Part shown: piece by piece, positions 1 to 64,000 of the stretch
Position numbering within the stretch: position 1 is the stretch's first letter
Layout of the letters: the number at the start of each line of letters is the position of its first letter
DNA from: a virus
Strand: one strand, 5' to 3'
Virus record (IMG/VR): IMGVR_UViG_3300039066_000010
Length of the DNA: 64,000 bases
The notes under the pieces: generated by a model
What the model saw: only the letters and a program-made list of their open reading frames with translations
Database searches by the model: none
Told to the model about the DNA's origin: nothing
Translations under genes and position numbers: made by a program

Positions 1-48
1 GACATTTCCATTACAAAAGGAACGCTCTACCAACTGAGCTACTAAGGC
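1..48 (-). tRNA. tRNA-Thr (anticodon UGU), partial; truncated by window start
   Basis: Reverse complement gives acceptor GCCTTAG, D-arm GCTC/AGTTGGTAGA/GAGC, anticodon loop TTTGTAA (UGU); 3' half lies before position 1. Confidence 0.55.
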
Positions 49-51
49 TTG

Positions 52-516
52 TTAATTTCTTAAAATATAATTTAAAGTTCCTTTACTTGAAATATTAAAT
101 TTTTCCATTGTCTCTTTATAAGATTTATTAATAGAATGAAAATTTTGTATTTCATTTTTATCATATTTCTTCATAAAAGAACTAGCGTGAATAGATTTAA
201 CAAGTCTTAACTCTTTAGGTATATCTAACATATTATCAGATTGTGTACCAATCTTAATATTTTTACTAGAATTATCAGATTTAATGTTATTAACATGTCT
301 AACTACAATATCATCTTCAAATATTTTATCACCATGTTTCTGATAAGCTTGTAATCTATGACTTTTTAACTTTGTGTTTTTACCTGATATTCTTATAGTT
401 GTATAAACATAACCATTTGAATTAATACTTCCTATTTCTTTTTTAGAAGGATTAAGAAAAATACCTTTTTCTGTAACTCTGTATCCTCTTTCAAAAGCAA
501 TTTGTTCTATTTTCAT
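52..516 (-). CDS. HNH homing endonuclease (HNH_3-like)
   Basis: Motif VVRHVNNIKSDNSSKNIKIGTQSDN resembles H-x-N-x-N HNH_3 core of phage homing endonucleases; located inside tRNA array. Confidence 0.55.
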   Translation of the reverse strand: MKIEQIAFERGYRVTEKGIFLNPSKKEIGSINSNGYVYTTIRISGKNTKLKSHRLQAYQKHGDKIFEDDIVVRHVNNIKSDNSSKNIKIGTQSDNMLDIPKELRLVKSIHASSFMKKYDKNEIQNFHSINKSYKETMEKFNISSKGTLNYILRN

Positions 517-529
517 ACTTTAAAATCAG

Positions 530-603
530 CAGTACCGACGGAATTCGAATCCGCAATCTCCTCCGTGACAGGGAGGCAACATTCGCCAGTATGATGCGGT
601 ACT
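530..603 (-). tRNA. tRNA-Asp (GUC)
   Basis: Acceptor AGTACCG/CGGTACT, anticodon stem CCTCC/GGAGG, loop CTGTCAC, T-arm GCGGA-TTCGAAT-TCCGT. Confidence 0.7.
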
Positions 604-610
604 ATGTTTG

Positions 611-683
611 TAGCGGGGGTGGGATTCGAACCCACGACCTCAAGGATATGAACCTCACGAGCTGACCACTGCTCTACTCCGCT
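611..683 (-). tRNA. tRNA-Met/fMet/Ile2 (CAU)
   Basis: D-arm GAGC/AGTGGTCA/GCTC, anticodon loop TTCATAT (CAU), T-arm GTGGG-TTCGAAT-CCCAC. Confidence 0.65.
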
Positions 684-766
684 TAATTATTATGGTACAA
701 AGTTAATCAATAATTTAATACGTGTCAAGCATTTTACAAATTATTTTTAAAACTTTTTTCATTCGT

Positions 767-841
767 GCAGAAAGTGGGATTCGAACCCACGAAATCTTGA
801 TTGGAAGTCAAGTGCAATAGACCAAACTATGCGATTTCTGC
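767..841 (-). tRNA. tRNA-Gly (UCC)
   Basis: Acceptor GCAGAAA/TTTCTGC, anticodon stem CTTGA/TCAAG, loop CTTCCAA, T-arm GTGGG-TTCGAAT-CCCAC; enlarged D-loop. Confidence 0.65.
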
Positions 842-921
842 TGTTAAGGGGATTGTATTGTTTATTGTAACCTACGATTTACAATATGAAACTGTACATA
901 TTTTCTTAACTCCTCCCCTTG

Positions 922-995
922 TCGGTATAAATGGATTCGAACCACTCACCTTGGCAGTATCAGTGCCATGCTCTAACCAAATGAGCTATATACCG
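922..995 (-). tRNA. tRNA-Ile (GAU)
   Basis: Acceptor CGGTATA/TATACCG, D-arm GCTC/GAGC, anticodon stem TGGCA/TGCCA loop CTGATAC, T-loop TTCGAAT. Confidence 0.75.
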
Positions 996-1082
996 ATTAA
1001 ATAAACAAAGAATAGTACAGGTGTAATGAGTCTGGTAACTGTGACCTATCTCTGTTAGTCTGAGTTCATACTTGTTTATTTG

Positions 1083-1156
1083 TTCTCCCTGCAAGACTCG
1101 AACTTGCAATCCCTTCATTAAAAGTGAAGTGCTTTAACCAATTCAGCTAAAGGAGA
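1083..1156 (-). tRNA. tRNA-Lys (UUU)
   Basis: Acceptor TCTCCTT/AGGGAGA, anticodon stem CTTCA/TGAAG loop CTTTTAA, T-arm GCAAG-TTCGAGT-CTTGC. Confidence 0.75.
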
Positions 1157-1267
1157 ATGTGGTTAAGCAGCCTCGTCTTAACCTGTCGTCTTCTGGTTTA
1201 AAGGTTTTCATTCTGTTACCAGAACGCTCCGTGACGCTTATACCTTGAAACGTGAAAAGGCTTATCG

Positions 1268-1343
1268 TGGAGATGGTGAGATTCGAACTCACATCAGTCA
1301 GGTTGCAAACCTATCTCGCTACGCCTGAGAACATGCACCCCCA
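1268..1343 (-). pseudogene. tRNA-like remnant (canonical T-arm GTGAG-TTCGAAT-CTCAC but no matching 5' acceptor or anticodon arm)
   Basis: T-arm present at 1275-1291 (minus); expected 5' acceptor GGAGATG absent; putative anticodon region forms AGGTT-TGC-AACCT hairpin only. Confidence 0.3.
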
Positions 1344-1344
1344 A

Positions 1345-1379
1345 TAAAAAAGCCTCCAAGTTAATACAAGGAGGCTTTT
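1345..1379. terminator. Bidirectional intrinsic terminator-like hairpin (A-run, GCCTCC/GGAGGC stem, T-run)
   Basis: aaaaaaGCCTCCaagttaatacaaGGAGGCtttt seen directly. Confidence 0.4.
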
Positions 1380-1560
1380 GATATAATGATTGTTATCTAA
1401 ATAACTACATACCGATTCCTCCGGATGGTTTACCCCCGTCTTTAATATCCGCTATCGTAACAATTCTTTTCATCTGTGTTTTAATTTGGAGCAAAGATAA
1501 TGAAAAATATAATACCTTACAAATTTTCAGAGAAGAAAAACTTTAATTATTTTTATTTTG

Positions 1561-1633
1561 TCTCTCCGGATGGACTCGAACCACCAATCTTTCGGGTCGT
1601 ATCCGAGGGCTTTATCCATTCAGCTACGGAGAG
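1561..1633 (-). tRNA. tRNA-Arg (ACG)
   Basis: Acceptor CTCTCCG/CGGAGAG, anticodon loop ATACGAC (ACG), T-arm GGTGG-TTCGAGT-CCATC. Confidence 0.65.
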
Positions 1634-1637
1634 TTAG

Positions 1638-1720
1638 TACCGAGAGTGGGATTTGAACCCACAAAACCCCTGTTTCTAAGACAGGACACTCTACCAGCTT
1701 CGTTTTTACGTCACCTCGGC
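1638..1720 (-). tRNA. Atypical 83-nt tRNA-like gene with Leu-type anticodon loop CTTAGAA (UAG); ~9 extra nt in 5'/D region, short variable region
   Basis: T-arm GTGGG-TTCAAAT-CCCAC, anticodon stem CCTGT/ACAGG; acceptor pairing only found with GCCGAGG 83 nt upstream; not a canonical type II Leu. Confidence 0.3.
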
Positions 1721-1725
1721 TTTTG

Positions 1726-1795
1726 GGTGTTGCGGAGACTCGAACTCCATCAACTGAGTCACAATCAGTCTGCTTAACCATTAGCATAACAACAC
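1726..1795 (-). tRNA. tRNA-His (GUG)
   Basis: Acceptor GTGTTGT/GCAACAC, D-arm TGCT/AGCA, anticodon stem ACTGA/TCAGT loop TTGTGAC, T-loop TTCGAGT. Confidence 0.55.
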
Positions 1796-1797
1796 AG

Positions 1798-1869
1798 TTG
1801 GGATATAGAGACTCGAACTCCAACGAGATGGCTCAAAACCACCGATGCTAACCATTACATCATATCCCA
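1798..1869 (-). tRNA. tRNA-Gln (UUG)
   Basis: Acceptor TGGGATA/TATCCCA, D-arm ATGT/AATGGTTA/GCAT, anticodon stem GGTGG/CCATC loop TTTTGAG. Confidence 0.7.
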
Positions 1870-1927
1870 TTTTAAACATATAAGTCTTCTTTTTTATAAT
1901 CTTTTATATTCACAATAAAAATTTTAG

Positions 1928-2002
1928 TACTGCCTACGAGATTCGAACTCGCATTATCCACGTTGAAAGTGTGGTGTCCTATTCCAATTAGACGAAAGCA
2001 GC
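1928..2002 (-). tRNA. tRNA-Glu (UUC)
   Basis: D-arm GTCT/GGAC, anticodon loop CTTTCAA, T-arm GCGAG-TTCGAAT-CTCGT; acceptor with two G-U pairs. Confidence 0.6.
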
Positions 2003-2012
2003 TTTTAATTAG

Positions 2013-2082
2013 TTGGGGATGTAGGATTCGAACCTCGCCTCGCACGTCCAAGGTGCGGATGCTAACCATTACAACACATCCC
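2013..2082 (-). tRNA. tRNA-Pro (UGG)
   Basis: Acceptor GGGGATG/CATCCCC, anticodon stem CGCAC/GTGCG loop CTTGGAC, T-loop TTCGAAT. Confidence 0.7.
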
Positions 2083-2273
2083 CAAAATAAAAAAGACCCC
2101 ATATTACTATGAGGTCTAAAAATGAAATATAAATACGTTACAAACTTTAAGTTTGATTAGTATGTACACACTTAGCCTCAAAAACCATTTCCGGTTCTTG
2201 TTGTAAACGTTCGATATGTAGTACTAATCTTTTCATGGGTACAAAGTTATAAAATTTTTTAATACACTCCTAA

Positions 2274-2483
2274 TTAATTTATCATTTTTTTATAATGTAC
2301 TATTAATTTTTCCATTTTGTCATTGTAGAAGTCATCAAACCAAGGGTGTCCCTCAGCATTTTGCTCCCATAACTTAAAGAAAACTTCCCTCAGTCTAACT
2401 GAAGGTGTTTTAGGTTTTTCCTCTTTTGTTCTCTCTGACCTACTCATAAAACTATTATTTACATAATTGTTTGAACGCTTCAT
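2274..2483 (-). CDS. Hypothetical small protein
   Basis: ORF only; overlaps next gene start by ~29 nt. Confidence 0.3.
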   Translation of the reverse strand: MKRSNNYVNNSFMSRSERTKEEKPKTPSVRLREVFFKLWEQNAEGHPWFDDFYNDKMEKLIVHYKKMIN

Positions 2484-3102
2484 AATACTCTGATATCTCT
2501 AAAGCTATCTTTAAAACATCCTGTCTAACCGTCTCTAAACGAAAGACATCTAAACTTCTATCGATGATTTCAAATTGACTACCTAATACAAGGGTTTCAC
2601 CTTTGAAAGCATTACCAAGTCTTTCAATTAAAACAACCTCTGCTTTATCTGGGAGAACCCCTGTTTCCTGTTCTAAAGCTAAAGCGTAAATCTCCAACTG
2701 GTAATAATCATCGTTATCATACTCTGTTCTTTTACCCATATCACCGGTTTTATAATCTATGATATGTTTAAAGTCAGAGCTGTTGGTGTCAATAAATCCT
2801 TTGATGTAAAATCCTTCTGGGAATTCTAATCTAATCATCCTTTCGAAACTATCCAATCTTGGGAGTTGTAATAATAACTTCCTCTCATCTCTTGAAAAAT
2901 CAGAGAAGTCATTGTTTTCAAGTGCTTCACCGACTTTCTTCCCTAGGTCTGTGTATTGATTCCCATCAAATCCTTCACCTAAGAAATACTGCCTGATATA
3001 ATCTCTCTTACTTCTCTTCCAAGTGGCAATTTGAGAATAAGAGAGGTACGGTGTACCCCCCTCATCTTTTCTAGGTAAATCTATTTTATTGTTTTTAGCC
3101 AT
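2455..3102 (-). CDS. PD-(D/E)XK nuclease (Cas4/RecB-like or phage exonuclease family)
   Basis: Motifs IIDYKTG (D-x-K) and QLEIYALAL (QhxxY) in order typical for PD-(D/E)XK exonucleases. Confidence 0.55.
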   Translation of the reverse strand: MAKNNKIDLPRKDEGGTPYLSYSQIATWKRSKRDYIRQYFLGEGFDGNQYTDLGKKVGEALENNDFSDFSRDERKLLLQLPRLDSFERMIRLEFPEGFYIKGFIDTNSSDFKHIIDYKTGDMGKRTEYDNDDYYQLEIYALALEQETGVLPDKAEVVLIERLGNAFKGETLVLGSQFEIIDRSLDVFRLETVRQDVLKIALEISEYYEAFKQLCK

Positions 3103-4001
3103 GCTTTTGTAACATTTGTGATTTTACCTTTAGCTGTTGATGTCAGAGCTTCTAAAACAACCATGGTTTTCACCTTGTCTTTAGAATTATTATAAATCTC
3201 CAACAATTCAGCTTGTTCTTTCTCTCCGAATTTACCACCATTAAACAATTTAATGACTAATGGAATTTTCTCGATATCACTATCATCAACTAGAGAATGT
3301 ACAGGTTTCAAAACATCTTCAAATCTACACTTTCTAACGACGTTAGCAACGGTTAAAACATCCTTTTCACAATAAGTTATAATTCTGTCTAAACCTTCTT
3401 GACCTTCACTGTAATAAACTCTAGCTACGTCAGCCCCAGATATGTCATCTTTAGGCGATGGTAAACCAAGTGTTGAAGCAATAGCAATAAGCGAAGCTCC
3501 GTTAAAACCAGTTCCTTTCCATAACACATTCGTATCAATTAATGTATCTAAAACCTCCCATGGTTTCTTGTCAGATGTATCTAACATATCATGTGGTTGA
3601 ATACCGTTAGCAAGACATCTCCTTAACAAATAAGGGATGTCGAACCCAACTATAGCCTGACCACATAAAAGCGTCTTAGGATTCTTATCTGTAACTTTCT
3701 GAAGGTCTTCTGTAAATTCGATTAATAAATCTCTCTCTTCACCACTGTAAGATTTAAGATTTAATTCACCCCCTTTAATTCGACCTACTGAAATCACTAC
3801 AATCTTCCCGAACTCTGGGTAAAGAGCAGCTGTCTTACTGAATAATTCAGCAGCGTCTTCTTCATTTTTCCCATCTCGTTTTATTTTATAAACCCATGCG
3901 TCATATACAGGATGGTCTGGAGTCAGTTCTTCAACAATTCCAACCGTTTCAATGTCTATGAAGACAACGTTGTCTAAATTTAATCTTTTTAATGCTCTCA
4001 T
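3081..4001 (-). CDS. DnaQ-like DEDD 3'-5' exonuclease
   Basis: FIDIETVG (Exo I), later YCEKDV (Exo III Y-x3-D). Confidence 0.6.
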   Translation of the reverse strand: MRALKRLNLDNVVFIDIETVGIVEELTPDHPVYDAWVYKIKRDGKNEEDAAELFSKTAALYPEFGKIVVISVGRIKGGELNLKSYSGEERDLLIEFTEDLQKVTDKNPKTLLCGQAIVGFDIPYLLRRCLANGIQPHDMLDTSDKKPWEVLDTLIDTNVLWKGTGFNGASLIAIASTLGLPSPKDDISGADVARVYYSEGQEGLDRIITYCEKDVLTVANVVRKCRFEDVLKPVHSLVDDSDIEKIPLVIKLFNGGKFGEKEQAELLEIYNNSKDKVKTMVVLEALTSTAKGKITNVTKAWLKTIK

Positions 4002-4993
4002 TACGCTGTAGGTGTTACTAAATGTTTATACTTCGCTTCTGATTTTCTACTTCTACCAATACTTCCACAACTCTTACATCTAAATGCTTCGTAAATAGCT
4101 ACTGAAGTGTGATATTCCCCACCTCTCTCTAACTCTTCACTTGCACAAGTAGGGCAGCATTGAATATCCTCTGTAATATGTAACCCCATATTTGGATGAG
4201 GTTTGATAAATCTCCTAATTTTCAAGTAAACATCCTCTAAAAGTGTTACATCACCTTTATTGTAAGTCTCCATTTTAATTAGGGCATCAGTATCCCCTTT
4301 TACACATCGTTTCCAAAGGTCAAATCCTCCAGTCTCTGCTTTTCTACCTACGTTTAAAAACTCACCTAAATAATCTAACTTATTAGAGGAAACCGATAAT
4401 TGCTTACGAGCATGTTCCAAGGTATCGATTAATTTATAAGGCATTGGCTGAGGTAAATCGTGTTTCAAGAACCTTGTGTTAATTCTTTTAACATCGAACT
4501 TCTTACCATTATGAGCGATAATTACATCGGCTTCATTAATTAATTCCCATAGACTTTGAGTGATTCGTTTATCATCTTCCTCGACTGCCTCAATACTAGT
4601 AAGTCTATCTGACATAATCTCTGTCCCGAATAACCATTTAGCCGACCATGTTAACATGTACCAGTCTGACTGTAGCATCGCTAAGTTATGACCAATGTTC
4701 TGATTCCATAATCCCCAGATGTAAGCAGTTAAAGGAGCTGTCTCAATATCAAATAATAAAATCTTAGCTTGATGAGGAGGTTTTACAATTTCATGGTCTA
4801 CAACCACTATATGATTCACCCTGTCTCTGTATTTCCTAGACAATCCTAATCGTTTAGCCCACTTCCTAACTGTTCTGGCGTATACATCAAACTTTCTACC
4901 AACCATATCATAGATAACATTTTTGTTGGTTTGGGTAGTGTATACTTCCTTTATCCAAAGTTTATCCTCCGGTGTTAAATCTCTATACGTCAT
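4001..4993 (-). CDS. DEDD 3'-5' exonuclease with N-terminal HTH-like region and C-terminal Cys4 zinc ribbon
   Basis: LFDIETAP (Exo I), IIAHNGKKFD (Exo II), YNKGDVTLLEDVY (Exo III); CCPTC...CKSCG. Confidence 0.6.
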   Translation of the reverse strand: MTYRDLTPEDKLWIKEVYTTQTNKNVIYDMVGRKFDVYARTVRKWAKRLGLSRKYRDRVNHIVVVDHEIVKPPHQAKILLFDIETAPLTAYIWGLWNQNIGHNLAMLQSDWYMLTWSAKWLFGTEIMSDRLTSIEAVEEDDKRITQSLWELINEADVIIAHNGKKFDVKRINTRFLKHDLPQPMPYKLIDTLEHARKQLSVSSNKLDYLGEFLNVGRKAETGGFDLWKRCVKGDTDALIKMETYNKGDVTLLEDVYLKIRRFIKPHPNMGLHITEDIQCCPTCASEELERGGEYHTSVAIYEAFRCKSCGSIGRSRKSEAKYKHLVTPTA

Positions 4994-5139
4994 TTGTTAA
5001 TGTTAAGTTACTTTTTAAACTTTTCAGTTTATTTATTACAGCATCTATTTTAGATGCACTTTTCTTATCCTCATCAACAATAGATTCGTATATTTCATCT
5101 ATATCCTTGTGGATGTCATCGGTAAGTTTGAAAACGGTA

Positions 5140-5592
5140 TTAGCTGCTTTTGCGTCCATATCCTTTATCTTTTAAGATTTTAATAACCTGCTCACAATCA
5201 ACCTTACTTTTCGGCATGAATAAAACTGGAGGTTTATCCCTTTTATTCATTAAGTCTTTGAACAATTTCCAAACAACTGGAAATCTTTCATTAGGTCTAC
5301 CTTTTACTTCAATCACAAAAGATTCATCAGGTGATACGAAATCCGGTGTGTAACGCATTGGTTGAGCTTTACGTTTATCGGACATCTCTGGGGAGTCTTT
5401 CCTTGTCCTCTCCCAGTTTTCCTCTTTGTAAGCAAAACCATCTACTAACACATAAACTTGTGATTCATAACCGGCTTCTATCCCTGACTCTTTTAGTAAT
5501 TTGTACATGGTAGATTCTAGGGTTGATGCGAAATTAATCCCATCGATTGTAATCTTTTTGGCGTTTACAATCATTTTACCTTTTTTCCTCAT
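5140..5592 (-). CDS. Phage PD-(D/E)XK-type endonuclease (DUF1064-like, FDS-x2-E family)
   Basis: IDGINFASTLESTMYKLL then YTPDF ... IEVKG pattern. Confidence 0.4.
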   Translation of the reverse strand: MRKKGKMIVNAKKITIDGINFASTLESTMYKLLKESGIEAGYESQVYVLVDGFAYKEENWERTRKDSPEMSDKRKAQPMRYTPDFVSPDESFVIEVKGRPNERFPVVWKLFKDLMNKRDKPPVLFMPKSKVDCEQVIKILKDKGYGRKSS

Positions 5593-5595
5593 TTA

Positions 5596-6531
5596 TTATT
5601 TGGTTTTAATGGTAGGTATTCCATATTTAGTTGTCAACCAATCTCGTTTATACATGTCGTACTGTCTTTGTGTTGGTAATTTATCAACACAGTATTTAAC
5701 ATAATTAGCCTCTTCCTTCTCTAGTTTGATTCTCTCCCTTTCCAATCTGGAGATATTCTCTAATCTTTCTAAAGTTCCGTCTATCTTATGTATGATTTTA
5801 TAACACTCGTCTATGTAATAATCATAATTGATATCATAATCTGATATGTCTTTCGGTACGAAGGTGTTGAAAATAGTAACAAGTTTTCCTGATTCAATCT
5901 CTATACTCCTGTCGTCTTTTAACTTCCTGAAAGTTCTACCATTTGTTGATATAAAATATCTGTTTGTTTTTTGTTCCGGTCTATGATTCTTTCCGACCCC
6001 TTCTTTAATATCTAAAGTTTCTGAAACCCATCCGTGTGAAGCATTGAATGTTTTACAGAAATCATAAATATTAGTGTGATTTCTAACAGTTTGTTCAACC
6101 GGAATGTTTTTAAGGAAGTAATCAGATACAGCCAAAGCAACAATTCCTTGAGAGAATGATTTATGATACTCCCCATCTTTAATCATTTCCTGATTAGATT
6201 TGAAAGTACCTTTGTATTTGACTTTACCATTAACTCCTACAGCGATGTAGTTATTAACATTTAATATTATCATTTTCTGATAAGCTACATACTCTAAAAC
6301 TAATCTCGTTCTAGCCTCCCATTCTTTACAAATCTCCCAGTATAATTTCTTATATTTTATTGGGATTCGAACAGTTAAACCATCCGTATTGATTTGTAAC
6401 ATTTTTAAATCCGGTACTCTAGTCATTAACATTTCAGACAACATACATAAAGCTAATTGTCCAGCTAATGTTGTTTTCAAAGTGTATAACGGGTCGTATA
6501 AAAAACTGTACTCTGAGTTTGATTTTCCATA
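5596..6531 (-). CDS. Family B DNA polymerase, exon 3 (motif B tail YGK, motif C INTDG, KxY region)
   Basis: In-frame upstream extension of track ORF reads RYGKSNSEYSFLYDPLYTLKTTLAGQ; LQINTDGLTV matches PolB motif C (DTD). Confidence 0.55.
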   Translation of the reverse strand, partial: YGKSNSEYSFLYDPLYTLKTTLAGQLALCMLSEMLMTRVPDLKMLQINTDGLTVRIPIKYKKLYWEICKEWEARTRLVLEYVAYQKMIILNVNNYIAVGVNGKVKYKGTFKSNQEMIKDGEYHKSFSQGIVALAVSDYFLKNIPVEQTVRNHTNIYDFCKTFNASHGWVSETLDIKEGVGKNHRPEQKTNRYFISTNGRTFRKLKDDRSIEIESGKLVTIFNTFVPKDISDYDINYDYYIDECYKIIHKIDGTLERLENISRLERERIKLEKEEANYVKYCVDKLPTQRQYDMYKRDWLTTKYGIPTIKTK

Positions 6532-6532
6532 T

Positions 6533-7556
6533 CTTTATTTGTTATCTTGTAAGCTCTTTATCTCACAACTCTGCATTTTATTTTGTTATATGCAGTTCAG
6601 ACTATATCATCATCTTTCGATGTCGGACGCTCGTGTCGAGTTTATTGTTTACGCTACTCACTCATTAGTCGTTGAACCTTCTAGTTACTTATTGCGTTTC
6701 ACTAGCTTGGCTGCTGATTGTCCACTTCTGGAGTTTCCAGCAATTCATCCAATTTTAATTCGGCATATTTGAAAATCAAACCTTTGTAGGTTTTACCTGT
6801 TTTACAACTCTTGTTAATATTACAACTCATTAACATTTTATAAGGAATACCTAGTCTATCACTACTAAATCTACTTTTAATGGGTAATTCATTTTCTGAG
6901 GTTAATGACCACTCTTCTAAGTCTTTACTTGATTCCCAAGTACCTAATAACACCTTATCTAAAGAGTAAACGCTTATTTTTGGGCTATTTAATCTACTTC
7001 TTTTAGAAGTGTTTTTATGAGCCTGTTTTAGTTCATCGCTTATTGTCTTAGGTACTTTTAAATAAGAGTAATCATGTTTTTCTTTAGTCAATCCCTTATT
7101 CCAAGTTCTCCTCCCATAAAATGTAGATTTTAATTCTCCTCTTGTGTATCTATCTTTTAATGTTTTAGCTCTCTTAATTATAGTTTCTTTAGATAAATTA
7201 GGTGTACCAGAAGCTAAAGGGTTTATATTAAATAAATTATCAGTGTTATCTAAATAAATTTGTTCACGGTTTAACACTTGTTCTTTATCTTCTACAATCT
7301 CTAAAATGTTTATTTTAAATTTATCTTCACCGTGTTTATTATAACTTCTTTGTAAATGAGAATTTTTATGTTTGTTGTTTCTCAACATACAAATGTGATG
7401 ATTCAATCTTTTTTTAAACGATTGAGTAGTAGAACCTATATATCTTTTATTAGATTCTGTACAAACTATTTCATACACTCCTATTTTATCTAAATCTTTC
7501 AAGTTATTCAGCATATTATCTTTATTTTTACACAAAGATAATAAAAATATTAATTT
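6533..7556 (-). mobile_element. Group I-like intron 2 in polB (interrupts motif B) carrying GIY-YIG homing endonuclease ORF
   Basis: 5' exon ends in T (…TCGGT|), intron ends in G, joining gives KLSANSV|YG = KxxxNSxYG; ORF-free structured 3' segment 6533-6701 shares blocks with intron 1 core. Confidence 0.55.
6702..7535 (-). CDS. GIY-YIG homing endonuclease (intron-encoded) with C-terminal NUMOD-like DNA-binding region
   Basis: GVYEIVCTESNKRYIGSTT...RLNHH classic GIY-x10-YIG...R...H. Confidence 0.8.
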   Translation of the reverse strand: MCKNKDNMLNNLKDLDKIGVYEIVCTESNKRYIGSTTQSFKKRLNHHICMLRNNKHKNSHLQRSYNKHGEDKFKINILEIVEDKEQVLNREQIYLDNTDNLFNINPLASGTPNLSKETIIKRAKTLKDRYTRGELKSTFYGRRTWNKGLTKEKHDYSYLKVPKTISDELKQAHKNTSKRSRLNSPKISVYSLDKVLLGTWESSKDLEEWSLTSENELPIKSRFSSDRLGIPYKMLMSCNINKSCKTGKTYKGLIFKYAELKLDELLETPEVDNQQPS

Positions 7557-7789
7557 ACCGAATTTGCTGATAACTTGAAACCGTCAGCCATTACTTTATC
7601 ACCTTCTTTCTTAGCTTTTAAACGAGGGATTACAATTCCATTTTCATAAATAGAAGAAAACTCTTCCCCTAAATGTTCTGGGTAAAGACCTAATGTTATA
7701 GCTAAACTTGGATATAAACTTGCGACGTCTGCGTCGACAATGATATATTCCTCGTCTGATTTATACACTCCTTCTTTGATACAACCATG
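7557..7789 (-). CDS. Family B DNA polymerase, exon 2 (motif A DxxSLYPS and start of motif B)
   Basis: IIVDADVASLYPS (motif A) and FKLSANSV (motif B first half); in-frame upstream extension beyond track start (GTG) to a stop near 7790. Confidence 0.55.
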
Positions 7790-8888
7790 TCATTTGTTAT
7801 CGTAACGGTTTTTTATCCATTACTTCTTATAATTTATTATCTTATAAGTTCGGCATACATTTTCATCTGAAATTCAGATGTCGAACACTCGTGGGGAGAT
7901 TATTGATTCCATAACTCTCACTCCCTATGCTCTACGATACTAACTGGTCTCATTAGTTATCTCGGTATTGAATTAAAAAAATTTAGCTTTTTTTCTAGAT
8001 AGGTAATAATTAGAGTCTTTATATAGATAGTCAAATATTTTTTGTCTTGATTCATAACCTAGATTTATCATCAACCTGTAATATTCCATTTTATTACAGT
8101 CTGTTCTTAATCTACTAGTTGTTCCCAATTCGTTAAATATACTTTCTATTTCTTGCATAAACGGTTTACTTGTAGAAACAAATTTAATTTCTGATTTAGT
8201 CACACATCCGTCTCCATCTAAGAAACCCCTTATGAAATCTCTTATTAAATGCGAAGGTATTTTGTCTAAAATTGTAAATTGTAAGTCTTGTGTTTTATTA
8301 GGTGTGACTCCTAATCTTAGTAAATCGTCTGCTATTTGCTGAGATGAAAACTTAAAAATAATAGTATTTTTACGTGTTATCGAATCCGTCGATTTATTAA
8401 TTGTTTTTAAAACAAATTCTGGAATTATAGAATCTCTAATCAACTCTATTACTTCCAAGTCATCTATATTATTACAAAAACTTATTCTTTGTTGTCTATT
8501 TCCTTTTTTACAGGAAATGTTACCGTCTGCTACTAAAAACCCTAATATATAACTCTTCAGTTCGGAGTTTATGTTTTCAAAGAAATCATGATTAATATAA
8601 TATGTGAAATTTTTTCTTATTTCTACTTTGAAAAAATTCGTAATATCTGATAATCTTTTTTCTGGAATATTTAACTCTTCACTGATTTTTCTTAAGTTAC
8701 ACCCTTTATTCGCTAATTCTTTTATTTTGTCAATTGTATCGGGTTGTAAGTATTTCTTAAATTTCATATCTCTAATTTTATTCAAAGATAATTAAAAAAT
8801 CCACACGTTCCATTTTTTTAATTGACTCAAATATCTTCTACCGATATTGCTCGATTTATTACCTATTTGTCACCAAATAGGAGGACAC
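7790..8888 (-). mobile_element. Group I-like intron 1 in polB (between YxGG and motif A) carrying LAGLIDADG homing endonuclease ORF; boundaries approximate
   Basis: Exon 1 ends FEYGGFTFDLGTGG (YxGG), exon 2 resumes (IKEG)VYKSDEEYIIVDADVASLYPS; spacing to motif A matches PolB only if ~1.1 kb removed; ORF-free 7769-7972 segment homologous to intron 2 3' segment (gatgtcgRacRctcgtg, actcactc, cattagt). Confidence 0.45.
7973..8785 (-). CDS. LAGLIDADG homing endonuclease (double-motif)
   Basis: LGFLVADGNIS and RGFLDGDGCV motifs ~100 aa apart; TTG start. Confidence 0.8.
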   Translation of the reverse strand: MNKIRDMKFKKYLQPDTIDKIKELANKGCNLRKISEELNIPEKRLSDITNFFKVEIRKNFTYYINHDFFENINSELKSYILGFLVADGNISCKKGNRQQRISFCNNIDDLEVIELIRDSIIPEFVLKTINKSTDSITRKNTIIFKFSSQQIADDLLRLGVTPNKTQDLQFTILDKIPSHLIRDFIRGFLDGDGCVTKSEIKFVSTSKPFMQEIESIFNELGTTSRLRTDCNKMEYYRLMINLGYESRQKIFDYLYKDSNYYLSRKKAKFF

Positions 8889-9769
8889 TATTCTATCCCA
8901 CCTGTACCAAGGTCGAAGGTAAAACCTCCATATTCAAAACTGTACTTAAACGATTCCTTTAACGTGTCTACCTTAATTCCTTTAAGATAAGACAATAACT
9001 CATTGAACTCAGATGTTTTAAAATCGATGTAATCCGGAATACATTCTGCAAAGTTAAAAACCTTTCTGTGTGTCCTCCTTCTTTTAACGACTGCTTCTTT
9101 CTGACTAGTGTGATGACAATAAAGTCTTAACATTAATGATTCCCCAATCTTACTATCTGAAAAATTTAAACAATTCAATCCGTATTGTTGTAACAATCCT
9201 TTTCTAAGTTCTAATTTCTCTTCAGTTAATTTATAAAAATCAAAAGTAGCGTTAACATCATTCTCGTTGTAATCTAGAATCTCACCAACTTGTTCGATGT
9301 TTGTAATTTCCTCATCATGTTTGTACGGCATATCTTGAACGTTAGGGAAGTTCATCGCTATCTCTAGCTTTTTTAAACTTGTCATCCTAGCTCTATTGTC
9401 AAAATGCCAGATTTTAAATAAATCTAATTGTGGGATAATTACTTCGTCCTCTCTAATTGCTGAAAACTCTTCTTTTATTGTTTCTTGTGCGACTTCGTAA
9501 ATGAAGCTCACAATTTCTTGGGTTGTTTGAGATAATAAAATAGCTCTGTTTACAATCATCCTGTGTAAAACAGGATAGTCAAAATTAATGTTGTTAAAAC
9601 CAATTTGACCTTTGCATAACTCTAGGTGGTCTAATAATTCAGGGAGCTGATTAACATCTCCCCAAATTACGAACTTGACAACCTCTAATGTATCTCTGTT
9701 TTTAGCAGTATATGTAAAACAATTTTTCAATGTCTCAATATCATACACCCAAACTTGTTTGTTCTCCAT
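8888..9769 (-). CDS. Family B DNA polymerase, exon 1 (N-terminal 3'-5' exonuclease domain plus YxGG)
   Basis: VYDIETL (Exo I), FNNINFDYPVL (Exo II), YNENDVNATFDFY (Exo III), FEYGGFTF (YxGG). Confidence 0.65.
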   Translation of the reverse strand: MENKQVWVYDIETLKNCFTYTAKNRDTLEVVKFVIWGDVNQLPELLDHLELCKGQIGFNNINFDYPVLHRMIVNRAILLSQTTQEIVSFIYEVAQETIKEEFSAIREDEVIIPQLDLFKIWHFDNRARMTSLKKLEIAMNFPNVQDMPYKHDEEITNIEQVGEILDYNENDVNATFDFYKLTEEKLELRKGLLQQYGLNCLNFSDSKIGESLMLRLYCHHTSQKEAVVKRRRTHRKVFNFAECIPDYIDFKTSEFNELLSYLKGIKVDTLKESFKYSFEYGGFTFDLGTGGIE

Positions 9770-9788
9770 TAATTCTGACTTGTTTTAA

Positions 9789-11351
9789 TTAATAACTTGC
9801 TATAACACAATCAGTAGTTAATATTGTTCCGGCTACAGATGAAGCACTCTCTAAAGCAACTCTTGTTACTTTCTTAGGGTCAATAATACCCTTTTCATAC
9901 ATGTTAACCAAACTCCTAGATACCACATCATATCCAATATCCATATTATCATTGTTCTCTACTAAATAAAGTGCTACTTCACCATTCTCTCCACCATTCT
10001 CTACAATTGTAATAAGTGGTGAATTTAAAGCTTTCCTAACGATTTGTATCCCTAATCTTTCATCGAAGTTATCACTATCATCAGTGATGGCTACAGCAGC
10101 TCTGATTAAAGCAGCTCCACCCCCAATAACAACACCTTCTGAAACAGCTGCTTTAACTGCAGCAACAGCGTCATCAACCCTGTCTTTCTTCTCTTTCATT
10201 TCGATGTCTGTAAAAGCCCCAACTTTAATAACAGCAATACCACCGGTTAATCGAGCAATACGTTCTTTAGCGTATTTGTCCTTCTTACTAAGTTCCTCTA
10301 AACCAGTGATATATGTTTTCAAATCTTCCTCGTCAACATCACCTTCGATAATCATTGTCTGAAGTGAATCTGAAACTACTTTCTCAGCATACCCTAAATC
10401 TTGAATCAATACTGTTTCTAATGACCCTCCAGCCTTAGCTGAAATTACATTTGCTCCAGTTGCAACAGCGATGTCACTAAGTGTCTCTCTGTTTAATTCC
10501 CCGAAGTTAGGAGTTTTGATAGCATTTACTTTTAAAAACCCCCTGACTTTATTAGCGGCTAAAGTATGTAGAACTTCAGGCTCGTAATCATTAGCGATGA
10601 TTAAAATAGCTCTACCTTGTTGACCAATTTCTGTCAATATAGGTGAAAGCTCTCTAAATGAAACAATTTTATCATCGTATAATAAGATGTAAGGTTTCTC
10701 TAATATCGCCTCTTTAGTTGACTCAGACGTGATGAAGTGATGTAAAGCGTAACCTCTTTCGATTTTAACACCTTCTACAATCTCTGAATAAGTCTCTTGA
10801 GTTTCTGATGTCTCAACTGTAACCATTCCTTTTTCCCCAACTGTAGAGAAAGCTGTAGAAACTAATTCTCCTATCACTTCATCACCATTGGCTGAAATTG
10901 TTGCCACTTGTTTTAACAATCCACTCTTAATACTCACTTCTTTAGACATAATGTCCAATTGCTCTACGACCTGTGCTACGGCTTTATCAATCCCACGTTT
11001 TAAATCGATAGGATTTGCTCCAGCAGTAACATACTTATGTCCTTCACTAACCATGGCTTGAGCTAAAACTGTAGCGGTTGTTGTTCCATCACCAGCATCT
11101 TTAGCAGCTTTAATTGAGGCTTCCCTCACCATATCAACTCCTAATTGCTCAATGATATCGACAGTGTCAACGTTTTCAGCAACTGTAACCCCATCCTTAG
11201 TGGCATGAGCTTTCCCATCTTTACCTCGAATCACTACGAATCGTCCTTTAGCACCTAAAGTGGTTTTAACAGCGTTACATAAAAAATCTACCCCGTTCTT
11301 TAAGGACTCTCTGGCTTTATCTTTAAAAGCTATTTCTTTTTGACTACTCAT
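9789..11351 (-). CDS. groEL: GroEL-like chaperonin (Cpn60) without C-terminal GGM tail
   Basis: AKDAGDGTTTATVLAQAMV and overall GroEL-length 520 aa with equatorial/apical motif pattern. Confidence 0.9.
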   Translation of the reverse strand: MSSQKEIAFKDKARESLKNGVDFLCNAVKTTLGAKGRFVVIRGKDGKAHATKDGVTVAENVDTVDIIEQLGVDMVREASIKAAKDAGDGTTTATVLAQAMVSEGHKYVTAGANPIDLKRGIDKAVAQVVEQLDIMSKEVSIKSGLLKQVATISANGDEVIGELVSTAFSTVGEKGMVTVETSETQETYSEIVEGVKIERGYALHHFITSESTKEAILEKPYILLYDDKIVSFRELSPILTEIGQQGRAILIIANDYEPEVLHTLAANKVRGFLKVNAIKTPNFGELNRETLSDIAVATGANVISAKAGGSLETVLIQDLGYAEKVVSDSLQTMIIEGDVDEEDLKTYITGLEELSKKDKYAKERIARLTGGIAVIKVGAFTDIEMKEKKDRVDDAVAAVKAAVSEGVVIGGGAALIRAAVAITDDSDNFDERLGIQIVRKALNSPLITIVENGGENGEVALYLVENNDNMDIGYDVVSRSLVNMYEKGIIDPKKVTRVALESASSVAGTILTTDCVIASY

Positions 11352-11642
11352 TTACTTTAATTCTTTAAATTCGATTATTCCTTCTTTTTCAAGTTGTTTT
11401 ATAACTTTACCTGTTGTAATAGACATGTTCCCAGCTTCTTTGCATATCTCGTAATTTGCAGTAAGATGATTACTTAAAGCACATGAAGCATGTCTACGTT
11501 GTGACCAAATTCTTTTACCTGAATCCATGATTAATTGTCTTCCGTGATAAAGAATGATTACACCTTTACTTCCTTCGACAGTTTTCATTTTATCAAGTCT
11601 GATTGTAACAATCTCTTTAATTTTATCAGTTATAACACTCAT
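11352..11642 (-). CDS. Putative GroES-like co-chaperonin (weak)
   Basis: 96 aa, immediately upstream of groEL in same orientation; KTVEGSKGVIIL loosely resembles GroES mobile loop/beta-hairpin. Confidence 0.3.
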   Translation of the reverse strand: MSVITDKIKEIVTIRLDKMKTVEGSKGVIILYHGRQLIMDSGKRIWSQRRHASCALSNHLTANYEICKEAGNMSITTGKVIKQLEKEGIIEFKELK

Positions 11643-11643
11643 A

Positions 11644-12078
11644 TTATTTAAGATTTACACATTTATCATTCTCACAAGTACATTCAAAACAAGCCGTTAA
11701 AGAATATTGAGGGTCTACTTTCATTTTCTTAATTTCCTCATGTAACATCCCTTGAACATTAAACATCATTCCACAAAGATTATCAATCTGATTCTCGTGT
11801 GTTTCAACACCTCTGTGATTACTCCATACATCGAAGAAATGTCTCCACATTGACTTCATATAAGCCGTAATAGGTATCCCTTTCTGCCAGTTGTCACTAT
11901 CACGAAGTTTACCATCGGCTTGAAGTCTGTTCTTGTGCATGTACTCAGCATAAGCTTTTAACGCTAAAGGTGATAAGAATCCTTCGTAATCTAACTTGTT
12001 ATGGTCTAGATTTCTTGTAGCTCCTGTTTCAAATTGTCTCATTCCGATTTCCATGTCTGGTTCTGTTTCTTTACTCAT
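11644..12078 (-). CDS. Hypothetical protein (Cys-rich C-terminus)
   Basis: ORF, no recognisable motif. Confidence 0.4.
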   Translation of the reverse strand: MSKETEPDMEIGMRQFETGATRNLDHNKLDYEGFLSPLALKAYAEYMHKNRLQADGKLRDSDNWQKGIPITAYMKSMWRHFFDVWSNHRGVETHENQIDNLCGMMFNVQGMLHEEIKKMKVDPQYSLTACFECTCENDKCVNLK

Positions 12079-12427
12079 AGAATTTATCTATTAAAATTTT
12101 ATAAATTTCTTCCCATTCCGGAAGACCTGTTAAACATCTGTCGTCGATGTAAACGTCCGCTGATATCTTACGACAATCGCTACTGTACTGCTTGATAAGA
12201 ACTGGGTCATTTTCATTAAAATAATGAAACCTGATTTTATTCTTAATCAAAAAATTCTTAGCGTTCTCTGCAAATACTCCTGAGCGACAAGTGTTGATGA
12301 TGATTGTAAAACCATCATCGTACAACTTGTTGATATAGTATTTTGCTTCAGCTCTTAATTCCCCTATATTAGGGTAATTTTCTTCAACGATTGTTCCGTC
12401 GAAGTCTAGTGCTATCCTTTTATTCAT
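12071..12427 (-). CDS. HAD-superfamily hydrolase (nucleotidase-like)
   Basis: LDFDGT (DxDGT motif I) near N-terminus. Confidence 0.55.
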   Translation of the reverse strand: MNKRIALDFDGTIVEENYPNIGELRAEAKYYINKLYDDGFTIIINTCRSGVFAENAKNFLIKNKIRFHYFNENDPVLIKQYSSDCRKISADVYIDDRCLTGLPEWEEIYKILIDKFYE

Positions 12428-12471
12428 CTACAGACGTTATAATAAGGAAAACCACTAATATTAACACATAA

Positions 12472-14370
12472 CTAAAATATCCCATCTTGTAATTTTTTAG
12501 GTTGGAATTTAAATAATACGTCATCCGGTTTTTCCGGAGCAACTTTTGTTTTGTTGATTTTCTTGAAGGCTTCATACATTGGGTTGTTGTTTGCTTCATC
12601 CCAATATCCTAAAAACCCGTCTTTAACTCCCCATTTTAAAGGTGTATATTCACCCATTGAGTGTCTAGCTCCACCTGTCTCTTCTTCTTTAACCTTGTGC
12701 ATGATGAACTGTAGAGTTGTTTTAATATCTCTACTTGGATGATTCAAAATACGATGGAAGATAAAAAAGTCATCAACTCGATATGGGAAATCCGCACCAC
12801 CCTGAATTTCATAAGCTGTAGGTGGTTTTAAAAACCCTTTTTCATCTTTGTTTTTTCTAGGTGACTCAGAAGAAGGGTGAGCCATGATGTAAACAGAACA
12901 ATATTTCTCAGCGAATACTCTGAACTCAGATAAAACCCTATTGTTCCATTTGTAATCATTTACTCCTTCCCCAACTTTAAAGAAATTCCAAGGGTCAACA
13001 AGTAAAGCTTTAATACCGTACTCATCAAACAATCTTTTCCCCATATCAATTACATCAAGAAGACTGTAGTGTTGTTTATTTGAAACAATCTTAAAATCAG
13101 TCATTGTTTTCTCTCGATAATGGTTGAACAAATCTTTGTCCATATGTTTGATTTCTTGACCAGTCATACATTCAATAAGTCTTCTCCTACTCATCGCTGT
13201 CTTATTCTCTGGTAAAACCATCCCCCATTTCCAATTATGTTGAACATTAGATGCCCCAGCTAAAGATAAAGTAAGTAATGATTTACCAACCCCATCATAT
13301 CCTAGCCCCATATTGAAACTATTCTCCTTAAACCTGAAGTACTCATCAAGTTCAGACCATCCTGTTGGTAAACCTAATGGAATCCTATCTTCTAAAGAAC
13401 GAAGTAAGAAATCATCTTCTTCGTCTTTAGTCGATATGAAAGATAAGTCATCTAATGATTTTTCAATAGTTTCATTATCTCTAGCACCTTGAGATGTCCT
13501 ACTCCCGCTTTTCACCGTACCGAATCCTTTCTGATTCAGTTCTTTGTAAGCTTTAACATAATCACCATCGTGTTCTAACTCAGCATAAATAGCGTAGTTA
13601 TTATACGGTTGACGTTGTTGGAAGACAGTGGATGTTGTATGAACGTATAGGAAATTACCCTCTAAATTATATCCGGCTGATAAACCCTCTGTTTTATCCG
13701 GTCTTCTTAACTCAATCCATGGGTGAGCTTCCCTGATTATTTTCCATCCATGCTTCTCTAATAATTCAAGAGCTATTTCTGGGTCACTATCATACTTTGG
13801 GAACTTGTTAAACTTGTCGGTGTTTTTTCTCTTCTCGTAGTTTTTATAAACCTCCTCGTCTAAGAAGTAAGCGGCTGACATCAATTTGTTTCGTTCTAAA
13901 GGAGTAATGATTGGGATGTTATCAAAACTACCCTGAATCATTTTATACCCCTCAGATGGATAACATTTGATAAATCCTCCTTCACCTCTGGTTTCAATAA
14001 GAACTTCCCCCTTCTTGTTTTTAGCAATGATTTTGTTGGGTTCGATATGAGGACATCTGTAAATAAAATGATACCCTTTGTTTATCGTTGATTGAACAGT
14101 AAGTTTCTTTAATAGTTCAACCCCAACTTTATCTTTCCATTTTTGTAAGAAAGCTGCAGGTTCATCATGATATTTCAAATCGAAATCGATAGCCTCTAGA
14201 CCTCCAGATACAACTCCGGTACAAATTCCAATAGATGTGTAATCAAAAGTATCAACTTCCTCTCTTGTCCTTGGTTTCTCCCAACCTTTTATCAAGGGTA
14301 TTTTTTCTTTAAGAGGAATTGGGTTTAAACCCATGTCTAAATAACTACTTCCTATTTCTTTGTCTCTCAT
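12472..14370 (-). CDS. Bifunctional primase-polymerase / P-loop helicase (D5/DnaB-like C-terminal NTPase)
   Basis: N-terminal prim-pol-like region (AIDFDL...YHFIY), C-terminal Walker A GLGYDGVGKS and Walker B LLVDPWN. Confidence 0.6.
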   Translation of the reverse strand: MRDKEIGSSYLDMGLNPIPLKEKIPLIKGWEKPRTREEVDTFDYTSIGICTGVVSGGLEAIDFDLKYHDEPAAFLQKWKDKVGVELLKKLTVQSTINKGYHFIYRCPHIEPNKIIAKNKKGEVLIETRGEGGFIKCYPSEGYKMIQGSFDNIPIITPLERNKLMSAAYFLDEEVYKNYEKRKNTDKFNKFPKYDSDPEIALELLEKHGWKIIREAHPWIELRRPDKTEGLSAGYNLEGNFLYVHTTSTVFQQRQPYNNYAIYAELEHDGDYVKAYKELNQKGFGTVKSGSRTSQGARDNETIEKSLDDLSFISTKDEEDDFLLRSLEDRIPLGLPTGWSELDEYFRFKENSFNMGLGYDGVGKSLLTLSLAGASNVQHNWKWGMVLPENKTAMSRRRLIECMTGQEIKHMDKDLFNHYREKTMTDFKIVSNKQHYSLLDVIDMGKRLFDEYGIKALLVDPWNFFKVGEGVNDYKWNNRVLSEFRVFAEKYCSVYIMAHPSSESPRKNKDEKGFLKPPTAYEIQGGADFPYRVDDFFIFHRILNHPSRDIKTTLQFIMHKVKEEETGGARHSMGEYTPLKWGVKDGFLGYWDEANNNPMYEAFKKINKTKVAPEKPDDVLFKFQPKKLQDGIF

Positions 14371-15094
14371 ATGCTTGTCTTAATTCCTCAGTGATAATTA
14401 ATCCTTCTTTAGATTGTGGTAAACCACCTCTCCAGTAATCTGGGTAGATTATTCTCTCCCCGTATTTAATGTGGAAATATTCATATCCTATTGGAGCATC
14501 ATTTTGTTTTTTCAACTTGTTAGAGTCTCTGCACCACACATTCCTCATTTTGCTCTTCCAGTCAATAATTTGTTTCCCTCTACTGTCAACCCAGCTTTTT
14601 TTCCTATATAATTCAGCCTGTCTACTGTAGTATTCTACAACTGCTTCCCCATCCACTACGTGTCCTATGGATATACAATAATCTGATACCTCTTGAGCAG
14701 TTGGTTCTACAAACACCCCTTCTTTAGTTGAAATGTCTATGTCTTGTTCAACCCACTCTTTAACTTTTTCAGGGAGCTTGTTTAAAATATCTTGAGCTTT
14801 CTTAAATGTCAAACTACCAGTGGGATTAGTCTCGTAGTGTTTCACTAATAAAAAATAAACCACAGAATCAAACTTCAAGACTTTTAAAACCTTTTTATTT
14901 ATCAATTCTGTGGTAGATTTACGAAAGTCTTCGATACTCAAACCTGTCTCTAATACAGAGACTTCCGGATTTAGTTGAACAACCCCAACCGTATTAAGTT
15001 GGGGATGTGTCATAAGATAAATGTATAAAAGTCTTGACTCAGATGAAACATCTTTGAAGTTTGCTTTAAAAACTGTATTTGCTTTTATACTCAT
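14345..15094 (-). CDS. Hypothetical replication-module protein
   Basis: Position between SSB and primase-helicase; no motif. Confidence 0.4.
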   Translation of the reverse strand: MSIKANTVFKANFKDVSSESRLLYIYLMTHPQLNTVGVVQLNPEVSVLETGLSIEDFRKSTTELINKKVLKVLKFDSVVYFLLVKHYETNPTGSLTFKKAQDILNKLPEKVKEWVEQDIDISTKEGVFVEPTAQEVSDYCISIGHVVDGEAVVEYYSRQAELYRKKSWVDSRGKQIIDWKSKMRNVWCRDSNKLKKQNDAPIGYEYFHIKYGERIIYPDYWRGGLPQSKEGLIITEELRQAYERQRNRK

Positions 15095-15110
15095 AACTTT
15101 ATCTTTTTAA

Positions 15111-15770
15111 CTAGAACGGAAGGTCATCTTCTTCTTCTTTCTTTTCTTCTGAGGCTGGGGCTTCCGCAGAAGCAGCACCACCTTTAAAATAAGCTTGTAA
15201 TTCTTTGTCTTTTTCAGTTGCTAATTCCTCTTGCTCTGCAGTAATAGGTGTTAACTCAAAAGCCGGTAAGAAGAAGGTGTTACTTCCTTTTTTCTCTTTA
15301 GAACCTTTAACGATTGTTAACATATTCCCGTAGATATCTGGTTTCCCAGCTTCGAAATCCATCCAACCTTTTAAACCACTTCTAGACAACTGTAAGTTAC
15401 CCATTACCATTTCACCATTAATCTCAGTCATTAAGAATAAGTTAGTTGTGAAATCTCCACCTGCGTTTTTAGCCTCTACTTTGAAATTTTCATACAAACC
15501 TTTGAACAATGTTCTCTTGCTTGTTTTAACTGTCAACTCTTCTTTTGTAGACGCTACGAAATTAGAGTAGATAGCAGAAGTATCATTATCATTCCAACCT
15601 GTAATAGAACTTCTTCTGTCTAACAGAATGAAATCTAAACTATCGAAGAATACATCTTCTTTTTTCTCTTTATCGTAATAAGAAACTTTCCCTTCTTTGG
15701 CGTTAAACTTAAAACGATACTGCACTGGTGATGGGCTACCCCCACCTGTTCTTGGATTACTCCTACTCAT
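15111..15770 (-). CDS. ssb: Single-stranded DNA-binding protein (acidic DDLPF C-terminal tail)
   Basis: C-terminus EEKKEEEDDLPF resembles SSB DDDIPF tail; replication-gene context. Confidence 0.5.
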   Translation of the reverse strand: MSRSNPRTGGGSPSPVQYRFKFNAKEGKVSYYDKEKKEDVFFDSLDFILLDRRSSITGWNDNDTSAIYSNFVASTKEELTVKTSKRTLFKGLYENFKVEAKNAGGDFTTNLFLMTEINGEMVMGNLQLSRSGLKGWMDFEAGKPDIYGNMLTIVKGSKEKKGSNTFFLPAFELTPITAEQEELATEKDKELQAYFKGGAASAEAPASEEKKEEEDDLPF

Positions 15771-15772
15771 AA

Positions 15773-16318
15773 TTACTTAATTAAATATTTAACATTGTTT
15801 ACAATCACCCAGTTTAATGTTCTTGGGTCAACTAATCGACTTCTACCGTCAAACTCTGCTTTTGTTCCTTTTTCTTGCTCCATGTCAACAAAGTGAATTC
15901 TACCAAAGTCATCAGTTCCACCGTGGTGTCTACCAATCATTACTCTTTCTTCACCGTTTAATCCTTTCTTAACAGCGGCTTTCATAGCTTTCTCAGCCTC
16001 TTTTGGAGCTGTTCCTTCATATGCTGTCATGATTTCCTTAACCACGTCTGCCTCTTTAACTTGCTTGTTAAAACAAACAGTCATCGCAACTCTAGGATGA
16101 GATAAGAAAACTTCAGCCATCTCTGTCTTAGTTATTTTCTTTTCCTCTTTGAAATCATGTGCCGACATTAAGAACGACTCTACATACTTAGAATCTACTA
16201 CAACCGGTTCACCAGATTCTGTGGCTAATTGAACTCTATCCCCAGAAATCTTTTGTACTTTGTAGTATTGAGATTCAGAAAGAATACTACCTTCTTTCAA
16301 TTTTTTAAAATCGCTCAT
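15773..16318 (-). CDS. Hypothetical protein
   Basis: ORF only. Confidence 0.4.
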   Translation of the reverse strand: MSDFKKLKEGSILSESQYYKVQKISGDRVQLATESGEPVVVDSKYVESFLMSAHDFKEEKKITKTEMAEVFLSHPRVAMTVCFNKQVKEADVVKEIMTAYEGTAPKEAEKAMKAAVKKGLNGEERVMIGRHHGGTDDFGRIHFVDMEQEKGTKAEFDGRSRLVDPRTLNWVIVNNVKYLIK

Positions 16319-16319
16319 A

Positions 16320-17156
16320 TTATAATAATTTAGTCATTGATTTGTAAGCACCAATTAATTCACTATCACCAGAAGCTTCAGCACTACGCATTGATGTTGT
16401 GAAAGCATCCACGTTTGTTCTAGCGTAAGTCAATCCTTCAACAATAGTTGAGATGTTTTGAGATTTCTTGTAATGCATGCAAACACCGTCTGTTAATTCA
16501 GATACTTTTTTGTAGAATGTTCTACCTGTTATATTCAAAGTATCAATTTGAATTTGATTAGATGCAGCATTTCTTACTTCGTCTTCCCAATTAACAGTGT
16601 GATTTACACCATCGTATCTGTAACTATCCCCATGTGGGTCAGCATCCCCAATTAAGAATAAAGATTTTTTAACCCCTTCTCTCCATTGTGTCTCTCTAAC
16701 AACTTTTTTGATAACTAATTCGTAGAATTCATCACCATCTCCACCACTTGTATTCTGAGCGTTTCTGATAAAGTTTTGAATAGCTACTTCATCATTAGTT
16801 GGAGGTAATACTTGATAAGCTTTTCCGAATTTACCTCCTACGACACTCTGCATATCACAATAATCCCCAAACGCTACAACCCCAATCCTTAAATTAGGAG
16901 AGTTTTTGAATAAAGAAGATGTCATCTCTGACACTTTTCTTTTAACATCGCTGATATAACTACTCATACTACCAGTAGTATCGAAAGCTATAACCATGTC
17001 TAACCCATTTTCAGATGGGAGTACAACTTTAGATGCAATATGTTCTCTGTACTCATCTGCTGTTGAAAACCCAGCGTTATTAGCTATCGTTTCTTTTCTT
17101 TTCTTAGTCGCCTTATCAAAGACCTCTAATAATTCATTAGGTGTTTTTAACGCCAT
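16320..17156 (-). CDS. von Willebrand factor A (vWA) domain protein
   Basis: MIDAS motif DMVIAFDTTGSM (DxTxS) plus downstream GDAD. Confidence 0.6.
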   Translation of the reverse strand: MALKTPNELLEVFDKATKKRKETIANNAGFSTADEYREHIASKVVLPSENGLDMVIAFDTTGSMSSYISDVKRKVSEMTSSLFKNSPNLRIGVVAFGDYCDMQSVVGGKFGKAYQVLPPTNDEVAIQNFIRNAQNTSGGDGDEFYELVIKKVVRETQWREGVKKSLFLIGDADPHGDSYRYDGVNHTVNWEDEVRNAASNQIQIDTLNITGRTFYKKVSELTDGVCMHYKKSQNISTIVEGLTYARTNVDAFTTSMRSAEASGDSELIGAYKSMTKLL

Positions 17157-17406
17157 TTTGTATTTGTTTTAATTGTTGTGGTGTATATTGTACATTACTG
17201 TAAATATTAATTCCGGCATAAGTGGTCGGAACAAAAACTTTTACGTTACCCTCAAATTTCACGCTTGTATTGTATGCTTCTTTTGTAGTGAACACCCAGC
17301 CCTCTGTCAATAGTTTAAAACGTGTTGTGAAATCTGATATAGCAACTCTTAAAACTTTTTGTGATGGGATTAGACCCATGTATAACCACTTCTCTTTATT
17401 CTTCAT
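17137..17406 (-). CDS. Hypothetical protein
   Basis: ORF only. Confidence 0.35.
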   Translation of the reverse strand: MKNKEKWLYMGLIPSQKVLRVAISDFTTRFKLLTEGWVFTTKEAYNTSVKFEGNVKVFVPTTYAGINIYSNVQYTPQQLKQIQNGVKNT

Positions 17407-17827
17407 GGTATTTGTTTTTTAATTGAGTTAATCTTGTTTTGTAGAAAAATAAAAGGTCGATGTAATCATTCATATTCTTGTTACAAATTTTTACTTTTTT
17501 GACATCTTTATTTTTAGTGTGCTCTCTTTTTAATCGTGAGAGTTTTTCAATCTTCCTAGTGTATGTTTCAACTCTTAATTTATCTCGATTAAGCATGATG
17601 ATATCGCAACCTTTAATAAAACCAAGTGATTCAAGTAATGCTAAATCTTCCTTTTTAACAGGAGAATAAAATTCACTGCCTCTTACATCTTGAATTGTAT
17701 AGGTGTCATCTAACTTTTTGAAAAGTCTAAATCCTTTGTATATTAAGGATGTCCCATCACTATAAGAGAGTTTGACTACGGCATCATAGCCAAACCCTTC
17801 TTTAAACCATTTGTCTAACATTATCAT
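17396..17827 (-). CDS. Hypothetical protein
   Basis: ORF only. Confidence 0.4.
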   Translation of the reverse strand: MIMLDKWFKEGFGYDAVVKLSYSDGTSLIYKGFRLFKKLDDTYTIQDVRGSEFYSPVKKEDLALLESLGFIKGCDIIMLNRDKLRVETYTRKIEKLSRLKREHTKNKDVKKVKICNKNMNDYIDLLFFYKTRLTQLKNKYHEE

Positions 17828-17879
17828 CTATAATTTGTTGATAACAAAGTTATTAATTATAATGCAGAAAAGCAAGTTA

Positions 17880-18692
17880 TTATTTAATATTTTTTAATAA
17901 ATTTGGTGAATTAACCCCGAACATATTATTTTGACCATAAGGTGATTTACCATGACGTCTAAAACCATCCCACATTATTGCTTCATTCTCTAAACGTTTC
18001 AATTCTAACATCTTAGGTTGAGACATAATGTCTTTTGTTTTAGCATCATATAAAGCAGCTTCGTATTTACCTTTCGACTCAGCAATTAATGCTGAAGCTA
18101 ACGCTACTTTTTCAGCCTCTTTCTTACTAGCTAACATATTACTAGATTCTTGAACTGCGATTGCTGTTGCTTTGTTTGAAATACCTACTGGAATATCAAC
18201 ATCTGTAATCGAAACTCTAACACATTCTACGTAAATTGAACCTAAATCCTTATCTAAAATAGTTTTGATTTTAGATTCTGCTGCAGCTCTGTCTGTTTTA
18301 TTTAATCCTTGTGCTGAGTATTGAGGTATAACTTCTTTTAACGCCCCTAGAAATAATGGTTTTAATTTAACTGTTTGATAATCTTGACCGACTTCTTTAT
18401 GTAAACGAGTTAAACTCTTTTTAACAGGTCGGAAATAAAGAGTTACTTCAACCGGCACAGGCATGTCTTTGATATCGTTGTACTCTTTTTTCAAAGTGAT
18501 GGTTTGTTCTCTCACTGAGTATTCAACTACATCGTCTACAATGTAATTCAACCCGTAGTTAACCCCTTCGTCTAGAACTTCAGTTCCGGTTTTACCTCCC
18601 CAAGATACTGGGACTCCGGCACTACCTGAATCAACGGTTGTACATGATAACATCATAATTGCGGCTAACGCCATGTAAATAAACTTCTTCAT
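17880..18692 (-). CDS. Lipoprotein with SPFH/band-7-like domain
   Basis: Signal peptide with lipobox-like LSC; SPFH-like beta/alpha region and Ala/Lys-rich coiled-coil tail. Confidence 0.45.
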   Translation of the reverse strand: MKKFIYMALAAIMMLSCTTVDSGSAGVPVSWGGKTGTEVLDEGVNYGLNYIVDDVVEYSVREQTITLKKEYNDIKDMPVPVEVTLYFRPVKKSLTRLHKEVGQDYQTVKLKPLFLGALKEVIPQYSAQGLNKTDRAAAESKIKTILDKDLGSIYVECVRVSITDVDIPVGISNKATAIAVQESSNMLASKKEAEKVALASALIAESKGKYEAALYDAKTKDIMSQPKMLELKRLENEAIMWDGFRRHGKSPYGQNNMFGVNSPNLLKNIK

Positions 18693-18718
18693 TTGATTTA
18701 ATTTAATTGTTTTATTCT

Positions 18719-19051
18719 TTACTTTTTCTTTTTGATTTTAATTGTGATTTCTGATATCAACATTAATGGTATAATTATAAACCATAACCACCTTAAAATT
18801 ACACCTAATATCAAAGATATAATGATTGTACATATACAATACACAGTTAAACTAACCATGGTACAGACAAACCTTTCAGTTTTTGTCATCGTTTGACCAT
18901 CTGTACCTTTAACTTGATTAACCCAGAAAAACCCAACATCCCCTAAAAATGTCCCTTCCATGAATACTTCATACTTCTTACCATTTTCCCCAATTAAGCA
19001 GAAAATTGTTATCCCTATGAATATTAATGTGGATAAAATAATAACTAACAT
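18719..19051 (-). CDS. Small integral membrane protein (possible NfeD-like partner of SPFH protein)
   Basis: Three hydrophobic helices; adjacent to SPFH gene. Confidence 0.4.
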   Translation of the reverse strand: MLVIILSTLIFIGITIFCLIGENGKKYEVFMEGTFLGDVGFFWVNQVKGTDGQTMTKTERFVCTMVSLTVYCICTIIISLILGVILRWLWFIIIPLMLISEITIKIKKKK

Positions 19052-19159
19052 ATTATTTCTTTTTTCTGAGTTTAGGGTTTCTGAACCAATGCCAACTCAT
19101 CCATAAAAACCATATCAACGCTGTGATAGTGATTAAAATTGCTAAACCTCTTACCATAC

Positions 19160-19396
19160 TTACCCTTCGATTAATTTTTTAAAGTTTGTTGTGATTTTAG
19201 AGTTTTTCTCAGAGATTTCACGTAATTCTTTTTGTTCGATTTCACGTTCAAGAATTTCGTTTGCCAACTGATTGTTTCTCTTATCTACTTCTTGTTGCAC
19301 TTTGTCCAAAGCGTTTAAAGTTTTGTTGAAAGCATCTAAAATAGTAGATGTTCTTTTTGACAGCGTCGTGGCTGTCTTTTTAAGCGGGTTTTGCAT
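19160..19396 (-). CDS. Hypothetical coiled-coil protein
   Basis: ORF, heptad-like E/K/L pattern. Confidence 0.35.
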   Translation of the reverse strand: MQNPLKKTATTLSKRTSTILDAFNKTLNALDKVQQEVDKRNNQLANEILEREIEQKELREISEKNSKITTNFKKLIEG

Positions 19397-20948
19397 AATT
19401 ATTAATATTAGTTGATACTCTATTTTTGATTTGTTCTAATTTCTCAGTGTTATGAAAAATACCATCTTGGTAGATGACCCTTAACCATCCTATTTCAGAA
19501 CTTCTTCTGCTAACTTGGTCTATCAATTTGTAAGTTCCGTCTTCATCGTTCCCAACACATAATAAACCTTTTGCTGATTTTTTAGTTCCGGAATCAGTGA
19601 TTGGGTCTTTAAAGATTGGTGTGTCAACCCCTTTAATAGTCACGTTTGTTGCTTTCATAGCAAATCCGAAACTGTCTCTGGTGTTAAACTGATAAGTGTA
19701 AGAGCCAATTCCTAAAACAACGTTTGTTGCAGCAAATCCTTTTACCTCTAATCTTTCAAGAATATCCTGAGCAATTGTGATAGTGATACTATCCCCGTAA
19801 ATTACACCAATATGAGGGTCAAGAACTTTATATCCTTCATCAGATGTTGTTCCACCAAACACTTCGTAAAGTAATTCTACTACACCTTTAATAACAGTTT
19901 CTGGATATTCGATATCTCCTTCTAACATTAACCATTTTCCATCTTCATCTTGATAACAGTCTCCTTTGAACCCACAAATAATATCTGCAGGATTACCAGA
20001 GTCAGGTCTTATAACAACCTTCCCATCTCTAGCCATGATTTCATCTTTCAATCTTGGTAAGATATTAGTACAAACATGCCATAAATCCCATGTATCACTA
20101 ACGATTGATACAACACCTGTAGGATAAGCTTTCAAAATTCTCCTGAATGTTTCAATTTCATCCTCAGCACCACCGGCACACATCACTGAATGTTCAGATG
20201 CTGGAACACCCATAGCAATTACACCTTCTTGATGGTAATATTTTCTACCACCTTTGATTGCTGAAATACTGTCACTACCTGTAAAACTTAACAAGTGACC
20301 CAACCCAGATGTTATTGTTGTGAAAGGGTCTAAACCTCTAGCTGAGAAATCGTGCCCCATAAACGGTACAAACCCTATGTTTTTAGAGTCTGTCTTCTTA
20401 ACAAAGAATTCAAATAACTTTCTGTATTCGAAGGCGATGGTAGCGGATGTCATCGGTTTCCACAACAATTGAGACAGTAAAGTTTCAAGGTAATTAGGCA
20501 ACCAATAGAAATCTTTATTAGTGTTTTCAATAGTCAACACTGGGACACCCATCGGTACTAAATCACCTTCTGGTAAAGACTTTACAATAATAGGTAAATA
20601 ACCTAAATCATGTAATGCTTCAAAGTGTGACACATCGTAAGCAGTTCCTAAGTAATCACTGAATTCTTGTTCAAGTTCAGCTAAAACATCTGCTTTTCTT
20701 CTACTGAAAAAAGACCTTTTAAACATATCATGGATATAAATTACAGCCATTTGTTGTCCGAAGGAAACGATTGAATCAATAGATTTCCCATCTATACCTT
20801 TTGGAGCATGTTTGTTACTTCTTGGTGTGAAGTTGGAGTAAACATTCTCTGTACCTTCCGGATACATTTTGTGATGACTCAGTTTATAACCGTCTGTTAA
20901 AAATAATGGATTCATATAAATATTTGATTTAATTTCTACCTTTTTCAT
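19380..20948 (-). CDS. nadV: Nicotinamide phosphoribosyltransferase (NAMPT)
   Basis: N-terminal LTDGYKLSHHKMYPEGTENVYSNFTPR matches NAMPT signature; ~520 aa. Confidence 0.85.
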   Translation of the reverse strand: MKKVEIKSNIYMNPLFLTDGYKLSHHKMYPEGTENVYSNFTPRSNKHAPKGIDGKSIDSIVSFGQQMAVIYIHDMFKRSFFSRRKADVLAELEQEFSDYLGTAYDVSHFEALHDLGYLPIIVKSLPEGDLVPMGVPVLTIENTNKDFYWLPNYLETLLSQLLWKPMTSATIAFEYRKLFEFFVKKTDSKNIGFVPFMGHDFSARGLDPFTTITSGLGHLLSFTGSDSISAIKGGRKYYHQEGVIAMGVPASEHSVMCAGGAEDEIETFRRILKAYPTGVVSIVSDTWDLWHVCTNILPRLKDEIMARDGKVVIRPDSGNPADIICGFKGDCYQDEDGKWLMLEGDIEYPETVIKGVVELLYEVFGGTTSDEGYKVLDPHIGVIYGDSITITIAQDILERLEVKGFAATNVVLGIGSYTYQFNTRDSFGFAMKATNVTIKGVDTPIFKDPITDSGTKKSAKGLLCVGNDEDGTYKLIDQVSRRSSEIGWLRVIYQDGIFHNTEKLEQIKNRVSTNINNYAKPA

Positions 20949-21714
20949 CTGGATAAAGTGTCATAACTTTATCTGATTGAAATACTTCCCCTGTTTCGAT
21001 GTTTTGCATACTTAGTTTTCCGTTCCAACCAGCTCCTGTGTCTACATTTGTAATGTTTACAGCAGTCATAGGATAATCTTTACCCCAGTTTGTTGTTTGA
21101 GTGTGACCTATGTAAACATGAGATACTTCCTCTGCTATTTTATACTTCATCTTAGATGATTCAGCACTTAAAGCTCCCATCCATAAGTCTCTATCCCACC
21201 AGTAAATATCGTCTTTGTACTGTTCGTTTAAAGGGTAGTGTCTGTTGAAACCACCGTGGATAAACAATCTTTTCTTATCATCCTTGTAACTTCTTACCTG
21301 ATTCTTAAAGAATTGTAAGTGTGTTTGAGGGATGTCAGAGTTCAATAAGTTAGTGGTGTAATAATTCTCTATCCTCCCGTTGTTTCCATACGGATGAGAG
21401 TGATATTTAAAATGTTCACCTAAAACATTCACCCCATAACTTTTAGCTGTAGCTAAACCACCTTGCTCCCATCTTACTGGGTGAATCCCAAACATTAAAA
21501 ACTCTAGAAACCAATGGTCATGATTACCATGAATATCGATTCTATTCTTAACCTTTAGTAATTCTTCGACACATTCGTAAGACTGACCCCATCCATCAAC
21601 AATGTCTCCGATGGTGATTAACTTATCATTTTCATAGTCGAACCCAGAACGTTCAAGAACTTGTTTTAATGCCTTAAATGCACCGTGGATGTCTCCAATT
21701 ACGAAGGTTCTCAT
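20929..21714 (-). CDS. Calcineurin-like metallophosphoesterase (PPP-family Ser/Thr phosphatase-like)
   Basis: GDIHG, GDIVDGWG, GNHD motifs in order. Confidence 0.75.
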   Translation of the reverse strand: MRTFVIGDIHGAFKALKQVLERSGFDYENDKLITIGDIVDGWGQSYECVEELLKVKNRIDIHGNHDHWFLEFLMFGIHPVRWEQGGLATAKSYGVNVLGEHFKYHSHPYGNNGRIENYYTTNLLNSDIPQTHLQFFKNQVRSYKDDKKRLFIHGGFNRHYPLNEQYKDDIYWWDRDLWMGALSAESSKMKYKIAEEVSHVYIGHTQTTNWGKDYPMTAVNITNVDTGAGWNGKLSMQNIETGEVFQSDKVMTLYPDEKGRN

Positions 21715-22586
21715 ATGTAATCGATTTCAATAGTTAAACCCTTGCTTCTGTATGATTTACAAGAGTTTGTTGTGAATATCTTAGTGAAATACTCACTTAA
21801 TTTTAAGAACCCTTTAGAGAAAATCCCATGAGTTACAGCTAAATATAAAGCTGCTGGTTTTTTAGCTTTTAATTCATCAGCCAACCCTAAAAATGTAGCA
21901 CCTCCATCACAAATATCATCGATGATTAATACTAATCGACCATCTAAATCAACATCGTTTGGAATTGAGAATTTATCTAACCTCCCAGTTGTTGTGTCAC
22001 GCTGTTTTGTACAAAGTAAAACATCGTTTGGTAAGTTTAAATTCTTAACCACTGTTAACAATTTTTTATGTGCTCCGGCATCTGGAGCTACAAGCACTAC
22101 TTCATTAGGTTTATCAAAACCATCTAAAATGTTTTCAATAAATGTTTCGTTATTGACGTTAGTAGCGTTTTTGATTAATGCCTCAGTAACTGGTGAATGA
22201 CTATCGTAATAAATAACTTCTTCGAAGTTCATATTATTGATAGTATCAGCTACAACTCTCAATCCGAAAGCCTCACCTTTATTCATTGTTCTATCTTGTC
22301 TTGCTGCTGGTAAGTAAGGGATTAATAAAATCAATTTTTTAAATCTCTCTTGACGTAAAGCATCTACAGCCATTTGTAAGAATCCAATATCCACCCATGA
22401 GTTATACCTCATAGTTATGATAGTGAAATCCTCTGCATCTGGGTGAGGTACTTTATCAAGTAAAAGTTTAACATGTGGTTCACCTGCATTGAAGGTCATT
22501 TTTTCAAAAGGTATGATTACATCTCCTTCTACCATTTCGGCAGCTAAAGGATTAAATGCATCATCTAAATTCAGGAAGTAGTTCAT
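21711..22586 (-). CDS. prs: Ribose-phosphate pyrophosphokinase (PRPP synthetase) family
   Basis: IPYLPAARQDR and PRPP-binding VLIIDDICDGGAT. Confidence 0.8.
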   Translation of the reverse strand: MNYFLNLDDAFNPLAAEMVEGDVIIPFEKMTFNAGEPHVKLLLDKVPHPDAEDFTIITMRYNSWVDIGFLQMAVDALRQERFKKLILLIPYLPAARQDRTMNKGEAFGLRVVADTINNMNFEEVIYYDSHSPVTEALIKNATNVNNETFIENILDGFDKPNEVVLVAPDAGAHKKLLTVVKNLNLPNDVLLCTKQRDTTTGRLDKFSIPNDVDLDGRLVLIIDDICDGGATFLGLADELKAKKPAALYLAVTHGIFSKGFLKLSEYFTKIFTTNSCKSYRSKGLTIEIDYI

Positions 22587-22604
22587 TTTATTATTGTTAT
22601 TAAT

Positions 22605-22979
22605 TTATACTCTTTTCATTGTTTTAAGTAGTTCGTTTAAACACTTTAATGATTCAGTGTTTATATAATCTAAGTTACTTATAATGTCTCTCTTTAAGTC
22701 AGCGTTAGGTTTAACGTCTAATAATAGATTGTCATATACTTTTTGAACATACGTGTCACAATCATATAAGTAGTCGAAGTACTCTAACCCATTAATTACT
22801 GTACCATGTGCTTTAAATCCAGCAACATGTGCAATAGCTTCTAAAGACATCCCAGCAGCTCGAAGTAAAGCGTAAAAGATACCTCTTGCTTTAGTGTATC
22901 TTTCTTTTCGTGACTTAGAGAAAAGGTTTGTAATTTTAAACTCTGTCTCTAAAGAACTTCTTAATAATTGTATATTCAT
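22605..22979 (-). CDS. Hypothetical protein
   Basis: ORF only. Confidence 0.4.
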   Translation of the reverse strand: MNIQLLRSSLETEFKITNLFSKSRKERYTKARGIFYALLRAAGMSLEAIAHVAGFKAHGTVINGLEYFDYLYDCDTYVQKVYDNLLLDVKPNADLKRDIISNLDYINTESLKCLNELLKTMKRV

Positions 22980-23120
22980 TTTCTAAATCTTATCGTTATT
23001 ATTATTACCACTATTATTACAATGTTAACTATTAACCCTAATACTATATTTTCCGAACTCATGTTATTTTGATTACAAAGTTATTGTAAATTAATAAATT
23101 ATGCAAATTATTTAACACTT

Positions 23121-23453
23121 TTAACTATAATCATCCATGTCTATCATCAAAAGTTTTTTGAAGTTAGTCCCTGTTTTAGATGTGTTAAAAGCCATTAAAT
23201 CTGTAGGTTGACCCCACGTTTCAGTGCTACTATCGTAGATAACACCATAACCAAGGGTGCTGACGATGTCACCGTTGTGCTCCATCTCTTTGATTTCCTC
23301 TTTTGTAGGGAAAGTTGGGTTTTTAGGGGTGAAGTTTTTGATTTTTAATTCACCTTGTACCAGAGAGTCTGCTACTCCTGTAGCACTAATGAAGATAAGT
23401 CCTTCTTTAAAGCCTTTTTCTCTTGCTTGTTTTAATAAATCTTTAGTTTTCAT
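23121..23453 (-). CDS. Hypothetical protein
   Basis: ORF only. Confidence 0.4.
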   Translation of the reverse strand: MKTKDLLKQAREKGFKEGLIFISATGVADSLVQGELKIKNFTPKNPTFPTKEEIKEMEHNGDIVSTLGYGVIYDSSTETWGQPTDLMAFNTSKTGTNFKKLLMIDMDDYS

Positions 23454-23806
23454 GACCTTTTAATTTCTTTATGTGATATTTTTAATAACTCTTCGAAGTT
23501 TACATGTGGGTTGAATAATATAATCCCATCCACTTTAAAACCTTCCATAACTTCATGTTCCACAGCTGCTTTGAACGCTCCGTATGAAGTTTTGATAATT
23601 TCGTCGTCTGTCATAAACTCCGATAGATACCATTTGCGTCCTTTCCACTCCATTTCCTCCCCAGAGTGTGTGCATGGAGATATGTAAGCGACTTGTAAAT
23701 ATATTCTCCCACCGTGGATATTGTCTTCTCGAACTATAATCCTGAAAGTTTTCCCAAAGAGTGTCATTGTCACCCGCTGGGTTAATTTTTTGATTTTGCC
23801 TAACAT
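23450..23806 (-). CDS. Hypothetical protein
   Basis: ORF; overlaps 3' part of SLT ORF in another frame. Confidence 0.4.
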   Translation of the reverse strand: MLGKIKKLTQRVTMTLFGKTFRIIVREDNIHGGRIYLQVAYISPCTHSGEEMEWKGRKWYLSEFMTDDEIIKTSYGAFKAAVEHEVMEGFKVDGIILFNPHVNFEELLKISHKEIKRS

Positions 23807-24197
23807 AATCTTTGTATTTTAGATATTTGTAATAATACTTTAATGTTTTATTATTCCGGTAGCCGTTGTAAATCCCACCATTCCACATCCTGACAATATC
23901 TTGTTCTGATGGGTAACGATTGTATTTCTTCAGGTATAACTCAACACCTCTTAACATGACCAGATTAAAAACCTCATCTGAGTATTTTTCTGTAAACATC
24001 TGATAATGATGATAGTGAGTTTTGTAATTTCGATTAACTTCTCGGATTGCTATAGGTCTTATCTGTAGTATTCCGAAAGCTGTACTATTGTCACCTACTA
24101 TTTTTTCATTTCCTTGAGACTCAACTAATTTTAACACCTCTCTTATTTCTTGAATGATGTTGTAGTTGAATAAGGAAATTAATAGTAAGAGTTTCAT
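23553..24197 (-). CDS. Secreted lytic transglycosylase (SLT domain); C-terminal ~85 codons overlap next gene and may be spurious/frameshifted
   Basis: Signal peptide; LVESQGNEK and AFGILQIRP (E-S...GLMQ SLT motifs). Confidence 0.5.
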   Translation of the reverse strand: MKLLLLISLFNYNIIQEIREVLKLVESQGNEKIVGDNSTAFGILQIRPIAIREVNRNYKTHYHHYQMFTEKYSDEVFNLVMLRGVELYLKKYNRYPSEQDIVRMWNGGIYNGYRNNKTLKYYYKYLKYKDYVRQNQKINPAGDNDTLWENFQDYSSRRQYPRWENIFTSRLHISMHTLWGGNGVERTQMVSIGVYDRRRNYQNFIRSVQSSCGT

Positions 24198-24247
24198 CTG
24201 AAAATTATTTGTGTATTACTCATAACTTAAAATTTTAAATTAATAGT

Positions 24248-24329
24248 GAGGGAGACAGGATTCGAACCTGTAATCCCAATGATATTGTAACCGTACATGT
24301 ATGGACTCGAACCATATACCACTCCCTCG
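24248..24329 (-). ncRNA. tRNA-like element with perfect acceptor (GAGGGAG/CTCCCTC), canonical T-arm and a second T-arm-like hairpin in D position; no canonical anticodon arm
   Basis: Minus-strand: GAGGGAG-TG-GTATATGGTTCGAGTCCATAC-...-ACAGG-TTCGAAT-CCTGT-CTCCCTC. Confidence 0.4.
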
Positions 24330-24617
24330 TGTAACCGTCTTTCCAGTCTGTCAGTCTTACTCTTAATTTACGCCCTTCATAGTTAAAAATGACAAAGTGA
24401 TTAAACGAACGTTTGATTCTGATTCATAACTTCAGAACATTAAGTGATAGCAACCTTGCCGACAAGCAAAGAGTTTTAAAAGTTTAATCACCTACTTTAT
24501 TTTATTTTTTCTTTTGCTGCTCGTCTTACACGAGGCATATCAGAAATACAATATTTACTTTTTACTACGTGTTTCATCCATGCTAAAAATCTAGCCTGAT
24601 TGTTCGTGAGGTAGCTA

Positions 24618-24803
24618 TTAGTCATCATCATCATCCAGATTTACAGGGTTTGTGATTCTTTCGTAGTCTTTGTCTCTTCTGGTGGTGGTTAAATATTTTA
24701 ATCGATGTCTCCCAACGATTAATAAATTCTGACCTAACTTAGTGATTTTTGTATCTTTTGTCACCCTTACTGATGTGAACGCTTCGTCTGTGAAATTTGC
24801 CAT
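24618..24803 (-). CDS. Hypothetical small protein ending in DDDDD
   Basis: ORF; start codon directly preceded by conserved AAAATAATCACTATC. Confidence 0.35.
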   Translation of the reverse strand: MANFTDEAFTSVRVTKDTKITKLGQNLLIVGRHRLKYLTTTRRDKDYERITNPVNLDDDDD

Positions 24804-24978
24804 GATAGTGATTATTTTTTAACTCCTTTATAAATAAAGTAGATGATGTTGATAATTGATGAACCGAAAAAGAAATTGAACAAAGGGTGTGTTAACATCT
24901 TAGTGTCAAGTAGGGCTATGGTCGCTGTAACCATAACCCATATTACTGATAGAGTGAACTCTAGATAATAATTTCTCA

Positions 24979-26034
24979 TTATTTAACCCCTTTGATTTGA
25001 ATAGTTCCTCTCTCGATTTGACCGAAGATGTTGTCAGCAATCGCATAAAGGATGAACTTTTTACGCATTGAATCAGTGATGTACATCCCAGTGTCGATAG
25101 CTGTTTTTTCTTTATCAGCTCTACCAAGAGCAATCATATTTGCTAACTCTTGATTAGTTTTATCCTCTGGGTTTTTAACTGAATATCCGGCTTTAATTTT
25201 AGTTCCGGCAGTGATTAGGACAGCTACTGTTACTTCTCTATCCAATCCATTGATTTTGATTGTTTTTGTTTTGATTGCGTTCATAGGTTTTTGTGGTTGT
25301 GATACTGTTTTAATATCTGTTATTGAATCTTGTGTTGATGCGTCTGGTGTTCCTACGGTTATGGGTTTAGCTATCTCTAAAAATTGTTCGTAAGAGATTT
25401 CTGTATATTTCTCAGGGAGTCTATCGTTATCCATCATGTGAGTGTATGCTGAAAAGATTCTTCCCTCAACTTTACTTGGATAGACTAAACCTTTATTAAA
25501 TTTAATTCTATCTTTTATTTTATAAGATGCTTCACCAATTCCTTGATTGAACCAATCAAATATTACTTGGTCTTTTACATCATCACCTGTAAATCTAACC
25601 CACCATTTTTCTGGGGTAGTTATCTTTCTAAATGTTTCTATGTCAATCTCTTCACATGTTTCATTTTCCCCATAATCCATGTAACTATTATCACTTCTAG
25701 GTATAGATGTGACATATCCTTTTACATCGTAACTTCTATCTATGTTTGGTTGTCGTTTTAACCATTGAGTAAGCTCTTCTTTATTTTGCGGAGTAACTCT
25801 TATTTTCCATTTTTTTAGGTCTTCTTCTGGAAGAGTGATTATGTTTAAAGTATTATCTTTAAGCCAACATCCGAATTCATTATTTTTAACCCCGTAATAA
25901 GAATCCTCTAACCACTTAAATGTTTCAAGTCTGTCTAGTCTTAAGGTTGATTTAGGTAAATTTAAACTTTGAAAGTATTTTTTAACTTTCTGACCATGTT
26001 CTAGATTTAGAACTTTTATAACTACGTTTTCCAT
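24979..26034 (-). CDS. Hypothetical protein (351 aa)
   Basis: ORF only. Confidence 0.45.
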   Translation of the reverse strand: MENVVIKVLNLEHGQKVKKYFQSLNLPKSTLRLDRLETFKWLEDSYYGVKNNEFGCWLKDNTLNIITLPEEDLKKWKIRVTPQNKEELTQWLKRQPNIDRSYDVKGYVTSIPRSDNSYMDYGENETCEEIDIETFRKITTPEKWWVRFTGDDVKDQVIFDWFNQGIGEASYKIKDRIKFNKGLVYPSKVEGRIFSAYTHMMDNDRLPEKYTEISYEQFLEIAKPITVGTPDASTQDSITDIKTVSQPQKPMNAIKTKTIKINGLDREVTVAVLITAGTKIKAGYSVKNPEDKTNQELANMIALGRADKEKTAIDTGMYITDSMRKKFILYAIADNIFGQIERGTIQIKGVK

Positions 26035-26035
26035 T

Positions 26036-26632
26036 TTATTCTGTTTTAAGTTGTTTTAATCTTTTCCATGCTACCCATGTGATAGCTTGCATATATGAAG
26101 GGTCTACATTTTCTTTTCTAGCTGCTATTTGATAACATCTTTGAAAGAATTCGTTTTGGATTTTTGTAATCCCAACACCTTCATTACCAGTGATACTTCT
26201 ACCAATTGCTACGGCTAAAGCGTGTCTGTCAATGGTTACAACATTTTTATAACCTACAATATTAAGGAAGAAAGCCGTAACTTTATTACCGTTTAAGATA
26301 TCACAAATGGTTTCAACTTTCCCATCACAGTTTAGAATATCAACTGCTTTTTGATGATTAGTTTTTGTATGTGATGTCTTCCCGTTCTGTAAAAACGTGA
26401 TAGTGATTCGCTTGTTCTCCTCCCATGATTTTAATGGGGAAAGAGCTGCTATAATTCCGGCTACTTTTACATGACTCACACTTTCAGTTGTTTGATTCAT
26501 TGCAAATATTCTAGCGTCATCATACCACATATTTTTCTTTTCTTCAGGTGTGGCTTGATTATAAATCTTAATGATGGAGTTAACGCATTTTGTAAACGTT
26601 AACTCCATTCCTTTGAATGATTGCTTTCTCAT
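26036..26632 (-). CDS. Hypothetical protein
   Basis: ORF only. Confidence 0.45.
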   Translation of the reverse strand: MRKQSFKGMELTFTKCVNSIIKIYNQATPEEKKNMWYDDARIFAMNQTTESVSHVKVAGIIAALSPLKSWEENKRITITFLQNGKTSHTKTNHQKAVDILNCDGKVETICDILNGNKVTAFFLNIVGYKNVVTIDRHALAVAIGRSITGNEGVGITKIQNEFFQRCYQIAARKENVDPSYMQAITWVAWKRLKQLKTE

Positions 26633-26852
26633 TGTGTTGATTTTAATAAATTAAACCTTTACTTGTGTACGTGTACTTTCTACCGTAGTTATCGGTGAAT
26701 GTTTTACCTTCATCTTGTGAAGAGTGCTCTCTTGTTACTGCTCTGTTAACAACCCCACCTTTATTCATATCTGAAGGGTAGCCGATGTTGTTAGGGATTT
26801 TTCCTGTGTTTGTCATGATATTGTTTTTAAATAGTTTTCAATATTATCTAAA

Positions 26853-27575
26853 TTAATTTGATTCGTAAATTGCTTCTCCGTTACTGAATACTGCTACGCA
26901 TTTTAAAGGTTGTGATAGTGATTCATACACTTCTTCAACCATTGAAACTAATCTTTCCTTTTGTTTTTCACACCATTTCTCTGCGTGTCTGCGTTGAATT
27001 ACTTGTAAACCTACTGACATATCAGATGATTGAAAATCGTACTTTAAATCAAGGATGTCGCTGTCATTATACTCCATTTCCCAATCTAATACGGCTCCTT
27101 CATGGTAGCCGGATGTGATATTACCTTTGATTACTACTTCAACTTCGACGTCACCAAATGACTTGGATACACTTAGTTCGAAAATGTATCGACCACCATA
27201 ACTACGGTCATTGATACTTTCATCAGAGTCTCTGTACCATAAATCTTTGAATGGTGTTTTCTTCTCTAATATTATTTCTTGAATGTTACCGATAAGGTCT
27301 TCGTACTCATACGATTCACTTCCCACCCATTCAGTTTTTAGTGTTATATTTGTATCATCACACGCTGAACATGTTGTGATATTTTCAAAACTTTCCTTAT
27401 TATATTCATAACTATATTGTTTCTCATTACAGTTATCACATTCAAAGAATGTTTCTTCTCTACTCATTAGTACTGCAAATATCTTATTTGCATTTACTCT
27501 TCCAAAATTAGGTGCTCCCATAGTTTTTTTAATTTTTAATGATGTCGTCCTATTTCTTCTAGGGTGAAGTACCAT
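26853..27575 (-). CDS. Hypothetical protein with N-terminal CxxC...CxxC
   Basis: CDNCNEK...CSACDD. Confidence 0.45.
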   Translation of the reverse strand: MVLHPRRNRTTSLKIKKTMGAPNFGRVNANKIFAVLMSREETFFECDNCNEKQYSYEYNKESFENITTCSACDDTNITLKTEWVGSESYEYEDLIGNIQEIILEKKTPFKDLWYRDSDESINDRSYGGRYIFELSVSKSFGDVEVEVVIKGNITSGYHEGAVLDWEMEYNDSDILDLKYDFQSSDMSVGLQVIQRRHAEKWCEKQKERLVSMVEEVYESLSQPLKCVAVFSNGEAIYESN

Positions 27576-27592
27576 GTTATAGCTTTCATAAC

Positions 27593-28171
27593 TTAAGATT
27601 TAATAATTTCACCATCTAATAAAAATCGTAATGTAAACAATCTCTGATTACTTACAAACTCCTCAAACTTCATAAAATGTAAGGCTTGTGCTACAATCTC
27701 ACAATTAACTAGTTGTTTTTCAAAGTACCATTCAACCGGTAACTCAGCCATTTGTATCTGACACACAGCTGTTTCCCCGATGAAGTCATAACCTAATCGT
27801 TTAGTGATATGAATGTAATCATGCCACGCTCTAAAGTAATGGTTTACTTGCTCAGATGCGAAGATAGTGCCTTCACTTGCTCCTCTCCAGATGTGAATTT
27901 TACCGGTTTCCTCGTATCTATCTAAGTGTTTTTGAAATGTGCCTTCGATATCTGATTCATCAAAATCATCCTCGTCTGTGAATACAAACATGTGATAGTG
28001 ATTCTCAAACCAGTCTGTAATCCATTGATTTAACCTTGGGCTGAATGGAGTAGCATTTCTGAACTCTTCTTTAATTCTGGTGTTACATAAAAAATTAATA
28101 GTCTTTTGACCATCTGTAAACCCGTTGACTAACGAATTTATTTCTTCGCTTGTTTCGATAAATGTTTTCAT
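27593..28171 (-). CDS. Hypothetical protein
   Basis: ORF only. Confidence 0.45.
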   Translation of the reverse strand: MKTFIETSEEINSLVNGFTDGQKTINFLCNTRIKEEFRNATPFSPRLNQWITDWFENHYHMFVFTDEDDFDESDIEGTFQKHLDRYEETGKIHIWRGASEGTIFASEQVNHYFRAWHDYIHITKRLGYDFIGETAVCQIQMAELPVEWYFEKQLVNCEIVAQALHFMKFEEFVSNQRLFTLRFLLDGEIIKS

Positions 28172-28202
28172 TGTTCGTGATTTTAAATTGATATTTGTAG
28201 AG

Positions 28203-28225
28203 TGCAGGGGAATCGAACCCCTGCA
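28203..28225 (-). other. tRNA T-arm-like hairpin (GCAGGGG-TTCGATT-CCCCTGC) immediately after gene stop
   Basis: Seen on minus strand; no complementary acceptor found, so not a full tRNA. Confidence 0.35.
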
Positions 28226-28233
28226 ATAAACCG

Positions 28234-28533
28234 TTACTCTTGTGCTCCCATTTGTTGTAACATTCTTTCAAATGGAGACTTTCTGAAGAACTCAGATAAA
28301 TCAGATGCGACCACTGATAACACTTCCTCTGTTGTGAAGTTGTCGTTCAAATATCTTAATATTTGTCCGGCTGTACGGATTTCTTTCTTTTCTACTAGGT
28401 TTGATAAAGCTTCTACCTTATCACTGATACCTTGACCAAAAGCCTCTGCTTCTGGTACACCATCCGCATATCCTAATGCGTTAGCAATTGATTCTTTTTC
28501 TTCTGTTGCCGGAGCTAATTTTAATAAACTCAT
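28234..28533 (-). CDS. Hypothetical acidic protein
   Basis: ORF only. Confidence 0.4.
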   Translation of the reverse strand: MSLLKLAPATEEKESIANALGYADGVPEAEAFGQGISDKVEALSNLVEKKEIRTAGQILRYLNDNFTTEEVLSVVASDLSEFFRKSPFERMLQQMGAQE

Positions 28534-28744
28534 AATGTTAATTTAAAAAGGTTAAAATGTCTACACTGAATACTCGTAACACTTCCTCTCTCAGTGCTTG
28601 AAGAGAAGATGTTTTTATTTCTATTATTCCGCAATTGTAGTGGTACGGAGTCTGGTCTGTTTCTACGTATGTGAACATGATAGTGATTATTTTAGTTTTG
28701 ATATTAGGTGTTCGATAAATAATATTCGTTGATTCACTTCCTTA

Positions 28745-29083
28745 TTAATAAGGATTAATTGTTGGGTAATTAGTTTTTAGAAACTCTGTTCTGTATTGTT
28801 TGAATTGATTCCAGAACTCATCACAATCTACAAATGTAAACTCTGTTTGTATACTAAAATACAATGAATCACGCTGAGTACTACCTATTTTTAAAACTTT
28901 TGTGTCCATGTCGAACTCCTTGAAGTTAAAGTAACGAGGTGTTTCTGCCGGTGTACCGATAACTTTGAATAAACCACATATTGTATGTAAGTTTTCGTCT
29001 AGTTTTTCTTTTAATGGGGTGATATAATCCATATTAAATAATTTTGTGTTAGATACAAGGTTTACACCTTGTATTTCGACCAT
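28745..29083 (-). CDS. Hypothetical protein
   Basis: ORF only. Confidence 0.4.
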   Translation of the reverse strand: MVEIQGVNLVSNTKLFNMDYITPLKEKLDENLHTICGLFKVIGTPAETPRYFNFKEFDMDTKVLKIGSTQRDSLYFSIQTEFTFVDCDEFWNQFKQYRTEFLKTNYPTINPY

Positions 29084-29258
29084 TAAGGTCTCATCAGTAA
29101 CACTTAAGAGCGTAACGCATGACCCGCTGCACTTCCTAACTCTGATAATACTGTATTGATTTTTGATAATAAGTTTTTCATGATGTTTGAATTTTAAATT
29201 TTAGTTATTGTTTGAAATTGTTATACATGTACATGATTCACATGTACCATTGCAGTTT

Positions 29259-29507
29259 TTACTCTGTTCCATGTTGAAATTGTCCGTTAATGAATAAAGG
29301 TTCGTATTCTCTATGGTCTTGTAACATGTCACCAGTCTCCCAGAATTCTGTATAACTTGCAAGTTTTAACTCGTGACAGATTGCAATTACTGGAGCTTCA
29401 TCACCTTTTAAAGGGTGTTCTACTAACTCGATAACTTGACCTATTGAGTTGGTCATTATGTCGTATATGGTCGGGGAAAGGTCGACTAATTTTTGGTAGT
29501 TTAGCAT
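29259..29507 (-). CDS. Hypothetical protein
   Basis: ORF only. Confidence 0.35.
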   Translation of the reverse strand: MLNYQKLVDLSPTIYDIMTNSIGQVIELVEHPLKGDEAPVIAICHELKLASYTEFWETGDMLQDHREYEPLFINGQFQHGTE

Positions 29508-29528
29508 TATTTTAATTATTAAAATGAA

Positions 29529-29562
29529 TAAAAAAAGGGTTACACTTTTACGTATAACCCTT
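29529..29562 (-). terminator. Intrinsic terminator (AGGGTTA/TAACCCT stem followed by T7 on minus strand)
   Basis: Seen directly after stop of 29573..29950 gene. Confidence 0.45.
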
Positions 29563-29572
29563 GTTAGTTAGT

Positions 29573-29950
29573 TTATTTTACTGGATTGATTAAAGTTGCA
29601 ACATCTACTAATTCAACTTTGCGTAGTAAGTCTTCACTTAAGGCGAATACTACCTTTGCGAATTTTTGTTTACGCTCGATAGTACTGTTTAACTTTAGTT
29701 TTGTACGCTCCAATTTGTCGATTTTAAAGGTATCAACTTTTATCCCGTTTGAACTCATGATAATATCGAACGGTTCATTCATTTTGAATAGTTTGTAAAC
29801 TCCTTGTTTCTGTCTGTCTACTTTGTGGAACAATTCACTGCATACTGTACCGACTAGAGTGTTTAAAGCAACTTTTTTAGTCGTTTGAATTTCGATTGTA
29901 CGTTCAACTACAGTTGAACCGTTAACAAATTTGAAGTTAATTTTTGTCAT
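29573..29950 (-). CDS. Hypothetical protein (first gene of leftward early block)
   Basis: ORF only. Confidence 0.4.
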   Translation of the reverse strand: MTKINFKFVNGSTVVERTIEIQTTKKVALNTLVGTVCSELFHKVDRQKQGVYKLFKMNEPFDIIMSSNGIKVDTFKIDKLERTKLKLNSTIERKQKFAKVVFALSEDLLRKVELVDVATLINPVK

Positions 29951-30563
29951 GATTTTAAAATTTAGATTGATATTTCGATTTATTTTGTGCCCTAGTTGGT
30001 TTGAACCGTAACAACAACTTTTTAGTTTTGTCTAGGGCTGGATGTTCCTTAACTTTTGTATTTTCAAGCCTTTGCAATACCGGACGTTTAAACCGTATGA
30101 CTTTGTTTATTTTGAAATAACGTATTTTTAATACGTTTGTCCGTCGAATAGTTATTTAATAACTATATTTGTTTTTTTGTACGTCATATAATAACACTTA
30201 TCTATTTTGCGGGGTTGAAATTTAACCCGATAAGAATATTCGCCTTATTATTATATACAAGCCTCTCACTTTTCGTGCCTCTTTTCGCTTGTGGCGTGTA
30301 ACCATTATACACACTATTTGTCTAAATTAAGTATCTAAACTTAATAAATAAGTATTTCAATTTGCTAGATTAAAATCTTACACTTTTTACCGTTAGGATG
30401 GTTTCAATATTTCAATGAACGAGTTTACAAAGTTACTTTTAATCTTTATAACGGGCTCGTGCACCCTTGTTAAAAAATATTAAATTGTAAACCAATAATT
30501 TTAAGAACTTGTTGGTAGTTGTTATTAAACTACGTTGCAAAGTACGTTTGTTTTTTTGAGATG

Positions 30564-30982
30564 TGCAAGTTTTTTTTGAATTTTAACAAAATTTTAACAT
30601 TTGGTTGCTATTTTATTGACTTTTAACCATGTAAGCGGACGATATAACCTTTTTTGTTGTCTTTACATGAAGTGGTACAATACTCGGACAAATGGTTTGT
30701 TTAAATTAATCCTTTTATTGTGGATTCATTTTTAAACAAACAGAATTTGTTTTTTGTTGACTTGCTTATTCTCAAAATTTCAATGTACTTAAGTTATGCG
30801 TTTTAATTCTGGTACAAAGTAAGGTTATTATTTTTTATTGTGCAAATGTTTTAATGATTTTAACAAAATTTTAACATTTGCGTTATTGTATAACCTTGTT
30901 TCTTTATTACTAGCGTAAAATTAGTTAATTGCATTTTAATATGCAAGTAAATAAATAATTTTAACATAATTTTAACATATTG
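30564..30982. repeat. Three ~42-bp direct repeats TGCAA(G/A)T...TTTTAACA-N-AATTTTAACAT-N-TTG at 30564-30604, 30841-30880, 30941-30982
   Basis: Seen directly; each unit has internal TTTTAACA duplication 11 bp apart. Confidence 0.6.
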
Positions 30983-31868
30983 AATGTAAAACTACATTGT
31001 ATATAGTCATTACTTATGACACGTAAACAAACAATAAATAAAATTTATAATCAATCATATATCTACTTGTTACAATTCATAAACGAACGTTTAACAAGTG
31101 TTACGCTTTCTCTTACATGACGGTATAACATAACATCATACACACGAACGCCCACAAACAAGGCATAAGAAGACACGAACACACACGGACACAATTCGCA
31201 AGCCTCAAATGTTTTGTGCAAAAATCCTAAAAACGAACCCCACCCCGTTAAAACATTGGCGTTTCCCTTTTTACACACGACCCCTAAAACCCCATATAGA
31301 CCCTATGCTCGTCAGTTGAATCCATTTCAAAGTCATCAAATAGCGTTTAAATCGATTTTAAGGCATCAATTTTTAATTTTTTATCGTCGTGAATATATTG
31401 ATATAGAAGACCACAAAATAATCTCTTAAATCGCCTTATTTTAATTCATCAAACCAAACCCCGTATTTTCAAACATCTTCAAACCATCAACAAAACACTC
31501 CTCACAATCACCCACAACGCCACCAGTCACAGAAACCGGTCAAAATCGATTCAACGCAGATTGAATCTTTCATAGAAATTATAAGCATTCGCTCTTATTT
31601 TTAATCTTAAAAGGCTTTGTATTAAATATTATTTATTACATAACTCTTCTCTGCTTAAACCATCTCTTAAGAACATAGTTCTTCTTAACTATAGATATTT
31701 ATTAAATAATATATTTATAAATAATATATTTATTCAAATATGCACGCACACACGTACATATAACAGTATCAAAATCTAAAACCTACTAAAATGGTTAAAA
31801 ATTTTTCAAAAATCGACCACAACAATCCTCTCTAAACCCCTGTTACACTTCATAAACGTTAAATAATA

Positions 31869-31908
31869 AAATATTTTACATCATTTTACTTGCAGATGTA
31901 AAATATTT
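31869..31908. promoter_or_regulatory. Perfect 14-bp inverted repeat AAATATTTTACATC-N12-GATGTAAAATATTT
   Basis: Seen directly, ~280 bp upstream of serine recombinase gene. Confidence 0.5.
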
Positions 31909-32189
31909 GATATAACTTTGTATAAAATTTAACATCGATATGAAGAGACAAATAAATGTACCAGAAGAACTTTTCCTACAAGTCTATCAATTCCTTGTTT
32001 TATACGGTCTTCTCCACGGAATAGGAGAAACGGATATGTTCAACTCAAAATTACGAGAGATGGAAGAAATATACGAAGAACAAACCGGAGAATCTATTTA
32101 ACATCTATTTTCTCCAAATTTAAACATCAAATCATAGATGTTTTCAATAAATCAAGAATCAGGTGTAAAAAATATTAGTTTCAACAAAA

Positions 32190-32903
32190 ATGAGTGTAAA
32201 ATTTATAGCATATTATCGAGTATCCACAAAAGAACAGGGTAAAAGTGGTTTAGGATTAGACTCTCAAAAAGATTCTATCCAAACTTACATCACCTCAATC
32301 AAGGGTGAATTGATTTCAGAATTTACAGATATTGAAACCGGTAAAAATGACAATAGAGAAAATCTATGGGTTGCAGTAAACGAAGCTAAAAACCAAGGTG
32401 CAACTTTAATTGTTAAAAAATTCGACAGATTAAGTCGTGGAGGTTTAGAAGTAATGTCTCGATTGGAGAAATTAAAAGTTCCATTTATCGAGTGTGATTC
32501 TCCACACGATAACACATTGTTGAAAGAGTTAAAATTTTCAATCGCCAGAGATGAGGTTCGTAAAACATCTGAACGAACACAATCAGCATTGTCTATGATT
32601 AATAAAAAAATAAAATCCGGAGAACCTCATATATCAAAATCTGGGAAAATGGTTACAAAACTTGGTAATCCTGAGAATTTAACCAATGAAGCTAGAGAAA
32701 AAGGCAGGGAAAAGCGTATATTAAACGCTAGGAACGAAGAAGAAAACAAAAGGGCTTATTCATTTGTCAAATTGATGAAAGAATCAGCCGGATACAGTCA
32801 CACAAAAGCAGCTAAAAAACTGAACGAATCTGGATTTTTAACCCCTAAAGGAGGGATGTTTTCAACGATTCAAGTTATAAGATTAATTAAATTATTTGAA
32901 TAA
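32190..32903 (+). CDS. Small serine recombinase (resolvase/invertase family) with C-terminal HTH
   Basis: YYRVSTKEQ catalytic Ser motif, GLGLDSQ, KFDRLSR. Confidence 0.8.
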   Translation: MSVKFIAYYRVSTKEQGKSGLGLDSQKDSIQTYITSIKGELISEFTDIETGKNDNRENLWVAVNEAKNQGATLIVKKFDRLSRGGLEVMSRLEKLKVPFIECDSPHDNTLLKELKFSIARDEVRKTSERTQSALSMINKKIKSGEPHISKSGKMVTKLGNPENLTNEAREKGREKRILNARNEEENKRAYSFVKLMKESAGYSHTKAAKKLNESGFLTPKGGMFSTIQVIRLIKLFE

Positions 32904-33084
32904 ACATGAAAAAAGTAATATTATTCGCATTTTTAATCATCGGGATGATGGTAAATACACAGATTAAATTTGTTGATAGGGAATTTCTAAAAGGACAGGG
33001 TTTCCTAAAATAGCCTATAACGTTCCCTCGCTTGGCTTAGTGCCGAGTTATGAAAACTAAATTTAATCATTAAAATAAAACGTA

Positions 33085-33351
33085 ATGAAAAACGATATAA
33101 ACGAAAATAAGGCATTGAGCCAAACGAGTGTTACAAGCAGTTTTTTTGATTTTGACCATTGGAATAAATGTAATGCTTTATGGAAAGTATCCCCGCATCA
33201 TTATTCTAATAATTTAGTAATTATTGAATACACTGGTACAAGTAAAATGAGAATTTCTGTTTGTGTAGAAAAAAACGAATTTGAATCAGGATTAAATAAA
33301 TTTTGGGCAGAATTTAAACGCCAAAGTGAGAATAACGCAATGCGTAATTAA
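33085..33351 (+). CDS. Hypothetical protein
   Basis: ORF only. Confidence 0.35.
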   Translation: MKNDINENKALSQTSVTSSFFDFDHWNKCNALWKVSPHHYSNNLVIIEYTGTSKMRISVCVEKNEFESGLNKFWAEFKRQSENNAMRN

Positions 33352-33426
33352 AATTGCTTGTAACGTTTCGCGGCTTTGTGATGTTGCCGAAAAAACACAC
33401 ATTAAACTTTAAATTAAAGACAGATT

Positions 33427-33645
33427 ATGAAAGTACAAAACAATAATTCAGTTCAAGACCAAGACGGCAATAGCACAAAACCGCTGTTATGTGATGTTAC
33501 TTTAAAGTTCATTTTAGAAGATGTAAATCTAAGAATGGAGATACTAAGAAACAGAGACGACAGTATGTTAAATACGGCAAGAATGCACGAAACAACATTA
33601 ATGCAGGTATATCTTCAAGATATGATTTTGGCTAATATCACATAA
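33427..33645 (+). CDS. Hypothetical protein
   Basis: ORF only. Confidence 0.35.
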   Translation: MKVQNNNSVQDQDGNSTKPLLCDVTLKFILEDVNLRMEILRNRDDSMLNTARMHETTLMQVYLQDMILANIT

Positions 33646-33721
33646 CGTTTTGTGGCTTGACGCAGGTGGGAAAAGTACACCTGAACTTTGAATTAATAAC
33701 TAATAATAAATACACAAACTA

Positions 33722-34006
33722 ATGACTGAATTTAAGACCGATGCCCACTTGCTTCAAACCACTGTTATAAGAAGTGCGGATTTAAAAACTAGAATTATTA
33801 AAAAAGATAATAGGTTTTACCCACAATATTTTGATAACGGAATATTTGGATTTTTTAAAGGATGGAAATTTTATAAAGATGAAGAATTATGGTTAAATGG
33901 TATTTATACATTTTCAACTGAATGTGATTTGTCTTATCCAAAATTAGAATGGGCAAAAGATTATTTAGAAAGTTTGGACAATAAAATAGAAATAGTATAT
34001 GAATAA
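33722..34006 (+). CDS. Hypothetical protein
   Basis: ORF only. Confidence 0.35.
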   Translation: MTEFKTDAHLLQTTVIRSADLKTRIIKKDNRFYPQYFDNGIFGFFKGWKFYKDEELWLNGIYTFSTECDLSYPKLEWAKDYLESLDNKIEIVYE

Positions 34007-34892
34007 AGATATTATAGCCTGGTGGAGTGGTGGGATTACATCCGCAGTTGCTTGTAAGAAAGCAATAGATATTTTTGGAAAAGAAAGAGTAAGAGTGATT
34101 ATGATTGATACTGAAAATGAACATCCAGACACTTATCGTTTCAAAAAAGATTGTGAAGATTGGTATGATTTACCAATTGAAATAATTACAGGAATTGGTG
34201 AAAAGTATGGAAACATTTTTGATGTTTGGAGAAAACATAAATCTCTTAATACTGCAACAGGAGCAATCTGTTCTACAAATTTAAAAAGACTTGTTCGTGA
34301 AAAGTGGGAAAAAGAAAATCCTAATTACACACATCAAGTTTTTGGTTTTGAATTTGATAAAAAAGAATTTAACAGAGCTTTATCTATGACAATGAATCAT
34401 GGACACAGAGTAAAAGCAATTTATCCTTTATTGATGTTTGGACTTGATAAAAAAGATTGTTTAGAAATAGTAAATACAGCTAATATTGAAGTTCCTGAAA
34501 TGTATAAATTAGGATTTCAAAATAATAATTGCTTTTCAACAGGTTGCGTTCAAGGAGGAATTGGGTATTGGCAAAAAATGGAAAAAGATTTTCCTGAAAA
34601 GTTTAATGTAATGGCTGATTTAGAACACGAATTAACTTTATTAAAAGGCGAACCTGTGACAATGTTGAAAGACCAATCAAATGAAGCAAAAGAAGCTATT
34701 AAAACAGATAAAAAAGCTAATTTAGTATTTCTTAAAAAACATACTGATTATCCAAATCATAAATGTTTAGCGGATATGTCACCAAGAAAAGTAGAGCCAT
34801 TATTCGAGTGTAATGGAATGTGTGGAATAAATGATTTGTCAGAAAGAAAAGAAACTGAAAAAGAAATTAATTACGAAAATGTTGAATTATAA
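33999..34892 (+). CDS. PP-loop ATP pyrophosphatase (PAPS reductase/QueC-like family) with C-terminal Cys clusters
   Basis: AWWSGGITSAV (SGGxxS PP-loop), CFSTGC and CNGMCG. Confidence 0.6.
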   Translation: MNKDIIAWWSGGITSAVACKKAIDIFGKERVRVIMIDTENEHPDTYRFKKDCEDWYDLPIEIITGIGEKYGNIFDVWRKHKSLNTATGAICSTNLKRLVREKWEKENPNYTHQVFGFEFDKKEFNRALSMTMNHGHRVKAIYPLLMFGLDKKDCLEIVNTANIEVPEMYKLGFQNNNCFSTGCVQGGIGYWQKMEKDFPEKFNVMADLEHELTLLKGEPVTMLKDQSNEAKEAIKTDKKANLVFLKKHTDYPNHKCLADMSPRKVEPLFECNGMCGINDLSERKETEKEINYENVEL

Positions 34893-35069
34893 CGTAAACG
34901 TAGCATTTCTTATAACGTTATCTCGCTTGGCGAAGAAGCGGACAAATAAAAACTATCGTTTTCCTGAAGCCAAGAAGACGATAACACAAAACAGATTTTA
35001 AATTAATAACCGAACCCGCTTTTTTGCCAAACACTTGTTATGTGAGGTTGTGGGTTTTAAAAACAAAAC

Positions 35070-35288
35070 GTGATGACAATAAAAGAATTAGAAAAATTAT
35101 TAGAAGATAATGACATTTTAGTACAGATACAATATAATAAAAGAACTATTTATGAATTAAGAAATTCAAACGATGTTAAAAAGGTTAGCATTACTTCAAG
35201 ACAATTTGATAACTTAAAAGAAAGATTAAATTTTAATTATTTAAAATCAGAAGGATTAGGGGTGCGAAAACATTATTATAAACGATAA
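35070..35288 (+). CDS. Hypothetical protein
   Basis: ORF only. Confidence 0.35.
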   Translation: MMTIKELEKLLEDNDILVQIQYNKRTIYELRNSNDVKKVSITSRQFDNLKERLNFNYLKSEGLGVRKHYYKR

Positions 35289-35408
35289 TGTAGCAATCTC
35301 ACATAACTCGCATATATACGCAATACAATTTTAAACTAATTAATAACCAGCAAGTTAAAAAAACTAACACTTACGTAAAATAAAATATAAATCAAATCAA
35401 TTATAAAT

Positions 35409-35717
35409 ATGGCAAAAGGTTATTGGGAATTAGAACAGGATGTTCTAAAATGGGCAGCAGACAAAGGAATTATGGAAAAAGGTAATCCTGCGGCACAGTC
35501 TGAAAAAACAAAAGAGGAAGTAGAGGAATTGATTCAAGCAATCAAGGACAACAACCCTGTAGAAATTAAAGATGCTTTAGGTGACATTTTAGTAACAATC
35601 ATCATCCAAGCTGAAATGCAAGGTTTACATCTGGAGGATTGTTTAGAGACAGCTTACAACGTCATAGCTAAAAGGACAGGTAAAATGGTAGATGGTCAAT
35701 TTTTGAAAGATGAGTAG
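35409..35717 (+). CDS. MazG-like nucleotide pyrophosphohydrolase
   Basis: EKTKEEVEELIQA ... ALGDILV pattern (E-x2-E...D) of all-alpha NTP-PPase. Confidence 0.5.
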   Translation: MAKGYWELEQDVLKWAADKGIMEKGNPAAQSEKTKEEVEELIQAIKDNNPVEIKDALGDILVTIIIQAEMQGLHLEDCLETAYNVIAKRTGKMVDGQFLKDE

Positions 35718-35901
35718 TAGTTTAACCACAACAGAAAAAGCACAACATTTATTATTAAATGATGCTTACAATAAAGTGACATTATCAGAAATACTTGGGG
35801 TGTCACGACCTACTTTGAACACTAGATTAGAGATAGGTAACTGGAAAAAATTAGAGGTTAGGATGATTGATAATCTGTATAATAATGCTACAGGTTCTTA
35901 A
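35710..35901 (+). CDS. Small HTH-like protein
   Basis: TLSEILGVSRPTLNTRL helix-turn-helix-like. Confidence 0.35.
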   Translation: MSSSLTTTEKAQHLLLNDAYNKVTLSEILGVSRPTLNTRLEIGNWKKLEVRMIDNLYNNATGS

Positions 35902-36118
35902 AGACAATGAAGAATTCTTAGACAAGGTGGCGATTGACGTGATGAATGGTATCATAGCTAATCGCCCACCTACGTCTCCACAAGATTCTTCAAACATTGC
36001 ATCCATTGCTTACAAACAAGCTTTGGCTATGCTGGATGCTAAACTATCCATCGAGCAAATCTTAAATAAAACTAAGTTTCTATATCCTTACCGTAAACCT
36101 AAAAAAGAAGAAATATGA
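35867..36118 (+). CDS. Hypothetical protein
   Basis: ORF only. Confidence 0.35.
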   Translation: MIICIIMLQVLKDNEEFLDKVAIDVMNGIIANRPPTSPQDSSNIASIAYKQALAMLDAKLSIEQILNKTKFLYPYRKPKKEEI

Positions 36119-36323
36119 ATTACGACGATTGGAAATTAGAGACACCGGACACCCCTGCCGAAAAAGAATGTGATTATTGTGGTGAACCAAGTGATAAAAG
36201 GTTCTGTAGTACCTCATGTAAAAAAGCCTACGACGCTGATAACTAAAGGGTTACATAAAAAATTATGATATATAAAATAATTTATATATCTTTGTACTCA
36301 GAAACTTAAACAATAAAAATAAC

Positions 36324-36611
36324 ATGGGAGTATTCGGTACAGACACAAGAGTAGTGACTTTAGCAATCACAGGAGCAGCTTTAACATATGAAGCATTAGA
36401 GGTAGCAGTAGCAAAAGTTAGGGAGATGGAGCAATTATATGCTGTAAATCCATCAGCTGTTACAAATTTAACAGGGGCTACATTAGTCTTAACAGGTAAA
36501 ACACCTTATAAAGTGTTTATCTTTGAAGTAACAACAGTAAAAGCAACAGGTGCTTACACTTTTGAGTGTACAGAGATTGCACCAAACGTAGAAACAGCAA
36601 CAACATTATAA
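36324..36611 (+). CDS. Hypothetical protein
   Basis: ORF only. Confidence 0.4.
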   Translation: MGVFGTDTRVVTLAITGAALTYEALEVAVAKVREMEQLYAVNPSAVTNLTGATLVLTGKTPYKVFIFEVTTVKATGAYTFECTEIAPNVETATTL

Positions 36612-36711
36612 AAATTATGAAAAATTGTAATAACATATCGTTTAATTATTTCTGGAGTAAATCCGGCAGGGGAAGGTATGGTTATTAACAATATAGTTTT
36701 TTAACATTATA

Positions 36712-36747
36712 AAATCCCCTATGTTCATTCGTAGGGGATTTTTTTTA
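36712..36747 (+). terminator. Intrinsic terminator (CCCCT...AGGGG stem + T9)
   Basis: aaaatCCCCTatgttcattcgtAGGGGattttttttt. Confidence 0.6.
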
Positions 36748-36750
36748 TTT

Positions 36751-36829
36751 AGGAGTATTGAGCAATTGGTGGCTCAGCGGTCTGTAAAATCGTGGTGAAA
36801 ACATGTGGGTTCGAGTCCCTCTACTCCTA
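36751..36829 (+). tRNA. tRNA-Tyr (GUA), long variable arm
   Basis: Acceptor AGGAGTA/TACTCCT, D-arm GAGC/GCTC, anticodon loop CTGTAAA, 11-nt variable arm, T-loop TTCGAGT. Confidence 0.7.
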
Positions 36830-36834
36830 CAACA

Positions 36835-36923
36835 TAGAAAGTGAAGCAGTCCATTGGTGGGCGACTGGTCTTGAAAATCAGGTCTCGTTAAATCGGGCGG
36901 GGTTCGACTCCTCCTCTTTCTAC
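36835..36923 (+). tRNA. tRNA-Ser (UGA), type II
   Basis: Acceptor TAGAAAG/CTTTCTA, anticodon loop CTTGAAA, long variable arm CTCG-TTAAAT-CGGG, T-loop TTCGACT; close to E. coli Ser(UGA) layout. Confidence 0.65.
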
Positions 36924-36927
36924 AATT

Positions 36928-37014
36928 AGAAAAGTGTCAGAGTGGCTGATTGAGCATCCCTGCTAAGGATGTGGGGTATAAACACTCCCGTGGGTTCGAA
37001 TCCCACCTTTTCTG
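36928..37014 (+). tRNA. tRNA-Ser (GCU), type II
   Basis: Acceptor AGAAAAG/CTTTTCT, anticodon stem CATCC/GGATG loop CTGCTAA, long variable arm, T-arm GTGGG-TTCGAAT-CCCAC. Confidence 0.65.
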
Positions 37015-37019
37015 CAAAA

Positions 37020-37093
37020 TGCTTTGTCGTAATAATGGTTTAATACGTCCGACTGTTAATCGGGTTATAAGGGTTCAAATCCCTTCAAAGCAG
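37020..37093 (+). tRNA. tRNA-Asn (GUU)
   Basis: Acceptor TGCTTTG/CAAAGCA, anticodon stem TCCGA/TCGGG loop CTGTTAA, T-arm AAGGG-TTCAAAT-CCCTT. Confidence 0.6.
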
Positions 37094-37098
37094 CAAAT

Positions 37099-37169
37099 AC
37101 GTCAGTAGTGTAACGGTAACACGATGGTCTCCAAAACCATTAATAAAAGTTCGAACCTTTTCTGATGTG
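37099..37169 (+). tRNA. tRNA-Trp (CCA)
   Basis: Acceptor ACGTCAG/CTGATGT, D-arm GTGT/ACAC, anticodon stem ATGGT/ACCAT loop CTCCAAA, T-arm AAAAG-TTCGAAC-CTTTT. Confidence 0.7.
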
Positions 37170-37216
37170 CAAACAATAGATTTTATTTATATACCTATAG
37201 ACAAAATCTATTATAT

Positions 37217-37290
37217 GGGGATGAAGCTAACTTTGGTAGAAGCGGTAGTCTGAAAAGCTACAGGAGTTGGTTCAAATCCAACTATCCCCA
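37217..37290 (+). tRNA. tRNA-Phe (GAA)
   Basis: Acceptor GGGGATG/TATCCCC, anticodon stem GTAGT/GCTAC loop CTGAAAA, T-arm GTTGG-TTCAAAT-CCAAC. Confidence 0.7.
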
Positions 37291-37295
37291 CAACT

Positions 37296-37376
37296 GCTCT
37301 TATGTCCGAGAGGTTAGGTGGACGCTTGCAACCCGTCCCACACAGGTTCGAATCCTGTTAAGAGTTCAAAAACATA
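37296..37376 (+). tRNA. tRNA with irregular anticodon arm (possible Cys GCA; GGACG/CGTCC stem would give 9-nt loop CTTGCAACC)
   Basis: Acceptor GCTCTTA/TAAGAGT, T-arm ACAGG-TTCGAAT-CCTGT, Ser-like D region TCCGAGAGGTTAGG. Confidence 0.4.
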
Positions 37377-37393
37377 ATATCCTTGTTATTTTA

Positions 37394-37401
37394 TATCTTT
37401 G
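37394..37401 (+). promoter_or_regulatory. Putative -7 promoter element TATCTTTG (TAnnTTTG) 26 nt upstream of tail fibre start
   Basis: Motif match to Bacteroidetes sigma-A -7 consensus. Confidence 0.35.
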
Positions 37402-37426
37402 TATAAATTTTTAAAACATTAACACA

Positions 37427-39271
37427 ATGACGAAAATACAAGAAAGCGTTAACGATAACACTAGATTCTTTAATGTAAACGGTTTAGATTACCCTAAAAA
37501 TCAATACATTTACAAATACAGAAATGAAGTCGTAAATGATGGAAATGTAGACACAACAGTTATAGAAATCGCTATAGTTGATAAATACACTGGAGAATTA
37601 TTAATATCTTATAGCAGAGTTGAGGATTATGTTAACGCATTTGATGTAGAATACACATCAATTGAAACCCTACTTGCGGATTTATCTATATTACTGGGTT
37701 TTAATTGGGGCGGGACAGCCCCAACAGGCGACCTATCTACTTTTAATTCATTAAGTAGTAATACATTTAATCATTTAAACAATCCAAAGCCTATACTTAG
37801 TGCAGGTGTTTGGGATGCTAATATTAGAGAGATAGGTAATATTCTTAGAATCTCAGATACTCAATTAGCTTTAGTATATACAGGAACATTAATCCCATAC
37901 ACAGAAGGAGTTAATGAATATATTGGATTAGCAACATCTAATGATAATGGATTAACTTGGACTAAAGGAGGAGCTTTAGGGGATGGTAAAATTACAAGTA
38001 CAAATTCAGAAGACCCTTATTTAGTTAAAAACCCAGCTAATGGGCTTTACCATTTATATGCTGAGAGAAAAGTGGTTGCGGGTACAAAACATGATGGAAT
38101 TGAACTATGGACTTCAAGTGATTTAATTAATTTTACTTCACAAGGAATTGTTTTACAAAAAGATGTTTTAATACCATCAGAGACACAAGATGTATCTTCC
38201 CCAACAGTTATGATAGAAAATAACATTTGGTATTTATTTTATGAAGGTAGGTCAAACCCTAGTAATGGAGGTTCTGTAGCATTAGCTATTTCTTCTGACG
38301 GTATCACATTTACAAAACAAACACCTAATCCGTTAATTTATGGTATGCAATGGGACACTATTGCTCCTAAAGTAAGTTGGGCTACTCATTTAGTTCCTGA
38401 TGATATAATTAAAATAGATAACGATTATTACCTTACTGCCCACGCTTATAATGGGGTTATATTCGCAACAGGTTTATTTACATCAACTGATTTATTAAAT
38501 TGGACAGATGTTCTAGGAACTTGGGTTACTAAGTATGACAACAACGATAGCTTAGGAGATGGACTGATGTTTTTTAATGATGGTTTTGGTAATTTTAAAG
38601 GTCTTATTAAATCTTCTAGTACTCAACTAGCTATTGTAGATTTAACTTATAACCCTTATCAAAAAGAATTGTTTACAGCAAGAACAACAGCTACAGGTAT
38701 TAGTAATATGATAAGTGGTAATAGAAGTGAAACAGTTTATGCAAATATAACAGCTGATAGAACTTTTACAATGTCTAAAAATTACATTAGTAATTCAGGA
38801 GTTGTAAAAACTATTATAAATAATTCTGCATTTGTTTTAACAATAACTCCTGCTACAGATGTATTATTCAATGGTTTGTCAACATCTATTGTCTTACAAG
38901 CAAATGAAATTGTAACACTAGTTTGTACAGGTATCAACACTTGGAATTTTTACACATTAAGTCAAGCTATACCAAGTGCTCAAACTTTAACGCAAAGAAG
39001 TACTTTAACAAGTGGTACAGAGACTATTGCAAATACAAGTAGAAATACAGTCTTAATACATGAAGCTGGGGCAACTACAGCTTTAACTGTAAATTTACCC
39101 GCAACTCCTGTAAACAATCAAACAGTAAATATGATGTCAGTTGGTGGTATTGTTGGGTTAACCGTAGCTACCCCTGTTGGTTCAATAGTTGGTAACATAA
39201 CAACACTACCAGCATTAGGAAATGCTAGATTTATGTGGGTAAACTCCCAAAACAAATGGTATAAAATCTAA
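37427..39271 (+). CDS. Tail fibre/spike protein with putative beta-propeller glycoside-hydrolase-like central domain
   Basis: 614 aa; N-terminal 75 aa shared with next gene; DPYLVKNPANGLYHLYAE, WYLFYEGRS resemble GH32/43-type propeller motifs. Confidence 0.5.
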   Translation: MTKIQESVNDNTRFFNVNGLDYPKNQYIYKYRNEVVNDGNVDTTVIEIAIVDKYTGELLISYSRVEDYVNAFDVEYTSIETLLADLSILLGFNWGGTAPTGDLSTFNSLSSNTFNHLNNPKPILSAGVWDANIREIGNILRISDTQLALVYTGTLIPYTEGVNEYIGLATSNDNGLTWTKGGALGDGKITSTNSEDPYLVKNPANGLYHLYAERKVVAGTKHDGIELWTSSDLINFTSQGIVLQKDVLIPSETQDVSSPTVMIENNIWYLFYEGRSNPSNGGSVALAISSDGITFTKQTPNPLIYGMQWDTIAPKVSWATHLVPDDIIKIDNDYYLTAHAYNGVIFATGLFTSTDLLNWTDVLGTWVTKYDNNDSLGDGLMFFNDGFGNFKGLIKSSSTQLAIVDLTYNPYQKELFTARTTATGISNMISGNRSETVYANITADRTFTMSKNYISNSGVVKTIINNSAFVLTITPATDVLFNGLSTSIVLQANEIVTLVCTGINTWNFYTLSQAIPSAQTLTQRSTLTSGTETIANTSRNTVLIHEAGATTALTVNLPATPVNNQTVNMMSVGGIVGLTVATPVGSIVGNITTLPALGNARFMWVNSQNKWYKI

Positions 39272-39282
39272 ACATTAACACA

Positions 39283-40389
39283 ATGACGAAAATACAAGAA
39301 AGTGTTAACGATAACACTAGATTTTTTAATGTAAACGGTTTAGACTATCCTAAAGGGCAGTATATTTACAAATACAGGAATGAAATCATATCTGGAGGAA
39401 ACACAGACACAACAGTTATAGAAATCGCTATAGTTGATAAATACACTGGAGAATTATTAATATCTTACAGCAGAGTTGAGGATTATGTTAACGCATTTGA
39501 TGTAGAATATAATTCATTAGAATTATTACTTATAGACCTTGGTATATTACTGGGTATTAACTCAGAGGAGATAGAATTAGGAAATTATATTCCTTTAACA
39601 GGTACAGAAGTTGATAATCCTGTAACGGGAGATATTGAAATAATTAAACAAACAGACCAACTTGTAATGGGTTTAGTTTGTAATGACATAGATATTGATA
39701 ATCAAAGATATATAGGTTTTGGAGATGATGGAACTGTAGTATTAAAGAATATTAATACATCTACAGGCGATGAAGTTTCTTTGAGCGTAGACCCAGCTAA
39801 TATTATTTTCGGTTCAAGTTTACCAAGTTCAAGAGGGATTTCTGGTAGTTCTGATTTTACACCAAACATAACAGATTTAGACTACACTCAAAAAATATAT
39901 GTAGATACTAAACAACCTAAATTTTATTCTTTTAAATTAGCGGCACCGAGTATATACGCAACGGGAACAACAGCAGAAGTAGAACTTGTAAAAATAACAA
40001 TTCCAGCTAATACTTTTTCAGCTAATGATATTATAAAAATACCTAATATTATTTTTAATAAGTTAGGTACAGCAAATGCTGTTGCAGTTCGTCTTAAAAT
40101 GAGCACAAGTTCAACAATGCCTATGGGACTTACTGGGCAAATAGGTCAGATTACAATAGGTGCAACTTCTTTGTATTCACAAGGAGTAAGAACTTTCATA
40201 GTTAATGGTGGTAATTTAAAAGGTTATTCATTTACAACTGCTGCCTTGACAGACATAGTACCTTTAGCAACCGCAATAAGTAGTGTGGTATTCGATGTAA
40301 CGCAAACACAATATTTTTATATTAGTGCTGCTTTATTAAACGCATCGGATAGTTTACGAGTAGACTGCTTACAAATAACAAACTATTAA
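39283..40389 (+). CDS. Tail fibre paralogue (shared N-terminal anchor module, divergent C-terminus)
   Basis: First ~75 aa ~90% identical to 37427 gene. Confidence 0.55.
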   Translation: MTKIQESVNDNTRFFNVNGLDYPKGQYIYKYRNEIISGGNTDTTVIEIAIVDKYTGELLISYSRVEDYVNAFDVEYNSLELLLIDLGILLGINSEEIELGNYIPLTGTEVDNPVTGDIEIIKQTDQLVMGLVCNDIDIDNQRYIGFGDDGTVVLKNINTSTGDEVSLSVDPANIIFGSSLPSSRGISGSSDFTPNITDLDYTQKIYVDTKQPKFYSFKLAAPSIYATGTTAEVELVKITIPANTFSANDIIKIPNIIFNKLGTANAVAVRLKMSTSSTMPMGLTGQIGQITIGATSLYSQGVRTFIVNGGNLKGYSFTTAALTDIVPLATAISSVVFDVTQTQYFYISAALLNASDSLRVDCLQITNY

Positions 40390-40408
40390 TTATGTTATAA
40401 CAATAACC

Positions 40409-40446
40409 AAAAAAAGGAGTCCCGAACAGGACTCCTTTTTTTTATT
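40409..40446. terminator. Bidirectional intrinsic terminator (A7-GGAGTCC...GGACTCC-T9)
   Basis: Seen directly between convergent genes. Confidence 0.6.
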
Positions 40447-41005
40447 CTTTCTTTTTATTCATTTGTTTGATAACATTCATGTAGTATTTATCAACCGTTT
40501 TACTTGATGAAACTAAAGCGTTGTGAGAGGTTTCAGGTATCTGAGATTCACCAGTACATATCTTATGTAATTTCCCACATAATATTTTACCTTTTGTACT
40601 TAAGGTGTACAACGCAGATTGTCTCCCTTTTTTAGCTCTCCATAACACAACCCAACCATCTTCTACTAACTTATTAAAAACCCTAGCGTATTTCATATCT
40701 AGTGTCCTTGTAAAGATTTCAATATCTGTCCTTTTGAAAAGACCGATTGGATAAATATACAATAACAACTCTAAATAAGGGCGTGATATATCATGAGATG
40801 TACAAGCCCAGTTAAAAGCAATTCTTATGTACTGCAGGAAATCATATTGAACCCTTTGATGAAATGTTTCCGGAGGTAGTTGAACATCACCTACTCTGGT
40901 ATAAATTACTTCACTGAAATTATCTTTTTTAGATAATCTCCTTTTGTTTACTTCTTTTAAACGCTCGTCTTGTCGTTTACTTCTTTGTAGGGGTGTTTCC
41001 TTCAT
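40442..41005 (-). CDS. Hypothetical protein (possible winged-helix regulator)
   Basis: ORF only. Confidence 0.35.
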   Translation of the reverse strand: MKETPLQRSKRQDERLKEVNKRRLSKKDNFSEVIYTRVGDVQLPPETFHQRVQYDFLQYIRIAFNWACTSHDISRPYLELLLYIYPIGLFKRTDIEIFTRTLDMKYARVFNKLVEDGWVVLWRAKKGRQSALYTLSTKGKILCGKLHKICTGESQIPETSHNALVSSSKTVDKYYMNVIKQMNKKKE

Positions 41006-41250
41006 CTTCCTCCTTTTTTTAAATTACATTTTGCACAAGTCCATTGTAAATTAGATATTGAATGTAAACCTCCTTTTATTAAAGGTGTTATATGGTCTAA
41101 ATGAACTGAGTTTTTAACTTCCCATTTTAAATTATCCCCGCATATAGCACAAAAATCTTTAGGCAATCCCATCAACGATGTTTTAGTAACTGTACCATCA
41201 GACTGGTTTACACATCTTTCTCTTCTTTCTGAACGATATATCCTAACCAT
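41002..41250 (-). CDS. HNH endonuclease
   Basis: HLDHITPLIKGG...NLQWTCAKCNLKKG (H-x-D-H ... N ... C-x2-CN). Confidence 0.7.
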   Translation of the reverse strand: MVRIYRSERRERCVNQSDGTVTKTSLMGLPKDFCAICGDNLKWEVKNSVHLDHITPLIKGGLHSISNLQWTCAKCNLKKGGR

Positions 41251-41275
41251 CTCTGGGTTATTAACAGTCCATTTT

Positions 41276-41566
41276 TTAGTTATTCTTTTTCTTTTTTTCA
41301 GGATTGTTTTTATTCCAGTTAACAGCTCTTTTAACGTTTAATGTTTTGTTCTTACCTTTTATGATTTTCTGACAGTCTTTACAATAAGGATGATGACCCG
41401 TACTTCTAGTTGAATCTTTTATAAATTCTGTGACAGGTTTTAAAATAAGGCATTTCCTACATTCAAAATTATTTTTTAGACTTTCCACCTCTTGCATTAA
41501 CATCTCCTTTAGTTCCGGTTTTAGCCCCTCTATTAACAGAGGACTTAACAAAACTATCTGTACCAT
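41276..41566 (-). CDS. Hypothetical Cys-containing small protein
   Basis: ORF; overlaps next ORF. Confidence 0.3.
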   Translation of the reverse strand: MVQIVLLSPLLIEGLKPELKEMLMQEVESLKNNFECRKCLILKPVTEFIKDSTRSTGHHPYCKDCQKIIKGKNKTLNVKRAVNWNKNNPEKKKKNN

Positions 41567-41743
41567 GATTATAGTCTTTACCTGTTATGTTTTTACCGGC
41601 TTTTTTAGCATCTGCTCTTTTTTTGTTAGCCTCTGTTCTCTTTTTTATTTGTTCAGGTTTGGCGTTAATCTTTTTATCCGTAGCTGCTTTTTTCTTTCTA
41701 GCCTCTGGATTTTCCTTGTAATACTTAGTACTATCTCCCATAA
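41469..41743 (-). CDS. Highly basic Lys/Ala-rich small protein (likely starts at internal Met, MGDSTKYYK)
   Basis: ORF; composition K/R-rich. Confidence 0.3.
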
Positions 41744-41760
41744 TTAAATGTTTGGTTAAA

Positions 41761-41786
41761 ATTATTATCTTTGCAAAGATAATAAT
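41761..41786. promoter_or_regulatory. 24-bp perfect palindrome TTATTATCTTTGCAAAGATAATAA containing TATCTTTG on both strands (candidate bidirectional promoter/operator)
   Basis: Seen directly; TAnnTTTG on plus ~27 nt before ATG 41800, mirror copy on minus before 41743 gene. Confidence 0.5.
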
Positions 41787-41799
41787 AATATTTGACACG

Positions 41800-42336
41800 A
41801 TGAAAGAGTTTTGTCAATTTTTAAAAATACATAAAAGATTTTATATGAAGTTTAAGTTGCTTTTCAGTAGCTGGGCGGGAAGGTCATGTCTGATTTCCGC
41901 TTTTGCGTTCCCAGTTTTAAATAATATTCAATTAGCGTTAGTGATACTACTAGGTGCTTTTATTGCTGATTTCCTTTCCGGATGGTTAGCCAGCTACATG
42001 GAGATTAAAAGAGGAGAGAGGGAAATGCCTAAAAGTGGGTATTCTTTTGAAAGCACTAGAGCTAGAGAATCTGTAGTTAAAGCGATTGGTTATATTATTT
42101 TAATATTAGGGTCATTAGCTTTAGAACATTTATTCTTCGATAAGAAATTCGAATTCTCTAACTTATCTTCAAAGTCAGTTGGGGTTACTGAGTTAATCAT
42201 AGGGTTTTGTGTAGCTATTGAATTATACAGCACAATGGTTGAAAATATGAAAAGAGCAGGATTCGACATAGTGGGTAAAGTAACTAACGCTGCAACATCT
42301 CTTTGGGACGTGTTCAGAAAAATAAAAGGAGAATAA
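41800..42336 (+). CDS. Multi-pass membrane protein, holin candidate (ATG start at 41800; track TTG start at 41752 less likely)
   Basis: Three hydrophobic helices; immediately upstream of endolysin. Confidence 0.45.
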   Translation: MKEFCQFLKIHKRFYMKFKLLFSSWAGRSCLISAFAFPVLNNIQLALVILLGAFIADFLSGWLASYMEIKRGEREMPKSGYSFESTRARESVVKAIGYIILILGSLALEHLFFDKKFEFSNLSSKSVGVTELIIGFCVAIELYSTMVENMKRAGFDIVGKVTNAATSLWDVFRKIKGE

Positions 42337-42378
42337 TGACACAAGCACAGATAAACCACCAAAAACAAAAGAAAACAA

Positions 42379-42909
42379 ATGGATAATTTATCACTTTTAA
42401 GAGCTTCAGAAGCACACCCGAAAATAAGACAACTATTAATAGACACGTATATTAAAGCAAACAATGTTTTAGGAAAAGGTTGTAGATTAAGATTATCTTA
42501 TGTGTACCGTTCACCCGAAGAGCAGAACGCTTTATATGCACAAGGAAGAACAACCAAAGGAGCTAAGGTCACAGATGCTAAAGCTTGGCGTAGTTTTCAC
42601 AATTTTTCTTTCGCTTTCGACATTGTACTTATGTATGATAAAGACGGAGATGGTAAATTTGAAGATGTTTCTTGGGATACAAAAAGAGACGGAGATAAGG
42701 ATAACATAGCAGATTGGTTAGAAGTAACTAAAGTATTCACAGAGGCAGGATTTACTAACGGGTTCATATCTAATGGTAAAAAATGGGACTTACCACACTT
42801 TCAAAAAACATTTGGTTTAACTTGGCAACAAATGAAAACTAAAATTGACGTAGGAGAATATACAGAGGAAATACAAAACGGTAAAAAAATTAAATATATT
42901 AAAATCTAA
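42379..42909 (+). CDS. Peptidase M15 (VanY / L-alanyl-D-glutamate peptidase-like) endolysin
   Basis: SYVYRSPEEQNALY and SFHNFSFAFDIV (S-x-H-x2-G-x-A-x-D) motifs. Confidence 0.7.
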   Translation: MDNLSLLRASEAHPKIRQLLIDTYIKANNVLGKGCRLRLSYVYRSPEEQNALYAQGRTTKGAKVTDAKAWRSFHNFSFAFDIVLMYDKDGDGKFEDVSWDTKRDGDKDNIADWLEVTKVFTEAGFTNGFISNGKKWDLPHFQKTFGLTWQQMKTKIDVGEYTEEIQNGKKIKYIKI

Positions 42910-42912
42910 TAT

Positions 42913-43330
42913 ATGAAAAATAAATATTACGTTTATTTGCATATTAAATTATCAACAGGAGAACCCTTTTTATGTAGGTAAAGGAGTAGGGAGACAAGAC
43001 TTGAAGAAAGGTACTCTATGTAATTTAACAAATGGAGGAGAAACCACACATGGGTTTGTACATACTGAGGAATCTAAATTGAAAATGTCTAAAAGTAGAA
43101 AAGGAATTCCCACATCAGAACTTCAAAAAGAGATGGTGGGAAAATTGTTTAAAGGTAAATTTGGAGTAGACCACAACAGAAGTAAAGCAGTTACATGTGT
43201 TGAAACAGGAGAAATATATGGTTCGATGAGTGAAGCCTCTAGAGAGTTAAAAATAACAGTAAGTTCTGTTAGTTGGTCAGTAAAACATAAAAAACCGATT
43301 TTCGGTTTACATTTTCAAATCAAAAACTAA
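42913..43330 (+). pseudogene. Degenerate GIY-YIG homing endonuclease remnant with +1 frameshift in T5 run (~42966-42970) and retained NUMOD-like DNA-binding tail
   Basis: ATG frame reads MKNKYYVYLHIKLSTGEPF then stop; next frame continues YVGKGVGRQ...HTEESKLKMSKSRKG (NUMOD3-like) ...; catalytic E/N region missing. Confidence 0.5.
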
Positions 43331-43332
43331 TT

Positions 43333-43899
43333 ATGCAAAAAATAAAAGACAAACTACCGTGGATTCTATCTGCGGTATTACTTTTTATAATCTTCCTTGT
43401 TAAATGTGGAGATGGTAAAACACCAGTTGGTAAAACAACTGTTAAGACCGACACCATTTACACAACTAAGATTGTAAAAATACCAGAGATAAAACAAGTT
43501 TTTATAAAAGAAAAACCAAAACCTGAAACAGAAGTTGCTATCGGTTTAACCGATACCGTCAGAACATATAATAATATATTCAAGGATTCAACAGGTTTAG
43601 TTGAAGTTGTTGTAAAAGACTCAGTAAATGGACATCTATTAAAACAGGTGGTGTCATTCAATGTAAAAGAAAGGGAGATTCAATACAAAGAGAAAACCAT
43701 AACCAATACAATAACGACTAAATTAAAACCTAGTTTTGTAATATCAGGAGGTTTAAAAACACAAATAGGACTTCACCCATCAGTAGGAGCTGAGTTAACG
43801 TTTAAAAACAAAAACGGATGGAGCTTAGACTTAGGAACTAATACAAACAAAGATGTGTTAGTCGGAGTTAAGAAAGACATAATAACTTTTTACAAATAA
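43333..43899 (+). CDS. N-terminally anchored protein (possible lipoprotein/spanin-like lysis accessory)
   Basis: Hydrophobic N-terminus followed by Cys (FLVKCG); follows lysis genes. Confidence 0.3.
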   Translation: MQKIKDKLPWILSAVLLFIIFLVKCGDGKTPVGKTTVKTDTIYTTKIVKIPEIKQVFIKEKPKPETEVAIGLTDTVRTYNNIFKDSTGLVEVVVKDSVNGHLLKQVVSFNVKEREIQYKEKTITNTITTKLKPSFVISGGLKTQIGLHPSVGAELTFKNKNGWSLDLGTNTNKDVLVGVKKDIITFYK

Positions 43900-43904
43900 C
43901 ATAG

Positions 43905-46040
43905 ATGGGGAGAATAAAAAACAAAGGGTTATACCCTGACGATATAGTTTTAGATGGTAATGAGTCGTTAATCGGCTCAGATATTACCAACAACGGTGAA
44001 ACTAAAAACTACACACTTAACTCAATCAGGGATTTCTTAATACAAGGGTTATCACCAGAGGAAGGAGGAGTGCTAAAAATAACAGAGATTATATACTCTG
44101 GGGAGTTAACAACACCTGAAGAAGTAGCAAATCAATTAGACCCTGTATACTTAGTACAGAGATATGAGGTTGTAATATTAAATGTAAACGGTGATAAATA
44201 CTTATTTCAGTTACAAGATGTGAACATTGGGGTACTAGAAGACGATGTATCATCTACAGATTTCATTGCTATTAATTTAATCTCTGAAAACTTATCAAAC
44301 GATATTAGTTTCTACAAAGGATTTAACCCAGTAACAGGAAGAGAGGAACACTACTCTGTCAATTCAGTTGGTTTAAATATCGCAAAAGAAATGTCCGGAT
44401 TAGATGAGACAGGAGTAATATTAATAGAACAAACAGAACAGACTAATCTAGGGACAGGTGTTTCAGTTTACAAAGGGTTAAACTCAACAACAAAATTACA
44501 AGAGTTCAGAAGAATATCATCTGATACGCAAATAATTGAATTAGACGGAGATACTATATTGATTAACACTCCTTCTACAGCATCAATCCCTGCTTTATAT
44601 GTGAACGATTTATACATCCCAACATATAACGATTGGTTAACTGAAAACGAATTTCAAAACTCAGGTACAGCGGTAATCGGATTTATATTCAGAGGAAAAG
44701 GAACTTTAGCTCAACCATTCACAAACAACACGGTTTATCCATTAGCAGGAGGTTCAGTTACAATTACTCCAAATACAGCAATTCAAAATGTTTTAGACGG
44801 AGATACTGCTTATAATACACCTTACAGCTATCAAGGGACAGGAACTAGAATAGCTCCTCAAAAAAGCGGTCAAAAAATCATAGTTCAAGACAATAATAGT
44901 TTTTATACATTTACAGGAGATTTTAATTACGAGAACTTAAATTTAAAATTAGAATGTTCTGTAGTGGCAACTACATCAGGTTATTTAATAGACATGGATA
45001 ATCCTTTGTATTTTAATGCAAATAATGGTAGATTTTTAATAACAATTATAGAAAATAAATTATTACAATTTACTGATTCATTAGGATTTAGAAATTCAGG
45101 AAATACTTCAAGTATTCCTCCTTCGTTTGATTCAGGCAGAATTGGATTTATACATGGAGAAGGAACTCTTTACTCTAGCTACAGTGGTGCAAACATATTG
45201 ACTAGATATATTTTCAATGGAGATGGTAATAATAATGATGATAACGTACATTTTGAAATCAGATGTAAAGTAAGAGCCGACCAACAAGGAATATATCTTA
45301 CTAAAAACAAAATGAGGATAGACTTTTATAATCTATTACAATCAGGTATTTTAACAGGTAGTGGAAACATAGCTTTAAAAGCTTTTCACATGACAGGAGG
45401 TCAAATTAGGTTTTATGAAAAAGGAAGTATAGATTTAAGCAACCATGTAACAGGAAGGACTTATGGATTTACCTTTGAACCTATAGATGATGGAATCGGT
45501 TATTGTAATTTTCAATTAAACTCAGCAAAAGTAGCGGGAAATTCTGAAAATTGCTTTGCAAAATTAAATAACGAAGCTGTCGGCTTTTTAGCTTTTAATT
45601 CTCCAAGTGGAGATGGTTTCTCTACAACATTAGTTGGGACGGGTACTATAGTAGACGGACTTTTTGAAAACTTAGGGGTTACACCTTGGGAAGTAAATTT
45701 TAAAAACAATGTGTTTTCATTTACAGGTATTGACCAAACTAAGGTTGACTTAACACAGGGTAATAACGTTTCTACTATTAACTTTATTGGTAACAATCTT
45801 GTAGAAAACCTAGTTGTTTACGGTTCGAAAGCAAACGCATTAGCAGCAGGAATACCTATAAATTCAACATTCTTAAAAAGAAATGTATTTAATGCTGTAG
45901 ATTTAATAGCAGGGGTTGAATACAAAGTAGTAACTGCAGGTTCACCAAGTTTAGGAACTGTTGGTAGTTTCTTCACAGCAACCGGAAGTGAAACAGGTAC
46001 AGGTACAGCTAGTTTAGAAACTAGAGAGATAATAACATAA
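43905..46040 (+). CDS. Large tail fibre / structural protein
   Basis: 711 aa, Gly/Thr/Asn-rich beta-type composition. Confidence 0.45.
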   Translation: MGRIKNKGLYPDDIVLDGNESLIGSDITNNGETKNYTLNSIRDFLIQGLSPEEGGVLKITEIIYSGELTTPEEVANQLDPVYLVQRYEVVILNVNGDKYLFQLQDVNIGVLEDDVSSTDFIAINLISENLSNDISFYKGFNPVTGREEHYSVNSVGLNIAKEMSGLDETGVILIEQTEQTNLGTGVSVYKGLNSTTKLQEFRRISSDTQIIELDGDTILINTPSTASIPALYVNDLYIPTYNDWLTENEFQNSGTAVIGFIFRGKGTLAQPFTNNTVYPLAGGSVTITPNTAIQNVLDGDTAYNTPYSYQGTGTRIAPQKSGQKIIVQDNNSFYTFTGDFNYENLNLKLECSVVATTSGYLIDMDNPLYFNANNGRFLITIIENKLLQFTDSLGFRNSGNTSSIPPSFDSGRIGFIHGEGTLYSSYSGANILTRYIFNGDGNNNDDNVHFEIRCKVRADQQGIYLTKNKMRIDFYNLLQSGILTGSGNIALKAFHMTGGQIRFYEKGSIDLSNHVTGRTYGFTFEPIDDGIGYCNFQLNSAKVAGNSENCFAKLNNEAVGFLAFNSPSGDGFSTTLVGTGTIVDGLFENLGVTPWEVNFKNNVFSFTGIDQTKVDLTQGNNVSTINFIGNNLVENLVVYGSKANALAAGIPINSTFLKRNVFNAVDLIAGVEYKVVTAGSPSLGTVGSFFTATGSETGTGTASLETREIIT

Positions 46041-46052
46041 TCATTAAACTAA

Positions 46053-46077
46053 AGACCCCTTCGAGGGTCTTTTTTTA
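46053..46077 (+). terminator. Intrinsic terminator (AGACCC...GGGTCT + T7)
   Basis: Seen directly. Confidence 0.6.
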
Positions 46078-46082
46078 TGAGT

Positions 46083-46110
46083 GTCCATATTTTTATTAAA
46101 TTTGCATTAA
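46083..46110 (+). promoter_or_regulatory. Conserved late-promoter-like box TCCATATTTTTATTAAATTTGCA (TAAATTTG at 46099-46106, 22 nt before ATG)
   Basis: Near-identical copy at 53057-53085 with same spacing to start codon. Confidence 0.5.
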
Positions 46111-46127
46111 ATTAAAATCAAAAACAT

Positions 46128-46370
46128 ATGAATCTAATTAGAAAAATATCAGTTGGGTCAAACTACCCAGACAAGGTTCTACATTACCAAGTTGATAAAC
46201 CCGTGAGAATGGGAGCAGAAGAAAAAAATGTAAAACGTATTGAAGAATCATTCGAAGAAGGAAGTAAGGTATATAAGATTTTCGTAGAAGGGGAAATGAA
46301 TTCCGCATTGTTATGGAAGAAAATTATAAACGTTCCTGTAGTAGTTGAATATTTAATAGGGTTCGATTAA
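46128..46370 (+). CDS. Hypothetical protein
   Basis: ORF only. Confidence 0.4.
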   Translation: MNLIRKISVGSNYPDKVLHYQVDKPVRMGAEEKNVKRIEESFEEGSKVYKIFVEGEMNSALLWKKIINVPVVVEYLIGFD

Positions 46371-46930
46371 TGATAACTTTAAACTGCCTAGTAGTAGAAG
46401 TTGAATCAGAATATGAAAATGAAAGAGAGGGTATCGTTAGTAATATTGATTATAACGATACCTTTTTTATAACTAGAAAAGCTACAGTTGTATCAGCCCC
46501 TAAGTTCACGATTTTAAAAAAAGGAGATACAGTTGTGTGTCATCATAATATATTCAGGAAAAAAGGGAGCACATCCGGAACTATTATACATAGTGCTTTT
46601 CATATCGAAGACAACTTATATCATGTACCTCTAGACGAGGTTTTCATGTTTAAAAGAGATGGTGAAGATTGGGTATCACTATCACCGTTTTGTTTTGTTA
46701 CCCCAATAAAAGATGAAAACTTTAATCATTTATCTGAAACAGAAAAACAATTCGAAACACATAAAGGTTTTAAAAAGAATAGAGGGATATTAGCTTATCC
46801 TTGTAAGGAGTTAGAGCAGCATAAAAACAAAGAAGTTATATTCAGCAATGATTCCGAATATGAATTTTTAATAGACGGTGTACTATATTACAAAATGAAA
46901 TTAAATGATATTTTAATATTTATTGAATGA
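46370..46930 (+). CDS. Hypothetical protein
   Basis: ORF only. Confidence 0.4.
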   Translation: MITLNCLVVEVESEYENEREGIVSNIDYNDTFFITRKATVVSAPKFTILKKGDTVVCHHNIFRKKGSTSGTIIHSAFHIEDNLYHVPLDEVFMFKRDGEDWVSLSPFCFVTPIKDENFNHLSETEKQFETHKGFKKNRGILAYPCKELEQHKNKEVIFSNDSEYEFLIDGVLYYKMKLNDILIFIE

Positions 46931-49900
46931 AAGGATTAAGTAGCGATATAGAATCAGCGATTGAAACAATTTTAGAAGGACTTAATTACGAGTTTGACAT
47001 AAATATTTTAGATGATTCTAAAATGAAGGCAACAATGGATTCAAAAGTTGCTTCCTTCAACACAGCAAAAAAACTATTAGATAGATGGGGTAATTCGATG
47101 AATAGTCCCGCACAAGAAAAATTAGAAACATATGTCGAAAGATTGATTATAGCTGGTGAGTCAGCTATTGTCAATTTAAGGACAGCTCTAGGTAAGACCA
47201 TCAACTATGATGGTATGAAAGAGGAAAAGTTCACAGCTGCTGTAAAAGCTAAACCATTAATCTTAGATGCTATCCTAGATTTGGACGTAGGGGTTAATGA
47301 GTTAAGATTACAATTAGATGCTGGGAATGTAAACCTAGGGGAAAAAGAATTTAAAACAGGGTATCCAGAAAAGTTTGCCAACGGTGAATTTTACCCATTG
47401 AAAAAATATCATAAGAATTGGTTAGACAAAGAGAACGATGCTATAATAATCGACCCTCATTGCACACTGGGTGAAATCATAGAGATATCTGGATTAAGAA
47501 TACGCCTACCTAAAGTACCGGAAGACCAAACTAAAATATTATTTTCAGAGTTCCCTAAAGAAGAACAATACTGGAGAAGACAAGAACAACCGAAGGGAAT
47601 CACGCCAGATTCTGTAGAAGCTTTTGACGCATATATCGTTGAAGAATACAGAAGAATTAGAGAAGGTATATGGTTCATGAATAATGGAGTTCCTGTTTAT
47701 TTGACTGGAAATATGTACTTCGCCTTACAATATTGTGAAATGATTGACAACGGTGATTTCATGAATTTCCGTATCGCTCAGTTAGAGATGTTCTATCATT
47801 TAGAAGCTTGTATAGTAGATAAAAGATGTTTAGGTCAAATATTCTTGAAATCTCGTCGTACAGGATTTACATACATCATCTTAGCTATTTTATTAAAATT
47901 AGCAATCACCACTAAAAATGGTAAATTCGGGATGACATCTAAATCTGGGGATGACGTTGTGGAAGCATTTAGTAAATTCTCGTACATGTTCTTAAATTTA
48001 CCATTCTGGTTAAGACCGGTTGTAAAAGGTAAAGAGGATTCTTTAACGTCTTTAGAATTTGGTAAACCATCAAACTTATCTAAAGAGGCTAAAAAGAAAA
48101 GAGATAGTAACACCGGTGATTATTTGAATACAATCATTGACTGGAGACCTACTAAAAATGGTTCTTATGACTCAGTAAAACTTAATGGTTATTTAGGGGA
48201 TGAGTGTTTTGAATTTGGTACTAAAATACGAATGAGTAACACATCTCTTAGAAACATAGAGGATATACAAATAGGAGAATCTGTTTTAACAGGTTCTGGG
48301 AAGTCAGCGATAGTTGTAGATAAAGTAGAAGGTGTAGATGAAATGTATAAAGTCACATCTAAATACGGGGTAGATTTTGTAATAAACTCCGCACATAGAT
48401 TACTAATTGAATTTAAAAACCAAAAGAAAAAAGAACATAACGGAGTTAGAGAATTAACTCCTGAAGAATATTTACAGCTTACAGATTATCAAAAAAGAAC
48501 CACACATTTAATAAAATGTTCAGTTATAAAAAACCCAGAACAAAATCTAGAGATAGACCCATATATCTTTGGATGCTGGTTGGGAGACGGGTACTCTAAA
48601 GATAGTCAATTCATAATTAACCATAAAAAAGACCCTGAAATTTTAGAAGAGGTTTTGAAATATGCAGTAATTAATGATTTTGACACATCAGAAGTAGAAA
48701 GAACAGAGACATATGTAAAAATCAGATTGCTAGATAAATTATCCACAGGTGCTAATCAAAGTACAGGTAGTAAACATAAGTTTATCAAGAGTTTGAAACA
48801 ATTAAACGTATACGGAGATAAAAGAATACCTGAGAAATATTTAAACTCTTCAGAGGAGCAACGTTTAGAGATACTTTCCGGAATAATCGATACAGATGGA
48901 TATGTTAAAAGAGGAACAGCTTATATATCGATGAGTAGATTAGAACTAATGGAGGATATCTATAATTTAGTGAAATCATTGTCTATACCATGTTCTGAAA
49001 TAAAACATAGAATATCTAATTTTGAAACCGATGTTTATTCACTTTCTTTAAATATGAACTCTGATATTAAATGTAGAGTTAGTAGAAAAATACATAAAGA
49101 AAGTAGAAAAAACAGCAGAAGAGAGTCCTTTAATGTTGAATACATAGGGGTTGGTAGTTATTGTGGTATAACATTAGACTCTGAAAACACGGTAGTTCTT
49201 CAAGATTACACAGTGCAGAAAAACTGCGGGAAATGGGAGCGTCCAATGGATTACATTACCCACTTAGGTCAGATTAGACCAACAATGATGCCGTCTGGTA
49301 AAGTTGTAGGTAAAGCCTTTATCGGTTCTACCATGGGGTCAATGGTTAAAGGGGGTCAACAATTCAAAGAATTGATAAATGGTTCTTACGTTCACCTTAG
49401 AAATGAAATCACAGGTAAAACACCTACAGGTCTTTATTTCCACTTCTTACCGGCTCAAAATAACATGGAGCAGTTTACAGATAAATATGGGACATGTTGG
49501 ACAACAGCTCCTCCAAAAGGAACTTTAAATGTAGAGGGTGATGAAATAAAAATAGGGTCTTTAGATTATTTAATAGCTACAGAAGAGCAATTAAAAACAA
49601 TGGATGATAAAGCTTTGAATGAGCAATATCGTACATACCCTAGAACTGTAGAACATGCAATGCGTGATGAAGCAACAGAAACTGTTTTCAACATCACTAA
49701 GATATACCAACAGTTAGAGAACAATGAGAAATTAGGTGAGAACACTTTATTCTCTCAAGGTAATTTTGATTGGGAGAATGGTATAAAAGACGGGAAGGTT
49801 GAATGGAATCCTAACCCTAAAGGTAGGTTCAAATTATCTTGGATTCCTAGTGAAGCAGATAATACATTATCTTTGCGTAATAATGTTAGAGATGTAAATG

Positions 49901-50622
49901 GTAAATTCTACCCTTTAAATGATAATGTTGGGGCTTTAGGTTGTGACCCGTTCACATTAAAATCTACACATGGTAAAGGTTCTAAAGGAGCAATACATGG
50001 TAAAACATTACATTTCCCAGAAGGAAACGCACCATCAAATACATTCTTTTTAGAATATGTTGCTCGTCCATCAGATGAGACAATTTTCTTTGAAGACGTT
50101 ATCATGGCTTGTCGTTTTTACGGGATGCCGGTTTTAGTAGAGTCAAACAGAATTGACTTACTTAGACACATGAGGAATAGAGGTTATAGAGGTTTCTCTA
50201 TAAACCGTTTAGATAGACCTTTCAAATCATTAAATGAGAATGAAAGAGAATACGGTGGACAAGTGATGTCTGGTAAAGATATTATCGATTCACATATGAA
50301 CGCTATCGGGTCATGGATTACAGATTACGTTGGGGAAAGTACAAAAGAACAAATCAGACCTGTTGGTGAGATTGGGAACTTCGCTTTCCAAGAAACATTA
50401 AAAGACTGGTTAGGATTTAACCCAGATAACAGAACAGACTATGATGCAACCATTTCAAGTGGTTTAGCGATTATGGCTTGTCAAAAAGACAAATATAGAG
50501 GTAAAAAAGTTAAACGAGTTGAAAACAAAGCGGTTAACTTCTTCCCTAAGTACAGCAATAACGGAGACTTCGGCTCTAGAATCATAACACAAAAAACAGA
50601 TAAATCAGATGAATTGGAATAA
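46927..50622 (+). CDS. Terminase large subunit containing an intein
   Basis: Deviant P-loop KSRRTGFT, Walker B LNGYLGDE; long C-terminal nuclease-type region; order terminase-portal-scaffold-capsid. Confidence 0.6.
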   Translation: MKGLSSDIESAIETILEGLNYEFDINILDDSKMKATMDSKVASFNTAKKLLDRWGNSMNSPAQEKLETYVERLIIAGESAIVNLRTALGKTINYDGMKEEKFTAAVKAKPLILDAILDLDVGVNELRLQLDAGNVNLGEKEFKTGYPEKFANGEFYPLKKYHKNWLDKENDAIIIDPHCTLGEIIEISGLRIRLPKVPEDQTKILFSEFPKEEQYWRRQEQPKGITPDSVEAFDAYIVEEYRRIREGIWFMNNGVPVYLTGNMYFALQYCEMIDNGDFMNFRIAQLEMFYHLEACIVDKRCLGQIFLKSRRTGFTYIILAILLKLAITTKNGKFGMTSKSGDDVVEAFSKFSYMFLNLPFWLRPVVKGKEDSLTSLEFGKPSNLSKEAKKKRDSNTGDYLNTIIDWRPTKNGSYDSVKLNGYLGDECFEFGTKIRMSNTSLRNIEDIQIGESVLTGSGKSAIVVDKVEGVDEMYKVTSKYGVDFVINSAHRLLIEFKNQKKKEHNGVRELTPEEYLQLTDYQKRTTHLIKCSVIKNPEQNLEIDPYIFGCWLGDGYSKDSQFIINHKKDPEILEEVLKYAVINDFDTSEVERTETYVKIRLLDKLSTGANQSTGSKHKFIKSLKQLNVYGDKRIPEKYLNSSEEQRLEILSGIIDTDGYVKRGTAYISMSRLELMEDIYNLVKSLSIPCSEIKHRISNFETDVYSLSLNMNSDIKCRVSRKIHKESRKNSRRESFNVEYIGVGSYCGITLDSENTVVLQDYTVQKNCGKWERPMDYITHLGQIRPTMMPSGKVVGKAFIGSTMGSMVKGGQQFKELINGSYVHLRNEITGKTPTGLYFHFLPAQNNMEQFTDKYGTCWTTAPPKGTLNVEGDEIKIGSLDYLIATEEQLKTMDDKALNEQYRTYPRTVEHAMRDEATETVFNITKIYQQLENNEKLGENTLFSQGNFDWENGIKDGKVEWNPNPKGRFKLSWIPSEADNTLSLRNNVRDVNGKFYPLNDNVGALGCDPFTLKSTHGKGSKGAIHGKTLHFPEGNAPSNTFFLEYVARPSDETIFFEDVIMACRFYGMPVLVESNRIDLLRHMRNRGYRGFSINRLDRPFKSLNENEREYGGQVMSGKDIIDSHMNAIGSWITDYVGESTKEQIRPVGEIGNFAFQETLKDWLGFNPDNRTDYDATISSGLAIMACQKDKYRGKKVKRVENKAVNFFPKYSNNGDFGSRIITQKTDKSDELE
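48205..49224 (+). mobile_element. Intein (340 aa) with LAGLIDADG homing endonuclease domain, inserted after Walker B glutamate of terminase
   Basis: Starts C(FEFGTKIRM) after LGDE, contains GCWLGDGYS and GIIDTDGYV, ends ...VVLQDYTVQKN followed by C+1. Confidence 0.55.
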
Positions 50623-53041
50623 AAATTTTCCGGATTACTTAGCATCAGATGAAGAAAAAGCTACCAAGGAGTACGGACTTAAAATGGGGAGAGCGATTCA
50701 GTATCAATGGTTTCATAGACCAGAGAACGGAGGGAGCACTTACTACTCTAAAAGAGAAGACTACCATAAATTAAGACTGTACGCCAGAGGTGAGCAATCA
50801 GCCGACATCTATAAAAAGTTATTAGCTGGAGGTAATGATGCGACATATACAAATTACGACTGGAGACCTTTACAAATCATCCCTAAATTCGTTAAGCTTA
50901 TCACCAATCAAATGTCAGAGAGACTTTACGAAGTTAGAGCTGAAGCGGTTGATAAATACTCTACGGATTTAAAAGAGAAGTATAAAGATTATTTACAGTC
51001 TGTTGTAGCATCTAAACCTATTTATGATTTAGCTCAAGAAACGTTTAATGTAAATATCGCTCCTCCAAATATTCAGGAATTACCTGAAACAAACGAGGAA
51101 GTTGAATTACATATGGCTCTTAAATACAAACCTGCTATTGAGATTGCTGCAGAGACAGCTTTGAAATTCACGTTTGATTTGAATGATTACAACGAAACTC
51201 AAAGTAGAGTGATTGAAGACATCACCACTATTGGATTAGGATGTGTAAAACATACAACAGACCCAGTTAAAGGGATACTGATTGACTATGTTGACCCAGC
51301 TAATATGGTGTATTCATTCCCAGATTCTAGAGATTTTAAAAACGTACATTATTTCGGAGAGGTTAAAAGAATCACGATACATGATTTAAAAAGAATATCA
51401 GGGGAAACATTCACTGATGAGCAAATTAGAAAGTTCGGGGTTGCAACAAGAGATTGGACATCTTATCATGGTATAGCTAGTAACCAAAACTCAAATAGAG
51501 ATGAGGATTTGGATAATATCATGGTTGACGTTTTATTCTTCACGTACAAAACGATAAACACCATTACTTATAAGAAAAAGTTAAAAAACAATGGTGGGTA
51601 CAATATGATTAAAAAAGAATCTACTTTCAAACTTAAAAAAGGTAAGGAAGCAGAGGATGGATACGAAGTCGTTAAAAAGAATATCGACGTATGGTATGAA
51701 GGAGCTTTAGTATTGGGTACTGATGAGATATTCAACTATAAACTTTGTGAAAACATGATTAGAAGCAATGGTCATCTTAACATCACAATGCCTAACTACG
51801 TAATGTATGCACCAGAGATATATCAAAACAGAACTACTAGTTTAGTTAGTAGAATCATAGGGTATGTCGACCAGATGCAGCAAATACACATCAAGTTACA
51901 ACAATTAATTGCTAAGGCTAGACCTAATGGTATCTACATTGATGTTGACGGTATAAATGAAATCAACATGGGGGACGGTAATTTCCTTACACCATTAGAG
52001 TTGATTAAAATTTATGATGAAACCGGTAACGTTTTAGGGTCATCTCTAACAACAGAAGGGGATTACAATTATGGTAAAGAACCTATTAGAGAACTTAAAA
52101 ACGGTGTTGTTGACGGATTAGACAGAATGATTAATGCTTATAACCATTACTTAAATTTATTAAGAGATGCTATAGGTATTCCTCAAGGAGCAGATGCAAG
52201 TATGCCTCACCCTGATACATTAGTTGGGGTTCAGCAACAAGTGGCTTTAAATTCAAATACAGCAACTAGACATATTTTAGAAGGTTCTTTGAATATTACT
52301 AAAAATGTAGCTAAAGGTTTATCGTTAAGACTTAAGGATGTTTTCAAATATAGCAACCTTAGAGAAGTTTATACAAACGCTGTTGGTAAATTAGGGATGA
52401 AAGCTTTAGAAGCTATTGAGTATTATGCGTTACATGATTTCGGTATCAATATTGAATTGAAACCAGACGCTGAAGAAAAACAATATCTAGAGCAAAATAT
52501 CCAAACAGCTTTAGGTAAAGATTTAATTACTCTTCCGGATGCTATCGATATTCGTTCTATTAATAACATCAAGTTAGCAAATAGAGTTATTGAGATTAGA
52601 ATCAAGAAAAGACAGAAAGAGAAATCGGAAGAAGCTAAAGCAATGGTTCAAGCTAACGCTGAAGCTCAAATACAATCATCTCAAGCAGCTGCTCAATCTA
52701 AAATGCAACAAATTCAAGCTGAGTCTCAAGCTAAATTAATGATTAAAGAAGCCGAAACAGAAGGTTCTATAAAAGTACTTCAAACTGAAGCGGGTCTTAA
52801 GAAAGAGTTAATGGAACTTGAATTCAATTATAACATGCAGTTAAGAGGAATTGAAGTAGAGGCTAAACATTCTATCGAATCTTATAAAGAAGATAGAAAA
52901 GATAACAGAACTAAAATCTCAGCTACACAACAATCTAAGATTGATGAAAGCAAAAGATTTAACAAACCAGCTATAAACTTCGAAAGTAGCGAAGACAATT
53001 TAGCAGGTAGTATGAACTTAGAAGAAATGAACCCCTCTTAA
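50609..53041 (+). CDS. Putative portal protein
   Basis: 810 aa directly after terminase; Q/A-rich coiled-coil C-terminus. Confidence 0.5.
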   Translation: MNWNKNFPDYLASDEEKATKEYGLKMGRAIQYQWFHRPENGGSTYYSKREDYHKLRLYARGEQSADIYKKLLAGGNDATYTNYDWRPLQIIPKFVKLITNQMSERLYEVRAEAVDKYSTDLKEKYKDYLQSVVASKPIYDLAQETFNVNIAPPNIQELPETNEEVELHMALKYKPAIEIAAETALKFTFDLNDYNETQSRVIEDITTIGLGCVKHTTDPVKGILIDYVDPANMVYSFPDSRDFKNVHYFGEVKRITIHDLKRISGETFTDEQIRKFGVATRDWTSYHGIASNQNSNRDEDLDNIMVDVLFFTYKTINTITYKKKLKNNGGYNMIKKESTFKLKKGKEAEDGYEVVKKNIDVWYEGALVLGTDEIFNYKLCENMIRSNGHLNITMPNYVMYAPEIYQNRTTSLVSRIIGYVDQMQQIHIKLQQLIAKARPNGIYIDVDGINEINMGDGNFLTPLELIKIYDETGNVLGSSLTTEGDYNYGKEPIRELKNGVVDGLDRMINAYNHYLNLLRDAIGIPQGADASMPHPDTLVGVQQQVALNSNTATRHILEGSLNITKNVAKGLSLRLKDVFKYSNLREVYTNAVGKLGMKALEAIEYYALHDFGINIELKPDAEEKQYLEQNIQTALGKDLITLPDAIDIRSINNIKLANRVIEIRIKKRQKEKSEEAKAMVQANAEAQIQSSQAAAQSKMQQIQAESQAKLMIKEAETEGSIKVLQTEAGLKKELMELEFNYNMQLRGIEVEAKHSIESYKEDRKDNRTKISATQQSKIDESKRFNKPAINFESSEDNLAGSMNLEEMNPS

Positions 53042-53068
53042 AAAAAGAGGGTGTTCATATTTTTATTA
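53032..53068 (+). terminator. Intrinsic terminator (CCCTCTT...AAGAGGG + T-rich)
   Basis: Seen directly. Confidence 0.5.
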
Positions 53069-53085
53069 AATTTGCACTAAATAAA
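53057..53085 (+). promoter_or_regulatory. Second copy of late-promoter-like box (TAAATTTG at 53067-53074, 22 nt before start)
   Basis: Matches 46083-46110 copy. Confidence 0.5.
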
Positions 53086-53095
53086 ATAAAACACA

Positions 53096-54184
53096 ATGTT
53101 AATAGAAGATAATTTAAATATTCCAGAAGAAGGAATAACACACGATTTTAGTATTAACCAACCAGTTGATACTCCAGCCGATGTAATAATCGATACCCCA
53201 GTTGATACTCCAGCCGATGTAATAATCGATACCCCAGTTGATACTTCAGCCGATGTAATAATCGATACCCCAGCTGATATCGTGACACCAGAAGAATTAA
53301 GCGATGAAAAATTATTTAACGTTCTTAGCGAGAAGCTAGGAAGAGAAGTTAAAAGTTTCGACGATATAAAACAAAAAGAAGTGGAGTTAAATCCACAAAT
53401 CAAAGCCATTGCCGAGTGGGCTGAAAAAACAGGTAGACCAGTAGAAGATTGGGTTAAGTTCAACAAGGACTATGATTCAATGTCTAATCTTGAAAAAGCA
53501 GAGGAAATTTTAAAGTTAAAATACCCAACGCTTACTGATAAAGAGATAGGTTTAGAGTTAAGTAGGTACACAGAGTACGAAGATGATTTAGAAGAAGAAA
53601 AAGCAGCGAAGTCTTTAGAGTTAAAGAAATTAGTGGCTGAAGGTTCTAATACATTGGAGAGCAACAGATTGAAATTCGGAGAACCTGTAGAAGGTTATAA
53701 AACATTAACTCCGGAGATTCAAGAGCAATTGGAATTTGCTAATCAAGCTAAAACAGAATACGAAAAAGCAATCAACAACCAGAAACTTTATGATGAAGCC
53801 ATCGTAAGTTCAGTTTCTAAATTAGATTCTTACGAAATTCCATTAACCGAAGGATTAAGCATCCGTTACAACTTGACACCAGAAGACAAAAAAGAATTAC
53901 CAAAGTTCTTATCATCTATGCCTCACTGGTATAATGAAGACGGAACACATAATCACAGTAAAATTACTGAAGATGCTTTGAAAATTAGAAATTTTGATAA
54001 CCTTATTAAAATGGCTTACGAACAAGGTATTGCAGCAGGAACAGAAGAAAGTATTAAAGTTCAAAACAATATTACTTTAGATAGACCAGCTGTAGGTTCT
54101 GAACAAGATAACAACAACCAAGGTATTGTTATTGAAGGTAATTTCAAAAGAAGCGGTACAAAAGTTATTTTCGGTAAAAAATAA
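53096..54184 (+). CDS. Putative scaffolding protein (acidic, coiled-coil, tandem PVDTPADVIIDT repeats)
   Basis: Position between portal and capsid genes; composition. Confidence 0.45.
   Translation: MLIEDNLNIPEEGITHDFSINQPVDTPADVIIDTPVDTPADVIIDTPVDTSADVIIDTPADIVTPEELSDEKLFNVLSEKLGREVKSFDDIKQKEVELNPQIKAIAEWAEKTGRPVEDWVKFNKDYDSMSNLEKAEEILKLKYPTLTDKEIGLELSRYTEYEDDLEEEKAAKSLELKKLVAEGSNTLESNRLKFGEPVEGYKTLTPEIQEQLEFANQAKTEYEKAINNQKLYDEAIVSSVSKLDSYEIPLTEGLSIRYNLTPEDKKELPKFLSSMPHWYNEDGTHNHSKITEDALKIRNFDNLIKMAYEQGIAAGTEESIKVQNNITLDRPAVGSEQDNNNQGIVIEGNFKRSGTKVIFGKK
53162..53285 (+). repeat. 36-bp tandem repeat x3.4 within scaffold gene
   Basis: ccagttgatactccagccgatgtaataatcgatacc repeated head-to-tail. 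Confidence 0.7.
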
Positions 54185-54209
54185 CATTAATTATTAAACA
54201 CAAACAAAT

Positions 54210-55553
54210 ATGGCATTAAATGCAAACCCAGCACCTGCACTACAACCTTCAGCGGTAAAAGTACAGTTGCCTACCAATTACATCTCTTTATTTGACTATA
54301 CAAGTCAATACGCTCCAGAGACACACGACGAAATGGTTGACATCTACGGTTCTCAATCTGTTAACGGTATGTTACACATTTTAGGGGCTGAAGCAGCAAT
54401 CGCTTCTGACCAGTACATTTGGACAGAGAAAGGTAGATTACACACAGTATACAAAGACGTTGCGAGAGCAGGTAATGTATTCACAAAAGCAGGTCACAAC
54501 TTCCGTAAGAACGAAATGGTTCACATCTCTGATGGTTCTGTTAAACGTATCGGGGTTATTACAGCTGTACCAGACGCCAGCACATTTACTGTAGCGGCTT
54601 ATAAAGCAGCAGGTTTCACAGCATTAGGAACAACAAACTTAACAGTTTTTGCTTTTGGTTCTGAATTCCGTAAAGGTACTAACGGTATGGAAGGTTCTTT
54701 AGAAACAGATTTCACAATCTTAAAGAACAAACCAATCATCATGAAAGACATGTATGAAGTGTCTGGTTCTGACGCTACTCAAATTGGGTGGGTTAAAACT
54801 TCAAATGGTGGGTACTTATGGTACATGGAATCTGAAGCAGACATGAGACGTAGATGGGAAGACCGTTTAGAGTTAGCCTTAATATTAGGGGAAATGGCTG
54901 AAGATGGTTCTGATGCTGCAGTAGCAGGATTAAAAGGTACTGAAGGTGCTTTCGACTCAGTTAAAAGAAGAGGTAACTCTTTCCAAGGTGTTGCTGATAC
55001 TTTAGCTGAATGGGATACAATCTTAAAAAGATTCGATGCTCAAGGTAAAATTGATGGTTACATGTACTACTGTGACCGTGATTCATCTTTAGGTATTGAT
55101 AACTTATTAGGTGAACTTAACGCTGGTTACTCAGGTGGTGTATCTTACGGGGTATTCGACAACAGTGAAAGCATGGCGGTTAACTTAGGATTCAGAGGAT
55201 TCCGTAGAGGTTCTTACGATTTCTACAAAACTGACTGGAAATTGTTAAACGACCCAACATTGTTAGGTGCAGTTGATGCAGCAGCAGGTAAAGTTAGAGG
55301 TCTATTAGTTCCAGTAGGTACTAAAGAAGTTTACGAAGGTGCAGGTACAGATGGTGGTAAAAAAGCCAATCCATACTTACAAATCAAGTATAGAGCTTCA
55401 GGTGCTGAGAACAGAAAATACAAAACTTGGGTTACAGGTTCTGTAGGTGGAGTTCACACTAATGATAGTGATAAAATGCAAGTGCATGAATTATCAGAAA
55501 GAGGATTAATGCTTGCAGGAGCAAACAACTTCATGTTATTTGAAGGTAACTAA
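54210..55553 (+). CDS. Putative major capsid protein
   Basis: 447 aa after scaffold; strong terminator downstream; biased codon use. Confidence 0.5.
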   Translation: MALNANPAPALQPSAVKVQLPTNYISLFDYTSQYAPETHDEMVDIYGSQSVNGMLHILGAEAAIASDQYIWTEKGRLHTVYKDVARAGNVFTKAGHNFRKNEMVHISDGSVKRIGVITAVPDASTFTVAAYKAAGFTALGTTNLTVFAFGSEFRKGTNGMEGSLETDFTILKNKPIIMKDMYEVSGSDATQIGWVKTSNGGYLWYMESEADMRRRWEDRLELALILGEMAEDGSDAAVAGLKGTEGAFDSVKRRGNSFQGVADTLAEWDTILKRFDAQGKIDGYMYYCDRDSSLGIDNLLGELNAGYSGGVSYGVFDNSESMAVNLGFRGFRRGSYDFYKTDWKLLNDPTLLGAVDAAAGKVRGLLVPVGTKEVYEGAGTDGGKKANPYLQIKYRASGAENRKYKTWVTGSVGGVHTNDSDKMQVHELSERGLMLAGANNFMLFEGN

Positions 55554-55566
55554 TAACAAATAAATA

Positions 55567-55598
55567 AGAAGCGGGGATGAAAGTCCCCGTTTTTATTA
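55567..55598 (+). terminator. Intrinsic terminator (GCGGGGA...TCCCCGT + T5)
   Basis: Seen directly. Confidence 0.6.
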
Positions 55599-55621
55599 CA
55601 AAAATCAAATTTTAATATAAT

Positions 55622-56395
55622 ATGAGTCAATTAAAAGCAAAGACATATCGTCTATTAGAGGATAGGTCAGGTCAATCTTTCTTGTTAAAGGTTGGTAGAA
55701 AGGGAGATTTACTTACTTTCGATACAGAATTAAGTTACAATAGAGCAATTAGACATGCTCCCAATGAGAAGTCACCATTCATGGACGAACAAAGTGATTA
55801 CGCAGTAGTTACTCCAATTCTATTTGAAGGGGGATATTTGGAAACAACGGAAAGACAAGTTCACACACAACAATTCCTAGATTTACATCCTGACAATGCT
55901 GCAAACGGTGGAAGCTGGTTTGAGTTAGTTAATGATGAGAAAGAAGCTGTTGACGAAGTTAGAAAAGAAGATGCTGTTTTAGATGTAAAACAAGCCATTA
56001 GAGACAAAGAAAAAGAAGAGGATGGTATATTTGCATTAGAAGCACTTACCGCTGTTCTTAAAGGCTCTGTAGCAGGCGTTAAAGAAATGTCTAAATCAGA
56101 GATGAAACGTGAGATATACGCTGCTGTAGATGAGAATCCATTCAGATTTATCGACGCTAAAGGAAATGTAACTATCTTTGAAGACGAATCAGTATCTAGA
56201 AAATACATAGTACTTAGAGCAATCAGTGATGGTATTATTACAGTTTCTGCAAACAACAGAGGAGTTGAGTGGAGTAGAACAAAAGAAAATATAGTTAATG
56301 TGCCTATGGGAATGAAACCTGTAGACTTTTTAACAGACTTCTTAGCGACAAATGACGGGATGTTAGTCCTTGATGAAATCATGAGAAGAAGCTAA
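55622..56395 (+). CDS. Hypothetical virion-module protein
   Basis: ORF only. Confidence 0.4.
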   Translation: MSQLKAKTYRLLEDRSGQSFLLKVGRKGDLLTFDTELSYNRAIRHAPNEKSPFMDEQSDYAVVTPILFEGGYLETTERQVHTQQFLDLHPDNAANGGSWFELVNDEKEAVDEVRKEDAVLDVKQAIRDKEKEEDGIFALEALTAVLKGSVAGVKEMSKSEMKREIYAAVDENPFRFIDAKGNVTIFEDESVSRKYIVLRAISDGIITVSANNRGVEWSRTKENIVNVPMGMKPVDFLTDFLATNDGMLVLDEIMRRS

Positions 56396-56402
56396 ATTAA
56401 AA

Positions 56403-56434
56403 AAGAGACCGTCATAATTGGCGGTCTTTTTTAT
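56403..56434 (+). terminator. Intrinsic terminator (GAGACCG...CGGTCT + T6)
   Basis: Seen directly. Confidence 0.55.
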
Positions 56435-56437
56435 TTT

Positions 56438-56452
56438 TATTATCTTTGTGGA
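56438..56452 (+). promoter_or_regulatory. Promoter-like box TTTTTATTATCTTTG (TATCTTTG, 19 nt before ATG)
   Basis: Resembles boxes at 46083 and 53057. Confidence 0.4.
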
Positions 56453-56466
56453 AATAAAAACATAAA

Positions 56467-57174
56467 ATGATGATTGATACAGTATATCAAACTCTCTTAA
56501 CCATACTATCTAAAGATAACCAAGGGTATGTTACACCCACAGAATTTGACAGGATAGCACACTTGGTTCAAACTCAAATATTCAGAGAGTACTTCGAGGA
56601 TGAGAACAGAGACAAAATTAAACAGAATAGAGGTTTATCCAATAGGGGATATTCAAATCTTCCTTTCAACACAAGACAAAGGATAACACAATTTGCAGAG
56701 ACAGCGACAATAACTAAAACTTTCGGTGTATATAATCTACCAGCTGATTTATATTTCATAGAGGATAATGGTTTAAGTCTATCATCTAACGGGAATGTTG
56801 TCGACGAGGTAGAAAGAACAGCACTAAGTTTCATGATGAAATCTGAATTATCTAGACCTAGTTTGACTTATCCTGTTTACGAAGGGTTCTCAGACAATGT
56901 TAAGGTTTATCCGGATACAGTGACAGAAGGTATTATTTGTAGATATCTTAGAACACCTAAAGAACCAAAATGGACTTATTTCATTCTTCCTAACGGAGAG
57001 GTGAAATTCGACCCTACAAACGCTAGTTTCCAAGATTTCGAATTACATGAATCTGAATTCGTAAATATCGTGTTAAAGATGCTAACTCATTTTGGAGTAG
57101 CTATCAGAGAGACAGAAGTGGTACAAGTAGCTGAGACACTAAAGAACGAAGTTAAACAAAACGATAACACATAA
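56467..57174 (+). CDS. Hypothetical virion-module protein
   Basis: ORF only. Confidence 0.4.
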   Translation: MMIDTVYQTLLTILSKDNQGYVTPTEFDRIAHLVQTQIFREYFEDENRDKIKQNRGLSNRGYSNLPFNTRQRITQFAETATITKTFGVYNLPADLYFIEDNGLSLSSNGNVVDEVERTALSFMMKSELSRPSLTYPVYEGFSDNVKVYPDTVTEGIICRYLRTPKEPKWTYFILPNGEVKFDPTNASFQDFELHESEFVNIVLKMLTHFGVAIRETEVVQVAETLKNEVKQNDNT

Positions 57175-58040
57175 TGGCAGCAATAGATTATTACAATGAT
57201 GAAGCCCAATGGGGTAATTATCAATACGTAAATTTAGACGAGGTGATTAACACTTACATTGCTTCTAGAACACCAGATGACTACACTATAACAATCCCTA
57301 GATTTCAAATACTTCTTCAAGCTAGAAGAGGGATGAGAGAGTTATACTACGATGTCGTTAGAGAGATTAGAGCTATTGAGTTAGAGATATCACCGAGTTT
57401 AATGATAACACTTCCTCCGGACTATGTGAACTTTGTTAGGATTTCATACGTTGATGCTAACGGTAAACTACATCCAATGGCTGTAGATAAGAGTATGAAT
57501 ATCGCACAAGCTTATTTACAAGATGACCAGTTTAATTTATTATTCGATAATACAGGTTGTGTTTTAATTGGGGATGGTGTAAGAGAGCCTGTGAATCCAG
57601 ATACAGAAGAAGTTACTACAAATGATTTTACAGAGTATTATTTTTCAGATTCAGCGTTCACACCTAATTATAACTTAAGTAAGAATTTCGATAACGGTAA
57701 ATACAGAATCGATAAAGCAAGAGGTGTTATAGAATTCGGTTCATCGGTTGTAGGTAAAAATATAGTTCTTGAATATATTTCAGATGGGTTATTTACAGGA
57801 TGCGAAGGTAGACCAGAGGCAGACATAAGGGTTCATAAGTTTGCTGAGGAAGCATTAATGAGTTACATTTATTTAGAGTTGGTTAAACGAAATAGAAATG
57901 TACCAAGCTACGAAAAACAAAGAGCAGAGAAAGATTTTAATAAAAACAAAAGAAAAGCGAAAAGACGTATTAATACAATTAATTACGACGAATTAATGCA
58001 AATATTTAAAGGACAAACTAAATGGATAAAAGGAGTTTAA
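57174..58040 (+). CDS. Hypothetical virion-module protein
   Basis: ORF only. Confidence 0.4.
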   Translation: MAAIDYYNDEAQWGNYQYVNLDEVINTYIASRTPDDYTITIPRFQILLQARRGMRELYYDVVREIRAIELEISPSLMITLPPDYVNFVRISYVDANGKLHPMAVDKSMNIAQAYLQDDQFNLLFDNTGCVLIGDGVREPVNPDTEEVTTNDFTEYYFSDSAFTPNYNLSKNFDNGKYRIDKARGVIEFGSSVVGKNIVLEYISDGLFTGCEGRPEADIRVHKFAEEALMSYIYLELVKRNRNVPSYEKQRAEKDFNKNKRKAKRRINTINYDELMQIFKGQTKWIKGV

Positions 58041-58306
58041 TTGAAACAGGAACATCACACAATAATCACATTTTATGTGTAATCGTTCCGGAGGAAGAAG
58101 TGGTTAATGGATTATATAAACCTGCTGCCATCAAGGAAAAAAGGTATAAAAAATTAAGAGTTGTAAAACAGCTCGACGAGGATGTTTTAAAAGATGATAT
58201 ATTATATGTCCCTTTACATTCAGGAACAGAGGTTGAAACACCGGAAGGAGTTTACACCATCGCAAATAAAAGAGATATTTTATTCTTAGATAGAGATGCA
58301 AAGTAA
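58022..58306 (+). CDS. Hypothetical protein
   Basis: ORF only. Confidence 0.35.
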   Translation: MDKRSLIETGTSHNNHILCVIVPEEEVVNGLYKPAAIKEKRYKKLRVVKQLDEDVLKDDILYVPLHSGTEVETPEGVYTIANKRDILFLDRDAK

Positions 58307-61300
58307 AAACACATTCTTACAAAGTAAAATGAACAAGGACGCAGACGAAAGACTGCTTCCTGAAGGAGAATACCCTCACGCAGAAAACGTGAGGGTTATT
58401 GATTCTGGGGATGCTCATGTAGGAGCTATAGAGAACGTACTGGGTAACGAAGCTTTGACAGATTTTAATCTGATTAACGCTGTTACTCTAGGAGGGTGTG
58501 TAGATACATCAAATCAAAAGATATATTTCTTTACTACTTCTCAAACAAAAGATTTAGTCATAGAATACGATGATTTCAATAAAGTTACAACTGTTTTATT
58601 AGAGTCAACTAAACCGAACAGTGTTTTAAACTTTAACCCTAATTATTTAATTACAGGGGTGAATAAAATAATCAACGAGGACAGCGATAAGGATTTATTG
58701 ATTTGGACAGATGATTACAATGAGCCTCGTATGATTAATATCGAAAGAGCTAAGTCATACACTGTTGACGGATTCATCGACGATGATATCAACGTTATTA
58801 AAAAACCACCTTTTTACCCACCTTCTATCACACCTTTTGTATCAAGTGATTTAGCCTCTAATAATCTTAAGGATAAGTTTTTAGCTTTCTCATACAGGTA
58901 TAAATATTTAGATGGAGGGTATAGTGCTTTATCACCATTTTCTTATTATAACTTCACACCTTCTCCGTTTAAAGTTGATTATGACATATTAGCGAACGAC
59001 GCAATGGTTAATACTTATAACTCTGTAGTTATAGATTTTAACACCGGTGATAAAAGAGTAATCGGGATAGATATTGTTTTCAAAGAGTCTAATTCAAACA
59101 CTGTTTATTTAATTCAGTCTTTCGATAAAAAGAAAGAGAACTGGTTAAATAATACAAATGTGACATATAATTTCTCAAATAGTAAATTATACAAAGCTTT
59201 ACCAGAGACTGAATTATCAAGACTTTTTGATAATGTCCCAAGAAAAGCTAAGGCTCAGGATATTGTTGGTAATAGAATCGTATATGGTAATTTCTTAGAG
59301 AATTACGATATAAAAGATGCTAAAGGTGAAGATATCAAAATCGATTACACGGTAGGACTGAATACTGAGGTCTTAACAGAGATAGATGTCCCAACATCTG
59401 TTGGAAGTTTACCTACTTTCACAGATAACTTATTGACGTTTGATTTAACAGGGGTTGAATTAAAAAAGGATTTAACTATTACTTTTTACATCAGGCTTAC
59501 AGAAAGAACTTATAATTCCGGTTCTTTCAATAGTTCTTTGAGTTATACATTAAAAGAAGATTTCGCTACAGTTGCTGACTTAAAAACATCTTTGGATTTT
59601 ATAAATTTTATCCAAGTAGTTGCTACAAACATCTTTACAACTACTTATAATGTTCCAAGTCCTCCTGCAGGAAGTACAGTTGACAGCATCACACCTTTTA
59701 ATATAGAGACTACAATAGGGGATATCATTACAATTAAAGCACCTATTGTTAATTACCTTATAACAGGTGTTCCTTCGATTGTTCAGTCTAAATGGGGATT
59801 TATATCAACCCAGACAAATGTGACTTATAGATTAGAGGCTTCTATCGGAAGTTTAAAATCAAACAGAAGTAATGAAGTAGGGATAATATATTCAGATGAG
59901 TCAGGTAGAAGTACTACAGTTTTAACCAGTGTTGATAATACAGTTAATATTCCACACGCTAATGCTATAACTCAGAATAAATTTAACGTTACTATAAACA
60001 ACCCAGCTCCGAAATGGGCTACAAGATTTAAATTAGCGGTTAAAGAAAACAAAGAGAGATATCATGAAATATACGTTAGTACCTTTTATCAAGACGGTGT
60101 TTACAGATGGTTGAAATTAGAAGGAGATAATAAAAGTAAAGTTAAAGAGGGTGATATTCTAATTATTAAAACAGACCTTAGCGGATTTGTCCCAACTCTA
60201 ACAACGGTTACAGCTTTAGAAGTCGATATCAAACCAGAAAACTTTATATCAACTAATGCAGGAGGTGAACTAGCCGGAAGATACGTAAAAATAAAACCTC
60301 CAGTAGGTATAAATATAAACGTATCAGCAACACCAGCTTATACTGTAGAGGGTAATGCTCGAAGCAGTGGTGGGGGATTCTCAATGATACTTAAATATTT
60401 TCCGCAACCTATAACACAAGGTAGTAGAATACAAATAGCATTGAGTAATATAAAATACGGTAGTAACGGAGGAGCTTATTATTATGATAAGACTTTTACA
60501 GTTGGTGCTGATTATGACAACATTGCAGACTGGTACGCAGTTGAAGTAGTAGCTGTTTCACCATTCACTATTATATGGGGGATAGACGGTGGAGGATTAT
60601 ATGCAGCAGTACCTAATATTTTAAACGGTAACGGACAACATGATTCTTATATCAATGGTGCAATAACAGTTACACCTAATAATGGATTAATTGTACTTGA
60701 AACTACACCTGATGAAAGATTAGGGGATTTCTACTTCGAATCATCTGAGGTTTTTGACATAGTGGATGGATTGCATCAAGGTAATTTACAGAATCAAACA
60801 TCAATTGTTCCAGCAATAGTAGAGTTAGATTATTACAATTGTTTTGCTTTTGGTAACGGGGTGGAAAGTAACGCTTATAAGAGTGGTTTTACAACTAATT
60901 ACTTAAGTATGGACTTACGTCCTACGGCTACTAATTTAGAACCATATAAAGAAAACAGAAGATTCGCTGATTTAACTTATAGTGGGATTTACAATAACTC
61001 TACTAATATCAACGAGTTAAATAATTTCAACCTGTCAACAGCTAATTTCAAAGATGACATCGAGAAAAAATACGGTGGGATTCAGAAGATAGTAGCTAGA
61101 GATACAGATTTAGTAGTTTTCCAAGAAGATAAAGTATCTAAGGTTTTATACGGTAAAGCTGTTTTAAACAATGTAGACGGTACTGGAAACGTTGGTAAAA
61201 TTAAAGATGTACTAGGTCAGCAAATAACATACGATGGTGAATACGGGATAAGTCAAAACCCAGAGAGTTTTGCGTTCTTCGGTAACAGAATGTACTTTAC

Positions 61301-62756
61301 AGATGTTAAAAGAGGAACACCTTTACGTTTATCAAATGATGGGATTTCTGAGATTAACGATGGGATGAGTAATTACTTTAAGGATAATTACAGAGACGGG
61401 TTGTTTGTCAAGAAAGTTGGGGGATACGACCCATGTAACGACCAATATATCATAGTTGATGATAAAATAAACACTTATAAAGATTCTACGTTAGGATGTG
61501 GAGTAAATAAGTACTTCAAAGATTTCATAGGTGTTGCAGATGTATTCATTAATTTTAAAGGGTTGAGTGGTAATAGCACATTAAATTACACCATTGCATC
61601 CGGAACGATAACAATCAAACAGGAAAATGAAGGAGTCGTAACAACAGTTGGGACATTTAATTCAACTGGGTCAAGCCCTATAAATGTAGAGATTACAGAT
61701 TCTTATAATAAGAGAATAATTATAGAGTCTTCATCAGATGCGACATTTATTATTAATTCATCTTGTATTGTTGGGGAAAACCTTAAAATTGTCAATATCG
61801 TTTTAAACGATAACGATGATGTAGGTTTAACATTAAACTCAAGATTTAAATGGTATGATGCGATTTCACAATCGTCATATAAGACTTATAACACACCGTT
61901 CAGTCCTAGTTTAATAACTCAATTTGATGCAATAAATGGATTTAAAGGGGTTGGTAATATACCAGCTGAGGATGCAACGGTTATCATGGAGAGTGTTAAA
62001 ACAGTAGGTGACACAGGAGAGTTGATAAGTTTAGATAAAATGAAATATTTAATCACAACAAATGATTATGATGAGTCAGATATCGCAACAATATTAACAG
62101 ATTCTACATTATTATCTACAACGATTAACACTAACCCTTCCGGAGACATTGTTAAAAGTGCAAACTTTACATTGAACACTTTACCTAATGAGATTTTATA
62201 TTTGATTTGGGATTATAGAACAGCGGTTGAAGCGGTTGATGACGAGTCTGAAGTAGCGGAATATGAATCTGCAAACATTAATGTAATGAGTAATGATTTG
62301 GGTATTTTAACTAATTACACACCAGTGATAGTGACAACTCCTAGTTCAGGTACAGCTATTGTGAATCCAGATAAAACTATAACCTACACATCAACAGGTG
62401 GTACAGGAACTGATACATTCACATATGAATTAAACAATGGGGATGTTACAAGTAATATAGCAACGGTGAATATCAATATAGGTGCGGCAATGATTATATC
62501 TACTTACTTTAGTGATGTGAGTACACCAACATCTAATTGTGATGGTGCTGGGATTATATCATATCCTTTATTATTACATTACGAAAAGATAACAGAATCT
62601 TACCCTTACTTTGAACTAGGTCAAGTTTTATATACAGATGTAGAATTAACAACTCCTTTTGTAGGTACTGATGATTGGTATCATATAGACCCTAGCTTAT
62701 CAGTAAGAGTAAATATCACAGGTGTCATAGTAGAAATAGATAATTGTACAATATAA
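58296..62756 (+). CDS. Very large (1486 aa) virion structural protein (tail/baseplate-associated candidate)
   Basis: Size, beta-rich composition, position in structural block. Confidence 0.45.
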   Translation: MQSKNTFLQSKMNKDADERLLPEGEYPHAENVRVIDSGDAHVGAIENVLGNEALTDFNLINAVTLGGCVDTSNQKIYFFTTSQTKDLVIEYDDFNKVTTVLLESTKPNSVLNFNPNYLITGVNKIINEDSDKDLLIWTDDYNEPRMINIERAKSYTVDGFIDDDINVIKKPPFYPPSITPFVSSDLASNNLKDKFLAFSYRYKYLDGGYSALSPFSYYNFTPSPFKVDYDILANDAMVNTYNSVVIDFNTGDKRVIGIDIVFKESNSNTVYLIQSFDKKKENWLNNTNVTYNFSNSKLYKALPETELSRLFDNVPRKAKAQDIVGNRIVYGNFLENYDIKDAKGEDIKIDYTVGLNTEVLTEIDVPTSVGSLPTFTDNLLTFDLTGVELKKDLTITFYIRLTERTYNSGSFNSSLSYTLKEDFATVADLKTSLDFINFIQVVATNIFTTTYNVPSPPAGSTVDSITPFNIETTIGDIITIKAPIVNYLITGVPSIVQSKWGFISTQTNVTYRLEASIGSLKSNRSNEVGIIYSDESGRSTTVLTSVDNTVNIPHANAITQNKFNVTINNPAPKWATRFKLAVKENKERYHEIYVSTFYQDGVYRWLKLEGDNKSKVKEGDILIIKTDLSGFVPTLTTVTALEVDIKPENFISTNAGGELAGRYVKIKPPVGININVSATPAYTVEGNARSSGGGFSMILKYFPQPITQGSRIQIALSNIKYGSNGGAYYYDKTFTVGADYDNIADWYAVEVVAVSPFTIIWGIDGGGLYAAVPNILNGNGQHDSYINGAITVTPNNGLIVLETTPDERLGDFYFESSEVFDIVDGLHQGNLQNQTSIVPAIVELDYYNCFAFGNGVESNAYKSGFTTNYLSMDLRPTATNLEPYKENRRFADLTYSGIYNNSTNINELNNFNLSTANFKDDIEKKYGGIQKIVARDTDLVVFQEDKVSKVLYGKAVLNNVDGTGNVGKIKDVLGQQITYDGEYGISQNPESFAFFGNRMYFTDVKRGTPLRLSNDGISEINDGMSNYFKDNYRDGLFVKKVGGYDPCNDQYIIVDDKINTYKDSTLGCGVNKYFKDFIGVADVFINFKGLSGNSTLNYTIASGTITIKQENEGVVTTVGTFNSTGSSPINVEITDSYNKRIIIESSSDATFIINSSCIVGENLKIVNIVLNDNDDVGLTLNSRFKWYDAISQSSYKTYNTPFSPSLITQFDAINGFKGVGNIPAEDATVIMESVKTVGDTGELISLDKMKYLITTNDYDESDIATILTDSTLLSTTINTNPSGDIVKSANFTLNTLPNEILYLIWDYRTAVEAVDDESEVAEYESANINVMSNDLGILTNYTPVIVTTPSSGTAIVNPDKTITYTSTGGTGTDTFTYELNNGDVTSNIATVNINIGAAMIISTYFSDVSTPTSNCDGAGIISYPLLLHYEKITESYPYFELGQVLYTDVELTTPFVGTDDWYHIDPSLSVRVNITGVIVEIDNCTI

Positions 62757-63481
62757 TGGTTATAAATTATGATGAGAGAGTAAAAGGGTGGACATCGTTC
62801 CACTCTTACACTCCAGATTTAATGTTAGGGATGAATAATAAATTCTTCAGTTGTAAAAATGGAGATTTATACATACACGACTCATTAAATTCAGAAAGGA
62901 ATACTTTTTATGGTGTTTATTCAGATTCAAAGATATCGGTAATTGTTAATCCAGAAGCTTCTGAGGTTAAGGAAATGTTAGCTTTAAAGTTAGAGGGTAA
63001 TGATTCATGGGATGCGGTGATTTCAGCTTATATTTCAAGTTTGGAGAATCCGATATCATCATCGATATCTAAGGTAGAGTTCGTTAAAAAAGAAGGTATG
63101 TGGTATGCGTACACCAGACGTAATGAAAGTTCTACACATTTTGATTCTAAATCTACTTACGGGATAGGTAGAGTTACAGGTATAGCAGGAAATATTATCA
63201 CTTTTAATGGTGGTAACTCCTCTCTTTGTGTCGGTGATAAAATAGTAAAAGGTTCAAACCTAGCGGTGATTGGAGAGATTCAAAGTATGACGCCTACAAC
63301 ATTAACTCTAGACACTGTTGTCGGATTAGTCAATAATGATTTCATTGTCGGTATGAAAGACGCCAGAACAGAAGGAGGAGGACTAAGAGGTTATACTTTT
63401 AGAGTGGATTTAACATCAGAGCGTAAAGAAAAGTTAGAATTATTTGCAGTAAATACAGAAATAATTAGAAGTTATAGTTAA
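62744..63481 (+). CDS. Hypothetical structural-module protein
   Basis: ORF only. Confidence 0.4.
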   Translation: MYNIMVINYDERVKGWTSFHSYTPDLMLGMNNKFFSCKNGDLYIHDSLNSERNTFYGVYSDSKISVIVNPEASEVKEMLALKLEGNDSWDAVISAYISSLENPISSSISKVEFVKKEGMWYAYTRRNESSTHFDSKSTYGIGRVTGIAGNIITFNGGNSSLCVGDKIVKGSNLAVIGEIQSMTPTTLTLDTVVGLVNNDFIVGMKDARTEGGGLRGYTFRVDLTSERKEKLELFAVNTEIIRSYS

Positions 63482-63517
63482 ATTCATTATCTTTGTCTTA
63501 ATTTAAATTTAAAGACA

Positions 63518-63919
63518 ATGTTTGAATACAGAATAGAAGGTAGGGATTTCCAACCTGTTTTAAAAAAATGGTGGGAAGGACAAGATTTCGTAGTGTTAAC
63601 TGAGGAATTATTACCTAATCGAATATTTGTAGCTTCATTAAACGGTGTAGATTTTTACGCTATACCAGTTTACGCAACAGATTCAGCTTTTGCTTGGATG
63701 GGGTTTCCAACGGCAAATCCAGAAATAAAACAAGAAGATAAAGAATTAAAATCATCTTGTTTTGTATATTTATTAGAACAACTTGAAACCTGTCTCAAAC
63801 GAGACGGGTTTTCTAGGATTATAACAACAAGTATGCACAACAGTGTGATGAACAACTTAGAAAAAAGAGACTTCTTAAAAGTAGACGAAGGAACTAATTT
63901 CTTTATAAAAATAGTATAA
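63518..63919 (+). CDS. Hypothetical protein (weak GNAT-like resemblance)
   Basis: ORF only. Confidence 0.3.
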   Translation: MFEYRIEGRDFQPVLKKWWEGQDFVVLTEELLPNRIFVASLNGVDFYAIPVYATDSAFAWMGFPTANPEIKQEDKELKSSCFVYLLEQLETCLKRDGFSRIITTSMHNSVMNNLEKRDFLKVDEGTNFFIKIV

Positions 63920-63929
63920 TATGGCTTTA

Positions 63930-64000
63930 CAATTAGGAGTAGCAGCAGTAGGTGCTGGAATGTCTTATTTCCAAGGTAAAAAAATGGAGAAGGACGCTAA
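63930..64000 (+). CDS. Start of a further gene (MALQLGVAAVGAGMSYFQGKK...), truncated by window end
   Basis: ATG with open frame to window end. Confidence 0.3.

Follow-up and report, generated by a model that had tools for sequence, protein, structure and literature searches.

The question raised by this locus is whether a DNA polymerase gene broken by two endonuclease reading frames is one gene restored by RNA splicing, a set of separately translated pieces, or a disrupted remnant. The gene lies on the minus strand of a 64,000-nucleotide stretch of viral DNA (IMG/VR record IMGVR_UViG_3300039066_000010; the window). We consider it very probable that it is the divergent family B polymerase (PolB) gene of an uncultivated phage, interrupted by two related group I introns, each with its own homing endonuclease gene; splicing of both introns into a 681-amino-acid (aa) open reading frame (ORF) is predicted from the sequence. 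An earlier note had described a three-exon, minus-strand PolB gene, and all five of its ORFs were found where it had placed them. The features are as follows.

8888-9769, minus: exon 1 ORF in the ORF list
8895-9769, minus: exon 1 of PolB, 875 nt, with the Exo I/II/III motifs and GxGG
7791-8894, minus: intron 1, predicted group I-type, 1104 nt, starting AGAAUAG and ending ...GAUAACAAAUG, omega-G at 7791
8812-8886, minus: intron 1 5' core strands, IGS/P1' to P5
8783-8791, minus: TTATCTTTG promoter-like motif (TAnnTTTG form), 15 nt upstream of the LAGLIDADG ATG
7973-8767, minus: LAGLIDADG homing endonuclease ORF, 264 aa from the ATG at 8767 (extended to a TTG at 8785 in the ORF list)
7791-7982, minus: intron 1 3' core, P5' to omega-G
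7550-7768 / 7557-7790, minus: exon 2 ORF in the ORF list
7557-7790, minus: exon 2 of PolB, 234 nt, 78 codons
6533-7556, minus: intron 2, predicted group I (IA-like), 1024 nt, omega-G at 6533
7533-7541, minus: TTATCTTTG promoter-like motif, 18 nt upstream of the GIY-YIG ATG
6702-7514, minus: GIY-YIG homing endonuclease ORF, 270 aa from the ATG at 7514 (extended to a TTG at 7535 in the ORF list)
6533-6764, minus: intron 2 ribozyme core, IGS to omega-G, from RF00028 and R1
5596-6480 / 5596-6532, minus: exon 3 ORF in the ORF list
5596-6532, minus: exon 3 of PolB, 937 nt including the stop

Exon 1 ends in ...GGTGGGAT, its final base being U, and codon I292 is split after the second base; this site lies in the invariant motif GxGG-I|H, which stands between the exonuclease domain and the palm. 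Exon 2 carries HGCIKEG, motif A (DADVASLYPS) and the first half of motif B (KLSANSV), and ends in ...AATTCGGT at 7557, where codon V370 is likewise split after its second base, whereas the second half of motif B (YGKSNSEY), motif C (QINTDG) and the thumb/C-terminal region are supplied by exon 3. An in-frame join of 9769-8895, 7790-7557 and 6532-5596 (junctions 8895|7790 and 7557|6532) yields a 681-aa protein in which all catalytic motifs are rebuilt. The last base of both 5' exons is U, the last base of both introns is G, and an in-frame stop follows no more than two codons past each 5' splice site. The intron 2 junction had already been proposed, with the exon ending at 7557, the intron G at 6533 and the join reading KLSANSV|YGKSNSEY inside motif B (NSV|YG), and it stands as proposed; the boundaries of intron 1, previously left open, were placed at 8894-7791 from colinearity with homologs together with the U/G rule. 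The ORF-free segments said to follow the endonuclease ORFs are indeed present, at 182 nt (7972-7791) and 169 nt (6701-6533).

Comparison of the spliced protein with PolB models gave a family B match by fold but none in Pfam. An AlphaFold model of the 681-aa protein reached a pLDDT of 90, and its top Foldseek matches in the PDB were all family B polymerases (Tgo, KOD, 9N, Pfu and Pol alpha; E of about 4e-14, probability 1.0, about 730 aligned columns); this predicted structure supports assignment to family B. A Pfam search with the protein and a PDB sequence search, even as a profile, returned no match, and motif C reads NTDG, not DTDS, so we call the polymerase divergent. The PHROG family phrog_1252 (DNA polymerase) was matched as a single stretch over residues 2 to 624 (E 1e-155). 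More than 120 full-length uninterrupted homologs, colinear without gaps, cover 98 to 100% of the protein; the uninterrupted gene of Vibrio phage 13VV501A aligns gap-free at GGI|HG and NSV|YG, as do homologs L004 and L005 (71% and 67% identity) at both junctions, and the earlier view that this is not a pseudogene is upheld by these alignments. A search for a near-identical intron-less allele found none, the closest being about 72% identical in amino acid sequence. Among 44 homologs, the residues of Exo I to III and of motifs A, B and C are invariant, those of the exonuclease being D10/E12, N59/F63/D64 and Y167/D171. The YxGG motif to which the earlier note had pointed (here EYGG) is unconserved, the family consensus being EYNG; the invariant motif adjoining intron 1 is G288-x-G290-G291-x-H293. 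The host is probably a member of the Bacteroidota/Flavobacteriia.

The group I assignment of intron 2 was confirmed by the Rfam model RF00028 (Intron_gpI), which scored 65.2 bits (gathering threshold, 50; E 2e-15) at 6571-6804. Its R/S elements are GGUUCAACGACUA and GAUAUAGUCU, and the core comprises P3 (6752-6746), P4 (6742-6737), P4' (6717-6712), P6 (6711-6676), P7 GACUA (6670-6666), P3' (6629-6623), P8, P7' UAGUC (6604-6600) and P9 (6595-6571). The guide sequence (IGS) GCCGAAUU at 6764-6757 can form 8 bp with the end of exon 2, with U.G at the splice site; the P1/P2 architecture is provisional, because a second possible guide sequence, GCUGAAU, lies at 7512-7506.

RF00028 gave no match to intron 1 at E≤10, so its membership rests on structure, covariation and its link to intron 2, which together support a group I-type assignment. 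The helix set is complete from P1 to P9.1: IGS/P1' GUCCU (8886-8882), a P2 hairpin (8881-8862), P3 UCGAGCA (8854-8848), P4 UCGGUA (8844-8839) and P5 AAUUAAAAAAAU (8823-8812) in the 5' part, followed by P5' (7982-7971), P4' (7967-7962), P6 (7957-7939), P7 GCAUA (7930-7926), P7.1 (7925-7894), P3' (7887-7881), P8 (7880-7864), P7' UAUGC (7857-7853), P9, P9.1 (7823-7802) and omega-G (7791). With the ORF deleted, the RNA has a folding energy of -70.9 kcal/mol (z = -4.5); its minimum free energy structure recovers P1, P2, P4, P5, P6, P8, P9 and P9.1. Sequences about 70% identical to the 3' half turn up in 71 phage records; wherever an annotated record was examined, the core lay in a gene split around endonuclease ORFs. 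Pairing was found in 95.6% of 338 cells across eight cores without an ORF, compared with 30 to 45% in slid controls, the structure having been derived from intron 1, which favours it over the controls. Compensatory changes affect 25 of 43 pairs in these cores, P3 and P4 being among the helices that covary, the long-range P3 is 100% paired, P7 covaries (GCAUA/UAUGC, GCGUA/UACGC, GACUA/UAGUC), and none of 500 shuffles reached the observed pairing or covariation values.

A covariance model, R1, built from foreign family members only, without any window sequence, scored 137 bits on intron 1 (7788-8005) and 61.4 bits on intron 2 (6533-6758), the latter match ending exactly at 6533; the covariance-model check suggested earlier thus located cores in both gaps, with RF00028 for intron 2 and R1 for both. 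Two of the three sequence blocks said to be shared by the introns are homologous, gatgtcgRacRctcgtg in P3'/P8 and actcactc at the start of P7.1, but cattagt is not, forming the 5' strand of P7 in intron 2 but that of P6 in intron 1. Two independent invasions, as first proposed, are plausible given that the endonucleases belong to different families and their ORFs sit at different positions; the two ribozyme cores, however, are related to each other.

That each intron carries a different endonuclease was corroborated by Pfam and PHROG. The LAGLIDADG ORF occupies the P5 loop of intron 1 (an L5 insertion of 890 nt), contains two LAGLIDADG-like motifs (LGFLVADGN and FIRGFLDGDG) and matches Pfam LAGLIDADG_3 (E 6e-15) and the endonuclease family phrog_4645 (E 4e-45). 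The GIY-YIG ORF of intron 2 is placed ahead of P3, with its last 60 nt or so crossing the IGS, P3, P4, P5 and P4' into P6, and matches Pfam GIY-YIG (E 4e-12) and the homing endonuclease families phrog_314/7168. Both are also called, at 264 and 270 aa, in independent contigs. The TTATCTTTG copy at 7533-7541 sits within a 9-bp hairpin (AUUAUCUUU/AAAGAUAAU); the window contains nine copies of the motif where base composition predicts about 1.6, and at least nine sites of the TTATCTTTG or TATCTTTG form have an ATG about 15 to 35 nt downstream. We infer a promoter function for this motif, and the activity and targets of the endonucleases are likewise predicted.

We suggest that each intron RNA would fold after transcription into a P1-P9 ribozyme, in which P1 joins the U at the end of the 5' exon to a G in the internal guide sequence. 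The 5' splice site would be attacked by a free guanosine bound at P7, the terminal omega-G would then replace this guanosine and the exons would be ligated, the two events together giving the 681-aa ORF. The endonucleases, each presumably expressed from the promoter-like TTATCTTTG element upstream of its gene, may cleave polymerase alleles that lack the introns, in co-infecting relatives, at GGI|HG or motif B, whereupon the intron would be copied into them (homing).

Some genes of T4-like phages are split by endonuclease insertions, with the pieces assembling non-covalently, and the present gene could be a polymerase of that kind, translated in three parts around free-standing endonuclease genes. 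Gene callers do annotate the pieces individually, at 293, 72 and at least 276 aa, and incidental GTG/TTG starts are present in exons 2 and 3; however, no ATG stands at the boundaries of these exons, the incidental starts would remove conserved residues (HGCIKEG; YGKSNSEYSFLYDPLYTL), and motif B (KxxxNSxYG) would be cut in its middle. Each gap has a ribozyme core backed by Rfam or by covariation, and the frame is restored exactly by the U/omega-G junctions, so we regard separate translation as quite improbable. Readings of the insertions as inteins, or of the gene as a pseudogene broken up by mobile elements, are scarcely conceivable and are refuted by the reading frames. LAGLIDADG domains occur in inteins too, and a relative of the LAGLIDADG ORF is labelled "intein-containing" in Brevibacillus phage Jenst, but each exon end is followed two codons later by an in-frame stop, the two endonucleases have ORFs and starts of their own, no Hint-type intein family appears among the Pfam matches, and the exons are fully conserved.

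It is unlikely, if somewhat less so than separate translation, that intron 2 is active whereas intron 1 is decayed or depends on its own LAGLIDADG protein, such proteins being able to serve as maturases, so that the gene would be non-functional or conditional. The RF00028 result, the 890-nt insertion in L5 and a short P1 (5 bp, two of them G.U) would fit this account. Against it, the core helices are all intact and fit the family covariation as well as the foreign members do, the exon motif residues are intact too, and the same sequence is kept in two independent samples. RF00028 misses the whole intron-1-type family, relatives with contiguous cores included, and its silence therefore reflects the model rather than decay. 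An assembly artefact was ruled out by recurrence: a Logan SRR1974496 contig has an identical exon 1 protein followed by the LAGLIDADG, 72-aa, GIY-YIG and exon 3 order, and a 3.3-kb contig of JGI 3300040993 has the same exon 1 protein and then the LAGLIDADG ORF before the contig ends.

The two spliced introns that we favour invite comparison with the T4 td/Twort-type introns of subgroup IA2, which have R/S elements, P7.1, a P9-P9.1 tail, an A-rich 3' end and an endonuclease with its own promoter. The R/S elements of intron 2 (CAACGACUA ... GAUAUAGUCUGAAC) presumably resemble theirs, and we take the extra P7.1 hairpin, the P9-P9.1 tail, the A-rich end before omega-G and the endonuclease with its own promoter to be shared features; the intron 1 type differs in its P7 (GCAUA/UAUGC) and in the blindness of RF00028 to it. 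A polymerase of this family is also encoded by FpV21/Fpv1/FPSV (Fipvunavirus), phages of Flavobacterium psychrophilum, where the gene is annotated as two "putative DNA polymerase" coding sequences. An intron-2-type core with a GIY-YIG ORF interrupts it, the ORF again preceded by the TTATCTTTG motif, and over 128 nt the intron 2 core shares 82% identity with a further FpV locus. Their single intron lies at motif A (DIDV|AGYYPS) with the ORF after P7, whereas here the sites are GGI|HG and motif B and the GIY-YIG ORF precedes P3. The interruption carries no intron annotation in the Fipvunavirus record.

Another parallel is offered by the phrog_17 polymerases of Bacillus phages, which we take to be family A. 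In SPO1, Bastille and other Bastillevirinae, polymerase genes carry one to three group I introns, HNH, GIY-YIG and LAGLIDADG families can share one gene, and the ribozyme is divided by the ORF loop, which leaves Rfam with a partial match or none (PMC11878797 and references therein). The multi-intron pattern, the mixed endonuclease families and the ORF-split ribozyme with a partial or absent Rfam match are common to both systems, but theirs involve phrog_17 and mostly HNH loop proteins (PMC11878797), whereas ours involves phrog_1252, of family B, and a host that is probably of the Bacteroidota. In Delta/Zeta-group crAss-like phages, the genes for PolB, MCP, primase and ATPase contain group I introns, identified by protein domains, not ribozyme structure (Yutin et al. 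2021, PMC7886860). A Bacteroidota host, probable in our case, and a PolB gene with group I introns and LAGLIDADG-type ORFs are common ground, and the core type of intron 1 is found together with a LAGLIDADG homolog in crAss-like phage cr6_1, but the phage lineage is a different one, and the polymerases are likened at the level of family B. Published precedents (PMC11878797, PMC7886860, PMC8541194, PMC3984707) include multiple group I introns with different endonucleases in phage polymerase genes (PMC11878797) and group I introns in PolB of Bacteroidota phages (PMC7886860); the phenomenon is already known in phages, and this locus, though well supported, is an ordinary case of it.

The earlier note had described five minus-strand ORFs within 5596-9769, comprising three pieces of a family B DNA polymerase (PolB) gene, a LAGLIDADG ORF and a GIY-YIG ORF, and this is exactly the arrangement that we found, with an ORF-free tail of 182 nt behind the LAGLIDADG ORF and of 169 nt behind the GIY-YIG ORF. 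Junction candidates were read from the sequence as sites with a U closing the 5' exon and a G closing the intron; together with colinearity to homologs, these junctions set the boundaries of intron 1, which the note had left unresolved between YxGG and motif A, at 8894-7791.

Predicted exons and introns of the polymerase gene (window positions)
9769-8895, minus strand: exon 1, 875 nt
8894-7791, minus strand: intron 1, 1,104 nt
7790-7557, minus strand: exon 2, 234 nt
7556-6533, minus strand: intron 2, 1,024 nt
6532-5596, minus strand: exon 3, 937 nt

Joined, the three exons yield 2,046 nt in frame, encoding 681 aa, with predicted ligated junctions GGTGGGAT/ACATGGTT (exon 1/exon 2) and AATTCGGT/ATATGGAA (exon 2/exon 3). 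Both introns fall between the second and third bases of a codon (I292 for intron 1 and V370 for intron 2), and an in-frame stop lies no more than two codons past each 5' splice site. The spliced protein is matched as a single stretch by phrog_1252 ("DNA polymerase"; residues 2-624, E 1e-155), aligns as one tblastn piece with uninterrupted genes of many Vibrio phages, and shows no gap at GGI/HG or NSV/YG in a BLASTP alignment with the uninterrupted protein of Vibrio phage 13VV501A. Full-length uninterrupted homologs number more than 120 (61-72% identity); in two IMG/VR contigs, L004 (71% identity) and L005 (67%), FDLGTGGIHGCIKEGVY and FKLSANSVYGKSNSEYSFLYDPLYT are continuous, and the intron-less counterparts of the two insertion sites in L004 are GGTACTGGTGGAATCCACGGATGTATC and TCTGCCAATAGTGTTTACGGTAAATCG. 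The split arrangement is not an assembly artefact, because it recurs in other assemblies: Logan assembly SRR1974496 encodes an identical exon-1 protein followed by LAGLIDADG, 72-aa, GIY-YIG and exon-3 ORFs in the same order, and the short JGI contig 3300040993 encodes the same exon-1 protein and then the LAGLIDADG ORF before the contig ends.

The assignment to family B made in the note holds for a divergent clade, on the strength of the predicted fold and invariant motifs; the expected alignment to PolB sequence models did not materialize. No Pfam family, including DNA_pol_B and DNA_pol_B_exo1, matched the spliced protein at E<=0.01, no PDB sequence was matched by phmmer or by a 44-sequence profile, and the match to phrog_262 was weak; the classification was therefore taken from the predicted fold, examined for the N-terminal, exonuclease, palm, fingers and thumb domains of PolB. 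Alignment A1 yielded an AlphaFold model (pLDDT 90, pTM 0.82) that retrieved only family B polymerases among its top 50 Foldseek matches in the PDB, with Tgo, KOD, 9N, Pfu and Pol alpha among them (E about 4e-14, prob 1.0, TM about 0.47 for this multidomain protein, about 730 columns). Invariant across 44 homologs were Exo I (DxE; D10/E12), Exo II (NxxxFD; N59/F63/D64), Exo III (YxxxD; Y167/D171), motif A (DxxSLYPS, here DADVASLYPS; D311-S316-Y318-P319) and motif B (KxxxNSxYG, here KLSANSVYG; K364-N368-G372), the last of which is present only once intron 2 is removed. Motif C reads Q-I-N-T-D-G against DTDS, with N418, T419, D420 and G421 invariant in the same 44 homologs, so that Asn takes the place of the first Asp; the second Asp, reported for RB69 to be the catalytic one, is kept. 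The polymerase thus belongs to a divergent family B clade that was missed by the sequence models tried here.

The gene has a 520-aa GroEL/Cpn60-like chaperonin ORF directly upstream (9789-11351, minus strand); PF00118 is found on the identical gene in another record, L144, in which a gene with a weak Prim-Pol match lies further upstream of the chaperonin gene. Downstream of the polymerase gene, 5140-5592 and 4001-4993 (both minus strand) encode a DUF1064 protein, which also has a weak match to phage endonuclease I, and a 330-aa exonuclease-like protein with RNase_H_2/DNA_pol_B_exo2 domains and a DIET motif of its own. Sixteen tRNA genes (1-2083, minus strand; 24247-24328, minus strand; 36751-37366, plus strand) were detected by the Rfam scan, mostly in two clusters.

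Group I cores, putatively capable of guanosine-initiated self-splicing, were found in both introns. That of intron 2 was recognized by RF00028, the Rfam Intron_gpI model, at 6571-6804 on the minus strand (65.2 bits against a gathering threshold of 50, E 2e-15), with model positions 1-253 covered, when a 4.6-kb stretch was scanned in evalue mode; the 64-kb whole-window scan at gathering thresholds with default filters returned tRNAs only and missed intron 2 because the speed filters dropped it. The intron would end in the omega-G at 6533, and its best guide sequence, GCCGAAUU (6764-6757), pairs over 8 bp with the exon 2 terminus, AAUUCGGU, including a U.G pair at the splice site. This guide lies just before P3 (AUGCCGAAUU), and the GIY-YIG ORF is therefore placed upstream of P3, its last ~60 nt crossing the internal guide sequence, P3, P4, P5 and P4' into P6. 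The P1/P2 architecture is ambiguous, because the exon 2 terminus has a second possible partner: a weaker 7-bp guide at 7512-7506, which overlaps the GIY-YIG start codon (AUGCUGAAU). A 10/11-nt repeat, AUAUGCYGAAU, on either side of the GIY-YIG ORF could have marked an insertion event, but this reading was discarded: the similarity between the two guide candidates is not significant, lying within chance expectation.

RF00028 gave no match to intron 1 at E<=10, and its core was delineated by hand. All expected helices were located, in the order P1-P2-P3-P4-P5-P6-P7-P3'-P8-P7'-P9 with the P3/P7 pseudoknot: a short, 5-bp P1 (GGGAU/GUCCU, guide 8886-8882) in which the U at the 5' splice site is paired with G; P3 (UCGAGCA/UGUUCGA), P4 (UCGGUA/UACCGA) and P7 (GCAUA/UAUGC); a P5 of 12 bp, whose loop contains the LAGLIDADG ORF; and P2, P6, P7.1, P8, P9 and P9.1, followed by the terminal omega-G at 7791, directly after the family-conserved GAUAACAAA. 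Deletion of the ORF leaves an intron 1 RNA with a folding energy of -70.9 kcal/mol (z = -4.5), and the minimum free energy structure recovers every non-pseudoknotted helix except P3, for which an alternative pairing appears. RNAalifold, applied to the 3' halves of intron-1-type relatives, predicted 31 pairs, 19 of them with compensatory changes. In eight ORF-less cores scored against the hand-made structure, pseudoknot included (43 pairs, 338 cells), 95.6% of cells were paired, against 30-45% in slid controls, P3 was paired in 100%, and 25 of the 43 pairs showed compensatory changes in which both partners differ; the observed values were not reached in any of 500 shuffles. P6, which covaries by eye, was left out of this count, its alignment being too poor.

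A covariance model, R1, for which six intron-1-type cores were used, all of them foreign and none from the window, scored 137 bits on intron 1 and 61.4 bits (E 3e-15) on the Rfam-validated intron 2, where the match spans the full model length and ends exactly at 6533; searches covered 5000-10500 with filters off and the whole window with default filters. Since a model of foreign origin scores both, the two intron types are objectively linked. The silence of RF00028 on intron 1 is a limit of that model for this subtype and not of the sequence, because relatives with contiguous cores are missed too: Rfam found no group I match in six intron-1-type loci, or in the contiguous core of Bacillus phage PJN02 presented alone. 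Neither of the intron cores and neither of the endonucleases recurs elsewhere in the window.

Three readings other than that of a polymerase gene interrupted by two group I introns were weighed. The one to which we give most room, while still thinking it unlikely, is that intron 1 is decayed or maturase dependent; a short P1 speaks for this reading, the intact core helices against it. That the three pieces are translated as separate polypeptides is more improbable again, as it must contend with missing start codons, a bisected motif B and ribozyme cores in both gaps. Inteins or a pseudogene have next to no probability, being ruled out by the reading frames, and the note's view that the gene is not a pseudogene is upheld on the same grounds. 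An intein would not accommodate stops two codons past each exon end or ORFs that are separate, and the Pfam matches included no intein (Hint-type) family.

Both intron-borne ORFs are, by domain content, predicted homing endonucleases. The LAGLIDADG ORF matches Pfam PF14528 (E 6e-15, residues 181-241) and phrog_4645 (E 4e-45), and a first motif, LGFLVADGN, is seen in its translation; the GIY-YIG ORF matches PF01541 in its N-terminal domain (E 4e-12, residues 18-100) and phrog_314/7168 ("homing endonuclease") over residues 15-178. Read from their ATGs, the two give 264 aa (LAGLIDADG) and 270 aa (GIY-YIG), in agreement with independent gene calls, and these ATGs are preceded by TTATCTTTG at 15 nt and 18 nt, respectively. 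This motif follows the pattern TAnnTTTG, which is that of the Bacteroidota -7 promoter box. The window has nine copies, where base composition would predict about 1.6; most are intergenic and followed by an ATG at a distance of roughly 15-35 nt. The endonucleases may thus be transcribed independently of the polymerase, from putative promoters. Elsewhere, TTATCTTTG/TATCTTTG motifs, usually after a T-rich run, lie at 41765-41782, 56440, 63487, 36287 and 37394 (plus strand) and 1500 (minus strand), upstream of ATGs, with a palindromic divergent pair, TTATCTTTGCAAAGATAA, at 41765-41782. The recurrence of the motif suggests a Bacteroidota-type host.

Among relatives of the polymerase, a third insertion site is found at motif A. 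An IMG/VR relative, L032 (IMGVR_UViG_3300043408_000053), holds an ORF-less intron there at 6080-6377 (82 bits, DADV/..YPN), the only match when Rfam was run on a 62-kb batch of stretched polymerase loci and Flavobacterium phage FpV21. In FpV21 (KT876726.1), an intron-2-type group I intron containing a GIY-YIG ORF was recognized by eye at the same motif (9353-10298, minus strand); its predicted splice sites, 5' after GATGT and 3' after AAAAAAG, restore DIDV-AGYYPS, and TTATCTTTG again precedes the GIY-YIG ATG. Rfam run on a 6.5-kb FpV21 stretch gave no group I match and missed this intron. The Flavobacterium psychrophilum FpV records carry the polymerase as two "putative DNA polymerase" coding sequences with a GIY-YIG ORF between them. 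FpV21 also holds a second core (4584-4789, minus strand), 82% identical to that of intron 2 over 128 nt and scoring 32.6 bits with R1, directly followed by a GIY-YIG ORF (4000-4587, minus strand); this locus may be a free-standing endonuclease beside an ORF-less intron, in a collaborative-homing-like arrangement, or its ORF may sit within a 3' loop.

By blastn, the ORF-less form of intron 1 shares about 70% identity in the 3' half with 71 phage records, the hosts of which are Bacillota, Bacteroidota, Actinomycetota and Cyanobacteria, and a LAGLIDADG homolog lies directly upstream in several. In the annotated records examined, the match falls within a gene whose parts lie on either side of an endonuclease ORF; this gene encodes a RecD-like helicase in Bacillus phage PJN02, a DNA polymerase in Alicyclobacillus phage MMB025 and an ATPase in crAss-like cr6_1. 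Six relatives were compared, the others being Clostridioides difficile phage phiCDKH02, bajarodcaudo virus 2 and Staphylococcus PG-2021_67. The ORF occupies L5 in the window and in MMB025 and phiCDKH02, whereas it precedes P3 in PJN02 and cr6_1, and in these two a motif search found the P3/P4 strands downstream of the ORF; PG-2021_67 and bajarodcaudo virus 2 have a contiguous P3-P9 core and yielded no ORF. Shared marks are P7 GCRUA/UAYGC, one P7.1 hairpin and, at the 3' end, a conserved GAUAACAAA-G. A pattern scan of viral contigs for CACGAGNGTNCGACATC returned 101 loci, a number close to that estimated by chance for such a collection, and was not used. We tentatively suggest, with the balance tipping slightly against, that this type is a distinct and widespread phage group I lineage, invisible to Rfam, with homologous LAGLIDADG ORFs in different loops, which would imply repeated ORF relocation or independent invasion; in that case, counts of phage introns that rely on Rfam would be systematically too low.

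For annotation, five separately called ORFs, three without a Pfam domain on record and two endonucleases, become one essential replication gene and two mobile introns, and the deposited Flavobacterium phage genomes, with their polymerase in two coding sequences, share the problem. For method, phage group I introns are easily missed and whole-contig Rfam scans can lose them silently: in a 64-kb scan, speed filters cost RF00028 a 65-bit intron, and introns of the intron-1 type escape the model altogether. For a poorly characterized, Pfam-invisible PolB clade, two insertion sites, GGI/HG and motif B, are added to motif A, and all three fit the textbook observation that homing endonucleases favour conserved (PMC3984707) and catalytic motifs. 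In Bastillevirinae, polymerase genes hold as many as three group I introns, whose endonucleases belong to different families, and Rfam recognizes a core only in part when it is divided by an ORF loop (PMC11878797); PolB of crAss-like Delta-group phages holds group I introns (PMC7886860), and a polymerase intron of Shewanella phage KASIA has been verified by RT-PCR (PMC8541194). Because phage polymerase introns are thus already published, the gene described here is a further, well-supported case of a known phenomenon, and it leaves current understanding unchanged.

Follow-up and report, generated by a model that had tools for sequence, protein, structure and literature searches.

A phage gene cluster with a metallophosphoesterase gene between a predicted Adps-Namat (NARP1) pair

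The window, a 64-kb stretch of phage DNA, contains a minus-strand cluster of three genes, the outer two of which very probably encode, from their clade-specific sequence features, the ADPR-pyrophosphate synthetase (Adps) and nicotinamide ADPR-transferase (Namat) of NAD+ reconstitution pathway 1 (NARP1). In NARP1, ADP-ribose (ADPR) and ATP yield ADPR-pyrophosphate (ADPR-PP), and ADPR-PP and nicotinamide yield NAD+. This two-enzyme pathway is already known; the new element is an uncharacterised metal-dependent phosphoesterase (MPE) encoded between Adps and Namat. The window carries genes for a portal, a large terminase, a crAss-type muzzle protein and virion proteins, and the phage probably infects Bacteroidota.

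The three co-directional ORFs are located at 21711-22586 (Adps-like, Prs fold, 291 aa), 20929-21714 (MPE, 261 aa) and 19380-20948 (Namat-like, Nampt fold, 522 aa), and independent gene calls on public contigs identical to the window gave the same three genes. The earlier note had described this contiguous arrangement, and the family assignments and motifs that it quoted for the Prs-like protein and the metallophosphoesterase were all recovered in our profile searches and translations. The stop codon of the Adps-like gene overlaps the start codon of the MPE gene in the sequence ATGA. The MPE stop codon (TAA) is followed after 13 nt by ATG AAT CCA (MNPLF...), in agreement with the N-termini of homologues; because of this spacing and these N-termini, the true start of the Namat-like gene is probably 20915 (511 aa, as in the public gene call) rather than 20948. 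No internal terminator was found within the three-gene cluster. A minus-strand ORF of 78 aa from the ORF list (19160-19396) overlaps the Namat stop by 17 nt and is possibly the last gene of the operon; it gave a weak match to phrog_12255 (7e-4) and sub-threshold matches to coiled-coil Pfam families. A 78-aa ORF also lies directly 3' of Namat in another locus (L167), and no sequence similarity was detected between the two.

The Namat-like protein matched NAPRTase/NAMPT_N, NF006629 (3e-157) and phrog_448 (3.5e-182). It scored 461 bits against the Namat of SPbetaL1 (PDB 9W5X/9W5W) and approximately 228 bits against mammalian Nampt. The published adenine-clamp signature of Namat is GSX-Phi1-X-Phi2-X-Phi3-TRD with an aromatic X, and the clamp helix of the window protein (SCH clamp; GSYTYQFNTRD) satisfies it; the corresponding sequences are GSFTYQYNTRD in SPbetaL1 and GSGGALLQKLTRD in mouse Nampt. 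A HMMER alignment to 9W5X revealed that the catalytic core (Phe189, Arg192, Asp215, Arg306, Asp308 and the catalytic His) is retained. In the selectivity-clamp loop (SCL), which has been described as variable, a Lys aligns with Arg40 of SPbetaL1, the residue that stacks on adenine, and the loop is 7 residues longer. The clamp motif and the doubled score relative to Nampt fit membership of the Namat clade.

The Adps-like protein contains the motifs PAARQDR and DDICDGGAT and matched Pribosyltran/Pribosyltran_N and phrog_619 (9e-78). In the comparison with canonical Prs profiles that the earlier note had proposed, it scored 109.6 bits against TIGR01251, below the cut-off of 113, and all Prs equivalogs were far under their cut-offs. 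In blastp it was closest to the validated Adps of Vibrio phage Gary (114 bits, 35% identity), followed by the validated SPbetaL1 Adps (87 bits) and E. coli Prs (63 bits). Its PP loop, DDICDGGATF, resembles DDISDGGASF of Gary, the Prs sequence being DDMIDTGGTL; K194 aligns with the catalytic-hairpin Lys of Gary, SPbetaL1 and Prs; and the protein ends approximately 25 residues short of Prs, without the C-terminal alpha11-alpha12 regulatory module. Of the 80 viral proteins closest to the window Adps, 78 had a Namat gene within 6 kb, which agrees with the 97% Namat linkage reported for the Adps clade. These features fit the Adps clade, the protein being closer to validated Adps enzymes than to Prs.

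In canonical salvage, a true PRPP synthetase would supply PRPP to a true Nampt, and a host NMN adenylyltransferase (NMNAT) would complete NAD+ from NMN. The Pfam and NCBIfam family names (Prs, NAPRTase/Nampt) favor this scheme, and Namat enzymes keep some PRPP-dependent NMN synthesis in vitro; however, Namat prefers ADPR-PP, the SPbetaL1 Adps gave no product in a Prs-type control assay, and both the adenine clamp and the bit scores of the two window proteins argue against it, so that canonical salvage appears highly improbable. Searches with NatV of KVP40 (phmmer and tblastn) found no NMN adenylyltransferase/Nudix gene in the window or in any of the loci compared, and neither this function nor NadR or PnuC was represented among 25 of the 30 Pfam families in the window's listing. 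A missing NMN adenylyltransferase is expected if Adps and Namat make NAD+ directly. The earlier note had remarked on this absence but had read the outer genes as a PRPP synthetase and a NAMPT producing NMN, functions that are most likely wrong, and had regarded Namat as a further gene to be found, whereas it is the Nampt-like gene itself. Its wider proposal, a phage NAD+ reconstitution cluster acting against NAD-depleting defences with a Prs-like enzyme that possibly uses ADP-ribose, is consistent with the Adps and Namat clade placements.

The gene order resembles that of NARP1 in Bas63, SPbetaL1 and ICP1, in which a Prs-like Adps gene precedes a Nampt-like Namat gene on the same strand (Osterman et al. 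2024, bioRxiv 10.1101/2024.02.11.579819; structures PMC12774641, PMC13586617), although in the window the two are one gene apart. The SCH clamp, catalytic core, PP loop, hairpin Lys, truncated Adps C-terminus and lack of an NMNAT are common to both. In contrast, sequence identity to the characterised enzymes reaches only 33-35% for Adps and roughly 50% for Namat, the SCL differs in its length and its Lys, a 261-aa metallophosphoesterase is inserted, and the likely host belongs to the Bacteroidota and not to Escherichia, Bacillus or Vibrio. NARP2 (Nampt and a bifunctional Nmnat/Nudix; Vibrio phage KVP40) and NARP3 (PnuC and a NadR-like protein; PMC13464706) also restore NAD+ in phages against NAD-depleting immunity. 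NARP2 shares a Nampt-fold enzyme with the window, but the window protein carries the Namat clamp that is missing in Nampt. We rejected an assignment to NARP2, since no Nmnat partner was found and the clamp argues against a PRPP-preferring Nampt.

The MPE is a binuclear metallophosphoesterase of the lambda-phosphatase/PnkP/ApaH clade with the motifs GDIHG, GDIVDGWG and GNHD, and it matched Metallophos (PF00149, 2e-13) and the 'NinI-like' phrog_246 (1.6e-40). It shares only 20-23% identity with lambda phosphatase (NinI), the phosphatase domain of C. thermocellum PnkP and E. coli ApaH, and has a cap insertion (approximately residues 75-125) that these enzymes lack. All metal ligands and the motif-III His65 are invariant; however, motif II (GDIVDGW) has Gly41 where lambda phosphatase has Arg53 and CthPnkp has Arg237. 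Gly occupies this position in all 18 MPEs linked to NARP1 genes, in 69 of 74 unlinked members and in 67 of 74 bacterial members. Lambda phosphatase and CthPnkp both have monoesterase activity; CthPnkp cannot act as a Mn2+-dependent monoesterase without the motif-II Arg, which is missing in diesterase-only relatives, and the motif-III His is associated with cyclic-phosphodiesterase activity. Because the Arg is missing, we predict that the MPE is biased toward diesters, although an invariant R175 or a near-invariant R158 could compensate and restore monoesterase chemistry. Three familiar identities were rejected. A PPP-type, lambda-like Ser/Thr protein phosphatase would carry GDxHG, GDxxDRG and GNH[ED], of which the MPE has the first and third but not the phosphate-binding Arg of motif II; no full-length, above-cut-off match to curated ApaH models (symmetrical Np4N hydrolase) was obtained, the ApaH, PrpA and PrpE models covering only the first ~71 residues far under their cut-offs; and the kinase and ligase domains of a PnkP-type RNA end-healing enzyme are neither attached nor supplied by the operon, even though the PnkP phosphatase domain was the best structural match.

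Is the MPE part of the pathway? We consider it about an even chance that it is functionally coupled to NARP1, feeding or recycling an ADPR derivative, given where its gene recurs. Eighteen distinct viral or metagenome loci tie the MPE subfamily to Adps/Namat, and every Namat in them carries the clamp motif. When viral neighborhoods were counted in 75 dereplicated groups, Adps lay within 4 kb of the MPE in 15 and Namat in 13. Adps was the commonest immediate neighbor (six groups, on either side of the MPE, with gaps all of 30 nt or less), whereas class II RNR, which was as frequent within 4 kb, was not among the frequent immediate neighbors. Where NARP1 was present within 6 kb, it adjoined the MPE in approximately 7 of 13 groups, more often than a rough model of random placement predicts (binomial p = 0.007 at a chance probability of 0.2). 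At least four gene orders were observed, including Adps-MPE-Namat (the window, L099 and L314; more loosely L167, L134, L100, L109 and L293), MPE-Adps (L013, L101 and L250) and Adps-Namat-MPE (L097 and L112). MPE identity did not follow that of Adps (rho 0.07) or Namat (rho 0.25), a pattern that points to repeated formation or reshuffling of the juxtaposition.

The same survey also fits an unrelated resident MPE, an ancestral gene of the phage group with its own job, around which Adps and Namat landed in a recombination-prone auxiliary region; this explanation falls somewhat short of an even chance. The job might be RNA or tRNA end-healing (2',3'-cyclic phosphodiesterase, PnkP), Np4N or cap hydrolysis (ApaH) or protein dephosphorylation (lambda NinI), although the loss of the motif-II Arg disfavors the last. 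Approximately 80% of viral and metagenome members of the subfamily (74 loci) had no Adps or Namat within 6 kb, and neither did any of 80 members from Bacteroidota chromosomes, where the subfamily is common; thus, the MPE has a NARP1-independent role. The closest relatives of the window MPE are unlinked to NARP1, and of the 80 Adps loci that most resemble that of the window, only 1 contains an MPE. In the related Cellulophaga phages phi40:1 and Calle_1, the MPE occupies the syntenic position and NARP1 is missing there. The usual surroundings of the MPE are a variable nucleotide-metabolism and replication module (class II RNR, helicase, PDDEXK, Thg1 and YqeY) with homing endonucleases, from which a chance juxtaposition with NARP1 could arise, and its neighbors include RtcB (in Calle_1) and, with Thg1 and YqeY, HAD_SAK-type RNA-repair genes. 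The best structural match, to the PnkP phosphatase domain, also speaks for a resident gene. No residue column cleanly split the linked from the unlinked MPEs. Against a bystander stand the tight adjacency to Adps, the several non-co-diverging gene orders, and the fact that the splitting of a two-gene operon would have to recur across several lineages.

In other phages, the slot between Adps and Namat of ordinary operons is dominated by ADPR- or NAD-handling enzymes (Adpp in 14 loci, HAD-like proteins in 11, Nuc_deoxyri_tr2 in 10 and NADAR in 4), and for two of these inserts a helper function has been validated by experiment; plainly unrelated genes (endonuclease VII, Thg1, YqeY and LAGLIDADG) are also found there. 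In NARP1-AP of Vibrio phage Gary (Adps-Adpp-Namat), a phosphoesterase gene likewise lies in the middle, and its product converts a non-canonical NAD+ breakdown product to ADPR (bioRxiv 10.64898/2026.01.28.702374). Adpp has a Poa1p-like Macro domain and acts as an ADPR-1''P monoesterase, whereas the window MPE belongs to the calcineurin-like binuclear metalloenzymes and has no Macro homology. When 11 published Adpp proteins were combined into an HMM, neither the 64-kb window nor any MPE-linked locus yielded an Adpp/Macro gene, and we rejected an assignment to NARP1-AP, since the middle gene belongs to PF00149. The earlier note had placed the metallophosphoesterase outside the canonical pathways, in line with the use of a Macro-domain phosphatase by the known three-gene version. 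RyDEP, in the NARP1 locus of phage DyoEdafos, is also an accessory gene within the operon, and converts 2'/3'cADPR to linear ADPR for Adps and Namat (bioRxiv 10.64898/2026.05.28.727677); however, it is a RyR-domain glycosidase that cuts a ribose-ribose bond and not a phosphoesterase, and no RyR domain was found here.

The shared layout raises the possibility that the MPE stands in for Adpp without being homologous to it, as an ADPR-1''-phosphate monoesterase that would counter NAD+ cleavage by aRES-type (RES-domain) defences in an analogue of NARP1-AP. The lack of a Macro gene in the window and in every MPE-linked operon and the capacity of lambda phosphatase and CthPnkp for monoesterase activity are compatible with such a role, as are the aRES homologues from Flavobacteriia and Bacteroidetes genomes in Table S2 of bioRxiv 10.64898/2026.01.28.702374. 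We nevertheless find it quite unlikely. Gly41 replaces the very Arg on which the CthPnkp monoesterase depends; the Adpp HMM matched 18 of 80 ordinary NARP1 loci and no MPE-linked operon, a weak exclusivity that is not significant (Fisher p = 0.06); and the MPE directly adjoins an Adpp-like Macro gene in L147 and L149 and co-occurs with a HAD hydrolase in L013, which suggests different steps rather than redundancy. Both the exclusivity and the Macro adjacency also count toward a coupling of the MPE to NARP1.

With the outer genes read as NARP1, the Adps-like enzyme would convert ADPR and ATP to ADPR-PP, and the Namat-like enzyme (19380-20915/20948) would combine ADPR-PP directly with nicotinamide, so that the operon may restore NAD+ cleaved by SIR2-, TIR- and DSR-type defences. 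On the coupled reading, the MPE, a putative Mn2+-type enzyme in the slot that elsewhere holds Adpp, the RyDEP glycosidase, HAD hydrolases or NADAR, would return to the ADPR pool a derivative that Adps could not use. Since the motif-II Arg is missing and the motif-III His is kept, the prime candidate substrate is a diester, such as ADPR-1'',2''-cyclic phosphate or a similar defence-generated product. This cyclic phosphate is expected to form when ADPR-PP decays spontaneously, a decay that has been proposed from in vivo ions, but we regard it as an unlikely choice if that compound alone is meant. The last step back to ADPR would then fall to a monoesterase, whether the HAD-like protein, a Macro protein or one of the host's own. 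A distal candidate for this partner is a small HAD-like hydrolase gene on the minus strand at 12071-12427, which was matched by jackhmmer from L029:6225-6659 (3.4e-29) and weakly by Pfam Hydrolase_3 (1.2e-3); members of its family repeatedly occupy the Adps-Namat slot of other phages, and the family was counted in 12 ordinary NARP1 loci and, alongside the MPE, in L013. The processing of ADPR-type nucleotides by the metallophosphoesterase, which the earlier note had raised, thus gains from the recurrent synteny and loses from the many family members with no NARP1 nearby.

It is possible, if rather doubtful, that the MPE represents a further undescribed extension of NARP1, namely a diesterase that salvages cyclic-phosphate or other diester forms of ADP-ribose. 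If so, its substrate could be either the decay product of NARP1 itself or a compound that Bacteroidota defences release by cleaving NAD+ in an as yet undescribed way, and NARP1 operons would be platforms that gather adaptor enzymes (Macro, RyR, HAD, NADAR and MPE), each fitted to a different host counter-measure.

The window contains a block of three co-directional minus-strand genes, and the three contiguous reading frames and the motifs that the earlier note had quoted were all found. The first gene (21711-22586, 291 aa) encodes a protein of the Prs/phosphoribosyltransferase fold (phrog_619, 9e-78), the second (20929-21714, 261 aa) a calcineurin-like metallophosphoesterase (MPE; PF00149, 2e-13; phrog_246, 'NinI-like'), and the third (19380-20948, 522 aa) a member of the Nampt family (NF006629, 3e-157; phrog_448, 3.5e-182). 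Public contigs (35 and 73 kb) carry identical proteins in the same gene order. The stop codon of the first gene and the start codon of the MPE gene overlap in ATGA, and ATG AAT CCA (MNPLF...) lies 13 nt past the MPE stop codon; as MNPLF... agrees with homologous N-termini and with the public gene call, 20915 is the probable start of the third gene, which then encodes 511 aa. No minus-strand terminator-like site was found within the block in a promoter/terminator scan whose counts were at shuffle level and whose models were not those of Bacteroidota promoters.

The window is a phage genome, with genes for a portal, a large terminase, a crAss-type muzzle protein, a primase-polymerase, and a GroEL-type chaperonin (9789-11351, minus strand; PF00118, 7e-67; phrog_5725). 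A megablast search of the region in 50,697 phage records yielded just two short Nampt-family matches, and the phage therefore has no close cultured relative. Eighteen nucleotides upstream of the first gene is a 124-aa ORF (22605-22979, minus strand) with a DnaA C-terminal-like helix-turn-helix just below the Pfam threshold (31.0 vs 31.5 bits), which may be a small DNA-binding protein heading the block. After the block (15773-18692, minus strand) lie a Band_7/SPFH gene (17880-18692), a 143-aa ORF, a VWA-domain gene (16320-17156), and a 181-aa ORF, in the same order as in the distant relative L167 (10010-12662).

In NAD+ reconstitution pathway 1 (NARP1), the Prs-like Adps pyrophosphorylates ADP-ribose (ADPR), and the Nampt-like Namat joins ADPR-PP and nicotinamide to form NAD+ directly (Osterman et al. 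2024, bioRxiv 10.1101/2024.02.11.579819). Namat enzymes have a published signature, the selectivity-clamp helix GSX-Phi1-X-Phi2-X-Phi3-TRD, in which the aromatic X residues stack on adenine. This helix reads GSYTYQFNTRD in the window protein, GSFTYQYNTRD in SPbetaL1 Namat, and GSGGALLQKLTRD in mouse Nampt. The window protein scored 461 bits against the SPbetaL1 Namat structures (PDB 9W5X/9W5W) and approximately 228 bits against mammalian Nampt. Its catalytic-core residues align; the clamp loop, a variable region, is longer and carries Lys at the position of SPbetaL1 Arg40. In the comparison with canonical Prs that the earlier note had proposed, the Prs-like protein fell just below the curated Prs subfamily cut-off (109.6 vs 113 bits) and was nearer to validated Adps than to E. 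coli Prs (blastp: Adps of Vibrio phage Gary, 114 bits; SPbetaL1 Adps, 87 bits; E. coli Prs, 63 bits). The two Adps sequences, both experimentally validated, were taken from a published supplement. The PP loop is DDICDGGATF in the window protein, DDISDGGASF in Gary Adps, and DDMIDTGGTL in Prs, and the window protein has the hairpin lysine and lacks the C-terminal regulatory helices, as described for Adps. Among the 80 viral loci of greatest similarity, 78 had a Namat homologue within 6 kb, in almost every case on the same strand and downstream, in agreement with the 97% Namat linkage reported for the Adps clade (Osterman et al. 2024).

These motifs and scores indicate that the outer genes very probably encode Adps and Namat, as new, divergent members of the known NARP1. 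The labels 'PRPP synthetase' and 'NAMPT' in the earlier note have the clamp motif and the clade scores against them, and on these grounds we rejected a canonical Prs plus Nampt pathway as highly improbable. The absence of an NMN adenylyltransferase, recorded in the same note, was borne out, as a search with the Nmnat/Nudix protein KVP40 NatV found no homologue in the window; with Adps and Namat as the outer genes, the puzzle of the missing NMNAT is gone. NARP2 and NARP3 were also rejected, there being no Nmnat/Nudix protein, and neither NadR nor PnuC among the families listed for the window. The nearest relatives of the window Adps (44-49% identity) include proteins named 'ribose-phosphate diphosphokinase' (P0131, P0141, P0146, P0149, and others) from Tenacibaculum, Aquimarina, Flexibacter, and other Bacteroidota genomes; these names are probably mis-annotations, and the proteins may be bacterial or prophage copies of NARP1.

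Two helpers have been described in such operons. In NARP1-AP, known from Vibrio phage Gary, the gene between Adps and Namat encodes the Macro-domain ADPR-1''-phosphate phosphatase Adpp, and the pathway overcomes aRES, a RES-domain defence (bioRxiv 10.64898/2026.01.28.702374). The other validated insert, the RyR-domain glycosidase RyDEP, converts Thoeris cADPR signals to ADPR for NARP1 (bioRxiv 10.64898/2026.05.28.727677). The three-gene layout of the window operon resembles both; however, its insert is non-homologous, being of neither the Macro Adpp nor the RyDEP type, in agreement with Foldseek, and no Macro protein, the defining domain of NARP1-AP, is encoded in the window. The phosphoesterase thus stands outside the canonical pathways, as the earlier note had stated, and the known three-gene version uses the Macro Adpp instead.

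The curated ApaH, PrpA, and PrpE models matched only the first ~71 residues of MPE, far under their cut-offs. The metal ligands are all invariant across the MPE family. Motif II is GDIVDGW, and alignment placed Gly41 at the position of lambda-Pase Arg53; glycine occupies this position in all 18 NARP1-linked MPEs, 69 of 74 unlinked viral MPEs, and 67 of 74 bacterial MPEs. The corresponding Arg237 of CthPnkp is essential for the Mn2+-dependent monoesterase and dispensable for the diesterase, and the diesterase-only enzymes Mre11, MJ0936, and Rv0805 lack this arginine (Keppetipola and Shuman). Ring opening of nucleoside 2',3'-cyclic phosphates is known for CthPnkp and lambda-Pase alike. By inference from its residues, the window MPE would be an active, diesterase-biased phosphoesterase rather than a protein phosphatase, although another arginine (the invariant R175 or the near-invariant R158) could compensate for Gly41. 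The slot between Adps and Namat is that of Adpp, and MPE might act as an Adpp-like monoesterase against aRES; we downgraded this role because of Gly41 and consider it quite improbable. No residue fully discriminated linked from unlinked MPEs. Members of this subfamily (40-50% identity) commonly stand alone in the chromosomes of Bacteroidota (loci L168-L247), among them Chitinophagaceae, Pedobacter, Sphingobacterium, and Cyclobacteriaceae.

The evidence on the meaning of the position of MPE points both ways. A locus search with the single MPE sequence returned one locus, and an alignment-based search was used to find more. In favour of a link, Adps was within 4 kb in 15 and Namat in 13 of 75 dereplicated viral MPE groups. 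Adps was the commonest immediate neighbour (6 groups, upstream in 4 and downstream in 2, all gaps ≤30 nt); class II RNR was as frequent as Adps within 4 kb, yet was not among the frequent immediate neighbours. When metagenome contigs were included, 18 distinct loci had Adps or Namat near MPE, vs 74 unlinked loci that spanned 9 kb or more, and the clamp motif was present in all linked Namat genes. The linked loci showed at least four gene orders, among them Adps-MPE-Namat (tight in the window, L099, and L314; with extra small genes in L167, L134, L100, L109, and L293), MPE-Adps (L013, L101, L250), and Adps-Namat-MPE (L097, L112). The placement of MPE is the same in L167, a relative that has diverged deeply from the window phage (flanking proteins 30-53% identical). 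An apparent lack of linkage among the 80 window-like Adps loci (1/80) was rejected as a sampling effect, since the reverse search from MPE found many linked loci.

Pairwise identities of MPE did not co-vary with those of Adps and Namat (Spearman 0.07 and 0.25; in L013 and L167, MPE identity is 63% and Adps identity 27%), and linked MPEs were dispersed over the neighbour-joining tree. These results indicate that the juxtaposition was built or reshuffled repeatedly, and a single co-inherited MPE-Adps-Namat cassette was rejected for want of co-divergence. Against a link, the closest MPE homologues of cultured phages (Leptolyngbya phage Lbo-JY46 and Cellulophaga phages phi40:1, phi38:1, and Calle) and of metagenomes (58-59% identity) are not beside NARP1. 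The gene order of the window follows that of phi40:1 and Calle_1 (lysozyme ... MPE ... gp21 ... gp19 ... primase-polymerase), and MPE thus belongs to the resident genes of this group of phages. Typical viral MPE surroundings are a variable nucleotide-metabolism/replication module with homing endonucleases, comprising class II RNR, a second small phosphoesterase, a helicase, a PDDEXK nuclease, DUF3307, Thg1, and YqeY. The main rival explanation is that MPE is such a resident and serves some other purpose (RNA end-healing or Np4N hydrolysis), with NARP1 genes inserting around it in a recombination-prone region; against the tight and recurrent adjacency to Adps, we regard it as a serious contender, somewhat short of an even chance. 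The 80 Bacteroidota chromosomal homologues had neither Adps nor Namat nearby, which also speaks against a link; a conserved operon partner was lacking too, so that the chromosomal context says nothing about function. Some MPE loci without NARP1 have, 4-5 kb away, a distant NAPRTase-family ORF of 550-619 aa (L095, 5044-6696; L116, 10462-12123; L273, 10331-12190) or a Nampt-like ORF of 471 aa (L161, 9877-11292), all without the Namat clamp motif.

What occupies the slot between Adps and Namat is itself telling. The Adps-Namat spacing exceeded 200 bp in 51 of 78 ordinary NARP1 operons. The recurrent gap families were Adpp (14 loci), a small HAD-like hydrolase (11-12 loci), a nucleoside 2-deoxyribosyltransferase-like family (Nuc_deoxyri_tr2; 10 gap loci, 23 loci overall), NADAR (4 loci), HAD_SAK_2 (3 loci), and two families without a Pfam match (165 aa in 8 loci and 118 aa in 7 loci). 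Recurrent gap genes lie at L029:6225-6659, L043:1692-2171, L032:7087-7584, L046:6780-7136, L044:9086-9598, and L047:8398-8892; clearly unrelated genes (Thg1, YqeY, endonuclease VII) also occur. Most of the non-Adpp families appear to be undescribed as NARP1 partners. Adpp-like genes were present in 18 of 80 ordinary NARP1 loci vs none of the MPE-linked loci (Fisher p = 0.06). In two loci without NARP1, an Adpp-like gene is directly upstream of MPE at 6001-6678 (L147:5314-5820 and L149:5312-5818), which hints at an ADPR-related pairing independent of NARP1. Adpp-like Macro genes also lie within a few kb of MPE in L138, L139, and L093, with neither Adps nor Namat within 6 kb. In L013, MPE occurs together with a HAD-like gene. 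The window has a 118-aa homologue of the gap HAD family (12071-12427, minus strand; jackhmmer 3.4e-29), ~7 kb from the NARP1 genes and adjoining a dGTP_diPhyd_N-like ORF (11644-12078) and the primase-polymerase.

The analysis showed the family and clade of each protein, the diagnostic motifs, the junctions of the operon, and the recurrence of the synteny; the mechanism that we add is putative. After host NADases fire, Adps and Namat would rebuild NAD+ from ADPR, ATP, and nicotinamide, and MPE, as a diesterase-biased relative of 2',3'-cyclic phosphodiesterases, would return an ADPR diester to the usable pool. The best candidate substrate would be ADPR-1'',2''-cyclic phosphate, which has been proposed as the spontaneous decay product of ADPR-PP, on the model of PRPP decay to PRcP, to account for ions observed in infected cells (Osterman et al. 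2024). Ring opening would yield ADPR-1''P or ADPR-2''P, and the conversion to ADPR would fall to a monoesterase (HAD-like, Macro, or host). Since MPE occurs side by side with Macro or HAD genes, this two-step route fits better than redundancy. We consider functional coupling of MPE to NARP1 evenly balanced, and this particular substrate unlikely, if the best at hand.

In the searchable literature, from which most subscription journals are absent, we found no metallophosphoesterase tied to NARP1 and no anti-defence MPE acting on ADPR; Table S1 of the NARP1-AP paper has Macro proteins only and no metallophosphoesterase (bioRxiv 10.64898/2026.01.28.702374). The observation in the earlier note was thus confirmed, and its interpretation was supported in part.

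Depletion of NAD+ is among the most widespread means by which bacteria resist viruses. An arms race has recently been documented: bacteria cleave NAD+ beyond NARP1 repair, and phages add helpers that turn the products into ADPR. A non-homologous phosphoesterase that recurs in this operon slot would add a third helper type, and could mean proofreading of unstable ADPR-PP or undiscovered NAD+-cleavage chemistry in Bacteroidota. Our analysis also corrects a systematic error in phage annotation, 'PRPP synthetase + NAMPT', and the survey yielded several other recurrent, uncharacterised accessory families in NARP1 operons. At its core the operon represents a known pathway, and MPE may well be a bystander, in which case a Bacteroidota phage of marine or fresh water would simply carry an ordinary NARP1 operon. 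As a lead, the recurrent embedded phosphoesterase is concrete and cheap to test, and it may point to a further layer of the NAD+ arms race or to proofreading of an unstable intermediate.

Follow-up and report, generated by a model that had tools for sequence, protein, structure and literature searches.

The 2.2-kb region at positions 29951–32189 of a 64,000-nt viral sequence (IMG/VR record IMGVR_UViG_3300039066_000010; hereafter the window, meaning this whole stretch) probably, at a confidence of roughly 70% for the reading as a whole, controls divergent transcription in a ~73-kb podophage of marine Flavobacteria (Flavobacteriaceae). In this reading three direct repeats (R1–R3) are predicted to be three tandem leftward promoters for the host RNA polymerase, of the Bacteroidota sigma-A type (−33 TTG, −7 TAnnTTTG) and with a tandem element upstream (Table 1). 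Such a promoter array would be an ordinary kind of feature; R1–R3 most likely direct transcription leftward through the early genes, in the manner of T7 A1–A3. Two further elements, a hairpin with covariation (30598–30696) and a C-run block (31218–31318), are conserved and new.

The region had been described as free of open reading frames, which holds in that we found chance short ORFs only, with the exception of one real-looking 53-aa ORF that is kept in relatives. This ORF precedes the serine recombinase (32190–32903), which is followed in the rightward block by tRNAs and structural genes. The longest stop-free run in the region is 86 codons, versus 76 ± 14 in shuffled sequences, recoding of TAG, TGA, or TAA revealed no hidden genes in the region, and Pfam gave zero matches for the 53-aa ORF and the neighboring small proteins. 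Rfam 15 covariance models, at the gathering threshold and up to E = 5, matched nothing in 29400–32400 or in the homologous region of the related phage L069. All four palindromes named in the first-pass annotation exist at slightly shifted coordinates (two in the leader, Table 1; the others at 30234–30241 and 31548–31567), and perfect hairpins (arm ≥7, loop ≤8) are about 2.7-fold in excess, with 13 in the region compared to 4.8 ± 2.8 in shuffles, a count reached by two of 200 shuffles, and to a whole-window mean of 4.1 per 2.2 kb. A DNA search of GenBank phages found no close relative; the best protein match is to Cellulophaga Pachyviridae (35–40% identical), phages that are without such a region. 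Searches of IMG/VR by single flanking proteins gave no matches, the pattern AAGCGGACGATAT was found in L069 and unrelated prophages only, and a metagenome scan with the recombinase alignment returned 80 loci, 0 of them with the motifs.

Table 1. Coordinates of observed and predicted features in and around the control region (positions in the 64,000-nt window)
Feature	Coordinates	Strand	Remarks
Leader of leftward early operon (predicted)	29951–30531	−	From P_L1 start (~30531) to ATG at 29950; palindromes 30119–30137 and 30148–30166
R1, candidate promoter P_L1	30525–30603	−	Tandem 30580–30600; −33 TTGCAC 30568–30563; −7 TACTTTGC 30543–30536; predicted start ~30531
Extended stem-loop (~100 nt) with U-rich tail	30598–30696	+	Between P_L1 and P_L2; −7-like box AACATTTG before hairpin
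R2, candidate promoter P_L2	30802–30880	−	Tandem 30857–30877; −33 TTGCAC 30845–30840; −7 TTACTTTG 30822–30815; predicted start ~30810
R3, candidate promoter P_L3	30903–30980	−	Tandem 30958–30978; −33 TTGCAT 30946–30941; −7 TAATTTTA 30923–30916; predicted start ~30911
G-depleted, C/A-rich spacer	30980–31888		0.9 kb between leftward promoter array and rightward promoter
Small palindrome GTCATtacttATGAC	31007–31021		Adapter-capped start of contig L407 maps at ~31012
Imperfect dyad (36 bp)	31068–31104		17-nt arms, 13/17 complementary, central AA; conserved in L407 and L409
Short direct repeats of ACACGAAC type	31142–31193	+	
Conserved C-run block (~90 bp)	31218–31318		CCCACCCC ... TTTCC-TTTT ... 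CGACCCC ... ATATAgACCCT
AT-rich tandem 15-mers	31681–31740		Least stable 60-bp duplex of the window
Half-site B TGTTACACTTCATAAACGTT	31841–31860		Independent contigs of this phage start at 31820–31840; L408 starts 3 nt before its own copy
Candidate promoter P_R	31866–31925	+	−33 TTGCAG at 31889; −7 TAACTTTG 31913–31920; predicted start ~31925
53-aa ORF	31940–32101	+	First gene of rightward block; conserved in relatives

The three direct repeats reported earlier are real, but the 42-bp unit given for them was too short: the actual units measure 76–79 nt (30525–30603, 30802–30880, and 30903–30978) and are 71–75% identical. The internal duplication described within them was confirmed, with a period of 11 nt. 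Exact copies of ATTTTAACAnAATTTTAACAT occur at 30580, 30857, and 30958 only, all on the plus strand, where 0.17 matches are expected in 64 kb. Read on the minus strand, a module of ~76 nt comprises a TGTTAAAAT-TTnTGTTAAAAT tandem, 13 nt, TTGCA(C/T), 17–18 nt, and a TAnnTTTG-like box, and this register (tandem, 13 nt, TTGCA, 17–18 nt, TA..TTTG) is shared by all seven modules compared, namely, R1–R3 and the four modules (a–d) of L069, whose boxes are perfect (TACATTTG). The distance from the −33 TTGCA(C/T) to the −7 box is 20–21 nt in each of the three window modules and 20 nt in those of L069, where 17–22 nt is required; a promoter of this type would start transcription 5–7 nt after the box. 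All three repeats face the leftward gene block, the first ORF of which lies 580 nt downstream of P_L1.

The published Bacteroidota promoter consensus has −33/−7 elements of the form TTTG / TAnnTTTG (PMC7366714, PMC9723704), with TAnnTTGY as a variant of the −7 box (PMC9723704). The −7 boxes of R2 (TTACTTTG) and R3 (TAATTTTA) match TAnnTTTG at five of six positions, and TACTTTGC in R1 and TACTTTGT in R2 fit the variant. Boxes of the form TA(A/T)CTTTG stand 15–30 nt ahead of the phage's own genes on both strands, and TTG-N17-22-TAnnTTTG occurs 21 times in the window versus 9.7 ± 2.8 times in shuffles; a sigma-70 scan (17 matches, 15.5 expected) is uninformative for a Bacteroidota-type host. Each of four related phages has three to five tandem leftward promoters and one rightward promoter, all predicted. 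The junctions of L069, L414, and L416 each contain four leftward exact boxes with a −33 TTG, and a rightward exact box is present in L069 and L416, the P_R of L414 being visible only by sequence reading. In Tenacibaculum phage Larrie, three or four such modules lie in 1.1 kb of ORF-free DNA. The leftward leader of L069 contains a tRNA-His-like gene, so a promoter is needed there. From this anatomy and its conservation, both observed directly, we infer promoter activity and early timing for R1–R3.

The first-pass annotation had also proposed divergent early promoters with operators, and this is supported by the three leftward modules, by one rightward consensus promoter, and by an inverted repeat over its −33. 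P_R is a consensus TTGCAG-20-TAACTTTG at 31889–31920, and L069, L407, L408, L409, L410, and L413 share with it the conserved consensus TTGnAnATGTAAAA..TTTG..TAwCTTTG. A 17-nt inverted repeat (31866–31882 / 31895–31911) overlaps the −33 of P_R and looks like an operator. R1–R3 would transcribe a ~580-nt structured leader (RNA fold −112.9 kcal/mol, z = −3.2), then the leftward small early and replication genes, and the single promoter at 31889–31920, overlapped by the inverted repeat, would start the rightward block.

Some features count against reading the repeats as promoters. The −7 boxes of the window itself (TACTTTGC, TTACTTTG, and TAATTTTA) are imperfect, no ORF directly follows the promoters, and the sequence of the 580-nt leader is not conserved in L069. 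Three exact plus-strand matches to TTG-N17-21-TAnnTTTG in or near the leader (30023, 30132, and 30543) have no role in the promoter model. Plus-strand promoters 30 nt downstream from R1–R3, as in many other phages, are absent here. Against a purely leftward reading, the plus strand of R1 can also be read as a weak promoter (TTG-17-AACATTTG) before the conserved hairpin; thus, the modules could be bidirectional.

The hairpin folds in common in the window, L069, and L414, with 34 pairs, 90% of cells paired, and 11 pairs with compensatory changes, a degree of covariation matched by none of 500 shuffles (slid controls, 0–2). Together with the U-rich tail that follows it and a conserved nnCATTTG box that precedes it, this conservation makes it possible, although we hold the idea only tentatively, that R1 at least, if not every module, also drives a small structured rightward RNA, the 100-nt hairpin itself, which would regulate in antisense, or terminate, the transcripts that run across the leftward array. 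The plus strand folds better than the minus strand (−17.8 vs. −9.1 kcal/mol) because of conserved G-U pairs, which points in the same direction. However, the comparison involves three sequences only, and a covariance-model search for further copies recovered just these three training sequences; the −7-like box is imperfect, and its −33 is missing in L414; and the compensatory changes would equally preserve a minus-strand hairpin or a DNA cruciform.

The tandem upstream of the −33 extends well beyond this phage group. The tandem 21-mer was found in more than 119 IMG/VR contigs and more than 120 genome contigs among the matches listed, mostly from Bacteroidota, and in these unrelated phage and bacterial contigs (>200) it is mostly single-copy. 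Of 97 distinct phage contexts, 67 have a −7 box (at least five of six positions) at a fixed offset from the 21-mer, the offset being +27–33 on the same strand or +31–37 on the opposite strand against a background of ~10% per 7-nt window; host genomes show identical offsets, and an ORF of at least 40 aa begins within 100 nt of the 21-mer in 48 of 78 cases. This association with promoters and genes elsewhere is an observed one, and from it we infer that the A/T tandem functions as an UP element. The phased pair of A/T tracts (TGTTAAAAT twice, 11 nt apart) would most likely be UP-like, through alpha-CTD or another host factor, and would make the promoters strong. Its position in the window modules, about −47 to −69, agrees with that of UP elements, A/T tracts that directly precede −33 at about −40 to −60. 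Relative to promoters, the tandem is seen in either orientation, displaced by 2–4 nt, which makes a dimeric host factor and alpha-CTD equally possible. A strong Bacteroides phage promoter reportedly contains UP elements (bioRxiv 10.1101/2025.03.18.644028), and no description of the (TTTTAACA)x2 upstream element was found in the literature searched; a start-site study considered a window of only −50 to +1 (PMC7366714), and studies with that limit would miss an element at −47 to −69.

These observations bear directly on the suggestion that the repeats are iteron-like and mark a replication origin, which we could not uphold. That the TTTTAACA repeats are origin iterons bound by a phage initiator is highly improbable, even though the repeats form a direct set of three with an internal period of 11 nt, 700 nt from the window's least stable 60-mer. 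The tandem is generic: it is present in >200 unrelated contigs, phage and host, where its spacing to −7 boxes and genes is fixed, so the repeats are not replicon-specific, and L414 keeps the array, yet its module sequence, including the TTTTAACA tandem, has been replaced. Read on the opposite strand, the TGCAA of the repeats gives the −33 element. Further, DnaA boxes number 26 in the window (22.6 expected), with one weak match in the region, and there is no adjoining initiator gene, the primase-helicase being 16 kb away and the flanking genes being without replication domains. The cumulative GC skew of the 64-kb window does have its minimum at 31–32 kb, as an origin here would predict, but the minimum coincides with the coding-strand switch and is therefore not independent evidence of an origin.

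To the right of the promoter array, the G-depleted patch noted earlier proved real and larger than claimed (30980–31888; G 9%, C 22%), and the window has no stretch more depleted in G. Over the 476 nt that start at 31410, with only 30 G, GC skew falls to −0.556, the lowest value for that length anywhere in the 64 kb, and ACACG is present in six copies, confined to one strand, compared to ~0.6 expected from local composition. The C-run block aligns in six phages, with diverged copies in L414 and L416, and has four runs of at least four C within 56 nt. No conserved RNA structure was found in it on either strand, so it presumably acts at the DNA level. Inverted homology between the spacers of the window and L069 was not significant.

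An origin may lie somewhere in this spacer. A transcription-primed version of this idea, in which a G-rich leftward transcript on the C-rich template would cross the AT-rich, least stable segment and then the G-run block, leaving a persistent R-loop as in ColE1, T4 oriF, or mitochondrial CSBII, is consistent with the extreme skew, the low duplex stability, the one-stranded ACACG repeats, and the conserved block. A source for such a transcript could be the exact leftward TTG-22-TAAATTTG promoter match at 32122–32115, and where the spacer ends on the right, L069, L410, L413, and L414 carry a leftward TATCTTTG box beside a C5-6-N3-C5-6 motif. We nevertheless regard a spacer origin, transcription-primed or otherwise, as unlikely: this evidence is wholly circumstantial, G depletion is much weaker in relatives (strand bias is reversed in part of the L069 and L409 spacers), the lowest stability is often that of AT-rich intergenic DNA, and no initiator sites are apparent.

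Contig boundaries suggest another role for the spacer, that it holds the physical end of the genome or a direct terminal repeat (~31012 to 31840–31870) with packaging signals, an arrangement that we consider doubtful. The first 22 nt of the 16.6-kb contig L407 are Illumina TruSeq adapter, and the sequence attached to them aligns at window position ~31012; long contigs of three other relatives start 290–420 nt left of the C-run block, and three contigs of this phage (L125, L126, and L405) start near half-site B, as L408 does near its own. The left arm of the dyad at 31068 is directly repeated at 31841–31858 (17 of 18 nt identical), and the order of terminal repeat, short repeats, three host promoters, and early genes would be that of the T7 left end. 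However, the assemblies L121–L124, L414, and L416 run through both points; tandem repeats, palindromes, and strain indels (such as a T8/T9 difference at 30570) also break assemblies; and in contig-level data such as these, chance may leave a piece of adapter where a contig ends.

The same dyad and half-site B could instead be targets of the adjoining small serine recombinase, which matches both Resolvase and DNA-invertase models, so that the 0.77-kb segment between them would be inverted, excised, or resolved. The 17-nt arms around a central AA dinucleotide resemble the geometry of hix/gix sites, L407 (two copies) and L408 have kept the repeat, site B coincides with contig breaks, and the ACACG/CGTGT tract flips strand between relatives. 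We find this very unlikely, given that there is one full dyad and the second site is a half-site only, that no contig shows an alternative junction, and that the orientation of the conserved C-run block does not vary among the eight phages.

A broader synthesis, rather improbable when taken jointly, would make the spacer a conserved replication/packaging module of a new Flavobacteriaceae podophage lineage and (TTTTAACA)x2 an undescribed Bacteroidota-wide UP-type element. A leftward transcript would cross the least stable DNA and then the G-run block (GGGGTCG ... GGGGTGGG) and would prime replication by an R-loop or mark the genome terminus, with tandem UP-bearing promoters and the covarying 100-nt hairpin RNA gating the adjoining early transcription. 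The hairpin and the C-run block offer concrete targets in the search for an origin or terminus in these phages. Little has been charted of how promoters are built in Bacteroidota and their phages, and a defined, portable upstream element common to phages and hosts of the Flavobacteriia would help in the annotation of early phage regions, as well as with expression tools in marine Flavobacteria. Where phased A/T repeats occur in gene-free phage DNA, host promoter grammar should be checked before iterons are called.

Among known systems, the predicted promoters are closest in plan to Bacteroidota primary-sigma promoters and to P_BfP1E6, an UP-bearing Bacteroides phage promoter, with the same −33/−7, the same spacing, and an A/T-rich element upstream of −33; the phage setting and the predicted use of the host polymerase are likewise shared with P_BfP1E6. 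The difference is that here the upstream element is a defined (TTTTAACA)x2 with 11-nt phasing, occurring in either orientation in Flavobacteriia phages and hosts. The early promoters A1, A2, and A3, located where the T7 genome begins on the left, resemble the predicted array in being three tandem host-polymerase promoters in gene-free DNA that face early genes beside short repeats. Unlike in T7, the leader here is much longer, the promoter type differs, a conserved hairpin lies inside the array, and the genome end is only a candidate. Iteron origins, such as lambda ori and plasmid iterons, also have direct repeats with helical phasing, close to AT-rich DNA for which the segment 700 nt away is here only a candidate, whereas the repeats here are not replicon-specific, have promoter elements in register, and adjoin no initiator gene. 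Finally, ColE1 RNA II, T4 oriF/oriG, and mitochondrial CSBII would share with the spacer a candidate promoter that precedes both an easily unwound segment and the conserved G-runs of a hypothetical transcript, a likeness that is pure analogy and concerns a predicted transcript only.

The divergent early promoters that the first-pass annotation proposed for 29951-32189 are supported: leftward modules and a rightward promoter carry Bacteroidota-type -33/-7 elements. The three repeats it described are real and unique within the window (3 matches against 0.17 expected), with a unit of 76-79 nt rather than 42 bp. On the minus strand, each repeat (read as promoters P_L1 to P_L3) reads CAAATGTTAAAATTnTGTTAAAAT, 13 nt, TTGCA(C/T), 17-18 nt and a -7 box, the three boxes being TACTTTG, TTACTTTG and TAATTTTA. 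Promoters of the Bacteroidota primary sigma factor consist of TTG, 17-22 nt and TAnnTTTG, with the box at -12 to -5 (PMC7366714, PMC9723704), and the first two repeats also match TAnnTTGY, a variant reported from F. psychrophilum (PMC9723704). Boxes of the form TA(A/T)CTTTG occur 15-30 nt upstream of many phage genes on both strands, full -33/-7 matches reach twice the frequency found in shuffles, and the phage clearly uses this promoter grammar. Between two ORFs of opposite orientation, at 41766-41788, divergent -7 boxes lie back to back and make up the perfect palindrome TATCTTTGCAAAGATA. The T8 homopolymer at 30570-30577 is T9 in a contig from another sample (L123), and two contigs begin exactly there, so assemblies probably break here at an indel between strains.

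The window represents 64 kb of a ~73.4-kb genome (the longest contig with the same recombinase is 73,387 nt) and encodes a crAss-type muzzle protein, portal, major capsid protein, primase-helicase, DNA polymerase, GroEL, NAMPT, 17 tRNAs and a terminase with an intein. The intein, with Hint and LAGLIDADG homing-endonuclease domains, interrupts the large terminase subunit (1231 aa; 46927-50622). Each transcription block has one tRNA array (610-2084, minus strand, 11 genes; 36751-37367, plus strand, 6 genes), the left one preceded by consensus -7 boxes at 698 and 1492. The phage's closest sequenced relatives, podophages of Cellulophaga and Flavobacterium, share only 35-40% protein identity with it, and Nonlabens, Olleya, Maribacter and Gramella carry homologues of its recombinase. 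A marine host from the family Flavobacteriaceae is therefore almost certain. The control region, previously called ORF-free, is non-coding even with stop-codon reassignment, except for a conserved 53-aa ORF.

Features of the window, with the (CG/TG)n tract also in two contigs of related phages (L409, L069)
Feature	Position	Strand	Remarks
GroEL-type chaperonin	9789-11351		auxiliary gene
NAMPT-like nicotinamide phosphoribosyltransferase	19380-20948		auxiliary gene
Phosphoribosyltransferase (PRPP-synthetase-like)	21711-22586		auxiliary gene
124-aa protein	22605-22979		auxiliary gene; DnaA C-terminal helix-turn-helix alone
Leftward block	left of 29950	-	small unknown proteins nearest, then replication genes
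Extended hairpin, ~100 nt	30598-30696	+	between P_L1 and P_L2
Dyad, 36 bp	31068-31104		AA centre; in spacer
(CG/TG)n tract	31140-31195; L409 300-390; L069 6100-5960		
C-run block, ~90 bp	31218-31318		CCCACCCC ... TTTCC-TTTT ... CGACCCC ... ATATAgACCCT
60-mer with the lowest stability in the window	31681-31740		within spacer
Direct copy of one dyad arm	31841		in spacer
P_R	31889-31920	+	TTGCAG-20-TAACTTTG; 19 nt upstream of 53-aa ORF
Rightward block	right of 31940	+	53-aa ORF, serine recombinase, PAPS-reductase-like protein, tRNAs, then structural genes

The internal duplication in each repeat had been read as iteron-like, and this interpretation did not hold, since the TTTTAACA tandem is widespread beyond this phage and, judged by its contexts, is a predicted general promoter-upstream element. 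Among the matches listed, over 119 IMG/VR contigs contain the exact 21-mer, as do over 120 from bacteria (mostly Flavobacteriaceae, Chryseobacterium and Sphingobacterium). In 67 of 97 distinct phage contexts a -7 box (at least 5 of 6 positions; background ~10% per 7-nt window) lies at one of two fixed offsets: 27-33 nt downstream for boxes on the tandem's own strand, 31-37 nt away for those on the other. In 48 of 78 phage cases the start of an ORF is no more than 100 nt away, typically 19-46 nt past the box. Host genomes have the same offsets. Counted from the predicted start, the tandem occupies about -43 to -63 or about -47 to -67, depending on its orientation; those in the window span -47 to -69, which is where UP elements sit. 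Such elements have been reported for a strong Bacteroides phage promoter (bioRxiv 10.1101/2025.03.18.644028), and our literature search found no paper describing this particular tandem sequence. At Flavobacteriaceae loci L314, L327, L343, L365, L366, L370, L385 and L394, the tandem and a -7 box precede a gene for a conserved 43-48-aa peptide, predicted to be secreted (MKTKKY.LAIAIFGG..FTAQA...), in several genera.

L069, the sole IMG/VR relative, is syntenic, and its recombinase is 57% identical. Its junction, 3.1 kb long and poor in genes, holds four modules in exactly the register of the window, perfect TACATTTG boxes in all four, and a fifth promoter farther right. Protein searches recovered more relatives, of which L414 and L416 cover the entire junction. 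In these three phages, exact -7 boxes with a -33 TTG are nearly all leftward, four per phage, with one rightward each in L069 and L416. L414 retains the tandem leftward promoters with different upstream sequence, which argues that selection acts on having a promoter array, not on a replication-initiator binding site. An unusually long (97-nt) tRNA-His-like gene predicted by ARAGORN (L069 8056-8152, plus strand) lies in the leftward leader just before the first early gene, and needs upstream promoters; the remainder of this 887-nt leader folds better than shuffles (z = -3.5). The unrelated siphovirus Tenacibaculum phage Larrie (ON950054) has 3-4 modules like those of the window in a 1.1-kb ORF-free stretch. 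This stretch (5481-6618), which is unannotated, includes two near-identical modules, each followed by GTACTGACACCC and no ORF, an arrangement that suggests repeated small RNAs.

For P_R, the predicted rightward promoter, the sequence TTGnAnATGTAAAA..TTTG..TAwCTTTG is kept in six relatives. A 17-nt inverted repeat (31866-31882/31895-31911) overlaps its -33 element, and in L069 a different inverted duplication involves the -7 region; both look like putative operators.

The four palindromes named in the first-pass annotation are all present, and perfect hairpins in the region are ~2.7 times as frequent as in shuffles (13 against 4.8 +/- 2.8). The extended hairpin has the same fold in the window, L069 and L414, with 34 pairs, 90% of cells paired and compensatory changes at 11 pairs; none of 500 shuffles matched its pairing and covariation, and slid controls gave 0-2. 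Because of conserved G-U pairs, it is much more stable on the plus strand (-17.8 against -9.1 kcal/mol). Preceded by a conserved nnCATTTG box and followed by a U-rich tail, it may be a small plus-strand RNA, may terminate antisense transcripts that run rightward, or may form a hairpin in the DNA itself.

The G-poor patch is more extreme than any other in the window, and extends over ~30980-31888 (the spacer) rather than only 31085-31560; at its peak, skew is -0.556, with 30 G per 476 nt. Cumulative GC skew does reach its minimum at 31-32 kb, but this coincides with the coding-strand switch and says little by itself. The spacer contains six ACACG motifs, all on one strand, against 0.6 expected. 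The C-run block is recognizable in eight phages; we found no conserved RNA structure in it, so it probably acts as DNA. To its left is an alternating purine-pyrimidine (CG/TG)n tract, ~90 nt at its longest; there the reference strand is rich in G/T in L409 and L069 but in C/A in the window and L407. There is some support for a genome end or terminal repeat in the spacer: in L407, a public Logan contig, nt 1-22 are the Illumina TruSeq universal adapter, joined to sequence aligning at ~31012, and several more contigs begin near there or at a half-site at 31841-31860. The adapter fusion could mark where the DNA physically ends or could be contamination that escaped trimming; other assemblies continue straight through, and repeats or indels can likewise break contigs. 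There is also some support for an origin, which a G-rich transcript running leftward may prime: at the spacer's right edge, relatives carry a leftward-facing TATCTTTG box next to a C5-6-N3-C5-6 motif, and at 32122-32115 the window matches a leftward promoter exactly. The genome end and the origin are both candidate readings.

The control region itself is fairly ordinary for a phage, and the useful new detail lies in the widely shared UP-like element, the covarying hairpin and the conserved C-run block. The A-tract/T-tract/A-tract pattern of the tandem resembles the E. coli UP consensus, and we take the closest functional analogue of the leftward array to be the A1-A2-A3 array of T7.
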